Part shown: piece after piece, positions 1 to 64,000 of the stretch
How positions within the stretch are numbered: position 1 is the first letter of the stretch
Layout: each line of letters starts with the position of its first letter
Source: Haliotis cracherodii
Lineage: Eukaryota
DNA length: 64,000 nt
NCBI RefSeq assembly: GCF_022045235.1
Contig: NW_027266275.1
Location: 31,248,001 to 31,312,000 of the forward strand
Direction: 5' to 3'
Notes under the pieces: model-generated
What the model saw: the letters and a program-made list of their open reading frames with translations, nothing else
Databases searched by the model: none
What the model was told of the DNA's origin: nothing
Made by a program: the position numbers and the translations under genes

Positions 1-650
1 GACTGTCAAAGAAGGATCCAATGTGAGATGCACGTGGGACTTTGATGATGGAAAGGTGGAGACTTTTAACCAAGGAGCAGCAGACTGGTCGCTTAGGGCA
101 AGTACTCCTGAAATTCGTGATCACATATTCACAAAGGGCAAGAATCACAATGTCACGATTACCTGTTCCAATAATGACAGAAGCGAACCTCACTACCACT
201 CAATTCTCGTAATTCAGGGGGTTGATGATGTTCAGATTGAGCATGAGAGCGCCATACTCTCCAGTAGACCTGGAATCGGGCACTTTAGCTTCTTGACTTC
301 TGGTGTGGCGCCTAATGAGGCAAAGGCTGAGTTTTCATTTGGCGATCGTCAGCTTGAGACAAAAGAGTTGAGGATGAACTACAACTACACGCACGGGTAC
401 CGGGATCCGGGGTGTTATCAGGTGAATGTCAAGATTTCGAACAGAGTGAGCTCTAAGATCTTTAACAACCGTCGGATATGTGTGATTGAGAAGATTGAGG
501 GGCTACAGATTGTCACTGACCCTGTTGCTGCTGTGCTGAACAACTCTGTTGTTGCCAAGGTGATCATGCATCGAGGACCAACTGGTGCTGTTGTGAATAT
601 TACCTGTGACTATGGAGATGGAGAGGGGAAGATCTCATTCGCTAGACAAG
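1..650 (+). CDS. Gene A exon: PKD (Ig-like) repeats
   Basis: CTWDFDDG, FSFGD, CDYGDG; donor CAAG|GTACGT; paralogous to the 3' part of exon 48445-49866. Confidence 0.9.
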
Positions 651-3600
651 GTACGTTTTGTGCTGCGTACATACTTCAGTTGTCATGTATATTTAACATG
701 GGCAGATTTAACGACAGTGGAAACGTTTAAAGGCAAATCACGACGAAAGTAGTGGCAGGCTAATCGATGTGACATGAGGTATAGGTATCCATGAGGCTTA
801 AATCTGGCGTGGGCTTGGTCAGGTTGATGGTAGCGATGGGGGTAGTATTAATTGATGGTAGCAGTGGAGGTGGTATTGGCTGATGGCAGCGAAGGGGCTG
901 GTATTGACTAATGGTAGCGGTGGTATTGACTGATGTTGGATGCGGTATCAAAGGTACATGTATGAAGGTAGTTTAAGTGAAGGTACATGTGTGATGGTAG
1001 ATTACGTGAAGGTACATTTATGATGATAGTTGAAGTGAAGGTACATTTATGATGATAATTGAAGTGAAGGTATACTGTACGATGGTAGTTTAAGTGAAGG
1101 TACATGTGTGATGGTAGTTTACGTGAAGGTAAGATGTGCGATGGTAGTTAAAGTGAAGGTACATGTATAATGGTAGTTTAAGTGAAGGTACACTGTACGA
1201 TGGTAGTTTAAGTGAAGGTACACTGTACGATGGTAGTTTAAGTGAAGGTACATTTATGATGATAGTTGAAGTGAAGGTACACTGTACGATGGTAGATTAA
1301 GTGAAGTTACATTTATGATGATAGTTGAAGTGAAGGTACACTGTACGATGGTAGATTAAGTGAAGGTACATTTATGATGATAGTTGAAGTGAAGGTACAT
1401 TTATGATGATAGCTGAAGTGAAGGTACACTGTACGATGGTTGTTTAAGTGAAGGTACATTTATGATGGTAGTTTAAGTGAAGATACATTTATGATGATAG
1501 TTGAAGTGGAGGTACACGTGTGATGTTTTTCAAGCGAAGGTACATGTGGGATGGTTGTTTAAGTGAAGGTACATGTATAATGGAAGTTTAAGTGAAGGTA
1601 CACTGTACGATGGTAGTTTAAGTAAAGGTACATTTATGATGGTAGTTTACGTGAAGGTAAGATGTGCGATGGTAGTTAAAGTGAAGGTACATATATAATG
1701 GTAGTTTAAGCGAAGGTACACTGTACGATGGTAGTTTAAGTGAAGGTTTATTTATGATGATAGTTGAAACGAAGGTACATTTATGATGATAGTTGAAGTG
1801 AAGGTACATGTGTGATGGTAGTTTAAGTGAAGGTACATTTATGATGATAGTTTCAGTGAAGATACATTTATGATGATAGTTGAAATGAAGGTACAATGTA
1901 TAATGGTAGTTTAAGTGTAGGTACACTGTACGATGGTAGTTTAAGTGAAGGTACGTGTATGATGGTAGTTTAAGTGAAGGTACAATGTATGAAGATAGTT
2001 GAAGTGAAGGTACATTTATGATGATAGTTGAAGTGAAGGTATATTTATGATGGTGAAACCATAGTCAAGTTTTAACCTCTAATCAAAACCAATATGAGTT
2101 TTGACGACGTTTCATTCAACTCATCACAACAGGTAAGGGGATAGATGGGGAAGATTTGAGGTCCATCACCTACAACGAACTTGGAACGAAGACCATCACA
2201 TGTGACGTCAGGACCCCCCATGAGAATTTGACAACTTCGCATAGAGTGAACGTGGAGGTGGCTGTGGCGGCGGACAACTGCCGCATCACCACCAACCACC
2301 CCGTACAGCACGGAAGTAAGTACTTGAATTGATAAACAAATTGAAAAAACAAACAGATATTGTTTCATTCTTTTGCGTGTATACAGTTAAACCATAATAA
2401 AGCAAAGGGTCCCGTTCGCAAGATAATCGTCTCAATTGTCACGTCCGATTTAATACACAGTGACACAAATATGGAATAATGTACGAGTGTTGACCTGCCA
2501 ATCAACTATAGTACGGAAAAACGGGGTAGGTCTTGAACTGTAGGTCATTTCTAGTATAATAAACTAAACTGGCTGCTTGTCTTGTATACACCCATGCTTG
2601 ATGGTGGCTGAAATTGAAACAAGGAAGAATTGGTTTTGTGAAAGCGAAGCATTTGATATCATAGTTGTGGCTTTGAACTTTAGTAGTTTACAATGTTTCA
2701 TCGACTGTTTCCAGGTTAGTAACGTTCTGATAATGTTTGTAACTTTTTTTATCAAAATCAGTTTTCAAGTGCATACAATTTTTTCCCCGGCAGTCTACGT
2801 CTGGCCGTAAGAATGTTATCATTGCATTAGATTATATAATGCCTTAAACAGGCGCGAATTGAGCATGAACCCTAAGTGCTGTGTTTCTCACGTCTCCCTG
2901 CTAACTGCTAACCTACACCATGCAATCTGACTTATCAGACATGACTCAGGATATTATGAGAACTACTAGGACTGTTATCAATGAAACCGACCCGTGAAGA
3001 TCCGGGGTAGAATAGGTCTTCAGCAACCCATGCTTGCCGTAAAAGGCGACAATGCTTGTCGTAAAAGGCCCCTAACGGGATTGGGTGGTCAGGCTCGCTG
3101 ACTTGGTTGATGCATGTCATCGATCCAAACTGATGGATGCTCATGATATTAATCACTGGATTGTCTGGTCCAGACTCAATTATTTACAGACCGCCGCCAT
3201 ATAGCTGGAATATTGCTGAGTGCGGCGTTAAACAACAAACCAAGCCAACCAACCCAATGAAACCGAATCATCATATACAAATGTTTTGCATTCATTTCTT
3301 CAGAGAAGATCGTCTACTCGGTGCTCTGTAAGAAGGAACCCATGCCGACTAATGCCTTTGTCATGATTGACCATGGGGACGGTACACCCCCTCAAAAAGT
3401 GATGTTCTCCGGAAAACCAGGCGTTCCACAGACCATATCATACGACCCACCAAAGGATGGACATTTCATTGCCAAAATATCATTGAGCAATGGCGGTTCT
3501 TCAATAAATGCGACACTTCCGGTAACATATAATATATACCATGTTCCTTACCCACACCGCCTCCATGGTTAAGTGGTAGAGCGGAAGGTCGAGGGTTCGA

Positions 3601-6600
3601 TCCCCGGCCACGTCATATCAAAAGACGTTAAAAGATGGTACTTGTTGTTACACTATCTGGCGCTTGGCATTAAGGGGTTAAAGCAAGGGCTTGTCTGCTT
3701 ATGGAATCAACACGTGCATTCACGTCTCTATATAGTTCAATACTCACGTCTGGAATACACACGTGTTCATGCATGTCGCAATGCATTGTAAATGCAATAA
3801 TCTTGAACGCGACGTTAAACTCCATTTCACCTCATTTCAAGTAAAACAATACTGTGAAAGGGGCTACAACGTATTCCTTCAAAGAAGATCCGGGTTAAAA
3901 TTGGCCTTCAGTAACCCATGCTTGCCGTAAGAGGCGACTCACGGATTCGATTGGTCAGCCGCGCTGACCAAGTTGATGCATGTTATTGTATCCCAGTTAC
4001 TTAGATCGATGCTCATCCTGGATTATCGTGTCCATTATTTACAGACCGTGGTGATATAGCTGGAATATTGGTGAGTGTTGCGTTAATCAACAAGTAAACA
4101 GACATGTCATTCACGCATATTTCAGTCAGTGTGTTTCTTTCAATAATCTATTGTTATCAGGCCGGCAGTTACTCGCGTCTTGCGGGCAAGCCCAGAAACT
4201 TCAAGTGCATGTACAAACCTGTAGTCCCTGTCAACAGTAACTTGACAGGGGGAATTGAGGGCATCAACGAGAAGTTCCCCACAACATCTCCGCTTATATG
4301 CAACTTACAAATGGACCAGGGTAGGTCAAACACTCATAACCTCAATATAACTAATCACACCCCGACTTCACCTGTATGCGGCCAACAAGTAGGCCAGAGT
4401 GAGTTAATGACACTCCACCTGCAGTTATATGCGGCCAACAAGATGTCAGAGTGAGTTAATGACGCTCCACCTTCAGTTATATGCGGCGTACAAGGTGTCA
4501 GAGTGAGTTAATGACACTCCACCTTAACCTATATGCGACCTATAAGGTGTCAGAGTGAGTTAATGACACTCCACCTTCACCTATATGCGGCCAACACGTA
4601 GGCCAGAGTGAGTTAATGACGCTCCACCTTAACCTATATGCGGCCAACAAGTAGGCCAGAGTGAGTTAATGACACTCCACCTTAACCTATATGCGGCCAA
4701 CACGTAGGCCAGAGTGAGTTAATGACACTCCACCTTAACCTATATGCGGCCAACAAGTAGGCCAGAGTGAGTTAATGACACTCCACCTTAACCTATATGC
4801 GGCCAACACGTAGGCCAGAGTGAGTTAATGACACTCCACCTTCACTTATATGCGGCCTACAAGATGTCAGAGTGAGTTAATGACACTCCACCTTCACTTA
4901 TATGCGGCCTACAAGATGTCAGAGTGAGTTAATATACTCCTACTCCACTTATATGCGGCCTACAAGTAGGTCAGAGTGAGTTAATCACACTCCACCTCAA
5001 GGAATCTAGTCTAATCTAAGTGTCTCCAAAATAAGGCCTATGTTATGAAGTTTGAGATGACATTGTGGACCCGTAATGCAAAGTGCATCCAATGAGTCAA
5101 CACACGCCTTATACACTGTCCAATGTTGTGTTGGCAGGAACACCTGTAAATTACGTGATGACAGCTGCCCACGAGACAGGATCACCTGTTGTAGTGTGTA
5201 ATCAAAGAACACTTCCAATTAACTGTAAGATTGCAAAGGTAAGGTTATTTACGAATGTGCTAATTTGTGAAGGCACTACATAACATTTGACGTCATCAAA
5301 TAAGCAGTAACGTGTGACGTCTTTCCAACAATAGTACAGTTAGCTGTCGGTGTTTGAGATTCGTAAAATAACATATCAAACTGACTTACAAAATACGTAT
5401 TAGTTATATGAAGGATGACCCACTGAAACATCTTAGGAATTAACTGTCCCTCATGAAATCTGTCTCTCCCCATGGGTCAGGTTTTAACACATTACCCCTA
5501 ACTCTTCGTAACTCGTGGTTAATTTCTCAATAATTTACTAAAATACTTTTATGCATTATATTAAATACGGATATGTATCAGATAGAGAAAGATGAATAAA
5601 TGTTTGTATTACTTCTAACATATACAGATGAATTACTTTATATACCTGCAAATGTAAAATAGTTAAAGCCCACTTCTACCACCACAACGTACATTCAACT
5701 GCCTTACTGATACTATAGTTTTCTATATGGATATGTTAGATCAGAGAGAACATGCTAAGTAGTTAGAACAGTTTGCTTATCCGGTTTACCACATGACCTG
5801 AAACCATTTACATTTTCCCTCATAAAGATATCACTTTGTCAGGGCACTCGATGAGGTAGAAACCTAATACTCTCTATATATTCTTGCCTGTGTTTCAGCC
5901 TGGTTCATATGAAATTGACGTCAAAGTCATCAACCCACTAGGATCATCATCTCCCATCTCCGCAGACCTGAAAATGAGGGCTCCTGTTAAGGGCCTCCGC
6001 GTGACAGATCTCACTCCAAAAGCAAAAGTCAATGAAGAAAAGAAGTTTAAAATAACTTTTGATTCCATCGGTGATGAAACATGCTTAAACATCGATTTTG
6101 GTGACAATGGAGAAACATCAAATTATGGCGAGGAGCAGTGGTGTGATGACCCAAAGTCTTCATTTCAAGGTGGGAGCTATATCGATGAGCTGACGACCCC
6201 ACTTGAGGTAACAAGAACCTACTCTGCCAATAGGAACTATGAACTGAAAGTAACAGCTGCTAATGCATTTTCAGATGCAATAGCTTCTTTGACATTTTCA
6301 TTCAGCTCAAAGGGCTGTGCCAAACCTAAAGTTACCATTGAAGACGCTGTCGCAGACATAACGAGTCCAGTGATGTTTGAGAAAGGTGTCCGGGTTATCA
6401 TGAGAGGAAAGACCAATATAACCTGCAGTGCTAGCCTGAAGAATACGAAATCCTGGACTGTTGAAGAAGTGGACTCTGACTCTGGATCCACTCTCAAAAC
6501 ATTGGATGTCACATCTCAGACTGCAGAGTTAGTAATGAAGGCAAAGACTGTTCCATACGGTCTCTACAAGGCGTCATACAGTGTAAAGATGGACCTTTCT

Positions 6601-9600
6601 GACGGGAGTGATTTGGTTGAATCAGCTTTCACCTATTTCAAAATAACTAAATCGAAACTTGTGGTTGTGATGGAAACAGGAGGCATCAGTGAAGTTGACC
6701 GTGGTAAAAACCAGATGGTAACGTTCAACCCAGAACAATACTCCTTTGACCCTGACGTTGAGAGATCGGACGATCAGGTGGGTAACGTTTCTGACCTTTT
6801 TTTCAATCGGTACAAAACTTGTTGCATTTGTTTGACATTTTTGCAAGCGCATCATGCACTAAATGCGGGATCATCAACGTGTCTGAATTTTACTCGCAGG
6901 GCTTTGAGAATTTCACATGGGGATGTCTCTTGAAGAAGAAAGTGTCGCCTGAATCAGCGTGTGACTCCTTGAACTCCAGGACAGGCGGCTCCATCTCCTT
7001 CAACACAAGCGTCTTCGAGGCCGGGGAACAGGTACAGCTCACATGCAACGCGACCAAAGACACACGCTCATCTGTCGGGAAGATCATCATAAACATTGTG
7101 GAGGGCAAACCACTCAACCTATACATTGAGTAAGTCTTGATAGATCTTCAACCTGTACATCGAGTAAGTCTTTATAGATCTCAACCTTACACGAGTGAGT
7201 CTTTATATATCTTCAATTTGTAAAACGAGGAATGTCACATTACCTGAAAAAAATCAGCTTTAAGCCAACGTTAATTCAACGACCAACTCAGAGGATACTA
7301 CTAGTATCAAGTCCTTCGGGTAACCTTATTTGGAACAAAGACGACTCAGACTAGTGAAGATTATATAATGATGATATCAATTTCTCTACAATACACTCAG
7401 TCTGAGACACACGTTCTGGTATGCCTTCTTATAAGTGTCAAGCAAGATTGATGTTATCAAGAATAGCATGTATGTACATGTAGCATGGGTACAATCCTGA
7501 CTGTTGGTTCCAGGCCTGTCGGTGGCAGTATGTCGGTTCAGCTGGCTGACTCTAAGATGGTGTCCTCAAAGGAGAGGTTAGCTCTGAGGGTTCGCTGCAA
7601 GGACTGTGAAAAGGTCAAGCTGTCCTGCGAGTGGACGGCCTATTCGTATGCGGAAGGGTGGCCCTGGAGAGATTACTACGCGAACGAAGTGGCTGGCCAC
7701 ATCAACGGTGAGCGGACCGTACCTCTTCAACTATTAAAAGTTTAAAGCAGGATGCTAGAATAAATTATGGGGCGGTCGGGTAGCCTAGTGGTTAAAGCGG
7801 TCGCTCGTCACGCCGAAGACCCGGGTTCGATTCCCGACATGGGTACAATGCGTGAAGCCCATATCTGGTGTCCCCCGCCGTGATATTGCTGGAATATTGC
7901 TAAAAGCGGCGTAAAACCATACTCACTCACTAGAACAAATTCTGATCAGGTGAATTTACCAGTAGGAGCCTTTGGGAATGAACGTAGATCGATAGACTAG
8001 TTTGCAATGTCTTTTCTGATGAACAGCCTTACGCCGTACTGTCTGACCGCCTCCGCAGTCTCGTGGATAGAGCTTCTAACCAGAGAGTCGAAGGTCGGTG
8101 GTTCGATCCCCGGCCGCGTCACAGCAAACGACGTTAAAAGATGGTATCAGTTGTTGAAAGTTCGGAGTCAGAATAGTGTGGCTGAGTTTGGGATCCATGT
8201 TAAACTGAGGCTTGGTATATCAGGGGGCTAGCACTATCAAATCGGAATACGTCCGTGTTAGTACAAGCATGCCGCCACACAGAAACGTGCATGCACGTCA
8301 CTTTATGAGTGTACTTATCTTGACCTTATACTGTCTTCTGATTTCTCCGTGACTTCAATATTGACCTGTGAAGATCCAGGGGAAGAATGGATCTTCAGCA
8401 ACCGATGCTTGCCGTAAAAGGCGATTATGCTTGTCGTAAAAGGCGACTAACGGGATCGGGTGGTCAGGCTCGCTGACTCGGTTGATGCATGTCATCGATC
8501 CCAAATGCGTGGATCGATGCTCATGATATTAATCACCGGATTGTCTGGTCCAGACTCGATTATTTATAGACCGCTGTCATAAAGCTTGTATATTGCTGAG
8601 TGCGGCGTTAAACCACAAACCAACCAACCAGCCAACGACTTGTGGAAGAACAGACAAAATTCTATATCCTTTCCATATAACACGTGTTACGTTAGGCAAA
8701 CAGCTATGAATTAATTCCATTAACAGCTATTACATGACGCCATTTAATCAAATTTCTTGTTCATGTCCAGCGTGGCCATAGTCAGTAATATCATTCAATG
8801 CTAAACATGTTGTCTCGCTATCAGGTCTGAAGAAGGAAACCATCACGATCAAACCGTCCCTGTACAACATCCACGCCGATGTCACCAAGTACCGCTTCGC
8901 CTGCAAGTGCCGGCAAGGCGAAGGAGACTTCAGTAAAGCCGCCCTAAACATCGAGCTAAACCCCCCTCCCAAGCCCGGCACATGTGTCATTTCTCCCAAG
9001 AACGGCACCCTCAGCCTTGAAAACAACAGCCCTTTCAACGTCAAGTGTAGCGGATGGACGGACGAGACGGAGATTGTGGAATATAAGTTCTACTGTGAGT
9101 AACTGCATACGGATCAAGCGACACTGACAATTGTTTGTTCCCGATGCCTTGACGAGGCTTGCGTTCTTACTGGTTGTTTTTTTTGCAGTGCAGTTGTTGT
9201 CCAGTTGTATTACGACAGAGCTTGTTGAAATAAACGCAACGTTATACGTAACATCTAAGTCGTAATATGTGACCTCTACAGATTCCAAAGCGTTCTCCTT
9301 TCATTGCATTATGATCTAGCGTTTCTTATTAAACTGAATTTTCATACAGCATATGGTCCAACTGAAACCCTTATTGTACTTACAGGCACCCACAAGAGCA
9401 ATAAACTGCATAACCAGATCAATACATTCAAAGAGGCCGACGACGTCAACATCGAGCCCCCGCTGGGAGCTGACAATGATGACTACCGTGAAAACGTCTT
9501 CGTGTCCGTCAAGGACTCCATGGATGCATCGTACACTTACGACCTTGGCATCATACAGGTAGAACTTTTGTTTTAAGGCATTTGAGTAGTAAATAGATAT

Positions 9601-12600
9601 GTAAAAAAATATTAAATGACGGTTTTATATGATTAACTCTCTGGTGCCTGGAATAAAGTGCTTGCAAAAACAACAGCTTAAATTCTAATTGCTGATAAGA
9701 CATTCACATGCCTAGATTAGAGATTCCATGGAGGAGAACTCAGATCTTCAGACCTGATTTTAATCAGATTGCATCTGATGTGTCTTCCACACAGGTGTTC
9801 CCGCCTAAGAAAACTAAGATCGGAGACTGGTCGGCGCAACAGAAACAGTCCACTATAGCTGCGATCGAGAGGCTCAAGGCGGCTGGGGACCAGAAGATGC
9901 TCACCGAGAAACTCACTAAGCTTGCTTCAATGCTCAACGTCGACAGTAGGTGTCAGAACTTCACCACACCACAATTGTCAGTGTTGTGTCTGGTGTTTAA
10001 ATGTTTGTTTGGTTTGTTTGTTGTTGTTTTTGGTTTGTTTTTGTTTTTTGTGTTTTTGTTTGTTTTTGTTTTTGTTTTGTTTTGTTGGTTGGGGGGGTGG
10101 TTAACGCCGGACTCAGCAATATTCCAGCTATATGACAGCGGTCTGTAAATAATCGAGATTGGACCAGAAAATCCAGTGACTGATATCATGAGCCTCGATC
10201 CACACAATTGGCATTGACCACTCGATCCCGTTAGTCGCCTCTTACGACAAGCATGGGTTGGACCATTCTTACCCGGATCGTCATCGGTGGGTGTTGAAAT
10301 GACGACCACAGGAGTGATGACACAAAATTGATGCTTCACGAGACCCATTTATGAAAGTAGATATAATCATCAATGTTATCATCTTAACTCTCTGATTACA
10401 CAGTGACGATATCCGCTCATCCAGGAGTGAGTGTGGATTTTCATCAGTAAAACCCTCAAAATGCGGACTTGGTATAATTGTACTGTGTCCTTGGCCTTCA
10501 CTCACGAAACTTATTAATCAGAAGACCGATCCATCATGTTCAACCGTTTCGCGAACACCTGGTGTCATCACTGTATTCTGGAGTGTACACTTATGGTCTT
10601 GAATGTAGCACTTTGCTTTCATTTTTCTTGCATAAATACCAAGACGCTGTGTAACATCCTGGATTATTTTAAAACTGTTTCAGGACATACGTTTAATCGA
10701 GATACTTACGAGATAAACAATCTGTGTTTTCAATGTAGAGCAAGCTTACATGTACATTTAACTGGTACAGTTAACCGCGCTGAAGTGAATTTCGACGAAC
10801 GTGCAGCGTGTGTTTGCAAATGTTAAATTTAGACCTTATAGCACTTGGTCACACCGAAAGTCCAAAACGTGCTTATTGTCAGCCATTTGAGCATTTCTGA
10901 TAATTTTCCTATCAAGATGTCAGTCATCTGAACATAACTAATAAATATATCTGACAAGGTGTACCTTGATTGGCCATTCCGGTGGGTAGCGGGGGCACGG
11001 GTGGCCCAGTCGTCTAAGGCGCCGCGATTCGCTGTGCAGAGTTGTGTCCCTTGGGCACGCCAGAAACCTATGATTGTGGGTTCGAATCCCGGTTCGCCCT
11101 GATTGTGTTTCTAGGTTTGTCAGCACCATACCCGTGCTCGTGGGTTTCACCAAGGTGGTAAACGTCTGAGACCTGCATCACTTCGGGCTTTCCTCCCACA
11201 TTAAGCTTACACGCCGTGATATAACTGGAATAATGTTAAAAGCGGCGTTAAACCCAACTCAGTCAGTCAGTCAGTCCGGTGGGTAGCAGAGGTCTTTATT
11301 CTAACCTGGCCTTTTTATGCATCTTTTTGTTACAGAAGCTCATAACAATCCTGGTGCACCTGTGTCATCAACTTCTGACTTCAATGGAGGTGTGGGTGGG
11401 GGCAGTGGCATGGATGGGGTGAGTATTGGCTGTATTAACAGTATTATGCTTGGACAGAGACGTTTAAAAATGGTTCTTGTGTCACTTTAACCCTGCGTGT
11501 CCGTCATTTGTATTGCCATAAAATACATATCTTTGAAATGTCCTGCCGCATATGAAACATACACCGTTTACTTATCTAAATAAAATAAATGTTTGGCAAG
11601 TGTACTGAAGGCTAAGGTCAATGCGTGCCCAGTGGTGTCTTTGGGTATTCTAGGTTGGGGGGGGGGGGGGGGGGGGGGGGTATAAATATTGTTTGTTTTC
11701 ACTAAAAACATATATTAATATAAACTTCTACCGCCCTCCTTACTTTTGGAAAAAATGTTCCAGAGAAACATTTTTATGCAGCCTTATGGGTTTCAACTTC
11801 TTCTTTTCTTTCATTGCTGTGTCCTTATTGTTACTGCATATAGGTATCAATTTCAAGCTTGACTAAATTGAGATCAAACTTACCAAATGTATCCGATTTG
11901 TAACATTCCTAGGTTTCGAAAGAGTCCTCAACATCAAAGGTCTATTTATATTCAGCCATGCTAGCCAATGAATCACTGTACTGAATAAACAAAGATTTGT
12001 TTTGTTGTTTCCTATCAGTAAATATAATATAGGTCAGTTGGTATATCCTGCCATACATACGACACCCGACATCCCTACTATATGCACAACACGTGGTAAA
12101 AGTGGACATATTTGAAAGAAATATCTTAAACCAGACTTAAATCTTTCAATCCCCAAGAGATTGTCCTATTTTCGGTGTCCCTCCGCTGATTACCTCTGAC
12201 CCACCACCCCTATAACCCATGACCAGTTCCTCAATTGACCTTGAGCCGACCGTAAATTCGAGCATCATATCACATTATTTATTTTGTAACCTCATCTCCT
12301 TTACTTTATTCTAATTACACATTTAAATCAAACTGGCTGTACTGAATATATTTTTTCTCGAAAGGAAAATCCCTTCGGAGGTATGGACATGTCTGGATTC
12401 GGTGGAATGGATCTCAACGCCTTCTCAGGAAACATCAATATGACAGGCATACAATCTGGATTTCCAGGAGGTGGTGGTGGATTTCCTGGAGGTGGTGCAG
12501 GACTTACAGGAGGTGGTGGTGGATTTCCAGGAAGTGGTGGTGGACGTACAGGAGGTGGTGGTGGATTTCCAGGAAGTGGTGGTGGACGTACAGGAGGTGG

Positions 12601-24600: not shown

Positions 24601-27600
24601 GCGACTAACGGGATCGGGTGGTCACGCTCGCTGACTTGGTTGATGCATGTCATCGATCCCAAATGCGTGGATCGATGCTCATGATATCAATCACTGGATT
24701 GTCTGATCCAGACTTGATTATTTACAGACCGCCATCATATAGCTGGAATATTGCTGAGTGACAACAAACAAACAAACAAACCAAATTATCCGTATGGTTT
24801 GAATAAAAAATATATACTTGCATTTCAACGATGGTAAGACAAACATCACACACATGAGTTTCATGTTCTGATTCGTATATTTTGAATAAGTTGTTTCTGT
24901 GAAATATTTAGACGAAAATCAATAATAAGAAACTGTCCTCTTTTAAGACCACTGGGATCTCTGAACTACGCCCGTGTGTGGCACGACAACTCCGGCAAAG
25001 GCAAGTTCGGGTCATGGTACCTGAAGTACCTCGTTGTCAGAGACGTGCAGACCGACCAGAAGTTTGTCTTCATCTGTAACAGATGGTTCGCTGTCGAGGA
25101 GGACGATGGACAGGTGTGTTAATTCGGAGAAAAGCCTGTTCTGTTTGAAATTTTGAGGTGGTTCATCGTAACATTTAGCGGTGTTTAATCAACGATGAAC
25201 CACCTCAAAATTTAAAACAGAAAAGGTTTATCTGTATTCTGACATACATAAAAAGCGTTATTTTTTTAAACGGACTCGTCGTCCATTTCTTGGAATCGCA
25301 ATGGTACAACCCATCGTTAGGTGTGTGTGGGGGGGACTTCTAAAGAGACACGATTACTGAACGGGGTTTATGTCTTTCGGTCTATATTGTTGAAATCATA
25401 TGTACTTATGGTACAAAATAACCAGGAAATAACAGAACATTGATTTATGCAGGACCTAGTTTTGCGTGGTGAGATCATTATCAATACAACACCCCTTCAT
25501 TCAAATAGAGTCAGGGGCGGGCGGGTAGCCTAGTGGTTAAAGCGTTCGCCCGTCACGCCGAAGACCCGGCGTGATATTGCTGGAATATTGCTAAAAGCGG
25601 CGTAAAACCATACTCACTCACTCAAATTGAGTCAACTATGACCTAGATCAGGCCATGCGTGAAGTTCAAACTTGGTGACCTAACTGATGTCGTTAATGTC
25701 GCAGATTGAAAAAGCGACTTATTTGTCTACATTATGCCGGGGTCATACCTTAAAGTTAGCAGCTTTGATTGTTTGTTTGTTGTTTAACACCGCACAAAGC
25801 AATATTTCAGCCTTTTGCCGGCGGTCTGTAAATAATCGAGTCTAGACCAGACAATCCAGTCGCCTTTTACGGCAAGCCTGGGCTGCTCAAGACCTATTCT
25901 ACCCCGGATCTTCACGGGTCTAAAGTCAGAAGTGGTTATCGCTCATGAGTAAACTTAATAAATCACATAAGATCATCCTTCAATGTCATGGTAAAATGAA
26001 GAATAATGTACACCAGCAATAAGACATAAAGTACCTAAATGTATTGGAGTGTTCTTGTCTAGAACTCAGTCTTCGTGTGTGTTGTGACTGCAGGTTGACC
26101 GTGTGATCCCCGTGGCTGGACTTGCCCAGATGACGGAGTTCGCGCACCTGTTCTCGGAGAGAACGAGAAAGAACCTTGTTGATGGTCACCTGTGGTTCTC
26201 AGTTGTCGCCCGACCCCCTCAGAGTCGCTTCACCCGTGTCCAGAGAGTGTCCTGCTGCCTATGTCTCCTGTACGCCACCATGTTGGCTAACGCCATGTTC
26301 TACAAGAAGTCAGAAGATGAGGCAGGAACATCTTTCACGTTTGGTCCCTTTGCTTTGAGTCCTCAACAGGTAACGATATAGTCATTCCAATTGGCTTTAC
26401 GCCTGACACGAAACAATGCTTCCTATCAGTATACTAATTGACAACGGATGTAAAATATTTCCCATTGTGAGTGTGTTTGATTCCTCAAAACTAATCAAAA
26501 GTGTAGATTGCATGTTAAGAATAATTTCTAATCTAGAAGGAAGGGAATACACCTTCAGTTGAAATTGTCGATCAACTTGGAACATTGGAATCCCCATCTA
26601 TAATAATATGCTTACGCCTGCTGAGTATGTGCAGTGAAATTACATGAATTTATTATTAATTCTTGGAACTACGTGAAGCGTGATGCATTATTTATGCCTT
26701 GGACTAATAGATATTCCCAATTGGATACCTTATATTACCATTAACAAGATCATCATTTCTCATTTATACGTGAGCGCCGATTATGTATTTACATATGTGA
26801 ATTCTGTTTACAGATCTATATTGGCATTGTATCCAATCTGATCGTATTTCCTGCAAACTTCGTGGTCATCATGCTGTTCCGGAAGTCACGAGCGAGAAGA
26901 AAGCGTCCGTCTCGTCTTGAAGAAGCGCTGAAGAAAGTGCCCAGTGGCGGTACGACATCGGTCAGCGACGTTCAGCCGGATGTGGGAGGGATCTGGGCAA
27001 TCGGTGGGAAATCAAGCGGTCAGATCCAGTCTAGACCCGAGAGTTCCTTCTCTCAGTCTTACGATCGCCCTCAAAGCAACTTGTCCCACAGAGGTGATAG
27101 AAGGAGGACAAGGAAACCGAAAAAGGAACTACCCTGGTTCTGCCGCTACATCGGTTGGCTACTGTTATGGATGGTTACTCTTGGGGCGGCTGCCATGGTA
27201 ACATTCTATGGGATCAGCTTCCAGGACGACAAATGCAAGAAATGGATCACGTCGATGCTGGTTTCGTTCTTCACGTCCATCTTCGTCACGCAACCCATCA
27301 AAGTGAGTGACAGAAACATAGGACTGTCCAATAACATACAGTAAACTACGGTTATAACGAACACGCTTATAACGAACTTACTGATATGACGAACTTACTT
27401 TTTTGGTCCCGACTATTTGCTGTAGTTATGTTGTATATATGCTTATAACGAACTACGGTTATAACGAACTAAAATTAGTAGTCCCTTTGAGTTCGTTATA
27501 ACCGTACTTTACTGTATCTGAATGGACGGGCATTCCTCGCAGGCCAGGCTTTTTTTAATTTGTTGATTTTGTGCGGTTGACGTTTTGTATTTCTTGTGTG

Positions 27601-30600
27601 TCAAACGTCTGTTTCGTTGATTGGGAAATCGTCTGTATATTAGTCTTGCGGGCATCGTTCGTAAGTAATTATTTCTATACATATCTTTCTTTAAAGAAAA
27701 AAGTGATTATCAGATTTTTTTACACTTTTCATGTCTTAGCGTAGTATATTCCGTCAACCTTTAAAGTGTTGCCTAAAGTCTAACATCAATATCTGAAGTT
27801 AAGAAACTATTCGATAGTTTACGACAAAAAGCCCATTTAAATGTATGGATGCAATTCTCCACAATGCTGGTATCCTTGACGTGTTCACAGGTGTTCCTGA
27901 CGGCCATTTTCTTCTCCCTGATCTGGAAGAACCCTGGGGAGGCTGAGGATGATCAACCCGAGGACGAGGAGGAACCACGGCTGGAACATGATGAAGAATT
28001 GCTTCACAAGCAAAACCAGGGTGACTATTCCTGCAGTGTCCTGAACAATCATGTATGGTTACATGATCACCACGAACGTCTCTCGTAGTGGACGTCCACT
28101 TTCCATTTTCTTATACTATTGAAAATGTTATTGTAAGATCGCATACGTTACTATTTGGCATGCTGACGTATTTATTTCTTTTAAACTTTTCCACATAAAA
28201 ATAACTTGTCCTCGGGTATTATCCAAAACACGTACTTGTTCACGGGACATGCTGGGTGTGCCCCAAAATTAGACTGTATGAGTGAGGTTGTAACCAAAAC
28301 GATATCTTGTCACCAGTTTGCTTATTCATTTTTGGTGCTGACAAACCTAGAAACATATTCGGGGAGAACCGGGATTCGAACCCACAATCATAGGCGTGCC
28401 CAAGGGACGCATCTCTGCACAGCGAATCGCGGCGCCTTAAACGACTGGACCACCCGTGCCCCCATCGAGCACTTGAATGTTGTAACTTTGATTAAACAAC
28501 TTTTGAGCAAGAGTCGTATGACGCTATTTGAACCGTACCATGACAGATAGGGATAGACATGAAAGTCGTTAACATGTTTAAAATGACATTCAGTGATGGA
28601 CATATTACTGTTTTATTTGTGAATAAGAATTGTTGTTCTTCATTATCATTTCTCCGCAGGGTACGGGCACGCACGTCCTCGAAAAATAGGTTATAAGCCT
28701 CCAAATCCTACAGAACTGGAACAGGCAAGAAAGAAAAGATTGAATGAGATCAAGATGTGGGACATCGTCAGAGAAATCATCTTCTACTCCTTCTTCCTGT
28801 GGATACTGATGGTCATCAGCTACAGGAACAGGAGCCCGGACAGCTTCTACTACAAGAACAGTCTGGAAAAGATGATCATCAAGAACAATGACACCCTGCA
28901 GTGGTTTACACAGGTACGAGTGAACGTTTGGGGTTGGATAAGGCAGTTTCGGTACTACAAGGGAAAATCATCAGTACTGTGTACGCTAATTTACATTTGA
29001 TTTAGCATCCATAACGGTTCTTAATGAAAAAACACAGATGAATGAAGTAACCTTGTTCTCAAAGACCTGTATCCTGACTTACAGATTCAGAACACTGACG
29101 AGTTCTGGCTGTGGGCAAGAAGCGGTCTTGTGAACGGCCTACGAGCCGACAGCTACTACAACAATGCACCTCCCCTCCTCCTGCGAGGATTCATTGGCGA
29201 CAAGGTATCCAGAATCATGGGATTTGCTACAATGCGACAACTGAGGGTTCAGAAAGGTACATTTTATATTGTCTTGAAAACAAATTGGAAGAATATATGT
29301 AACCCAAGGTATTAAATTGGATTGCATTCAACAGCTTTATATGTTCCATTTTCAAGTTATTTCTTATTTCAAGCTTAACAGCAGACAGAAACATTATTAT
29401 ATTCATAATGACATGTGCATGTAGGTTCTGACACACATCTTATCGTTGCAGACCTGTGCACCACCATCGATGTTGTAGCTGCCAAGATAGATGAGTGTAA
29501 CGAAGACTACAGCATGTTCAACGAAGACAAGGAATCATATGGTCCAGCGTGGAGAACAAACGTCGATAGTTCCCCACGAAAAGAATACACCTACACACCT
29601 GCATCTGAGCTGAACAGCTTCCCCTACTGGGGCCTCCTAGGGGTCTATGGGGGAGGAGGATATGTCATTGACTTGAGAGGGTCTAAGCATTCACTGGAGA
29701 AACATATGGAAATACTAGAGAAAGAACAATGGGTAGATAAATACACACGCGCAGTATTTGTTGAGTTCACTGTCTATAATCCTCAAGTGAACCTATTTGC
29801 TATAGCTACTATCGTAGCCGAGTTTCAGTCAAGTGGAGGTATACTAGCATCATACCGCTTTGAGCCAGCGATGCTTCTACCCTACATGACTTCAGTGATG
29901 CTGTTCCAGGTTATCTGTGAAATTATCTACTTCTGTTTTACAATTGCATTCATTGTCAAGGAGGTCCGCAACTTAATCAGACAAAGATTAAAATATTTTA
30001 AGTCCTTCTGGAATTTGATAGAGTTGTCCATCATAGCTATGTCTATCTCCGCCATCGTTGTCTACTTCTACCGTCTCATTGTAACTAACTCACTCACGAG
30101 CGAATTCAAGCGGAACCATGGCAATGAATACATGAAATTCCAATATGTTGGTTATTGGAATGAACTGTTTACGTACATAATCGGCTGGTTGGTCTTCTTT
30201 GGAAGTCTCAAGTTCCTCAAGTTACTGCGCTTCAACAAAAGAATGTCCATGCTCGGATCGACCCTGAAGAACGGTGCCAACAGCATCCTGCATTTCAGTT
30301 TGATGTTCTGGGTGGTGTTCCTAGCCTTCATTCAGCTGTTCTATTTGACCTTCATGTCAACCAGTCCCAGATTCTCCACCTTCATCAAGGCAGCTGAGTC
30401 CGGAATCCTGATGATGATGGGCAAATTTGACGTCCATGGAATGCTGATGGTGGAGCCCATCCTCACCCAGGTCTACGTCTTCTTCTTCGTCCTGACGGTC
30501 ACCTTCATCCTCGTCAATATGTTCCTCTCCATCCTCAACGAAACCTTCAGCTCAGTCCGCTTGGACATCAAGAAACAGAACAACGACTACGAAATAGTCG

Positions 30601-30905
30601 ACTTCATGGTTAACAGGTTCAAGAAATGGGTTGGTATTGGCGGTGTTCCCGCAACGCTCCCTCCAACAACGGCAGACAGTGAAGCCAGCAGCACTACATT
30701 TCCGAAATGCGACACCGTTGAAGAGTTCCCTGACCGCATCGACCGCCTCCTAAACTCCATCTCCAACGTGTACATGGACGACAACCTAGAGTCCATCATT
30801 GAGAGCAACGGGCAGTCAAAGAAGATGGCGATGAAGCATATGATGAAGAGAGCTAACGCTGGCGACTTCGCTGAAGATGGACCCACCAAGGTACACACTC
30901 ACTAG
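1..30905 (+). CDS. Gene A: polycystin-1-like (PKD1/PKD1L2/REJ family) membrane receptor-channel, 5' part outside window
   Basis: Frame-consistent GT-AG exons: <1-650, 2133-2315, 3304-3521, 4161-4320, 5138-5238, 5899-6777, 6900-7129, 7514-7707, 8825-9094, 9386-9558, 9795-9945, 11336-11418, 12365-13723, 14365-14409, 14708-14833, 15325-15444, 17453-17558, 18450-18520, 19296-19547, 19679-20072, 20959-21218, 22710-22937, 23153-23254, 23901-24016, 24948-25113, 26094-26369, 26814-27302, 27891-28020, 28660-28913, 29085-29256, 29452-30905(TAG). Motifs: WDFDDG/DFGD (PKD), REJ, CYCNHLTTF (GPS), WHDNSG (PLAT), SRFTRVQR, WVDKYTRAVFVEFTVYNPQVNLF (channel). Exact ortholog not assignable. Confidence 0.93.
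950..2058. repeat. Intronic minisatellite, ~29-31 nt unit (GTGAAGGTACATTTATGATGATAGTTGAA variants)
   Basis: Roughly 35-40 tandem degenerate units visible. Confidence 0.95.
2989..3253 (+). mobile_element. SINE-like family 2 (headless, starts GACCCGTGAAG)
   Basis: TSD CAATGAAACC and (CAAC/CAAA)n tail. Other copies: ~3883-4095+, 8363-8635+, ~10080-10280-, 14839-15108-, ~20120-20325-, ~22265-22440+, 24522-24785+, ~25765-25920-, 37385-37650+, 41211-41425+, 59935-60145+, ~63915-64000+. Confidence 0.88.
3556..3835 (+). mobile_element. tRNA-derived SINE family 4 (Meta/MESC-like central domain from memory)
   Basis: A/B-box head ACCGCCTCC..GGTTCGATCCCC, GTCATAYCAAAAGACGTTAAAAGATGGTAC core, (CACCT)n tail. 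Confidence 0.8.
4355..4998 (+). repeat. Intronic 53-nt minisatellite related to the upstream exon end and splice donor
   Basis: ~12 units of CACTCCACCTTAACCTATATGCGGCCAACAAGTAGGCCAGAGTGAGTTAATGA. Confidence 0.95.
5899..6777 (+). CDS. Gene A exon: last PKD repeat and start of REJ module
   Basis: IDFGD and SFDPD motifs; same 879-nt length as paralog exon 53951-54829. Confidence 0.9.
7115..7230 (+). repeat. ~34-nt tandem repeat spanning exon end and 5' splice site
   Basis: CAACCTRTACATYGAGTAAGTCTT.. in 3-4 copies. Confidence 0.85.
7769..7931 (+). mobile_element. tRNA(Asp-like)-headed short SINE, family 1
   Basis: GGGGCGGTCGGGTAGCCTAGTGGTTAAAGCG..GTCAC..GGTTCGATTCCC head, (ACTC)n tail, TSD TAGAAYAAATT. 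Confidence 0.9.
8045..8325 (+). mobile_element. SINE family 4 copy (degenerate)
   Basis: Head and core similar to 3556 and 24169 copies. Confidence 0.75.
8363..8635 (+). mobile_element. SINE-like family 2 copy
   Basis: GACCTGTGAAGATCC start, full body and tail. Confidence 0.85.
10991..11275 (+). mobile_element. tRNA(Leu-like)-headed SINE family 3 (V-domain-like centre from memory)
   Basis: TGGCCCAGTCGTCTAAGGCG A-box region, GGTTCGAATCC B-box, TSD TCCGGTGGGTAGC. Partial or degenerate copies at ~28335-28464-, ~31825-32050+, ~36840-36938-, ~50075-50280-. Confidence 0.88.
12365..13723 (+). CDS. Gene A Gly-rich low-complexity exon (453 codons) inserted in the GAIN region
   Basis: Open frame with AAAG|GAA acceptor and GAG|GTAATC donor, phase 0/0; GGFPG, GGRGG, GPGQGGGQGGPGGRF and (GA)n repeats. 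Confidence 0.85.
13859..14268. mobile_element. Palindromic MITE-like element interrupted by a truncated family-4 SINE (13905-14128, minus)
   Basis: Arms GGATAACAACTTCTGG.. and ..CCAGAAGTTGTTATCC; TSD TTCAATGTAG at 13895-13904 and 14129-14138. Confidence 0.75.
14839..15108 (-). mobile_element. SINE-like family 2 copy inserted at an exon-intron junction
   Basis: TSD TCTGTCAGGTAGA at 14826-14838 and 15109-15121. Confidence 0.9.
17947..18109 (-). mobile_element. SINE family 1 copy
   Basis: Reverse complement of the 7769 copy; TSD GTTGCAATKATT. Confidence 0.9.
20486..20647 (+). mobile_element. SINE family 1 copy
   Basis: TSD TGTACCCGTAGCG. Confidence 0.9.
20959..22937 (+). CDS. Gene A exons 20959-21218 and 22710-22937: GPS motif and TM1
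   Basis: SGCYFFD..W..EGC-TV..TECYCNHLTTFGG, then hydrophobic VYVTEIIITAIYLLAIVWA followed by RRRD. Confidence 0.92.
21855..22198. mobile_element. Tc1/mariner-type MITE
   Basis: 21-nt TIRs CCGYATTCGACGTAATAAGCG (20/21), flanked by TA. Confidence 0.8.
23153..25113 (+). CDS. Gene A exons 23153-23254, 23901-24016, 24948-25113: PLAT/LH2 domain
   Basis: YYYEIVSVTG..NAGTDSKV, FRRGGVDAF, LGSLNYARVWHDNSGKG..SWYL..FICNRWF. Confidence 0.92.
23698..23860 (+). mobile_element. SINE family 1 copy
   Basis: Head and (ACTC)n tail; an internally deleted copy also lies at ~25514-25623. Confidence 0.88.
24169..24503 (+). mobile_element. SINE family 4 copy
   Basis: tRNA head, core and CACCT tail. Confidence 0.85.
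24522..24785 (+). mobile_element. SINE-like family 2 copy
   Basis: TSD TTATCCGTATGG at 24510-24521 and 24786-24797. Confidence 0.9.
25139..25222. repeat. Near-perfect inverted repeat (29-nt arms, 22-nt loop)
   Basis: 25141-25169 vs 25192-25220, 28/29 complementary. Confidence 0.85.
26094..29256 (+). CDS. Gene A exons encoding the TM2-TM6 region and start of the TOP domain
   Basis: HLWFSV..SRFTRVQRVSCC, LPWFC..W, KWITS..SFFTSIFVTQPIK, IVREIIFY, MRQLRV. Confidence 0.9.
27339..27514. mobile_element. pogo/Tigger-like MITE
   Basis: TA|CAGTAAACTACGGTTATAACGAAC ... GTTCGTTATAACCGTACTTTACTG|TA, with internal TTATAACGAAC repeats. Confidence 0.85.
29452..30905 (+). CDS. Gene A terminal exon: polycystin TOP and cation-channel domain, C-tail
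   Basis: YGGGGY, WVDKYTRAVFVEF, FWNLIEL, KFLKLLRFN, MGKFD pore, NMFLSILNETF. Confidence 0.96.
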
Positions 30906-31390
30906 GTACAGAACAGATTAGTAAAGATGGGCAAGCGTCCTGTGCACATAGGGCGATATTTCTTTATCATTGTGTTTATGTAACATATTTTCTGACATAA
31001 CCTGAAGGTTTAGGTGCATTGTGAAGTTGTTTTAAGCTCACTGTCTCAAGTAAAAAATGTTGTAACTATCCCTAATATGCTTTTTGACCTGTGGTCCAAA
31101 GCTGCTAACTAAAGTTCATGAATACTCTATGTGTTGCTCTTATTAGATAATTGATGTTGTAAGTAGGGGCTGTTGCGAAACGGTTTAAATAAAGGAAGTA
31201 TATGTTTACATAGTAAACATTAACCTACATACGCACAGAATTATGTATGATTCGACATTTTTTTATATAAACATAATTGTTTTATTTCGAAATACTTAAT
31301 TACATCATTTCCATTTAGTCGTTTACTTTTCAAAGGGACCTTCATTAGTGTTTATTTAATTCATGACGTAATTGTTTACAAATCAGGCGA

Positions 31391-31396
31391 AATAAA
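31391..31396 (+). terminator. Candidate polyadenylation signal of gene A (alternative AATAAA at 31188)
   Basis: AATAAA followed by a T/GT-rich stretch ~25 nt downstream. Confidence 0.4.
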
Positions 31397-31529
31397 TACA
31401 TAAACTTACTCTTATCTGTTGTTTTTATTGTCACCTCTCACTGAAAATGAGAGAGATGATTAAACAGGAGCGGCACAGACCTGTTTGCCTTATGAATAGA
31501 GCATCCACTTAAACATTAACACATATTTA

Positions 31530-31814
31530 GGGGGCACGGGTGGCCCAGTCGTCTAAGGCGCCGCGATTCGCTGTGCAGAGTTGCGTCCCTTATGCACGCC
31601 AGAAACCTATGATTGTGGGTTCGAATCCCGGTTCGCCCCGATTATGTTTCTAGGTTTGTCAGCACCATACCCGTGCTCGTGGTTTTCACCGAAGTGGTAA
31701 ACGTCTGAGACCTGCATCACGTCGGGCTTTCCTCCCACATTAAGCTGACACGCCGTGATATGACTGGAATACTGTTGAAAGCAGCGTTAAATACAACTCA
31801 CTCACTCACTCACT
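31530..31814 (+). mobile_element. SINE family 3 copy
   Basis: TSD TTAACACATAT, (ACTC)n tail. Confidence 0.88.
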
Positions 31815-33189
31815 TAACACATATGTGGGATACGTGTGACCCATTCGTGTGCAGTTCGTTGTGCATGGTTGTGCCAGAAGCCTATCAACGTGGATTCGTA
31901 TCCAGCTTATGTTTCTAGGTTTATCAGCACCATATCCATGTGGTAAGAGTCTTAGATCAGCTAGACTTGCATCACTTCCCTCCTACATCAAACTGACACG
32001 CCTTGATAAAACTGAAATATATTCGGCGTTAAATCGCACCAACCCACCCACTAACTTAACTCTGTTAACACTTCGAGAACAGCAACCTCGATGACAGACA
32101 ATTTTGATTGCCATCGCGTTCAAGTTCATGGTTTACTGGTCAGGTATTCTCTGCATGCGTCTCTTCATTCTGTCAGAGAAATATGGGATGGTCGTGGGTT
32201 CAAATCTGATTATGATCCTTGGGTTGTCAGCTTTATGTGTTGAACTAATGGTTAACGTCTTAGATCTGTAACAATTTGGGCTTCCTCATTAAAATGACAC
32301 TCGGTGACATAACGGAAATAGTGTTCATATATTCATTCACTCACATATTTTTACATATACAATATTTACAACCCCCTATCGATTTACATCGACAGACTCA
32401 CTATTTTCAAACATAGGAGATATAGATAACTCAATGTTTGATCTGTACAAGGCTTCTCAAGTGATCGATGATAACCTTTTGCAGTATTTCCATTATTACA
32501 GCACAAGTTATCTAAGCATGAGTTGCTTTCATATAGCTGGGGTCCATTTCATCAAATAATGTATCACGTGCATATGAAAAAATGATTATACTGGAGACAA
32601 TTTTTAGAAAGATTTAAAACAGACTAAAAGACTAATTGTCTGGGGCTCTAATATGCATATTAATCATCTATCTAATACACGGCTTCGCTTCCGTACATAA
32701 ATACAATTTTTAAGTTTTATTCAATTAATTTTAACATAAAAACACGTATGAAATATATGGAATATATAATAGTCAACATCACACAAAACATCACATGGTG
32801 GCTGCTGAGGCATTTAGAGAGTGTAATGTGTTAATTGAAAGTTGAAATGCCAAGGTTAACCAGAAATCAGTACGTTCAGAACTAAATTGTCAGTAAATGA
32901 CCCGCAAGATCAATGAACATTCAACAAATTATAATGAATCAATATAATAAGTCTACGAACTCACGAATGTCCAGTATTTGCCACAGTTGAATTGATTGAA
33001 TGAGGCACGTGTCCGTTCTTGAATCCAAGAAACAGCGTTGGAAGCAGGGAGATAAGTATTCCGTTCGCGCTGGTCAAGTAGATAAGTAGCAAGTCAGGTC
33101 GTAAAAGGCCTCAAAATCGCCTTCTTTTCACGCGTCTTTACCTATACGTCTACACAACCAGCCTTCTAGGGGCTTCTCAAACCGTGTAT

Positions 33190-33447
33190 GGGGGCACGGG
33201 TGGCCCAGTCGTCTAAGGCGCCGCAATTCGCTGTGCAGAGTTGCGTCCCTTGGGCACGCCAGAAATCTATGATTGTGGGCTCGAACCCCGGTTCTCCCCG
33301 ATTATGTTTCTAGGTTTGTCATGATCAGCACCATAGTGGTTTCAGCAAAGTGGTAAACGTCTAAGACCTGCATCACTTCGGGCTTTCCACCCACATTAAG
33401 CTGACACGCCGTGATATAACTGTTAAACTGGAATAATCACTCACTCA
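33190..33447 (+). mobile_element. SINE family 3 copy
   Basis: TSD CTCAAACCGTGTA. Confidence 0.85.
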
Positions 33448-33877
33448 AACCGTGTAGGCAAACCCACTGTCGATAAGTGTAAACAAGGTCGTCGTCGCAT
33501 GGCAGGAGTACTGCAGTGTGATGTCAGGCAATAAACACATGCTTTTGAATGCAATTCCAGTCTGAAACTAACATCTGGTCCTAGGTCTGGTAGCTATTTT
33601 ACTTTATTTTATTTTATGGGGGGGGGTGGGGGGGGGGGGGGGGGGGGGGCTTCTTCAAGAAGTATTTTAAGTCACAGCCAAATATTAGTCCATGTGTGCT
33701 AGCGTTGCCGGCTAGTTCTGGTCCTGTCGTAGGTGTCCCTATATCTCATCCCGATCATGTTCTTGGGGGAGAGATCTTGAGACACAGCCGCCCAGAAACA
33801 GATCCAGACCGATGTACCGATGTCGTCCCGGTAGCGTACTCCTTTCAAATTGTCATCAACAATGATGAGTTATGTTC

Positions 33878-34036
33878 NNNNNNNNNNNNNNNNNNNNNNN
33901 NNNNNNNNNNNNNNNNNNNNNNNNNNNNNNNNNNNNNNNNNNNNNNNNNNNNNNNNNNNNNNNNNNNNNNNNNNNNNNNNNNNNNNNNNNNNNNNNNNNN
34001 NNNNNNNNNNNNNNNNNNNNNNNNNNNNNNNNNNNN
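33878..34036. other. Assembly gap (159 N)
   Basis: Run of n. Confidence 1.
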
Positions 34037-34044
34037 TTCGGACA

Positions 34045-34272
34045 AATGGTAGTGCTAGCCTACTGAGATACCATGCTGCTGTTTAACATGAATACCCCAC
34101 TCAGACAACAGTATACTGAATCCGAACCGTAGAGACCCTTAAAGCTGAGCGCCAGGCAGGATAACAACAAGAACCATCGTTTAACGTATTTTCGTATGAC
34201 GCGGCCGGGGATCGAACCAGAGACCTTCCTTTCTCCGGGCAAACGCTCTACCACCAGACCACAGAGGCGGTC
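34045..34272 (-). mobile_element. SINE family 4 copy abutting the gap
   Basis: Head and core on the minus strand; partial 3' copy also at ~36306-36540-. Confidence 0.8.
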
Positions 34273-35059
34273 GAAAACATTAAAGATGCACTGAAAAAGA
34301 TTACATAGCATTCCGACAAGTCAATAACTGTTGTTGGTAATAAGAATTTGGACGATTATGATATTTTTTAATGAATTGTTTCCGTTGGACATGGACATTG
34401 GAAAAGACATTGGAAAAGACAATTATATTCCTCTCCTACAGAAAAATTGAAGAAATAACATATTCTTTCATGAATTAATATGTTGTTCTACCTCTTTTTT
34501 TTCAGTAGGTAAAAAGACTAATAAGCTGTGCGAAGTTTAAGTAAGATGACAAATATATTTGCGTCATTAAACCAAAGTTGTATTGTAACACTATTAAATA
34601 CACCCCCTGATGACGACATTTGGGCACAATATTTGCTCTACTATATTAATAACGACTCTTTACTATATGTTAATTGGTTATTTCTTACACGGCTTAAACC
34701 CCAAGAATCCGCAACATTTTTGACAAATAACAACCATGGTGAATGACAAGCATCATCACGATGTTTCTCATATAAAACTATGTCCATGAACTGAAAGCTT
34801 ATTGACATTTGTGGCAATATCAGGTTACACCATAAGCCTAGCATACCTTTCTTGACGATGATAAGAACCGATGTGCGACCTGTTTCGCCATACAACATAT
34901 AAGTGGCTGTACTCTTACGCAATTTAAGACATCACATTAGGAATAATTTAGGAACATTTTCAATGATAGAAAAATCAGTGAAACCCAAGACTTCGCACTG
35001 GTATTAGAGAATCGGGACAACCATGCTATCGAAAGCAACAAAAACACCTTTAAATTTCG

Positions 35060-35780
35060 AACCTTGAATAACAAGTCATACATTGCCTTTAGTCCTTGTT
35101 ATTTTAGAGATAATGTAGCTTAATTAACTTGTTATTTATATGAAATACTATACCTAAGTACTAATTGTTACTGACTGTTATTAAGTATCTAAATCGTCTT
35201 CAAAAATTGTAAATACAAATTTTCTCTCATGTAAAGTACCTGCGGAAGTGCCAAAATAACAACATTAGTTTTCCACATATTGATCTTACATTTCCATGAA
35301 GTACATATGCAGGCAATGTTGTAAATTATCAGGGGTCTCTGCAAAGATATCTATACCACCACAATTATTATACTGTAGAAATGTTTCTATATTGTTGAGA
35401 AAAAGATCAGACAGCAGAAGTGAAGTTTCTCCTTGACGAACACCACTGTCACAAATAAAAAGCCAGACATTTGACCGTTTAAACAAATACATGACTTAAT
35501 ATCATTATGCATATTTTTTATTGGAGTAATTAGTTTTCCTGAGACACCATAGGATATCAATTTAATCCATTGTCCATACATCAACACATTAAAATTTAAA
35601 AAATTAAACTCGACAAAGACCCACAATATTTTGGGCATTTCAAAATTTTAGTGATGTTTTTTAGAATAAAAAAAGTTGTTAATAGTACGAGTAGAGTATC
35701 CCTTCCGGAATCCTGTTTGCGCTTCCGACAAAATAGTTCTGACTTCAGCATACCGTGTTAAACATAGATTGATAACACCT
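35060..35780 (-). pseudogene. Decayed non-LTR retrotransposon reverse-transcriptase fragment
   Basis: Frameshifted RT motifs ILSEAQTGFRKG, KLISYGVSGKL..KSCICLNG, GVRQGE..LFLNNIE, IFAETPDNLQ. Confidence 0.8.
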
Positions 35781-36407
35781 ATCCACACCGCGTAGACATT
35801 GGTTATCAGCAAGTCGTGACATACATGTAGCGTACGCGTTATTTGCTGTTAAACAGAAGTGTTTTGTGAGCATCTGATAGCAACACAATCACTGTGTGTT
35901 GTTCACAATCAAAAACCACGTGCGTGAGTATCATGATCCCAAGAAACACGCAAACATCCACATTGTGCGCCTTGTATGAACATGCATTAGGACACATTAC
36001 AAACGAGACAGAGTACTGCTCCAACATCAACGAACAACAAAAGCATGTTCGGTTTGAAGGGCATGTCGCTAACAATTGCATGCTGGGAAAGAGAGAGGAT
36101 GTGTTTTCATTACGCTCTCATCAAGAGATGTGGAAACTTTGTCAAATTGGATATAACATGTGCAAAGCAATATTTCTGACATTTATTGCCGTGGATGCCT
36201 ATATAATGTGGAGATATGGATTGATTGAGATCACCTCCTAATCTCTCATTCTGACAGGCATGTTTGATTTTCGGGTGTAAATGTGTTGTGTTACCTTTCA
36301 CATGGTGAGGTGAGGTGAAATGGGGTTCAACGTTGCGTCTGGGATTATTGCACTGATATAGCGACGTGCATTCAGGTGTGTGTGTGTGCAGGTGTGTGTG
36401 TGTGCAG

Positions 36408-36438
<31 letters not shown>

Positions 36439-38266
36439 GGGGGGGCTGCTTGTACTAGTCCGGACTGATGTCGATTCATAGTGCTGGCCCATATGCCGCA
36501 GTTTATCATGAATACCCCACTCAGACACAGACACTATGTATCGTGACATAGACGGAAGTCACAGAACAGGTGATCCTGCCAAATATTCGTAGGGGAAAGG
36601 GAAACACCCTCTTTTCTAGTCATGTTCCTATCCTACATGAAGAAACGTGAGATGGTGCAGATTGTGTCCAAGTCGAAGGGGGACGGGGGCGCCCTTTACG
36701 ACGAGCCAAAATCTCTGCCGAAACTCGTACATTCCAAGGGACTTGCTGAAACACGGGTAAGTAACTGTGTTCTATTTGTCAATAACTGGACGACGCGGTT
36801 TCCCCCGTCACGAAGCGTTCTCAGTTTAATCGAGAAATAGTGAGTGAGTGAGTTGGGTTTAACGCCGCATTTAACAGTATTCCAGTCATATCACGGCGTG
36901 TCAGCTTAATGTGGGAGGAAAGCTCGAAGTGATGCAGTAATCGAGAAATAAATGTTCTAAAATTGAAGCTGAAGTTCCGATTGTCTCAAATGATGATTAT
37001 TGAAGCGCTGTGAGCACGTGTTTAGCTTCACCGATATCCATCTGTAATTTCACTATCACTACCACGTGCTTCTGTTTACACGAACATTGATCGAACAGGT
37101 ACTAACTGTTGATTGGCTGACATTTCTCATTTGCATATTTATTATCCAATGCGGTCAGAGGAGCTTGACTCCCTCATCGATCAATGTCATGTGACAGTTC
37201 GCGTGCAGGCTACAGGCACAGTCGACGAGTGGTAAACTTTCCACTGGCCATTGAAGACATACAGTCATCTCTGTGTATTTTGTCAACTAGCTTGACTTTG
37301 TTTTGAATACTAAACTTTTATAATATTGACTTTGTGATATCATTTGTAAAATTCTGGGATATCACGTGAGATACCTGATTGTGGGACCCGTGAAGACCCG
37401 GGGTAGAATAGGTCTTGATCTTAGAATCGTAAAAGGCGACTATGCTTGTCATAAGAGGCGACAAACGGGATCGGGTGGTCAGGCTCGCTGACTTGGTTGA
37501 TGTGTATCATCGTATCCCAATTGCGTGGGTCGATGCTCATGATGTCAACCACTGGATTTTCTGGTACAGACTCGATTATTAACAGACTACTGTTATATAG
37601 CTGGAATATTGCTGAGTGCGGCGTTAAACAACAAGTAAAGTAAAAAAAAATGATTGTGGTGTGGGTTCTTCAAACTTTCTTTATACACGTCGCTATTTAT
37701 AGATCATTTGATTTAACGTTGCTGAATGTGACAATTTATACCGTGAACATTTAACTTAATTTGAACGCACGTTATTTTATTTTATATTTTATTATCTATT
37801 TATTTATTGGTTTATTGGTTTCTTTCTTGTGTTTATTCCAAATAAGCATTTGTTTTAGGGGTTTTTTAACGTCTTGCTTTTGGGGAAATTATCTTTGATC
37901 ATACGGTTATAGTGTTGTCCTGACATTATGTATTTTGATCAGAAGATTATGTTTCTATTGACAGGACTGTCTAACCTGACAGATGATAAACTCATCTATT
38001 TCACTAATCTACTGTACATAATTATTTTGCTTATTCATCTGGAATACCTCATTATACTATCCAATATCATGGTTTTCTTTCTTTCTTTTTAACTTTTCTA
38101 CTCTATTGGCCCCAATCATACTCTCGTCATTCTCATGCTTGACACGCTTATTGTTTTTTCTGTTTCTTTTTTTTCTTTAAATATCAACACACTGTGGTAT
38201 CAACCAAGACAAAGACTAACTACAACAAATAATCAGATATCATATCAAATTGTATATTTTATATAA

Positions 38267-38597
38267 GGTGGTGAGGTGAAATGGGGTTTAACGTCGCGTC
38301 CAAGATTATTGCACTTATATAGCGACGTACATGTACGCGTGTGTTTGTGTGGCTGATGCCGATTTATAGTGCTAGCACACTGAGATAACATGCCGCAGTT
38401 TAACACGGATACCCCACTCAGACACAGTATACTGACTCCGAGCCGACCAGTCCTTGTTTTAGCCCCTTAATGCCGAGCGCCAGACAGGGTAACAAGTACC
38501 ATCTTTTAACGTCTTTTGGTATGACGCGACCAGGGATCGAACCCCTGACTTTCCGCTCTCCGGGCGGACGCTCTACCACTAGACCACGGAGGCGGTC
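38267..38597 (-). mobile_element. SINE family 4 full-length copy
   Basis: TSD ATATTTTATATAA on both sides. Confidence 0.9.
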
Positions 38598-39461
38598 ATA
38601 TTTTATATAAATGGTTATGACATTAAAACCATGTTGTATGAAAACTCAGTCATCTGAAGCAAATATCATGATCACACGAATAAAATCTGTTCATGCATGT
38701 TTCACCCTAGCAAAACGCTTTGAAAGCCTTTAAAGCATGTCGGACACTTTTGTACGTTTATGCATATTTGATGGTAATACATAATACAAATATTCTTGTA
38801 TCGGAGAGGTCTTCAAATAGGCATTGCGCCTGTTTACCAATCCATTTTTGAAGAAAGGAAAATATTGTTAAAACCACATATATGTGCAAACTGTCAATCC
38901 CGACCTGAAAGTCGAGGAGATGTCTTCATGAATATGTTTTGAAAGATGCATTATTCAATTACACAATAAATATATTTTTATTGAACTTTATATGAAGCAC
39001 ATTACTCTTTTCCCCGTTAGTAAATATTGTTCAATAAATCTAGATACATTTTCGCATCAATTCACGTCCATATTCAAGTTTCAATTTATGTCCCAATTTA
39101 TGCAATTATCAATTTTAATTTAGATTTACGTCTAAATTTACAAACATTTGTGTAAATATATTGTGTAAATTCACAAATAAGTAAATTTTGTAAAGGAGAA
39201 GTTTTCTTTCAGTGAGCCCGGGAAGGGATGGGTGTGGATTAAAACTTAAAGCAATATTGAATTACACTAAGACTGGCAGTCATGAAGAGACCTGCTTGTT
39301 AAATGATTGTCAGGCGTGTCGTATATGAGACGTGGATTATAACCAAACTGATGATATTAAGTAAAGTATAATTCATAAAGATTCTACTTTCAATATGCCA
39401 GTAAACATTTCCTAATTATCATCAGACGTAATTTGAACTCAAATGTTAACAGTCTCAGCTA

Positions 39462-39532
39462 CCAATCAGAACGTATTCTTACCCGGACGTCATCAGCTGA
39501 CAATACCCGCCCTACCGGTGTGCCGGACAGTC
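39462..39532 (+). promoter_or_regulatory. Putative TATA-less core promoter of gene B
   Basis: CCAATCA at 39462, CRE-like GACGTCA at 39486, GC-box CCCGCCC at 39506, Inr-like CAGTC ~39528, just upstream of ATG 39563. Confidence 0.5.
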
Positions 39533-39562
39533 AGACGAGGCGCGTATGTCGACTATGCAGTG

Positions 39563-42500
39563 ATGGCACTTCAACATACAGCGCTGTTTTTCTTCATATT
39601 GGTATGTAGTAAATATTATATTTGTATTTGTTAAGATAAACTATGTAACACTTTACAGCGTTTTACCTTCTTATGATCAAATATAATTGTTATTACAACA
39701 TTTTTCTTGTATTTTTTCAGTTTTACGAAGTGTTTCCAAGTGAAACAGGTAGGTACAATATGACTTGTACTATCTTGAAATTGACATCATGTACATTTCA
39801 TTCGTTCTTGTTTTAAGAAAATATTTACGTTTGAGCGCGTACCATGCCTAAACAAATTGACAAGGGTTAAATTTGGTCGGGAAAACCGTTCCTTTTTATT
39901 TCGTGCTTCAAACACTCCACATCCTCGTTGCATGTACGTTTAATATTAAATTGTTTTATGTTTTATATTTCTATGTGATGATGACTCATAACGTCATAAC
40001 GTCATCATCGTGACAGAACATAGTGATCCGATAAATACATTTAAGAGTTGGGACAAGGTAAAATTAACATCCATTTTTACGACACGGCAATCATTGTAAC
40101 TAATGTTATATTTGGGATAACACTTTCTAAGTAAAGTACATATTCTCGTACTTTTTTGGGTTGAGTCCCATCCGGGATTCGAACCCACACTGCCAGAATG
40201 AGGCACCTATTCGCCAGCACACAAAGTCAGCGAAGTGCTGGCGATTAGGTGCCTCACCCAAATATAACATTTGTTACATTTGACCACTTTCTAAATGGCA
40301 TTGTGTGTTCATGACCATCATTTTCGTAAGTAAACGCGACAAAACCCCTTTCATAATCACAGGAATTCTCAACTAAAAGCAGAGTTCACCGTACGACTCC
40401 GACTATATCGTGAGCACGTGTTTATGAATCACTATCAAATAGTGATGATAACCAGATGTACGCGAAAATATGAACCATCCGTAACAAAGGTCAGAAACAC
40501 ATGCAAAGGCAAGTCAATTGTTCACAAAGTCAAGTACAAATAGGAAATTGCGTCGGACTTCATAAAGACATTTTGAATGAATGTTGTAACATGGCGCAGT
40601 CAACAATATTCCAGCTATGTGACAGCAGCCTGCAAATACCCGAGTCTCGGTCAGTGAAACCAGTGAATAATGACGTGAGGCAACGATCCTCGTAGATCGG
40701 AGCAGATCAGTACGATAACACATGCCAGTCATGTGGCTAAAAAAGAATTATTCATTATTTTAACGATTATGGCAGAATGCATTTACCCATTAGAATACAC
40801 ATAAACTGGAATTCAAACACTTTCAGTTTAATGACACGAAAATACATATTTATATATATCTGCACATTCAATCATTTAACCGTCGATAGACGGAGTGAGT
40901 GAGTGAGTATGGTTTTACGTCGCTTTTAGCAATATTCAAGCAATATCACGGCGGGGACACCAGAAATGGGCTTCCCAACTTCCATGTCGGGGATCGAACC
41001 CCGGTCTTCGGCGTGACGAGCAAACGCTTTAACCACTAGGCTACCCGACCGCCCCTTTAACAGTCGAGAAATCCAGTAAAACGCTTCACTGTCTTTAAGG
41101 CAGTGATAAGTACACTTTTTTTCTTTTTTTCACTTTTTATTTATTTGTATCTGATATGATTTAGTCCCTATTAAGCGGCACTGTTGTTCCAGGGTCGTAC
41201 TATATTTTTCACCCGTGAAAGCCCGGGTTAGAATTGGTCTTCAGCAACCAATACTTGTCGTAACAGGCGACAAACGGGATCGGGTGGTCAGACTCGCTGA
41301 CTTGGTTTGCTTGAGTCGATGCTCATGATATCAATCAGATTTCTGGTCCAGAGTCGATTATTTACAGACTGCCGTCATATAGCTGGAATATTGCAGAGTG
41401 CGATGTTAAACAACAAACAAACAAACTATATTTTTTCTTTCAAAACTCTCTTATACACACTTTCTAGACTTTCCCCACACACCCTACACCACTACTTCGA
41501 CTCAATACTACCAAGGGGGCGGTCGGGTAGCCTAGTGGATAAAGCGTTCGCTCGTCACGCCGAAGACCCGGGTTCGATTCCCGACATGGGTACAATGTGT
41601 GAAGCCCATTTCTGGTGTCCCCCGCCGTGATATTGCTGGAATATTGCTAAAAGCGACGTAAAACCAAACTCACGCACTCACTCACTTAATACTACCAAGG
41701 GAAACGCATAGTGTTTATACAACCATGTACCTTGACATGTGTCATGTTTACATTGAATATACGTTAAGGAAACTAATACGACAGGAGTATTTACCAAACA
41801 TACAGTTGTATCTTAGATATGTAGTTCCAATCAGGTTTAAACTTAGGTGTTTTCATTAAACATGCATGTCTACTGTAAACATTTACACACACTAAAGCAA
41901 CAGTCGCTTAGATACAGAATGTATATATTCAGATTTGCGGTATCAATATGTCTGTAAACAATGAATCTTGATACCCTGTGTATGTCCCAGCTTGTGAATA
42001 ATTGATATGAGCATGAATCATTAATAACACACGTGCATCTAATTCGCCGGAAAGTTGCGTGTGTTGCGTTGAATAGTGGTATGAGTTTGGGTGTACTCAT
42101 ACTGTTGTATGTCGGTCGCCATAGCGATATGTTTCATACGAGTATATCGCTGATATAGGTCACAGACAAGATACCTAGTTTCATATCAAACAGCAGCAGA
42201 AGATTTTTTGGTCGTATTAATTATTACTATTTTGTCCTCCACTCCAAAAGGAATCTGTTTCGGTGGATAATCTGCACTGGTTATTTTATTGCGTTGATAA
42301 TTTATATTTGTATAAAAAAAATTGGCTCAAGAAAATAATATCGGTTGTCGAAATATAATTGAAATAAAACTACATATATTTTGTCTCAAAATGGTATCTG
42401 TCAAAGTAACGCTTACCTAGATATTTATTAGCCCATGCTGAAAGTAGCATCAATTTATTACCAATGAGACTGCAGAGCGCATTTACTCCGAATATAGTGT

Positions 42501-45500
42501 GAACTTCCGGTATAATTGAATGGCATCATTCGTTACCACTCGCATGTTTCCGTAACCTACAACAAGGTCTACATTCGGTTTGTCCCGGAATTGGACGAGT
42601 TGGTCACGAATAAAAAAGACATATGCTCTATTTGACTTGTCCGTGTTCGCACTTAATACTACTGTATACAGCAACTAAATAGTTAAGTTAGTAGGGTAAA
42701 ACATAAATGTTTTATATAGAAACATTCCTGAACTACTTGTCAACTTTAACTTATATAAATAGACCTATATCTATTTTATATCACTTACATTCAGTGAAAT
42801 ATATCAACGATCTCGACGTGAATACAAATTTATTTTCCTCATAAGTTTAATTGAATTCTTATTGTGAAATATAGGATCGGCGGATCCGCAAATCAAGTCT
42901 TTCACAAAGTATCAGCGTCGAACATAGGCTTTTGACCACGACACTATTAGTTTTCGTGAAATATGTTACAGTCTCAGCGTCAAGAGAAAATGGCTCCTCA
43001 TAATTTTAATGTTATTCCTAACTTAATATTCTTGTCATTTTGGGGTAATGTTCAGGTTACAATACGCACGGGTCACTTCGAACAGAAGCGGTGGTCGTAA
43101 CTAAGGATACAAATATCTTAACAAGAATAAGCGTACAAACAGTATCTCACCATCATGTTGTACTGCCACCATCAACACCAAAGATGACCTTGTCACTAAA
43201 CTTGGTTCCATCCACAATCCTCCGAAATCCTGCTCAATGCCAATGTCGTTGTTGATCATTTCCTGTCCGAAATGAGGTCAAGGATAACGCCACACCTGTG
43301 TCACAGATTTTCAGAAAAGTTGAAAGAAATGATTTCATGTTATTTGATTGAAAGATTCTAATGAAACCATCCAATCTTGGCCAAGTTTATGGATATGAAA
43401 AACAGAAAAAATCTCTTTAGAAATTCTCGTCATGCAAATCTGTAGGTGTACATAATAAAAACGGAAACATCTCTCTCTGTTAAAAACTTACATAAAATAT
43501 AGCTTCGCAACCATCGCTTCATGTGTTCTTGACACGATTCCCATGCTGGGAAACGATGGTGGCCAGGTTAAGCTTCCATTACGTGCGGACATAGCGATAG
43601 GAAGCCGTTACAATATATAGGATCGGCGTATCCGTAAACAACGAAATATTGTAGACGTTTATTTTAGTTTTGTTTCAATACCGACTTTAATGTTGTGTTT
43701 TGCTTTTTAAAATATGTTTTTATATTTCTATCAATTTAATGTTCAGTGCTTTGTAATTTATATTTTTATTTCCATCATGTTTTTTTATTAAAAAGAACCC
43801 GTAAGCCAAGTAACTGAAGAGTGAGTGAGTTGGGTTTATCGCCGCTTTTAACATTATTCCAGTTATATCATGGCGTGTCAGCTTATCCCGAAGTGATACA
43901 GGCCTCAGACGTTTACCACTTCGGTGAATCCGACGAGCACGGGTATGGGGCTGACAAGCCTAGAAACGTAATCGGGGTGATCCGGGATTCGAACCCACAA
44001 TCATAGATTTCTGGCGTGCCCAAGGGACGCAACTCTGCACAGCGAATCGCGGCGCTTTAAACAACTGGGCCACCCGTGCCCCCAGTAATTGAAGATAAAT
44101 ATAAGTTAGTGAAACTGAACCGCCTCCTCTTTTTATTCGTACTGTATGATGAAGGGAGGACAGGTTGGAGCTAATATAAAGCTTTCTTAACACAGATAAG
44201 CAGTAATCATTAACAAGTGTACTCTTTATTCTCCCGTTGAGGTTCTTTTTACATGTATTTGTATGTTAACAAATAATATTCATCTCAACACCTCAATAAT
44301 TGCATGCATGCATGCAAACACATCACAAACACACATGCAAACACTGAATTAAGGATTCTTCCCCATACAGCATTTCGTTGAACCTTTCCGTGTAGCGAGG
44401 TATTAGTACTTTGGGACAGCGTGAATAATTGACGTGTCAGGCTACAGGAGTAAACATTAGGATTAGGGAGATAACTCTCATGAAGAAGCGTGGTTCATGG
44501 TTTAAAAAATACACACAACGTTGTGGATTGTCATATCTGCTTGTCATTATAATATAATTAAATTTTCGTTGTGTTCATCGAAAATCCTGCATTCTGATTA
44601 GCTGAATTGGTCACGTGTTATTGCATTCATTTCCCAATTAATGTAAAAAAATAAGCCACTCCCACCGAGGCGCACTACTTTTATTACTGCGGAATGTCAG
44701 GGAATCCCAATATTACAGTCGAGGGAATTCCCTTTCTGCTCACGTGTATCGTCATGCACATGCCATTTAGCGTCTTTCATGCCTATTCATTGTCCAAACT
44801 ACCCTTTGAAACCGAAGGCTGAGGATGAATGAAACAACAAACGTGCAGGCTCGCTCGCCCGTTTGCATACAGTTTGCACATCGGTTTTACAACAATGTAC
44901 TTTGAAGATATTATTTATGAAAAAAATATTAATACAATTTCTCACCGTAGACATATCAATGTCAACAGTATCATGTAGACCACTATGATTGTGTCAACTT
45001 AATACCTATTGTGTCTGGAAAACAATAACAAATGTTTCAGGAAGTCAATTTTGTGAAAATTCCATATTGTCACAATGTACGATTCTAGTGTATCCCACCC
45101 CTTAAAGCGTCTTAAAGCCATTTATTAAGAATTTCTTTTATGAACGTTATTGCCAATTTATGACTACCCAACAAAGAAAGACTTGCGCCTCTCCGTCCAG
45201 ACGAGATGGTAATGCGGTTAAGCTATTCACATGTATGAATATGAATAGGAATACATAAAAATAAATAGGTCACATTACATCAACATTTCAGATTTCGCCG
45301 ATATCATGACAGTGATAATCATAACTAGCTCTCAGTTATCTAACGTTTACTAATGATGTTTATATGCAATAAACACATAATATGTGATGCAAACATCGTT
45401 TAGTCATTTGGTCAATTGTTATGATGCCTTATATTATATATGATCAGATATGTTTGACATATTTAACACTATTTTATTAATTAGCATTCACGTACATATT

Positions 45501-48500
45501 TTCAATAAGTCAACCAAGAAAACCTGATGTAACCAAGTAAATATTATAAATTAGCTCGGTGTGACGAACGAACGCTCTAGCCACTAGGTTCCCTTACTGC
45601 CACATTTTGAAAACATGTTTACTATAGCATCGAGTACATTAGCTTAAACAGGCATGCGAGAGCGTATACCCTTTACATACCTCAAACGTCAGATGTTCTC
45701 CATAAGCACAACAGCGGATTGAACACTATCCATATACTTTCTTGTTATTCCAGCCGAGAAGTTGGGCTGTTTTAAGGAAAACAAAAGAGACCGCCACTTC
45801 AAACTAAGCCCGGGACACTATGACCCCCAATCCCTTACCCCTGAGAAATGTTCGAGTGTGTGCGGAGCATACATGGCCCCCTACGCTGGGATGACTGACG
45901 GACGGTTCTGCTTCTGTGGGTCCACTAAACCAGAACCGAGCTACAAGGCACCGGACGGGGATTGTACCAGCACCTGCTCAGGTGACGGCAAGAAGAAATG
46001 CGGGAGCCCTGATCACATTTCAGTGTATCACACCTTTCAGCCTATCAAAAAGGTTGAGCTGAAAGTCACTGGGAAATCCATTGTAGCAACGGGTGACCCG
46101 GTGACATTTGGTGTTAACGCTGAGGCAGGGTACAACATCTTCTACCAGATGAACTACGGAGATGGCACGGAAGGCATGGACAGAAACGCTACAGGGATGT
46201 TCACCAAAACGTACCACATTCCTGGCAAACATGTTGCCAAGGTCACAGCGTCAGATGATAGTGGTTCTGTGAAGGTTAGATGTGCATGTATAAAGTCAAG
46301 AATTGTAAGAAAAGTTCCTTATTGGTTTAAATAAATAGCATGGTCTAGAGAAAACAGGATCTCGGAATGTAACGTAGGTTACTGCAATCGTACTTCACCA
46401 TTCTCAATTTGATAGATTCTTTCTTTTTTTACACAAAATCAGAAAGCACGATTTGGGCATTTTAGCCCCTTGCCAAATTAAATGCCATCCATAGGACACA
46501 AAGTTCTATTCTTCTAGGTTAAACGTGTGTCCATTTTGGCACCCCAAATCATAAAGTCAGAATGTCTTAATGTCAGAATAAAATGATTATCAAAAAGGAG
46601 ATTTTGTACCTATTCCTGAGGTAGAACCTTTTTTTAACAAAGTTTTATTAACAACTAGGAAAATAAAATGCACTTTGTGTCGTGAGAACACTTCTTCATA
46701 GTATATTGTTAGACTTGGTTTGGATACTTGCCAAATCATAATCATGTAAAAGTATATCTACTCGCCCATTGTTGCAGAAAACTGGCGTTGCGGGAGTAAC
46801 TGTACAGGCCCCAGTGAACAACGTAACCGTCGTCTGTCCCGACTTCAACAGCTACGAGACGCAGGCGTGTACGGTAACCATCACCCATGGCACAAACCTC
46901 CTCCTCCACGAAAAAGTCGACAACAAAGACAGGACTATTAAAATAGCAGGTACAAAACTGTAATCGGCAATTTTGGCCATGATCAGTAGTTGATCCCCAC
47001 TGGTCATATATTTTCCTGTGATGAGGATTAGGTAACCATAAGTTGCTGTTTAAGGGAGGGGGGATAACATATCATAATAATAATTCATCGTAATTTTGGA
47101 GCAGTTCCCACAAGAAGTAAAATGAGTTTCCAAACATTTATTTGAAATTGGTCAAGAAAAGAAGTTGTCATCAACATGTTTTCGACTTCTGTCTGTTACT
47201 ATTCAAACATATTCTGTTCTGTAGATCCTGTTATCGGCGTTGCTGGCTGTTGCGTTCCCTATACGGCGAAAGCACAACCAGAGAGCTTGTCAGGAGATGA
47301 TAATGCCATCTTCATCATGCCTGCTGCAGAGTTCAGATTTCATGGAGTTGTTACACACTGGGAGTTGTGGGCGGACACAGCAGGCAAACTGACAGTCATG
47401 GTAATATGAACTTGAATTTCATGGTGAAATGTTAATTTGTTTACTCAGATGTGTAAATACAATGGTTCAGATAAACGTTATTTATGCACACATTTATGTA
47501 TGTATTTATGTCCACTTATCGACAATCAAGAGACCTCTCTGAAATCTGTTTCATTATTCTTGCTGTTTAAAGGTTCTGAAGCCTGATTGTGATGACTACT
47601 GCTATGAGACAAACACATGTGGAGGGCAATGTAAAGGAACCACATGTTCCTCAGATACAGGTTACTGTCATAAAGCTGGAACCTGCTCCAAAGATTGTAA
47701 AGAAACAGACCGGTACCCATCAGACAACCCCTTAGTTGACTATGTAGAACGTCAATCCGTTGAGCTGACAGTTTCCAAGGGCCATCAAGTTGTAGAATGT
47801 CCATATATGGATATTTTCCCTGGCGATATCATCGCCTATAAAAAATCAACAGGGTCTGCCACCATTACAGTGTCAAAGAAAGAGACAACATGTGATCGCA
47901 AATACGATGGGACAGAGAAAAAATTCACCAAGAACTCCGGAAATCCAGTTTCCAAGACCCGTCACCACCTGAGGGCCATCTACTCCAGTCAGACAAAAGT
48001 TTCTCTGGACTATAAATTCCAAGTAGCTAAGAAATACACCTTGAGTGTAAACGTAAGTAATGTTGACATTGAAGGCTCTATAACTGCTACGACAGAGATC
48101 GACGTTCAGGAGGGCATCAATGCTTCAATCCTTGTTGGCCCCAAATACCTTGCCGTCAACACAGAGGGCATCTTTACCATCCTCCCTCACACAGGTATGT
48201 TCAGCCATCGTGCAACATAGCTCAATTAGTCGATAGAGTCAGGCTTCTGGTAATGAGTATGGCATCAGTCTTGAGTTATTGTTCATTGGTTTGTAGCCGC
48301 TCTACGCATTTAATACAAGGACATGCCTATTACGTAAATCATTTTTGTCTTAATGTGGAGTATCTCATGTCCTAGTTTGGATGATTGTGTTTACCATTTT
48401 TCTTCCCTGATCAAGTTTGGAAATGTCTATAAACCGTGTTGCAGGTTCTTCCGTTAAACGAGACTGGGATTTTGGAGACAAGAGTACATTCAACGCCACA

Positions 48501-51500
48501 AACACTGACCAATACAAACACACTTACACCTCCAAGGGAGTGTACAAGATAAAAATCAGGTGCTGGAATTCGCAGAATACCAAAGAGAACGCTTCCATTG
48601 TGACTGTGGAAGAGGTAATAGTTGGCATCAGTGTTAAATACGCTCCATGTATTACGCTGTCCAACTGCAGCTTTGAAGTGACAGTCACAGGAGGCTCCAA
48701 CTATGAAATTACATGGGACTTTGGTGACTTAACAAGCAACATAACTACGGAAGCTGAGTACTTAGAAAGCCATGTGGTGAACCATGTGTATAATATGGGC
48801 GGTAATCTGTCTGTCACTGCCAACTGTTCCAATCACGTCAGTTCCAAGTCTTTCACATTCTTCCTACCTGTGCAGGAGGTGTGCGCTGGGTTGTCTCTTA
48901 TTAGAACAGGTGCAGAAAAGGACGTACCTTTTACAATTGCATGGACACTAGATCATGGTTCCGACTGTAAGTTTGACCTCACATTCCGTGGGCAGCCGAT
49001 TGCAATTGAGAAAGCTAACGCGACCACTAAGAGATGGGAAAGTGGAAGGCAGAATGGTCTGCCTGCTAACATATATCCGCTGATCCTCAAAGTACACAAT
49101 GCAATTGGTCATGATGAGAAGCATGTCAATTTTACTGTTGAAACTGCTATGAAAGGAATGAAATCCAACTGTAGTGCTCCTTTGATTAGCACTGGCGAAG
49201 AAGCTTCATGTTTTGTGACTATCGAAGAGGGATCAAATGTGCGGTGCGTTTGGGACTTTGATGATGGAACAGTCGAACGTTTCAACCAAGGCCCACAGGA
49301 TTGGGCATTGCGAGCCAGCACCCCAGAGGTCCGTAAACACGTATTTACAAAGGGCAAGAATTACAATGTCACGATTACCTGTTCCAACAATGACAGAAGC
49401 GAACCTCACTACCACTCAATTCTCGTCATGCATGGTGTCAATGATGTCGAGTTCGAGCATGAGAACGCCGTACTCTTCGCTAGACCGGGAATAGGAATAT
49501 TTACCTTTAAAGCACCAGGTGCTGATCCTAATGATGCTAAGGTTCAATTTTCCTTTGGTGACAATCAATTTGACACAAAAGAACTAAAAATGAACTTTAA
49601 CTACACCCACCGTTACCGTGATGCGGGATGCTACAGGCTTTATGTCAGAATCTGGAATAATGTCGGGACAAAGATATTTAACAACAGCCAAATCTGTGTC
49701 ATTGAGAAGATTGTCGGCCTGAAGGTTCTCACCGAACCTGTTGCTGCTATCATCAACCAACCTCTTGTTGCCAAGGTGATCATGAAGTTTGGACCTGCTG
49801 GAAGCCTTACAAACATAACCTGCAACTATGGAGACGGAGAAGGGAGCAAATCATTCCTAAGACAAGGTACAAATTTGTAACATTGATGTTTATATTACTC
49901 TGGTCACCTTGATTTATGTAATATCAATAAGGAGTTGCTTATCTATCATTCGTTTTTTATTAATTATATTTATAACATTTAAAAATATTGCAGTAAATAT
50001 TATCATGGTTGTTATTAGAAGTAGTTCTTGTTTCAACGTGGCACTAGTATTGTTACTGGCCTAGAGTATGTGTAAGTGAGTTTGGTTTAACCTGGCTTTG
50101 AAGAGTATTTCAGTTACATCAGGGCGTGTACCATGTCAACTAGATGTGGAAGGAAAGCCCGTTGACTCCATTTAACGGGTACCACTGTGGTGAACCCAGC
50201 TCACAAATTTAAACACATAATCAGGGTAAACTGGGATCACGATCATTGGTTTCTGGCTGGACGCAAACCTGCACTGACAACATCTTCCCGAGGCAAGAGC
50301 GTCCTCTAGCCTTTTTATCAAAGAATTGTTTCCACCCTTGCCACATCAAGCCCACTTTCCTGTGTTAAATATGAATGGACTATGGCACATATCGCTAGCC
50401 CAATCAGATAACGTTTTACAAAATCAACATCCACGACTGGTACACATTCGTATAAAAGTGATAAACCGCTGTCATTCTTTGTTGATACGAATATGTGTTT
50501 TCCATCTTTTAAAGCCCCCAACGATTGCCTATGTTTTTGTGTAAGGGATGAAATCGCCGATGTTTTCGTTATCTGATTGATTAGGGCGTCGCCTATGGTA
50601 GTCGCCATCTTTGTGAATCTATACGAGATAAGAACAGCGATCTGATTAGATATCACGTTTTCATTACAAGGGGCACAACTCGAGATCTACGCGAGGTGGC
50701 GCCAGGGTCGCATGGCCACCCATGACCCGGCCTTTTTAGAGAGAATGGTATCTGCCTCTATGTATGATCATTGTTGCCATATTCATATGTGCCTTTAACT
50801 GACAGATAGCCATCTTAAACACAACTGTTTCTGTAATATGTTCAGTCTCAGTGAACATCCTCATTATTTGTTCAAGGCAAACAGATAGATGGCGAGGATG
50901 TCAGGTCCATTACCTACAAGGAACTGGGGGAGAAGACCATCACTTGTGACATTATAACGCCCCTCGAAACTATGACTGCTTCCTATAAAGTCAAGGTGGA
51001 CCAGGAAGTGTCTACGAATAACTGTCACATCACCACCAATTACCCTGTTGAACACGGAAGTAAGTCGGTGCTCAGATAACTGACATATCACCACCAATTA
51101 CCCTGTTGAACGCGGAAGTAAGTCAGTATTAGGTAGCTGTCTCATCACTGCCGATTACCCTGTTGAACACGGAAGTAAGTCGGTGCTCAGATAACTGACA
51201 TATCACCACCAATTACCCTGTTGAACGCGGAAGTAAGTCAGTATTTAGGTAACTGTCTCATCACTGCCGATTACCCTGTTGAACACGGAAGTAAGTCGCT
51301 ATCGGTACTCGGATAACAGACACATCAACACCAACTACCCTAACTTCCACATTATAACAATTTATCCTGTAAACATGAAGAAAGTTTATTTGATTTAAAC
51401 AAGCTGCTTGTTATAGTAAGTGATCTCATTATTCTCTGTTATTTTTATTTTTATTATTATTATTAAGCATTATCGTGTAGGGGAGTTTCCATTTCTATTT

Positions 51501-54500
51501 TGCACTATAACACGTTCTCACCTAATTGGTTTTCACGATGTTTGCTTTAGAAAAAAATATCTCTATGCTATTATTCAGAGAAGATCGTCTACTCTGTGGT
51601 GTGTGACAAGGACCCTATGCCTACCAACTCGTACATCACGATTGATCACGGTGATGGCACCACTGAAAAGATCTCGTTCACTGGAACAGCGGGTGTTCCA
51701 CAGACTATATCCTACCTGCCCCCGAAAGACGGACATTTTATAGCCAAAATATCATTGGGCAATGGGGGGTCTTCGATGAATGTTTCTCTTCCGGTAAGCA
51801 GTAATTTTTAATAACATGGTAAACTCTCGCAGGGGGTGGAGGAAGGAGAGTTTACTTGATAATTCTAATAAGGTTCTGCTTGGTATGTTTTCACACAACA
51901 ATTATATGGTATAATTACCAAACTATTTGGAAATCGGATGATGGTACATAGAACATATATAATGCATAGGTAATATTTTTGTTTAGGGCGTATCCTTATT
52001 TGACATATACTGATATGAATATGAACTACAGTAGTAACATGAATGTAGTAACATTGCCAATAACAAAAAACACAGTCAATGTGCAAGTCGATGTGCAAAC
52101 TTTTGTAAGAATCCGCGACGCGGATTCATACAGTTTGCACATCGGTTTTTCGATTCAAACCTCAATAAACCGAAAAAAATACACAGTCAATCCTTAATTA
52201 AATATGTACACGCATGATTGCAAGAACCTGAATTTTGCCCAAAATGTTGCATTTAGCCTTGTTGCATTCTTTTATAAGGCATTTTGCAATGGTAAGTCCT
52301 TGAGGACTTGGAATAACCAAATTCTAAGAAGCTTGGTCTGAAAATCTGTCATTCTCGATGTGCCTATAAGCGTGACGCACCCTACCTCTTTCGCGACTTT
52401 AAATTTGACATCATTCTGGACATATATCTGGACTCCAAGTGTGCCATCAGTGTCCCCGTCGACAGTATTTGTTTATGTATGAACATACACGACTGCACGA
52501 CCAGATCACTCCGATACAAATCCTTCGAAAACTCCGTAGAAGTGTGCCTGACTTCTGTTTTCGTGGCCCACAAAATCACAAATGTGAACAATAACAGTCT
52601 CTATAGATCTCTAGCGTAAAATTCTAGGAGGAGACCACGGTTGTCTTTTCTTATTCCGATGGTGATCTTGTCCTTCGTTCGAAGCTGTCACTAACATGAA
52701 AGCAGAATTGATTTTGTTGATTTTCACGCCTTCAGTAAAGGGTCGTACAGTTAACATAAACGTCTTTGGAGAGCACTCCACTGTTCTTTAACTAGTTTTG
52801 GGTAGTATACATTGATGCCAACCCCCATGCGTGTTACACAGGCTGGTAGCTACAAGCGCCTGGTGGGCAACCCTGGATTCAAGTGTCAGTACAAACAAGC
52901 CGTTCCAGTCAATAGTGGCTACAAAGACGGTATCGAAGGCATTAACAAGAACTTCCCCACATCCTCACCTCTCACATGCCGTGTACAGGTAGATGAAGGT
53001 AGGACACAAGAATCCACTTCTTCAATAGATAGCGTATAACCGAGGCCACTGGAATGGCATTTACCAATTATTGTATTTCTTTCACTCGCAAGTTTTAAAC
53101 TTCATTACGCCGCCTCTGGTGACGAGCACAATGTGTGAAGTCAATTTCTGGTGTCACCAAAATTGTTATATCCGGTTTAAAAACGTTCTAATTTACTATT
53201 ATTACAAACATATTTTACGTTGTTGAAGGCCTATTCTAAACCAATTACCATGCCTCCATGTCAGAATGAAGGGATCTGATTGGTCCACGTGATCTTGATA
53301 AAATACTGTGCAGCCCGCTTAGGAGGGTGATAAATCTCTTATACACCACCACGAGCAATACAGGCTGCACGTGGATTCTGAGAGACAGAATAAATCCCTT
53401 GAACCCCGCTTCAAAGCAAAAAGGCGCAAGCTTTTTCCGAGTCAATGGAAGTCCCATGACATAGATTTCGTGTTAATTCTTTTTAAATTCTTTGGTAAGT
53501 CGCACTAAAACATGTCGGTAAGATACATTTGGTGTAGCATGATCACCCGCGGGACGCATAAGACCCGAAGTGCCCCTCGTGATCCTGCTTCAACTTATAA
53601 TGAAGTGGTATCCCATTCTATTGACGCTTAAGAAGCTCTTCCATGCTTATCTTGTCAGGAACACCTGTTTACTACGAGATGACGGCCACACACGAGTCAG
53701 GAACACCCGTGGTGGTGTGTAACCAGACATCATCTCCTATCATCTGTTCGATCAAAAAGGTAACAGTATGCATTATGTATCCATGCCTGTGCAATCGATG
53801 CTGACAAAATAATAAAGGCGTATGCTGTATCAGGGTTTTGGTTTTAAAGCAAAAATAGCTTAAAATATTAAGATAAGATGATTGTGTGCACACTTGCCCG
53901 TGAACGTACTACAGTTTCGCGGAATGTTAAAGTGTTCTGTACTGTTTCAGTCCGGGCTTTATACTGCAAATCTTAAAGTAGGAAACCCTCTTGGAGTCGT
54001 CTCTGCAGATCCAAAGGATCTGCAAATGAAGGAGCCTGTGCAAGGCATCCATGTGGTCGATCTCACACCCAAGGCCAAGCCTGACGAAGAAAAAACTTTC
54101 AGGATATCTTTTGATTCCATGGGTGATGAGACCTGTATAAACATCGATTTTGGGGATGACGAAGGAGAAACGTACAACTATGGTACGGAAGACTGGTGCG
54201 AGAGAGAGTCATCATTCGATGATGGAGAGTTCATGGATGAGATGACAAATCCAATGGAGGTAACCAGAACATACTACGAGAACCAGAACTATGAACTGAA
54301 AGCTACAGCAGTTAACCTGTTTTCGGATGCAAGGGTTACATTCTCGTTCTCAGTCAGTGACCAAGACTGTAACAAACCTGAAGTTGACATTGAGGATGCT
54401 GTCACCGTATTTACTAGTCCTATGGTGTTCGAGAAGAGCAAAGGTATAGTAATAAGAGGTAAAGCCAATATCACATGCGCAGCGAGTTTGCAAAACACAA

Positions 54501-57500
54501 AATCCTGGAAAATCGAGGTAATTGATCCAGACTGGGGATCAGTAAAGAAGACATTGGATTTGCAATCTGACAAGGCTGAGTTTGTAGTTAAAGCAAAATC
54601 TCTTCCCTATGGCCTCTACAAGGCAACATACAGCATCCAGATGGACCTGTCAGATGGGACTAATTTTGTTGAATCTGCATATTCATATTTCAAGGTCACA
54701 AAGTCGAAATTAGTTGTAGTCATGGAAGCAGGTGGAATAAGTGAAGTTGATCGAGGTGAAAACCGGATGGTGACCTTAAGCCCAGAAAAGTATTCATATG
54801 ATCCAGATATCGACAGGTCTGTTGACCAGGTAAGATTTTATCAACCTTTTCTCATATTCTAAAAAACGAACTAAAATCATCTCATATCCTCCCTTTACTG
54901 TATCTCTGTCTTATAATCATGCGATTCCCGGAAATCAGTGTTAAGTTATATATTGAAAGGCAATTCCCTTTAAATTTCTATTTTCAACACCTTTTGTCAA
55001 TGATGTATTACTGAACATTAGTTGCCTTCGATTCATAACCTGCAAATAGTTTATGGAAAATCTTTCTATACCCTAGGGCTTCGAGAGTTACACATGGAAT
55101 TGTAAGTTGATGAAGAAAGCGTCCTCCAAGTCGGCGTGCGAGTCCTTGTCCAAAATGACCACTGGCTCCATCTCTTTCAATAGCAGCATCTTCGAGTCAG
55201 GGGAACAGATCCAGCTTACATGCAACGTCACGAAAGACTCTCGCTCTGCCGTCGGAAAGATCATGATCAACTTCGTTACGGGCCAACCACCTAACCTTTA
55301 TATCGAGTAAGTCAAGTGAGATATATGCAGAGTAGCAACTTCTGTGGAAAATCGACCACTTTCAAATTGAATGAGCCTAGCGGTGAAGCTAAAGGAACCT
55401 CTATTTAAAACTCTGTACCATTTCTACCTACATTACCAAAGCATTATACTTACCAAAAGCATCCGCAACGTGGTCGAAGGATTTATTTTTCTTGGGTGAA
55501 CACTTTATGGAGACTGAATTGTTTATCTAAATAGGGATCATGCTTCACAATCTGTTCTCTTTAGACGTACTTTTAGTTGTGAGTGAGTGAGTGAGTTAAA
55601 GTGAGTGACCCATTGTGTTGCCTTTTATGATTGTAAACCTAATCTGTGTGATTCATTATAATTTGTAAGGTGATTTACGGACCCAATTTAGTTTTGAACG
55701 TACTGATTTCTTGTTAACCTTGGCGTTTCACCTTCTGAATTAACCCATAACTCTCTAAATGCCAATTAATACCTTCAGCAGCCACCACAGATGTGACGTT
55801 TTGAGTGATATTGACTATTATATATTCCATTTATTTGATACGTATTTTTATGTTAACTTTAATTGAATAAAACTTATATAATTATTTATGTACGGCCGCG
55901 AAGCCGTGGATTGAATATTGAGTGAGTGAGTTTGGTTTTAGGCCGTTTCGGGCAAAATTCCTGCATCATGGGGGACACCAAAAATGGGCTTCACACTGGT
56001 GCAAGATTGATATACATCACAAAATCTATTAGGACAAATGACCAAAATGGTGCTTCAACGACTTGACTAAAAAGCCAGTTTATCAGCGACATTTTTCCTT
56101 AAATATAAACTTTCACCATTTAAAGAACAATCTAGAAAAAGTCAACGCTAAATCAATCTCGAATAACCTTTTTTAGATCTTTGCTTTTTCCCCTTCACAA
56201 AAAAACACCTTCGCCAAGTGACAGTATTACATTATGTACCATAATATTAGGGCGTAATCCTTATGCTGTAAATTGATAGAAATCAGCGGAATAAGGCAGA
56301 CTGTGTATAGTGTGACCAGTGTAGCCAGTTGTTGCTTTTAGGCCTGTCGGCAGCAGTAGAACGGTTCAGTTGACCGACTCTAAGATGGTGTCCTCTGAGG
56401 AGAGGTTGGCCCTGAGGGTTCGCTGCAAGGACTGTGAAAAGGTCAAGCTGTCCTGCGAGTGGACGGCCTATTCGTATGTTGTTGGCTGGCCTTGGAGAGA
56501 CTACTCCGACAACGAAGTGGCTGGTAGAATTACTGGTGGGTATGATGACGTATAGGACATATTTCTGTTAAATGTTGTGTAGATAAATAGAGTTGACAGA
56601 GATCACTGCTGAATCGCAAACTGGGGAATACGCGGGCTTGTCAAAAGGTTATGAGCCTAACAATGAAAACCAACAATTGTGGAAGTGTTTTAAATTATAT
56701 TTTTCAACATAATCTCCCTGCTTTTCATTACACTTCTCATATAGATAGTGAAGCTTTTCTCCACGAAGGTGTTCATTCACTTAAGGAAACAAGAGGAAAT
56801 CATTTGATGCAGGTCTGGCAAATATGGAGGGTGGGGAAGCTCTGCTAACCCACAATGTCGCATAGCAAGTCGAGAGAAGTGAGAAGAGGCATTGTCATGA
56901 AAGAGTAGAACTCCAGCAGTCAGCATTCCTCGCCGTTTTTCTGTGATAGAATGTCTCATGCGATGGAACAAATCAGCAACGTTGACACCAGTCACTGTCT
57001 TTTGACTTTCCAAGAACAAGAACAAGAATCCCACTCTTTGTATCCCAGAATACAGTGGCCATAATTTTATTCCCTGATCTTGAAGACTTTTCTTTGATAT
57101 CGGAGAAGTGTAATGGTACCAATCCAAGGATTGACGTTATGACTCGGGATCATAGTGGTAGACCCATGTTTCATCAACCGTTACTGATCTCTTTTTGAAT
57201 TTGAAGAAATCCTCCTCAATTAGCTGTAAATTTTCTCTGGCGATGTCAGTTCTTTTTCCTTAAGATCAGAGTTTGGAAACTTTGGCACCCAATGAGCAGA
57301 TATCTTATTCATCTGTAAATGTTCATGAATAATAGTTTCAATGGATTCACTGCTCAGACCTGTGTCTTCCACAAGTTCAGCAATGGTAATACGTCTATCT
57401 TCTTCTTTGAATCTTCATTGGTGGAAGATGAGTGACGTCCAGACCTAGTGTCGTCATCATAAAGGCTTATTCTCCAAGCCTTAAACATAACTGCCCAACG

Positions 57501-59753
57501 TTTAAAAGTGGAATAGCTGAGACATCTATCCCTATACACTTGTGACATGCGGTCATGAATTTCTTGGTCAAAAACCTGTTGACTGCTCTGTATTCGTCCT
57601 TTTCCATATTTGTATCCATTCCGGCCCCAATCACGTTCAACTGGCTGTCACTAATATACAAACGGCCTCAATAGACCAAATACACTTGCAATGAACTTCT
57701 CAAACAATGTACCACATTGACATGGTCACTTTGTTATGACCAATAGTTGAAAGTTAGTCAGGCTTAGAACTTTTTGACCATCCATCGTATTCTGAATTAT
57801 TCTGTATTGAGTTACTGTAGTAAACGTAACAGAATGGGAATTAGTCCAGTATATTCTGCTTTAAGGAGTAAAAGTAACTGCATTCTGGTTATCTTGTCCA
57901 AAGAGTTAAATGCCTCCTTTAGGCCGTATTACTAAGCTGTGTGGTACATAAAGGTTCCAAATTCATTCTGAATATAACGCTTGATGGGGATATTTCACTC
58001 CAAATCTATCTTCAATCATCATCTATTCTTAATTGATAACACATCATATTGTTCACATGTATGATATTTTTAATTCTAATTGAAAGAGAAGGAAGGCAAT
58101 ATGACGCTCGCCGGTCATACCACGGGGTCATGTTTCGGTCTCGCGAGGCAACGAAAACGCAAAATCAAATGTCAATGGCTTTTCAGCCAATTTCCGTTTT
58201 TAAAATGCCCCTGTGTCAAACGTGGAGTTCCATAAGAAATGACCGAGCGACACCAAGATATAGAAAATCATAATTTTAAATCCCAAATGCCTCTCAATAG
58301 GAAAGAAAGGTATCGCTGATCGGTTGTATATCCATTTAATGCTGGACATAAACAAATTCTTGGTTATTCTTGCTGTACAAAAGGTATGAAAACAGAGACG
58401 ATTTCAATCAAACCATCCATGTACAAACTCCACCCTGATGTGAAGAAGTACCGCTTCTCCTGCAAGTGCCGACAGGGTGATGGAGACTATGGCAAGGCTT
58501 CCCTCAACATTGAGCTGAACCCTCCTCCCCAGCCCGGTAGCTGCGTCATATCTCCAAGGAACGGCACCATTGGCTTCGACAACAAAAGCCCCTTCAACGT
58601 TAAATGTAGCGGATGGAAGGATGAGACAGAGATTGTAGAATATAAGTTTTTCTGTGAGTAAATTGCACTTATTGTGTATTGCTGAATTTTGTGCAAATGA
58701 TAACCATTATTACACATACATTTAGATGTGATGTCCAGTTAATATGGCGAATTTGCTTGACACTCAATCACACCGAACCTGTCCCTTTTACTGATATGCG
58801 TATTGGCAGGCATCATGCCCAATCCTGTTTTGACGTCCAATCAATCCTATGAATGGGTGGCTTTATTTCAATGCTATGTATAAAACGAAATCATTTTGAT
58901 GACCAAAATGCAGCGTACCGAATGTGCCTGTTCCTGACAACTGGGGTACACGTTACTAGCAACATCAATAATTCAAAGATGCCTTCTATGATCACGAGGC
59001 CAGGAACAAACATTTTCGAAAACCACCACTGTTGCTTGGAATATATGATGTCTCGAACGTGGTTCAACAAAACAAGACACTTACAAAACCCAAGAGAAGA
59101 TAATTGTTTCATGTGCAACAAAAAAAATTCGAAGTTATATATCGTATGCACTTGATGTGGTGTCCAGGCGCAATTTGTTCAGTTTATATTGTTCCTAGAC
59201 TGTGTTCTCGTGTATATTCGTTGGGTCTATGCACAGACAAACTTCCCTTCTGTGCAGTATATAGTATGCCAGCTGTAAGGTTACCTTGCTCTATATGTAG
59301 GCACCCACAAGAACAGCAAACTGCACCAACAAATTACCACCTTCGAAGAGGCCGAAGACGTCACGATTGACCCCCCACTCGGCGCTGATGACGATCAGTA
59401 CCGCGAACACGTCTACGTGTCTGTCAAGGACTCCATGGATGCAGCCTACGTCTACGACCTCGGAATCATACAGGTAAACAGTTATTAGCTGGCTTGATTC
59501 TGGTTTCCTGAAAGCATTCTCTAAATGTATGTTTTTAGATTGTGGTATTGCACACGGAACTCACTAGACTGCGTTCTAGATTCTGGTAACATTCAAGTAA
59601 TCTTACCACACAATGTGCTGGTGTTACAAGCTGCCCTCTTGGCCTTGTGGGTAGTGTTGTTAAATTCATGTAAGACTCTCTTCAACTAACTGACTATGTG
59701 TCTAGTTACGGTTATGCACAGAACATGTAACCATTAACACTAAGTACTACAGT

Positions 59754-59784
<31 letters not shown>

Positions 59785-62700
59785 GGTTAAAGCGTTCGCT
59801 CATCACGCCGAAGACCCGGGTTCGATTCCCGACATGGTTACAATGTGTGAAGCCCATTTCTGGTGCCCCCCGCCGTGATATTGCTGAAATATTGCTTAAA
59901 GCGGCGTAAAACCATACTCACTCACTACAGTGTGGACCCGTGAAGATTCCGGGGTAGAATAGATCTTCAGCAACCCATGCTTGCCGTAAAAGGTGACTAT
60001 GCTTGTCGTAAAAGGCGGCTAAGGGGATCGGGTGGTCAGGCTTGCTGACTTGGTTGATATATGTCATCGATCCCAATTGCATGGATCGACGCTCATGATA
60101 TTACTCACTGGGGTGTCTGGTCCAGACTCGATTATTTACCAACCAACTACAGTGTGAAATTTAAGGTCAGGGTTGAATAGTGTATGCTTGACTCCTGGCA
60201 TGATGGAGAGTCAGGCTTGAATAGTGTATGTTTGACACTTCACGTGGTTAAGTGCCAGGGTTAAATTTTGCATGTCATGACGGAGAATCAGGCTTGGTTC
60301 GTCCATGTTAGACTCCCCACATGGTCGAGAGTCAGGGTTGAATCTTGTATGACTGACTGTTCACATTGCGGAGATTCGGGGTTGAATCCTGTATGGCTGG
60401 CACCTACTAACAAGACAGAGAGTAAATGTGGAACATAGTATAGTTGAATTCATCAGGGTTAGTAGTGTATGGCTTATATTTTGGGTCGAGCATTGCATGT
60501 TTGATATCTCGACATGACACCTAGTCAGTGCTAAACGTTCCATGGTTGTGTCCCCGTAACAGGTGTTCCCCAACACGGCTAACATGGGAGACTGGTCAGC
60601 TCAACAGAAGAACAACGCTTTGAACGAGATCGAAAAGGTTACTGCTTCTGGAGATCAGAAATCAGTCACGGAGAAACTCACCAAGCTGGCCTCCCTGCTC
60701 AACGCTGACAGTAAGGGATATAACTAACTAATACCAAACTATTAACCATATCTTCCAGCTTACACTTTTCGAGAAAGCTTGGTGTCGTCACTGATTTTCA
60801 GTGATCCATTCATATAGTCTGCACCGCTTGTTGTCTTTTATGGCCATTGGAATCAGTTTCGGTGGATAATCGAAACTTCATATATAGAAAGACGTAGGAG
60901 TAACCTTGCTACAAAGCGGCAAAGCAAAGACTGTTATTTCAGCTGAGGTAGACGTGTTATAAAAGCGACAACACCCTTCCAATAATCATAAGAGTCAATT
61001 GTACGATTCCGACTATATGTATCATAAACATTTGTTTATGAATCAGGGTTGAATCTTTTACGCTTGACTCCTTACCTGGCAGGGAGTCAGGGTTGAATCT
61101 TGTACGCTTGACTCCTTACCTGGTGTAGAGTCAGGGTTGAATTTTGTATGTTTGACTCCTTACATGGAGGAGAGTCAGGGTTGAATAGTGTATGTTTGAC
61201 TCCTTACATGGCGGAGAGTCAGGGTTGAATCTTGTATGTTTGACTACTTACATGGCGGAGAGTCAGGGTTGAATAGTGTATGTTTGACTCCTTACATAGC
61301 GGAGAGTCAGGGTTGAATAGTGTATGTTTGACTCCTTACATGGCGGAGAGTCAGGGTTGAATAGTGTATGTTTGACTCCTTACATGCTGTAGAGTCAGGG
61401 TTGAATAGTGTATGTTTGACTCCTTACATGCTGTAGAGTCAGGGTTGAATAGTGTATGTTTGACTCCTTACATGGCGGAGAGTCAGGGTTGAATAGTGTA
61501 TGTTTGACTCCTTACATGCTGTAGAGTCAGGGTTGAATAGTGTATGTTTGACTCCTTACATGGCGGAGAGTCAGGGTTGAATAGTGTATGTTTGACTCCT
61601 TACATGCTGTAGAGTCAGGGTTGAATAGTGTATGTTTGACTCCTTACATGCTGTAGAGTCAGGGTTGAATAGTGTATGTTTGACTCCTTACATGGCGGAG
61701 AGTCTGAGGTATGGTTTATGCTTTCAGAGGCACACAATAAACCAGGGGCTCCGGGTCTGGCATTGACAGAGTTCCAGCCCATGGGTGGGGTGAGTATCCT
61801 GGTACCCTGTATTATCGTTCAGATTACAGTATGCCTGTATAAAGATGCATATGGGGTTTTTTCTAATCAGCCATGGATTTGCTAGGCAAATGTGCATTTC
61901 TGTTGTTGTATACTGAATGAAATGTTATATTAAAAAACTATTGTTCTCTTTCCTTCAGGTGGGTGTTGATATCAGTGGTGTTGCTGGACCATCAAACATG
62001 GGCATGGTCAATTTTGGAAACGCTGGGGCGGGTGCTCCAGGGATGGGCAATTTTGGAGCCGGTGGGGCGGGTGCTCCAGGGATGGGCAATTTTGGAGCCG
62101 GTGGGGCAGGTGCTCCAGGGATGGGCAATTTTGGAGCTGGTGGAGCGGGTGCTCCAGGGATGGGCAATTTCCAGCCTGGTGGGGCCGGGGCACCCGCATT
62201 ACCAGGATTCCAAATGGCTGGCGCTGGGCCTCCAGGACTACCGGGATTTCAAATGGCTGGCGCTGGGGCACCAGGACTTCCAGGACTACCGGGATCTCCA
62301 ACTGGTGGCGCGGCCGGGTTACCTGGCATGGGCAGTTTTGGAGCTGGTGGTGCCGGGGCTCCTGGGATGGGCAAGTTTGGAGCAGGTGGGGCGGGTGCTC
62401 CAGGGATGGGCAATTTTGGAGCCGGTGGGGCGGGTGCTCCAGGGATGGGCAATTTTGGAGCTGGTGGAGCGGGTGCTCCAGGGATGGGCAATTTCCAGCC
62501 TGGTGGGGCCGGGGCACCCGCATTACCAGGATTTCAAATGGCTGGCGCTGGGCCTCCAGGACTACCGGGATTTCAAATGGCTGGCGCTGGGCCACCAGGA
62601 CTACCAGGACTACCGGGATCTCCAACTGGTGACGCGGCCGGGTTACCTGGAATGGGCAGTTTTGGAGCTGGTGGAGCCGGGGCTCCTGGAATGGGCCAGT

Positions 62701-63292
62701 TTGGAGCAGGCGGGGCCGGCGCTCCTGGGATGGGCCAGTTTGGAGCAGGGGGGGGCGGCGCTCCTGGGATGGGCCAGTTTGGAGCTGGCGGGGACGGGGC
62801 TCCTGGGATGGGCAATTTCAAGCTTGACGGGGCTGGGGCACCAGGACTACCAGGATTTCAAATGGCTGGCTCCGGAGTACCAGGGCTACCAGGTTTACCA
62901 GGTGTTGGTGGTGGTGAAGGAAGTGCACTTGGCAATGGAATGGTTCTTTCAGCTTTCAAGACTGCGTCCGGCGTCGGAGGCCTAGATTTTGTAGTAAGCT
63001 GCTTTTGAATCACTGTATACATAACCCGACTCTCTGTTATATGCATCTCTATTTATACTGGCGGATTTGCGGTATTTTCTTCTGACGTTCTTCTCAATAG
63101 TACACAATTCTGAATAAATCAGTGTCTTCACAGCACGTAAACCTGCCAAACCTTAAACTCCAGTTTGCCTCTTGATTTGATCCTATTAATATTTTGAGTT
63201 ATTAATATTCCTGCCAATATATGTAGGGATCTCCAGCAGAGCGTAAAGCACTCATCCACAAGGCTGAAGAAGAACGGGATAACAAGGCTAAG
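39563..63292 (+). CDS. Gene B: tandem polycystin-1-like paralog, 3' part outside window
   Basis: Exons: 39563-39601, 39721-39748, 45754-46274, 46778-46949, 47225-47400, 47573-48194, 48445-49866, 50877-51059, 51579-51793, 52842-52998, 53659-53759, 53951-54829, 55077-55306, 56342-56535, 58384-58653, 59301-59473, 60563-60710, 61728-61789, 61959-62993, 63227-63292. Phases join in frame, and exons from 48445 onward match gene A exons one-to-one. The first two exons are less certain. Confidence 0.9.
40095..40278. mobile_element. Small foldback/MITE-like element with a tRNA-like fragment
   Basis: Outer arms TGTAACWAATGTTATATTTGGG (21/22), inner hairpin 40199-40256, minus-strand B-box GGTTCGAATCCC. 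Confidence 0.55.
40893..41055 (-). mobile_element. SINE family 1 copy
   Basis: Reverse-complement head and tail. Confidence 0.88.
41211..41425 (+). mobile_element. SINE-like family 2 copy (internally deleted)
   Basis: ACCCGTGAAAGCCCGGGTTAGAATTGGTCTTCAG start, (CAAA)n tail. Confidence 0.8.
41516..41685 (+). mobile_element. SINE family 1 copy
   Basis: TSD AATACTACCAAG. Confidence 0.9.
43819..44083 (-). mobile_element. SINE family 3 copy
   Basis: TSD AGTAAYTGAAGA. Confidence 0.85.
45754..46274 (+). CDS. Gene B exon: WSC domain plus first PKD repeat
   Basis: LGCF..TPEKC..C..YAG..GRFCFCG..C..C.G..CG..ISVY (8 Cys), then NYGDG. Confidence 0.9.
48445..49866 (+). CDS. Gene B exon: multiple PKD repeats
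   Basis: WDFGD x2, WDFDDG, FSFGD, CNYGDG. Confidence 0.92.
50430..50608 (-). pseudogene. Decayed RecQ-like SF2 helicase fragment, probable transposon remnant
   Basis: SLTQKHRQSLGALKDGKHIFVSTKNDSGLSLLYECVPV resembles the Q-motif/Walker A region (G.DVF...TGSGKSLCY..P). Confidence 0.5.
51019..51340 (+). repeat. 57-58-nt tandem repeat of exon end plus splice donor (alternating dimer)
   Basis: GGAA|GTAAGT at 51060, 51118, 51175, 51233 and 51291. Confidence 0.95.
56631..57787 (-). mobile_element. Decayed mariner (Tc1/mariner) DNA transposon
   Basis: Frameshifted transposase: MEKDEYRAV, RSGR, VTVDETWVYHYDPE, HDNASSH, HPPYLPDL; degenerate TIRs (25/33 counting the TA) and TA flanks. Confidence 0.9.
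59780..59923 (+). mobile_element. SINE family 1 copy (5' end replaced by a G-run)
   Basis: Body and tail match the 7769 copy. Confidence 0.85.
59935..60145 (+). mobile_element. SINE-like family 2 copy
   Basis: TSD ACTACAGTGTG. Confidence 0.88.
61043..61703. repeat. 44-nt minisatellite (~15 units); degenerate relatives at ~60165-60480
   Basis: AGAGTCAGGGTTGAATAGTGTATGTTTGACTCCTTACATG(GCGG/CTGT). Confidence 0.95.
61959..62993 (+). CDS. Gene B Gly/Ala/Pro/Met-rich exon (345 codons) inserted in the GAIN region
   Basis: TTCAG|GTG acceptor and GTA|GTAAGC donor, phase 0/0; 13-aa units GNFGAGGAGAPGM and GFQMAGAGPPGLP. Confidence 0.85.
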
Positions 63293-63492
63293 GTAGATTT
63301 TATACTTCAGCCTTTTTAGAATATAGACATATGGTTTTTTTCACAACACACGAGTAGACTCTCTTAACCGATCAGTCTCTCTTGTCGGTACTCTTCTTAT
63401 GTTCTTGGACACTCGTCACTCGTTATATAGCGTGCTCTCTGTTAAGCAAGGCTCCCCACAAACAGGCGTTTCTATATTAGCATGATCTCTTT

Positions 63493-63720
63493 GAGTGAGT
63501 CGGCGTGTCAGCTTAATGCGGGGGGAAAGCCCGAAGAGATGCAGGTCTAAGACGTTTACCACTTTGATGAAACCCACGAGCGCGACCATGGAGCTGACAA
63601 ACCTAGAAACATAACCGGGGCGAATTGGGATTCGAATCCTTTATCATAAGTTTTAGCGTGCCCAAGGGACGCAACTCATGAATTACCCCGCCTTACACAC
63701 GACTGGGCCATCCGTGACCC
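63493..63720 (-). mobile_element. SINE family 3 copy (degenerate)
   Basis: Reverse-complement similarity to the 10991 copy. Confidence 0.75.
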
Positions 63721-64000
63721 ATTATCTATATGTATATGAACCTGCTTCCCAATAAAGCACCATTCTCGATAGACCGGTTACTCTGTAATAGGGCATTCTC
63801 TATGAACATGCTTCTCTATAGTGTGAAACCACAGTGTCTCTATAACGGAACACCAATGACATTTGAACCCAGATGGTACCCTGATATTTTCATTTGTCAG
63901 TAACCCTTTTGAGACTTAGAATTGGTCTTCAGCAACCCATGGTTGTCATAAGCGGCCACTAACGGGATCGGGTGATCTGGCTCACTGACTTGGTCGATGC

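Follow-up and report, generated by a model that had tools for sequence, protein, structure and literature searches.

Introduction

The retroposons most closely related to the family described here are the 'LINE-promoter' (LP) SINEs reported by Matetovici et al. (2016) from Haliotis, oysters, a periwinkle and scallops, which include Hdi_LP/Hmi_LP, Lsa_2, Sgl_LP and the heads of pectinoid MESC elements (PMC4758252). According to the available text of that paper their head of ~70 nt is common to the 5' ends of Nimb-17_LMi, I-3_DR and RTE-9_CPB, and a promoter role was suggested for it but called untested, with the partner LINE called unidentified (PMC4758252). Among structured RNAs the closest systems, again as described in the accessible parts of the papers cited, are RNAs resistant to exoribonucleases (xrRNAs); these occur in viral 3' UTRs (PMC8374639), are often tandem (PMC13556198) and in plant viruses stop Xrn1 at the first stem's base (PMC12397905).

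The DNA studied here, a 64,000-nt stretch of Haliotis cracherodii (the window), carries copies of a SINE whose 5' end is a LINE-derived head of ~70 nt and not a tRNA; its TSDs vary and it terminates in short tandem repeats. This abalone family is classed here among the LP SINEs, the comparison with the published Haliotis consensus being one of length (255 bp), and by eye its head matches the 'Nimb-17 homology' block in supplementary figure S2 of the published description (PMC4758252). The SINE family and its head are thus already published. The fold of the head, its viral distribution, the partner LINE and the combination of an HDV-like fold with the head module were not found in the accessible literature, nor did that literature yield a paper with the core sequence or with an xrRNA in a transposable element. 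The analysis below indicates that the head module is a real and, as modelled, well-supported structured RNA of a known element family, with a putative function.

Results

Copies, ends and abundance of the SINE family

When the window was searched with GACCCGTGAAG, allowing at most one mismatch, seven matches were observed against 0.49 expected by chance, and these lie where a previous reading of this DNA, made from the sequence alone, had located its copies. Copies are ~270 nt long, are bounded by TSDs and end 3' in CAAA/CCAA repeats, and exact matches to the first 13 bases correspond to at least 27,728 SINE heads in the 1.18 Gb genome. Of the six copies that the sequence-only reading named as TSD-bounded, five (2989, 15108, 24522, 37385 and 59935) have exact TSDs of 9–13 nt that abut the first G, whilst the 25920 copy has an exact TSD of only 6 nt. 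The copies and associated features are listed below in window coordinates.

2979..2988, + strand: left TSD, 10 nt, of the 2989 copy; right TSD copy at 3255-3264
2989..3254, + strand: SINE copy of the young subfamily, comprising LP-type head, body, LINE-like tail and CAAA/CCAA repeats (sequence comparison)
3053..3074, + strand: second tandem copy (22 nt) of P5 together with the 3' strand of S3, characteristic of the young subfamily; its stem is broken in the 2989 copy
3199..3233, + strand: SINE tail homologous to the 3' end of an I-group LINE (comparison run on the 15108 copy)
3877..4093, + strand: old degenerate SINE copy, placed at ~3883 in the sequence-only reading; 39.7 bits with the covariance model
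8363..8633, + strand: SINE copy, no TSD found
14839..15108, - strand: SINE copy, 13-nt TSD
24522..24785, + strand: SINE copy, 12-nt TSD
25757..25920, - strand: SINE copy with internal deletion, exact TSD only 6 nt
37385..37650, + strand: SINE copy, 9-nt TSD, S3 region changed
41210..41424, + strand: older-type SINE copy with one hairpin, first base C not G, 11-nt TSD
59935..60145, + strand: SINE copy without most of the tail, 11-nt TSD

The 22-nt hairpin duplication lies inside 2989-3085 and had previously been overlooked. The reported absence of a tRNA head and of A and B boxes was borne out, as ARAGORN found no tRNA gene in the SINE, pattern searches found no A- or B-box, and there was no Rfam match at E<=5 over any copy in the window. 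The small-RNA head with A and B boxes that characterizes Pol III-type (tRNA/5S/7SL) SINEs is therefore lacking from these copies. The 5' end had also been described as unusual in its invariance, which overstates the case: when 61 copies were picked by their body in 662 kb, 19 began at G, 10 matched from the next base, 11 from positions 3–14 and 21 had no recognisable head, and several older-type copies have C as their first base. TSDs were flush with the SINE 5' end in 14 of 16 TSD calls at 29 printed loci, and an extra untemplated G was not seen at the junction. Three small-RNA runs of a related species were uninformative, giving 39 reads in total with no pile-up at the SINE 5' end. For a SINE of 270 nt a constant 5' end is nothing unusual; what calls for explanation is how these elements form one when they have no Pol III promoter.

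Further arrangements of these repeats were observed. Two partial SINE copies are fused tail to tail in opposite orientation at window positions 22263-22559, and tandem arrays containing the SINE head are present at C1:3567519-3582908 and C1:4975551-4975875, with periods of ~2.4 kb and 104 nt. A tRNA-headed SINE with (ACTC)n ends, present at window positions 7774-7917, 20491-20634 and 41521-41664 and at others, carries the same tail and, given this common tail, probably uses the same I-group LINE. At 3556-3840 in the window there is a tRNA-like-headed SINE with a CACCT-repeat end that by eye resembles the Haliotis MESC SINE of the LP-SINE paper (PMC4758252).

Predicted fold of the head module

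A 17-base core pattern retrieved at least 122 metagenome stretches and 9 viral contigs, and 18 representatives chosen by eye among full heads, with decayed and half-head rows excluded, formed alignment A1. In A1 90.4% of cells are paired with a covariation of 0.484, compared with 0.179 when shuffled and at most 0.096 in slid registers, the shuffle counts not being probabilities because the aligned families are related. A second, largely overlapping alignment that includes LINE heads gave 88.9% paired cells and a covariation of 0.499, and RNAalifold recovers S2, S3 and P5 unaided. This covariation spans 17–18 animal and viral lineages and supports a model of the head in which an H-type pseudoknot at the 5' side precedes a second pseudoknot that has hairpin P5 in its linker. 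The module so defined takes up the SINE's initial ~70–90 bases, and its two pseudoknots are predicted to be stacked. The predicted elements of the 2989 copy, all on the + strand, are as follows.

2991-2994 with 3003-3006: stem S1 of the 5' pseudoknot; 79–88% of cells paired, one pair with two-sided change
2995: single conserved U linker
2996-3002 with 3015-3021: stem S2; 6/6 pairs covary
3007-3014: conserved linker ending AGAAU(A)
3022-3025 with 3031-3034: stem S3, directly 3' of S2; 93–94% paired, 3/4 pairs covary
3027-3029 with 3077-3079: stem S4 of the second pseudoknot, S3-loop CCC with GGG; register differs between families
3035..3052: hairpin P5 (GYCG-UAARAGG-CGAC), first copy, conserved

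S1 pairs the 5' CCCG with the CGGG that follows the next strand and is the weakest helix (p=0.017 versus mismatched partners), S2 comprises 6–7 bp and S3 4 bp. None of 10000 mismatched pairings equalled S4 across all 18 rows, and this helix recurs in the later-found viral contig L683. P5 shows no two-sided change and its invariance is partly built in, the loci having been retrieved by a pattern that contains P5; LINE and viral variants alter the P5 loop and the UAA. When only the five viral rows are considered, support for S1 and for S4 is weak (p about 0.07 each), and S2 in fixed register fails in two of ten held-out rows (L387 and L032). Folding of single sequences was uninformative, with unremarkable z-scores of -0.4 to -1.4 and the outer stem drawn in three of four folds.

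The four-helix fold proposed in the sequence-only reading survives in two of its helices. Its GAAGAYC/GRTCTTC stem is present with all three listed pair states and corresponds to the fully covarying S2, and its GYCG/CGAC hairpin is real. The outer stem CCCGT/ACGGG, paired in only 34.7% of cells across 18 families (p=0.91 versus mismatched partners), and the pseudoknot between loop GGGT and ACCC, which has no two-sided change (p=0.61 versus mismatched partners), give way to other pairings; mollusc copies alone permit both these pairings and the revised fold to be drawn. The more general proposal of a conserved pseudoknotted RNA module, derived from a LINE 5' end and outside the Rfam ribozyme families, is upheld. 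The sequence-only reading could not fit its fold to HDV-like, hammerhead or twister ribozymes; when searched with Rfam, neither the window (E<=5) nor 10 related loci (E<=2) gave a covariance-model match to hammerhead, twister, twister-sister, pistol, hatchet or hairpin ribozymes. HDV-like, twister, pistol and hatchet ribozymes were each considered as an identity for the module and rejected, there being no Rfam match on it; an HDV-like fold is also at odds with the lack of P3/L3 between S2 and S1 and of P1.1 or a catalytic-C strand.

Partial and multiple modules were also present among metagenome sequences. Two metagenome repeat families, with 12 and 11 of 119 heads, retain the core and lack the 5' half of the first pseudoknot; in families of this kind (L048 and L079, for example) an unrelated 5' part precedes the module's second half. 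At L074 1371-1513 a metagenome repeat contains two full modules in tandem, as do viral contigs L031 and L683. The metagenome heads were not followed by any identifiable LINE ORF.

A likely partner LINE and its HDV-like leader

Among 20 stretches around endonuclease matches there are 10 LINEs of one family, intact or nearly so, that carry the module ~400–500 nt upstream of ORF1. ORF2 of these elements contains the APE endonuclease, RT and RNase H domains of the I-group, and their 3' end is common to the SINE. Comparison of the 15108 tail with four LINE 3' ends gave scores of 41, 46, 41 and 33 (shuffled maximum 33, mean 21), the match being short (34–67 columns) and common also to the tRNA-type SINE. 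The SINE body has no match to the LINE 5' UTR (score 21), and the SINE is therefore a chimera rather than a plain internal deletion. From these sequence comparisons, an I-group (Nimb/I) LINE with the same module and a matching tail is the likely partner. A second I-group LINE family (L616-L621, L623), which is intact and has a (TAAG)n end, contained no sense-strand module in the stretch examined.

Young LINE copies begin 57 nt upstream of the module, and in six of the seven full LINEs having a TSD it is flush with G1 of an HDV-like leader. When 30 LINE heads were picked by the 3' half of the module, 26 began at HDV G1, three within 3 nt of it and one at the module. The 57-nt leader has a match to Rfam RF02682 that ends one base before the module; at 27.5 bits (E=0.0056) this match does not reach the gathering score of 44. 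It has a P1 of 7/7 pairs with a G1-U wobble, a CCUCG loop, a P2 of 6/6 pairs, a GCUAA strand and a minimal P4, and is on this model an HDV-like ribozyme fold. The leader is present at L607 2296-2352, where the module follows at 2353-2430, and in L605-L614, L622 and L624-L653, and the HDV-like descriptor gave no match upstream of 123 cores other than its own. Between seven LINE subfamilies the leader is 98% identical and the module 92%, compared with 79% for ORF2 DNA. An older lineage with other S2 letters has the HDV part in none of 20 loci, which were read by eye and are degenerate, and from its sequence appears to start at the module.

Genome-wide there are 779 exact module-type heads of the young LINE family. 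Dense LINE clusters, with dozens of heads per megabase, are located at C2 about 20.8-21.7 Mb, C1 38.5-43 Mb and C6 4.2-5.6 Mb, and may represent either an insertion preference or a piRNA-cluster-like region.

The module in viruses and other contigs

The whole module is present in seven of the nine first viral matches, and a relaxed pattern added one among 13 matches. These represent six RNA-virus lineages (L031, L032 with L037, L034, L036, L038 and L683) and one large DNA virus (L033). In all six RNA-virus lineages the module is on the coding strand in the 3' UTR, ~5–125 nt past the last stop codon in the contig and near the contig end, and in two (L031 and L683) it is tandem. Viral ORFs match RdRP_4, RdRP_3, nodavirus capsid, Peptidase_A21 and Viral_coat, with RdRP or capsid families in five of the six lineages and no Pfam match for the L031 ORF. 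A covariance model (R1) built from animal repeats only scores the viral copies at 41.9–68.3 bits and the later-found virus at 45.3, compared with 26.6 for chance core-only matches. Assembly chimerism is argued against by L032 and L037, which are separate assemblies with an identical junction. That a model of animal repeats finds the module in viral sense 3' UTRs argues that its conserved function acts at the RNA level, and the module is, judged from this distribution, one that works as RNA.

In the 212-kb AT-rich DNA-virus contig the module lies between two genes (L033 1453-1523, 59.5 bits): a DNA-ligase-like ORF is located upstream of it, the next start codon follows after ~150 nt, and S4 is unpaired. 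Loose patterns in viral contigs gave chance matches, with no model hit in the 100 loci scanned of at least 120, and further viral scans (two read by eye, another covering 100 of at least 120 loci) revealed no new virus. Among prokaryotic genomes there was one model match (L350) in the 100 loci scanned of at least 120. This match, at L350 1975-2051 on a 3-kb contig, and that at L387 98-178 beside simple repeats are both in prokaryotic genome bins and are probably eukaryotic contamination.

Discussion

The reading we prefer, held tentatively and at slightly less than an even chance, is that the module is a block to 5'-to-3' exoribonucleases with a new exoribonuclease-resistant fold. Somewhat more tentative again is the wider proposal that it constitutes a new xrRNA class, the first in cellular genomes, which has passed among retroposons (LINEs and SINEs), RNA viruses and a large DNA virus, the SINE, with neither promoter nor ribozyme, being carved from host transcripts by a cellular decay enzyme. 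A SINE copy inside a host transcript would be trimmed from its 5' side by Xrn1 or Xrn2 until the enzyme stalled six bases before the conserved U, and the enzyme of the I-group LINE would then capture the freed uncapped RNA through its tail and integrate it, giving a TSD. The 5' end lies six bases before this U in three families, the first letter being G (15/17), A (13/17) and G (15/15) respectively, and this fixed distance fits a ribozyme equally well. Exonucleases of the Xrn type need a 5' monophosphate and do not start on a 5'-OH. An exonuclease block acts only on RNA that those enzymes enter. The product of an HDV ribozyme carries a 5'-OH (PMC11331408). In the young LINE the upstream HDV-like ribozyme would leave such an end, so that the ribozyme would be copied along and the module would be a second protection, and in viruses the module would make or protect a 3' UTR subgenomic RNA. 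One exonuclease-block mechanism thus fits the SINE and old LINE, which end at the module, the young LINE, which ends at the ribozyme, and the viral 3' UTRs. Counting against it, simple H-type frameshift pseudoknots do not stall Xrn1 (PMC10321173), and in certain families just the module's second half is preserved. Retention of the module in HDV-bearing LINEs, where it does not set the 5' end, at the higher conservation relative to ORF2 DNA given above, hints at another job, and recent 5' UTR swapping could also explain it.

The exonuclease block is preferred because the upstream ribozyme, which the young LINE keeps, would be shed in each cycle if the module itself cut or initiated at its edge, whereas a block would leave it in place. 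This bears directly on the two functions put forward in the sequence-only reading. An unclassified self-cleaving ribozyme cutting six bases before the conserved U would account for exact, flank-independent 5' ends and for conserved unpaired nucleotides, LINE 5' ribozymes are common (PMC5786205), and the HDV-like fold joins at exactly that position, where it could tie up the upstream base in its P2 helix and so prevent cleavage. We nevertheless regard such a ribozyme as doubtful, and clearly on the unlikely side: 29 of 30 young LINE heads begin 54–57 nt upstream, at the separate HDV-like fold, and so keep the stretch that such a cut would remove with the module still conserved, in a linear RNA virus a cut where the 3' UTR begins would detach the end of the genome, and there is no Rfam ribozyme match. 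An internal Pol II promoter with a secondary role for the RNA fold, as suggested by Matetovici et al., is improbable. The head does occupy the 5' end in several LINE clades, as it does in SINEs free of Pol III boxes, and L1Tc Pr77 is both promoter and ribozyme (PMC4758252), but compensatory changes occur in RNA viruses, which have no DNA stage, a start at the module edge would omit the HDV part present in those same 29 heads, and junctions carry no extra G.

Two further explanations involve binding partners. Through its hairpin and AGAAU linker the module may bind a conserved host factor, such as an initiation factor, the ribosome or a protective protein, and aid translation or stability of uncapped RNA, the SINE 5' end following from that protection or from another step; we consider both parts of this explanation possible but unlikely. 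It is favoured by a 19-nt core that is near-invariant across molluscs, other animals and viruses, and by retention of the module upstream of ORF1 in HDV-bearing LINEs. Viral translation enhancers of the BTE type have a conserved 17-nt hairpin. Viral 3' UTRs also bear cap-independent translation enhancers (PMC12397905). A non-coding SINE, however, has no translation need, a host factor alone does not account for a 5' end whose distance from the first pseudoknot is constant, and the invariance of the core is partly ascertainment, the loop and UAA being changed in LINE and viral variants. Recognition of the module by a LINE protein, which would end reverse transcription or join the 5' end as with the R2 5' pseudoknot, is consistent with clean TSD-flush junctions and with the binding of pseudoknotted RNA by R2 protein (PMC12222951). 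This is very improbable, as reverse transcription passes 57 nt beyond the module in the young LINE and neither the RNA viruses nor the reported presence in Nimb and RTE clades would be explained.

Should the exonuclease block be correct, it would represent a third way for a retroposon to form its 5' end, besides promoter and ribozyme, and would be a cellular xrRNA of the kind anticipated by a 2021 review (PMC8374639). It would also account for the tens of thousands of copies that SINEs attain with no promoter, and a nuclease block of such small size would be of use in shielding uncapped RNA templates. Whatever the mechanism, this is a structured RNA family missing from Rfam and common to retroposons and unrelated viruses.

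Comparison with known systems

To our knowledge the topology of the module matches no described xrRNA class (1a, 1b, 2, 3 or coremin), and Rfam gave no xrRNA-class match on the module copies. Likeness to the viral xrRNAs (classes 1-3 and coremin) lies in a compact pseudoknotted RNA at the start of the viral 3' UTR, sometimes tandem, whose 5' end coincides with the first stem's base or is adjacent to it (PMC8374639, PMC12397905). In accordance with this, the module lies on the sense strand at the 3' UTR start in six of six RNA-virus lineages, tandem in two, and has a pseudoknot (S1/S2, support for S1 being modest) next to the putatively protected 5' end. The module differs in having two consecutive H-type-like knots with an inserted conserved hairpin, rather than a three-way junction or a P1/P2 hairpin (PMC10321173), and in being present also in cellular retroposons; its resistance is a candidate property, the likeness being one of predicted structure. 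The hallmark of xrRNAs is a ring of 15–16 nt encircling the 5' end, and the likeness here is drawn from secondary structure alone.

The LP SINEs share with the abalone family a LINE-derived, tRNA-free head of ~70 nt, TSDs, terminal tandem repeats and a length of ~255 nt, and the published scallop LP head has, by eye, the same hairpin core, the AGAAU linker and a 7-bp S2 with other letters (PMC4758252). The AATATA hexamer named for LP SINEs is missing from the abalone copies, and the paper, in its available text, proposes a promoter and gives no RNA fold, viral occurrence or partner LINE (PMC4758252). HDV-like ribozymes of non-LTR elements (R2, L1Tc Pr77 and RTE) define LINE 5' ends, and the young LINE carries such a fold (PMC5786205, PMC11331408); this is a separate 57-nt unit upstream that is missing from the SINE, whereas the module is without P3/L3, P1.1 and a catalytic-C strand. 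Bipartite non-autonomous LINEs (Bov-A, RIME, NARTc and R2 SIDEs) similarly combine a LINE 5' part with a LINE 3' tail and have no small-RNA head (PMC5786205). Unlike these, the abalone SINE has a body without a match to the LINE 5' UTR, and is hence a chimera.

What the first reader, a model, noticed from the sequence alone, without database searches (positions are those of the whole stretch)
61959..62993. Gene B cassette: abductin/elastin-like 13-mer repeats replace gene A's repeats
Seen: 345 codons, phase 0/0, at the same position as 12365-13723 with homologous flanking exons (KAHN.PGAP before, KAEEERDNKA after). It is built from 39-nt units (GNFGAGGAGAPGM, GFQMAGAGPPGLP) with a near-perfect 324-nt higher-order duplication. 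It is hydrophobic and nearly uncharged, versus Arg/Gln-rich in gene A. Established: Gly/Met/Phe repeats characterise molluscan abductin. Inference: composition and length are conserved while sequence turns over by independent expansion, as expected for a hypervariable mechanical or recognition module.
Basis: partly seen in the sequence, partly recalled or inferred. Interest (0 to 1): 0.76.

Follow-up and report, generated by a model that had tools for sequence, protein, structure and literature searches.

The report
Rubber-like repeat exon in abalone polycystin
A real, spliced exon of an abalone polycystin-1-like receptor gene encodes a 345-residue floppy, greasy repeat segment that sits just before the receptor's self-cleaving module; it resembles elastic proteins only in composition and its function has not been tested.

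Summary
Window 61959-62993 is an open, phase 0/0 exon of 345 codons. It is built from 39-nt units arranged in a 324-nt higher-order repeat. It belongs to gene B, the third of three tandem polycystin-1-like genes in the order C-A-B, in what is evidently the black abalone genome.

- **Transcription:** An RNA-derived contig joins the upstream exons to the predicted acceptor, and two contigs stop exactly at the predicted donor.
- **Annotation elsewhere:** NCBI protein models of Haliotis rufescens and H. asinina contain the same segment in the same frame.
- **Selection:** Differences between repeats fall mostly on third codon positions of that frame only, so the peptide is under selection.
- **Motif:** The core PGMGxF is kept across the genus while the unit number changes.
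- **Origin:** Paralogue C and 15 other homologues, at least four of them gastropod, carry only a 9-68 residue linker at this site. The cassette is therefore a Haliotis A/B-specific expansion or extra exon.
- **Abductin:** It is not abductin. Pro is 12% against 1%, Gly 37% against 58%, and the units are 13-mers rather than 10-mers. The composition is closer to elastin.
- **Variability:** It is not hypervariable between close species (324 of 332 aligned residues identical).
- **Function:** A compliant tether or a cohesive module is inferred, not shown.

The scan had already noted the sister cassette of gene A on this same window (s1-834463).

The parts
60563..60710 (+). Gene B exon encoding ...DWSAQQKNN...LASLLNAD, the conserved helix-like segment before the linker. 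It ends in phase 1.
   Evidence: Splice sites were read. The exon is collinear with gene A 9792-9959. It is 100% identical to H. rufescens P0151 residues 1826-1875. X1 contig record 1 covers it.
61043..61704 (.). Intronic 44-bp x 15 tandem repeat just upstream. It is not part of the coding cassette.
   Evidence: TRF reports 93% matches. The RNA-like run X1 has no depth over 61132-61614.
61728..61789 (+). Small 62-nt exon (K)AHNKPGAPGLALTEFQPMGG, phase 1 in and phase 0 out. It is the counterpart of gene A's exon near 11335-11410 and of paralogue C's single 34-residue linker exon.
   Evidence: Sequence. Gene A counterpart. Gene C exon. X1 depth in bins 61615-61936 fits 61 nt of a contig of depth 9.64.
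61959..62993 (+). Cassette exon of 345 codons, phase 0/0. It holds 14 PGMGxF... 13-mers, five GFQMAG units and PGLPGLPG connectors in three super-repeats.
   Evidence: Spliced contigs. The segment is present in P0151 residues 1897-2228. Third-codon-position excess.
62001..62324 (+). Higher-order repeat copy 1 (324 nt, 108 residues)
   Evidence: TRF period 324. It is 94.8% identical to copy 2.
62325..62648 (+). Higher-order repeat copy 2
   Evidence: Used as a 108-residue query with no hit at E<=0.01.
62649..62870 (+). Higher-order repeat copy 3 (partial, 222 nt, GQF variant units). It carries the extra 13-residue unit that H. rufescens lacks.
   Evidence: It is 85.6% identical to copy 2, with 21 synonymous and 11 non-synonymous differences. 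Indel placed.
63227..63295 (+). Downstream exon GSPAERKALIHKAEEERDNKAK, phase 0 in. It begins the helical region that leads to the GAIN/GPS module.
   Evidence: Gene A counterpart at 14362-14412. P0151 residues 2229-2251.
12365..13723 (+). Gene A's exon at the same position (453 codons, Gly/Gln/Arg/Phe-rich), included for comparison
   Evidence: Earlier finding s1-834463.

Best explanation
**What it is.** The stretch is a true coding exon of gene B. Gene B is the third of three tandem polycystin-1-like receptor genes (C, A, B) on one chromosome of an abalone, evidently Haliotis cracherodii. The gene's domain order is WSC, PKD repeats, REJ, GAIN/GPS, PLAT, then an 11-TM polycystin channel.

**What it encodes.** The exon encodes 345 residues of Gly/Ala/Pro-rich, nearly uncharged sequence with Met and Phe at regular intervals. 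This segment lies in the extracellular N-terminal part of the protein. It sits between the REJ module and the helical start of the GAIN domain, which holds the self-cleavage site.

**How it arose.** Relatives have a short, variable linker of 9-68 residues at this site. In the Haliotis A/B lineage an extra symmetrical exon was filled by tandem amplification of a 13-residue unit and then of a 108-residue super-unit. Selection keeps the peptide, especially the PGMGxF core. Unit number drifts, and copies are homogenised within a species.

**Most likely function (inferred).** The segment cannot fold, because Gly plus Pro make up 49% of it. I infer that it acts as a long compliant tether, an entropic spring or spacer with a contour length of roughly 130 nm. 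It would set the reach of the ligand-binding ectodomain and how displacement or force is passed to the GAIN/GPS module. Its regularly spaced Phe and Met residues would give it elastin-like weak cohesion.

**Shown and inferred.** Shown: the exon is real and spliced, it has positional homology with gene A's exon, it is under peptide-level constraint, and it is restricted to this lineage. Inferred: disorder, elasticity, extracellular location (by homology to polycystin-1), and any effect on signalling.
For: **Splicing.** X1 contig record 1 (869 nt) lies on 59301-59469, 60559-60710 and 61958-62087. The 61 letters in between match exon 61728-61789 by the depth arithmetic. X1 has zero depth in the intron bins. 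X1 record 6 and X3 record 22 stop exactly at 62993, with 48 and 70 further letters lying elsewhere (splice sites).

**Independent gene models.** P0151 (XP_048248826.1, H. rufescens, 3816 aa) and P0160 (H. asinina) contain the segment in this frame.

**Gene family.** Pfam finds WSC, PKD, REJ, GPS, Polycystin_dom and PKD_channel on separate exons. Gene B is collinear with gene A through the channel exon.

**Constraint.**
- Pairwise differences among the 14 units by codon position are 101, 132 and 501.
- Higher-order copies 2 and 3 differ by 21 synonymous and 11 non-synonymous changes, against 27.6% synonymous expected (binomial p = 8e-6).
- The other two frames show no such excess.
- P, G, M and F of the core are invariant in all 14, 13 and 18 such units in three species.
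- A relative's genomic contigs differ at about 2% within the cassette, against about 8% in a nearby intron (rough count from tables 3 and 8).

**Lineage restriction.**
- Paralogue C has a single 34-residue exon there and no cassette exon.
- Linker length is 9-68 residues in 15 other homologues and 54 in paralogue C, against 366 in P0151.

**Concerted change.** Both copies read APALP in the window and both read APGLP in H. rufescens.

**Composition.** P+G is 49%, 2P+G is 0.61, there is no C, Y or W, and there is no N-glycosylation motif. A high combined Pro+Gly content is the stated hallmark of disordered elastomeric proteins (PMC5703643, passages read).
Against: - Disorder rests on composition alone.
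- It is not known whether the helices on either side of the cassette pack together. If they do, the cassette is a large loop on the GAIN domain and not a tether in series, and it would carry no load.
- Transcript contigs cover only parts of the exon. X1 shows no depth in 62581-62741, so internal splicing or exon skipping in some transcripts is not excluded.
The run kinds are guesses, and tissues and species are coded.
- The H. asinina version is more charged (13 K/R and 18 D/E; 2P+G is 0.56), so hydrophobicity is not strictly kept.
- The pairs of repeats compared are not independent.
- No protein-level or functional data exist.
Confidence: 0.55

Rival explanations
1. Cohesive module. The segment works mainly through weak multivalent contacts between its regularly spaced Phe and Met residues, as in elastin coacervates or FG-type hydrogels. 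It would cluster receptors, or bind a matrix, mucus or egg-coat polymer, and would not act as a passive spring.
For: It has 12 FG and 33 PG dipeptides, Phe falls every 13 residues, it is nearly uncharged, and GRAVY is +0.24. The PGMGxF core, not merely the composition, is invariant across three species, which points to a motif-level function. Elastin-like Pro/Gly-rich hydrophobic sequences do phase-separate (PMC5703643, passages).
Against: No partner and no self-association is known. It lacks the Lys/Ala cross-linking blocks of elastin, having only 3 K+R. The H. asinina version carries many K and E residues. Nothing was tested experimentally.
Confidence: 0.2
2. Tolerated expansion. A minisatellite-like repeat grew inside a permissive linker. 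It is kept only in frame and free of harmful residues, and it has no function of its own.
For: The site is a variable, unconserved linker in all relatives. Paralogue C does without the exon. Unit number differs between species. The introns of these genes are full of tandem repeats.
Against: There is a strong excess of synonymous differences in one frame only. The 13-mer core has been retained since the split from H. asinina. Recent amplification alone could mimic part of this signal, but it would not explain the third-position pattern.
Confidence: 0.17
3. True abductin or elastomer gene fragment captured by exon shuffling.
For: The only support is shared enrichment in Gly, Met and Phe.
Against: Unit length, Pro content and Gly content differ. 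No hit was found among proteins of 59-189 or 190-604 residues. No other copy exists in the genome.
Confidence: 0.03
4. Non-coding repeat that is wrongly read as an exon.
For: Three frames of the repeat are open.
Against: Spliced RNA contigs, two independent gene models and frame-specific constraint all speak against it.
Confidence: 0.02

Closest known systems
Polycystin-1 / PKD1-like / sea-urchin REJ receptor family (the gene that holds the exon)
   Same: WSC, PKD repeats, a REJ module, a GPS motif (CYCNHLTTFG), and the polycystin domain plus PKD channel, all in the canonical order. Eight such TRPP1-like genes are described in H. discus hannai (PMC12980990, passages).
   Different: A 345-residue low-complexity exon lies between REJ and GAIN. 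In the alignment, 15 other homologues and paralogue C have 9-68 residues there.
Gene A cassette exon of the same window (12365-13723; earlier finding s1-834463)
   Same: Same intron position, phase 0/0, Gly-rich with about 6% Phe, and tandem-repeat built.
   Different: Its units are unrelated (GGFPG, ISFGGRAGGRGGGGG, GGPGGRFGGQGGGPGQSGGQ). It is polar and Arg/Gln-rich and is 453 residues long. There is no alignment beyond composition.
Abductin (scallop hinge-ligament elastomer)
   Same: It is molluscan, Gly-rich, has Met and Phe inside a short repeat, and has little charge (review PMC9999432).
   Different: Abductin has decapeptide repeats against 13-mers here, 58% against 37% Gly and 1% against 12% Pro, and it has no Ala-rich component. 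It is a 116-residue secreted matrix protein, whereas this is a segment of a membrane receptor.
Elastin hydrophobic domains / elastin-like polypeptides
   Same: High combined Pro+Gly, Ala-rich, non-polar, with a P-G pair recurring at fixed spacing. Such sequences are expected to be disordered, hydrated and able to recoil (PMC5703643).
   Different: There is no VPGVG-type pentapeptide and almost no Val (2.6%). There are no Lys-Ala cross-linking blocks. It is not a secreted fibre protein.
Entropic-spring and stalk segments of other mechanosensitive proteins (titin PEVK; Ser/Thr/Pro-rich stalks of adhesion GPCRs).
   Same: A long unfolded segment placed in series with folded extracellular or sarcomeric modules. 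Adhesion GPCRs also place it before a GAIN domain.
   Different: The composition differs: there are no charge-rich PEVK repeats and no glycosylated Ser/Thr. Whether this segment is load-bearing is unknown.
FG-repeat domains of nucleoporins
   Same: Phe-Gly dipeptides at regular intervals in a flexible, low-charge chain (12 FG).
   Different: This segment is extracellular by homology. Its spacers are Gly/Ala/Pro rather than polar Ser/Thr/Asn/Gln. There is no sequence relation.

Membership tests
Polycystin-1-like / REJ receptor (gene B as a whole) | Extracellular PKD (Ig-like) repeats and a REJ module | tested here: met
   PF00801 scores E = 1e-31 on 48417-49880. PF02010 REJ scores E = 9.6e-10 on 58326-58658. 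WSC scores E = 9.7e-16 on 45762-46334.
Polycystin-1-like / REJ receptor (gene B as a whole) | GPS autoproteolysis motif (HL|T) ahead of the first membrane span | tested here: met
   CYCNHLTTFGSGW is present in the exon at extended coordinate 74256-74495. PF01825 scores E = 6.2e-5, 23.9 bits against a cut-off of 22.5. Cleavage itself was not tested.
Polycystin-1-like / REJ receptor (gene B as a whole) | C-terminal polycystin domain plus PKD cation-channel membrane region | tested here: met
   PF08016 scores E = 4.7e-43 and PF20519 scores E = 2.1e-37 on L015:4494-5951.
Polycystin-1-like / REJ receptor (gene B as a whole) | PLAT domain after the first membrane span | tested here: inconclusive
   The PLAT-region exons are present and conserved, but they were not scanned for gene B. 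PF01477 is on record only for paralogue C, P0159.
Abductin | Repeating decapeptide [GGFGGMGGGX] | tested here: not met
   The unit is a 13-mer, PGMGNFGAGGAGA. The abductin motif comes from review PMC9999432.
Abductin | About 58% Gly and about 1% Pro | tested here: not met
   Gly is 37.4%, Pro 11.9% and Ala 17.4%.
Abductin | Small secreted matrix protein (116 residues when mature) of the bivalve hinge ligament | tested here: not met
   The segment is internal to a ~3,800-residue receptor of a gastropod.
Abductin | Sequence homology to abductin | tested here: inconclusive
   A 108-residue query found nothing at E<=0.01 among proteins of 59-189 residues. However, only 8000 candidates were scored, and no abductin sequence was compared directly.
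Elastin-like / self-assembling elastomeric proteins | High combined Pro + Gly content that prevents folding and amyloid formation | tested here: met
   P+G is 49% and 2P+G is 0.61. The rule is stated qualitatively in PMC5703643. The numerical threshold near 0.6 is recalled from Rauscher et al. 2006, which I did not read.
Elastin-like / self-assembling elastomeric proteins | Cross-linking blocks (Lys in poly-Ala) alternating with hydrophobic blocks | tested here: not met
   There are only 3 K+R in 345 residues, and none lies in an Ala run.
Elastin-like / self-assembling elastomeric proteins | Coacervation and reversible elastic recoil | not testable with these tools
   This needs recombinant protein.

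The most novel reading that the evidence does not exclude
Abalone have built an extracellular 'gating spring' into a polycystin receptor, and they have done it twice with opposite chemistries. Gene B carries a hydrophobic Pro-Gly-Met-Phe elastin-like segment, which would collapse on warming and could be switched by Met oxidation. Gene A carries a polar Arg/Gln/Gly resilin-like segment. The two neighbouring receptors would then differ in compliance, reach or clustering as a function of temperature or redox state. That would tune how force reaches the GAIN-hidden tethered agonist.
Probability: 0.1. Interest if true: 0.8.

Novelty: new variant of a known kind. Interest (0 to 1): 0.45.

Why it matters
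Polycystin-1 and adhesion GPCRs are thought to sense force through the GAIN domain. How the long ectodomain transmits that force is unresolved, and no experimental structure of a PKD1-type GAIN domain was available as of the 2025 paper whose passages I read.

This locus offers a natural series in one genome:
- three tandem paralogues with no cassette, a polar cassette, or a hydrophobic cassette at the same site;
- orthologues that differ by whole repeat units.

The series could be used to ask whether compliance ahead of the GAIN domain changes cleavage, shedding or signalling.

The locus also shows a low-complexity exon that is demonstrably under peptide-level selection. In addition, it is a practical warning for annotation: the database model of gene A reads its cassette in a different frame.

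Tried and rejected
- **Sequence relatives of the cassette.** None was found with a 108-residue super-unit, the whole exon, Pfam even at E<=10, or PDB sequences. The PDB search gave only two chance-level matches to Mediator subunit 8, at E = 0.23 and 0.43.
- **Other copies in the genome.** The protein search found only low-identity (40% or less) Gly-rich stretches, many with stops. The DNA search found only the exon itself.
- **Homology of the exon edges between A and B.** I expected it, but it is not significant. The fraction of shuffles reaching the observed score was 0.13-0.32. Homology of the two exons therefore rests on position and phase only.
- **Frame test on gene A's repeats.** It was inconclusive because its units alternate between 19 and 20 residues.
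- **Logan-derived cluster members P0152-P0154, P0156 and P0002.** These turned out to be genomic ORFs that run into introns, not transcripts.
- **Structure of the REJ-GAIN region of the short-linker paralogue.** This would decide whether the cassette is a loop or an in-series tether.
- **ESM Atlas.** It does not hold the sequence, and the embedding machine was closed.
- **Literature.**
  - Zero papers hold 'polycystin' + 'REJ domain' + 'glycine-rich'.
  - Three papers hold 'Haliotis' + 'receptor for egg jelly', and none of the three titles or abstract openings concerns such an exon.
  - The main text of the H. discus hannai TRP paper never mentions glycine, low complexity or disorder.
- **Spliced model.** Exons were searched one by one, and full-length comparisons used database proteins as given.

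Full report
**1. The observation**

Window 61959-62993 reads as 345 sense codons. It is bounded by a good acceptor (ttccttcag|G) and a good donor (GTA|gtaagc).

Tandem Repeats Finder reports a 39-nt period and a 324-nt period with 2.7 copies, 91% matches and score 1402.

In protein terms the exon has this layout:
- a 14-residue lead-in;
- three super-repeats, each of four or five PGMGxFGAGGAGA 13-mers followed by one or two GFQMAG units and a PGLPGLPG connector;
- a 35-residue non-repeat tail.

Super-repeat copies 1 and 2 are 94.8% identical (17 differences in 324 nt). Copies 2 and 3 are 85.6% identical. 'Near-perfect' therefore overstates it slightly.

Composition is G 37.4, A 17.4, P 11.9, M 6.4, F 6.4 and L 4.9%. 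There are 9 charged residues in 345. There is no Cys, Tyr or Trp, and no N-x-S/T motif. GC content is 0.53 here against about 0.40-0.44 around it.

An open frame is weak evidence in a repeat. Two other frames are also open, at 340 aa and at 205 aa on the minus strand. The frame therefore had to be fixed in other ways.

**2. The gene**

The window is G000:C12:31248001-31312000 of a 1.18-Gb genome in 80 contigs.

On the plus strand lie two paralogous genes. Exon-by-exon comparison shows 11 collinear exon pairs upstream of the cassette. After I fetched 27 kb beyond the window end, it showed 17 more pairs downstream, through the channel exon, at 57-98% amino-acid identity.

Pfam, run on single exons, gives these hits for gene B:
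- WSC (E = 9.7e-16);
- PKD repeats (1e-31);
- REJ (9.6e-10);
- GPS (6.2e-5, over CYCNHLTTFGSGW);
- Polycystin_dom (2.1e-37);
- PKD_channel (4.7e-43).

This is a polycystin-1-like / REJ-type receptor.

A 43-residue exon just after the cassette finds exactly three places in the genome, all on C12 and on the plus strand. The locus is therefore a tandem triplet, which I call C, A and B.

A database protein named polycystin-1-like [Haliotis cracherodii] (P0159) and an unnamed 3,680-residue protein that matches gene A (P0155) are both recorded on a contig of 82,358,895 bases. That is the exact length of C12. The genome is therefore evidently black abalone.

I built no spliced model and searched none. 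Exons were searched separately, and full-length comparisons used database proteins as they came.

**3. Is the exon used?**

One reads call was available.

*Run X1 (organism A, kind guessed as RNA).* It has depth only on exons and none in the intron bins 59522-59682, 60166-60487 and 61132-61614.

Its 869-nt contig (record 1) lies on 59301-59469, then directly on 60559-60710, then, after 61 unlisted letters, on 61958-62087. The depth figures in bins 61615-61775 (2.87) and 61776-61936 (0.78) equal 48 and 13 positions of a contig of depth 9.64. This places those 61 letters on exon 61728-61788.

The small offsets at the joints are alignment ambiguities: 'acag' occurs on both sides of one joint, and 'g' on both sides of another. 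A spliced transcript therefore enters the cassette at the predicted acceptor.

*The 3' end.* X1 record 6 and X3 record 22 end exactly at 62993, with 48 and 70 further letters lying elsewhere. Where those letters lie was not printed, because 916 joint rows were not shown.

*Interior and limits.* X1 record 5 covers 62141-62411 without gaps. Coverage of the interior is incomplete (no X1 depth in 62581-62741), so internal splicing in some transcripts cannot be excluded. A little X1 and X3 depth in bin 63064-63224, which is intron, is unexplained.

*Runs X9 and X12 (organism E).* Their contigs run straight through the exon-intron borders. They are genomic DNA of a relative.

**4. Independent models and the reading frame**

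The H. rufescens protein XP_048248826.1 (P0151, 3,816 aa) contains the cassette at residues 1897-2228 in the same frame, flanked by …LASLLNADKAHNKPGAP… and …GSPAEREALIHKAEEERDNKAK….

It matches the window at 324 of 332 aligned residues and lacks one 13-residue unit in the third super-repeat. Over all the aligned pieces the protein is about 97% identical (112 mismatches in 3,640 aligned positions).

The H. asinina model P0160 also contains the cassette.

The frame is confirmed by substitution pattern:
- Among the 14 PGMGxF units, pairwise nucleotide differences fall 101, 132 and 501 on codon positions 1, 2 and 3.
- Between super-repeat copies 2 and 3 there are 21 synonymous and 11 non-synonymous differences, where 27.6% synonymous is expected (p = 8e-6).
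- Copies 1 and 2 give 9 synonymous and 8 non-synonymous differences (p = 0.024).
- The other two frames show no excess.

The repeat pairs are not independent, but the direction and size of the effect are clear. The peptide, in this frame, has been under purifying selection while the copies diverged.

**5. How it evolves**

*Conserved motif.* P, G, M and F of the PGMGxF core are invariant in all 14 units of the window, 13 of H. rufescens and 18 of H. asinina.

*Conserved layout.* The three-block layout is also shared, but block sizes differ. My hand count from the printed sequences gives 4-5 / 5 / 5, 4 / 5 / 4 and 5 / 9 / 4 units. The super-repeat offset is 108 residues in the window and 149 in H. 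asinina.

*Rates.* H. rufescens against H. asinina gives 89% and 92% identity in the flanks, but 71% plus 55 gap columns in the cassette. Between the two close species the cassette is no more diverged than the rest of the protein.

A rough count from the reads tables gives about 2% nucleotide difference in the cassette for organism E and about 2.6% in a neighbouring exon. An adjacent intron shows about 8%. Mapping inside repeats biases this count.

*Homogenisation.* Both super-repeat copies read APALP in the window and both read APGLP in H. rufescens. This is what homogenisation between copies would produce.

The segment is therefore length-labile and somewhat fast over long times. It is motif-conserving, not hypervariable.

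**6. Where it came from**

At this site the alignment of 18 homologues gives linkers of 9-68 residues in 15 other proteins. Those named come from Patella and Babylonia; Physella was read separately. Paralogue C has 54 residues. P0151 has 366, and the gene A model has 271. Alignment of the most distant rows is uncertain.

I mapped paralogue C on the genome. Between the …LLNTESK exon and the …IEKYNIERDNNAA exon it has one 34-residue exon, phase 1 in and phase 0 out. This exon corresponds to the small 62-nt exon of gene B and to its gene A counterpart. Paralogue C has no counterpart of the cassette exon.

The cassette exon is therefore an addition of the A/B lineage, or a loss in C. It predates the split from H. 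asinina, because H. asinina already has the B-type units.

A and B cassettes share position and phase but no sequence. The interior alignment score is 347 against a shuffle mean of 348, and the edges are not significant.

Gene conversion does act between A and B elsewhere. One PLAT exon is 97.6% identical in nucleotides, against 74-82% for its neighbours. Even so, the cassettes have stayed distinct.

**7. What it most likely does**

By homology with polycystin-1, everything before the GPS is extracellular. The cassette lies after the last REJ exons and a conserved helix-like segment. It lies before about five further predicted helical stretches (my reading of the sequence, not a computation), and these lead to the beta-rich part that holds the GPS.

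Modelled PKD1-type GAIN domains have on average four and up to eight subdomain-A helices, with conservation fading toward the N-terminus. No experimental structure was available as of that 2025 paper (PMC11697300, passages read). The cassette is therefore at or just inside the N-terminal edge of the GAIN domain.

With 49% Gly+Pro the segment should not fold. High combined Pro and Gly is the stated basis of disorder and recoil in elastin and other self-assembling elastomers (PMC5703643, passages).

My best reading is a long compliant tether or spacer, possibly with weak elastin-like cohesion from its regularly spaced Phe and Met. It would alter how displacement of the WSC/PKD/REJ ectodomain reaches the GAIN/GPS module.

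Polycystin-1 is widely regarded as a mechanosensor, and its PKD and REJ modules have been studied by force spectroscopy (PMC2781709 and PMC3677617; I saw the search listing and abstract openings only).

The contour length of about 130 nm is my estimate from 0.38 nm per residue, a recalled figure.

All of this paragraph is inference.

**8. Comparison with known things**

*Abductin.* According to a review (PMC9999432, passages), abductin is a 116-residue secreted protein of [GGFGGMGGGX] repeats with 58% Gly and 1% Pro. Three of its defining features were tested here and not met. The shared trait is Met and Phe in a Gly-rich repeat.

*Elastin.* In composition the cassette is nearer to elastin (G/A/P-rich, non-polar). 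It lacks elastin's pentapeptides and cross-linking blocks.

*Sequence searches.* No sequence relative was found.

*Literature.* The gene family is known in abalone: eight TRPP1-like genes in H. discus hannai. That paper's main text does not mention any such segment. My searches found no paper that does.

**9. Verdict**

The cassette is real, expressed and paralogue-specific. It is not abductin-like in any strict sense and is not hypervariable, and its function is unproven.
- It is a new variant of a known kind: a polycystin-1-like receptor with a lineage-specific, selected, elastomer-like low-complexity exon.
- The earlier follow-up on gene A (s1-834463) reached a similar view of the sister exon.
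- The present work adds the frame-specific selection test, the cross-species motif conservation, the unit-number change, and the absence of the exon in paralogue C.

Noticed in passing
window 12365-13723 (gene A) and protein P0155: P0155 is the 3,680-residue database protein that matches gene A and is recorded on a contig of the window's own length. It reads gene A's cassette in a different frame (…GMDGEVVVDFLEVVQDLQEVVVDF… and …KLVDQAENLVDEVDQGNLVDK…), with internal splices. It does not use the Gly-rich frame that the flanking exon phases imply. This is probably an annotation error caused by all frames of the repeat being open.
   Followed up: partly
window 24949-25116, against gene B at 76403-76570 in extended coordinates (L016:5403-5570): One PLAT-region exon is 97.6% identical in nucleotides between genes A and B. 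Neighbouring exons are 74-82% identical. The similarity extends about 15 nt into the intron. This looks like a short gene-conversion tract between the paralogues.
   Followed up: partly
G000:C12:31187964-31201935 (loci L019-L021), about 46-60 kb upstream of the window: A third tandem paralogue (C; protein P0159, polycystin-1-like, H. cracherodii) has a single 34-residue linker exon and no cassette exon. Its introns here are larger, with about 3.7 kb before the linker exon.
   Followed up: partly
window 61043-61704; also 951-2054, 4352-4997, 51018-51298 and 60199-60351: The introns of both genes carry many minisatellites: 44 bp x 15, 29 bp x 38, 53 bp x 12, 58/115 bp and 77 bp x 2. The 44-bp array lies only 24 bp upstream of the small exon that precedes the cassette.
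   Followed up: no
window 59787-60151 and about 63500-63720: These are high-copy interspersed repeats. The second has at least 40 copies at 82-86% identity across many contigs. Both attract enormous contig depth in all four runs.
   Followed up: no
window 63064-63224 (intron after the cassette): The two RNA-like runs show a small depth here (X1 1.63, X3 1.31) that the listed contigs do not account for. It may be unspliced precursor or an alternative acceptor.
   Followed up: no
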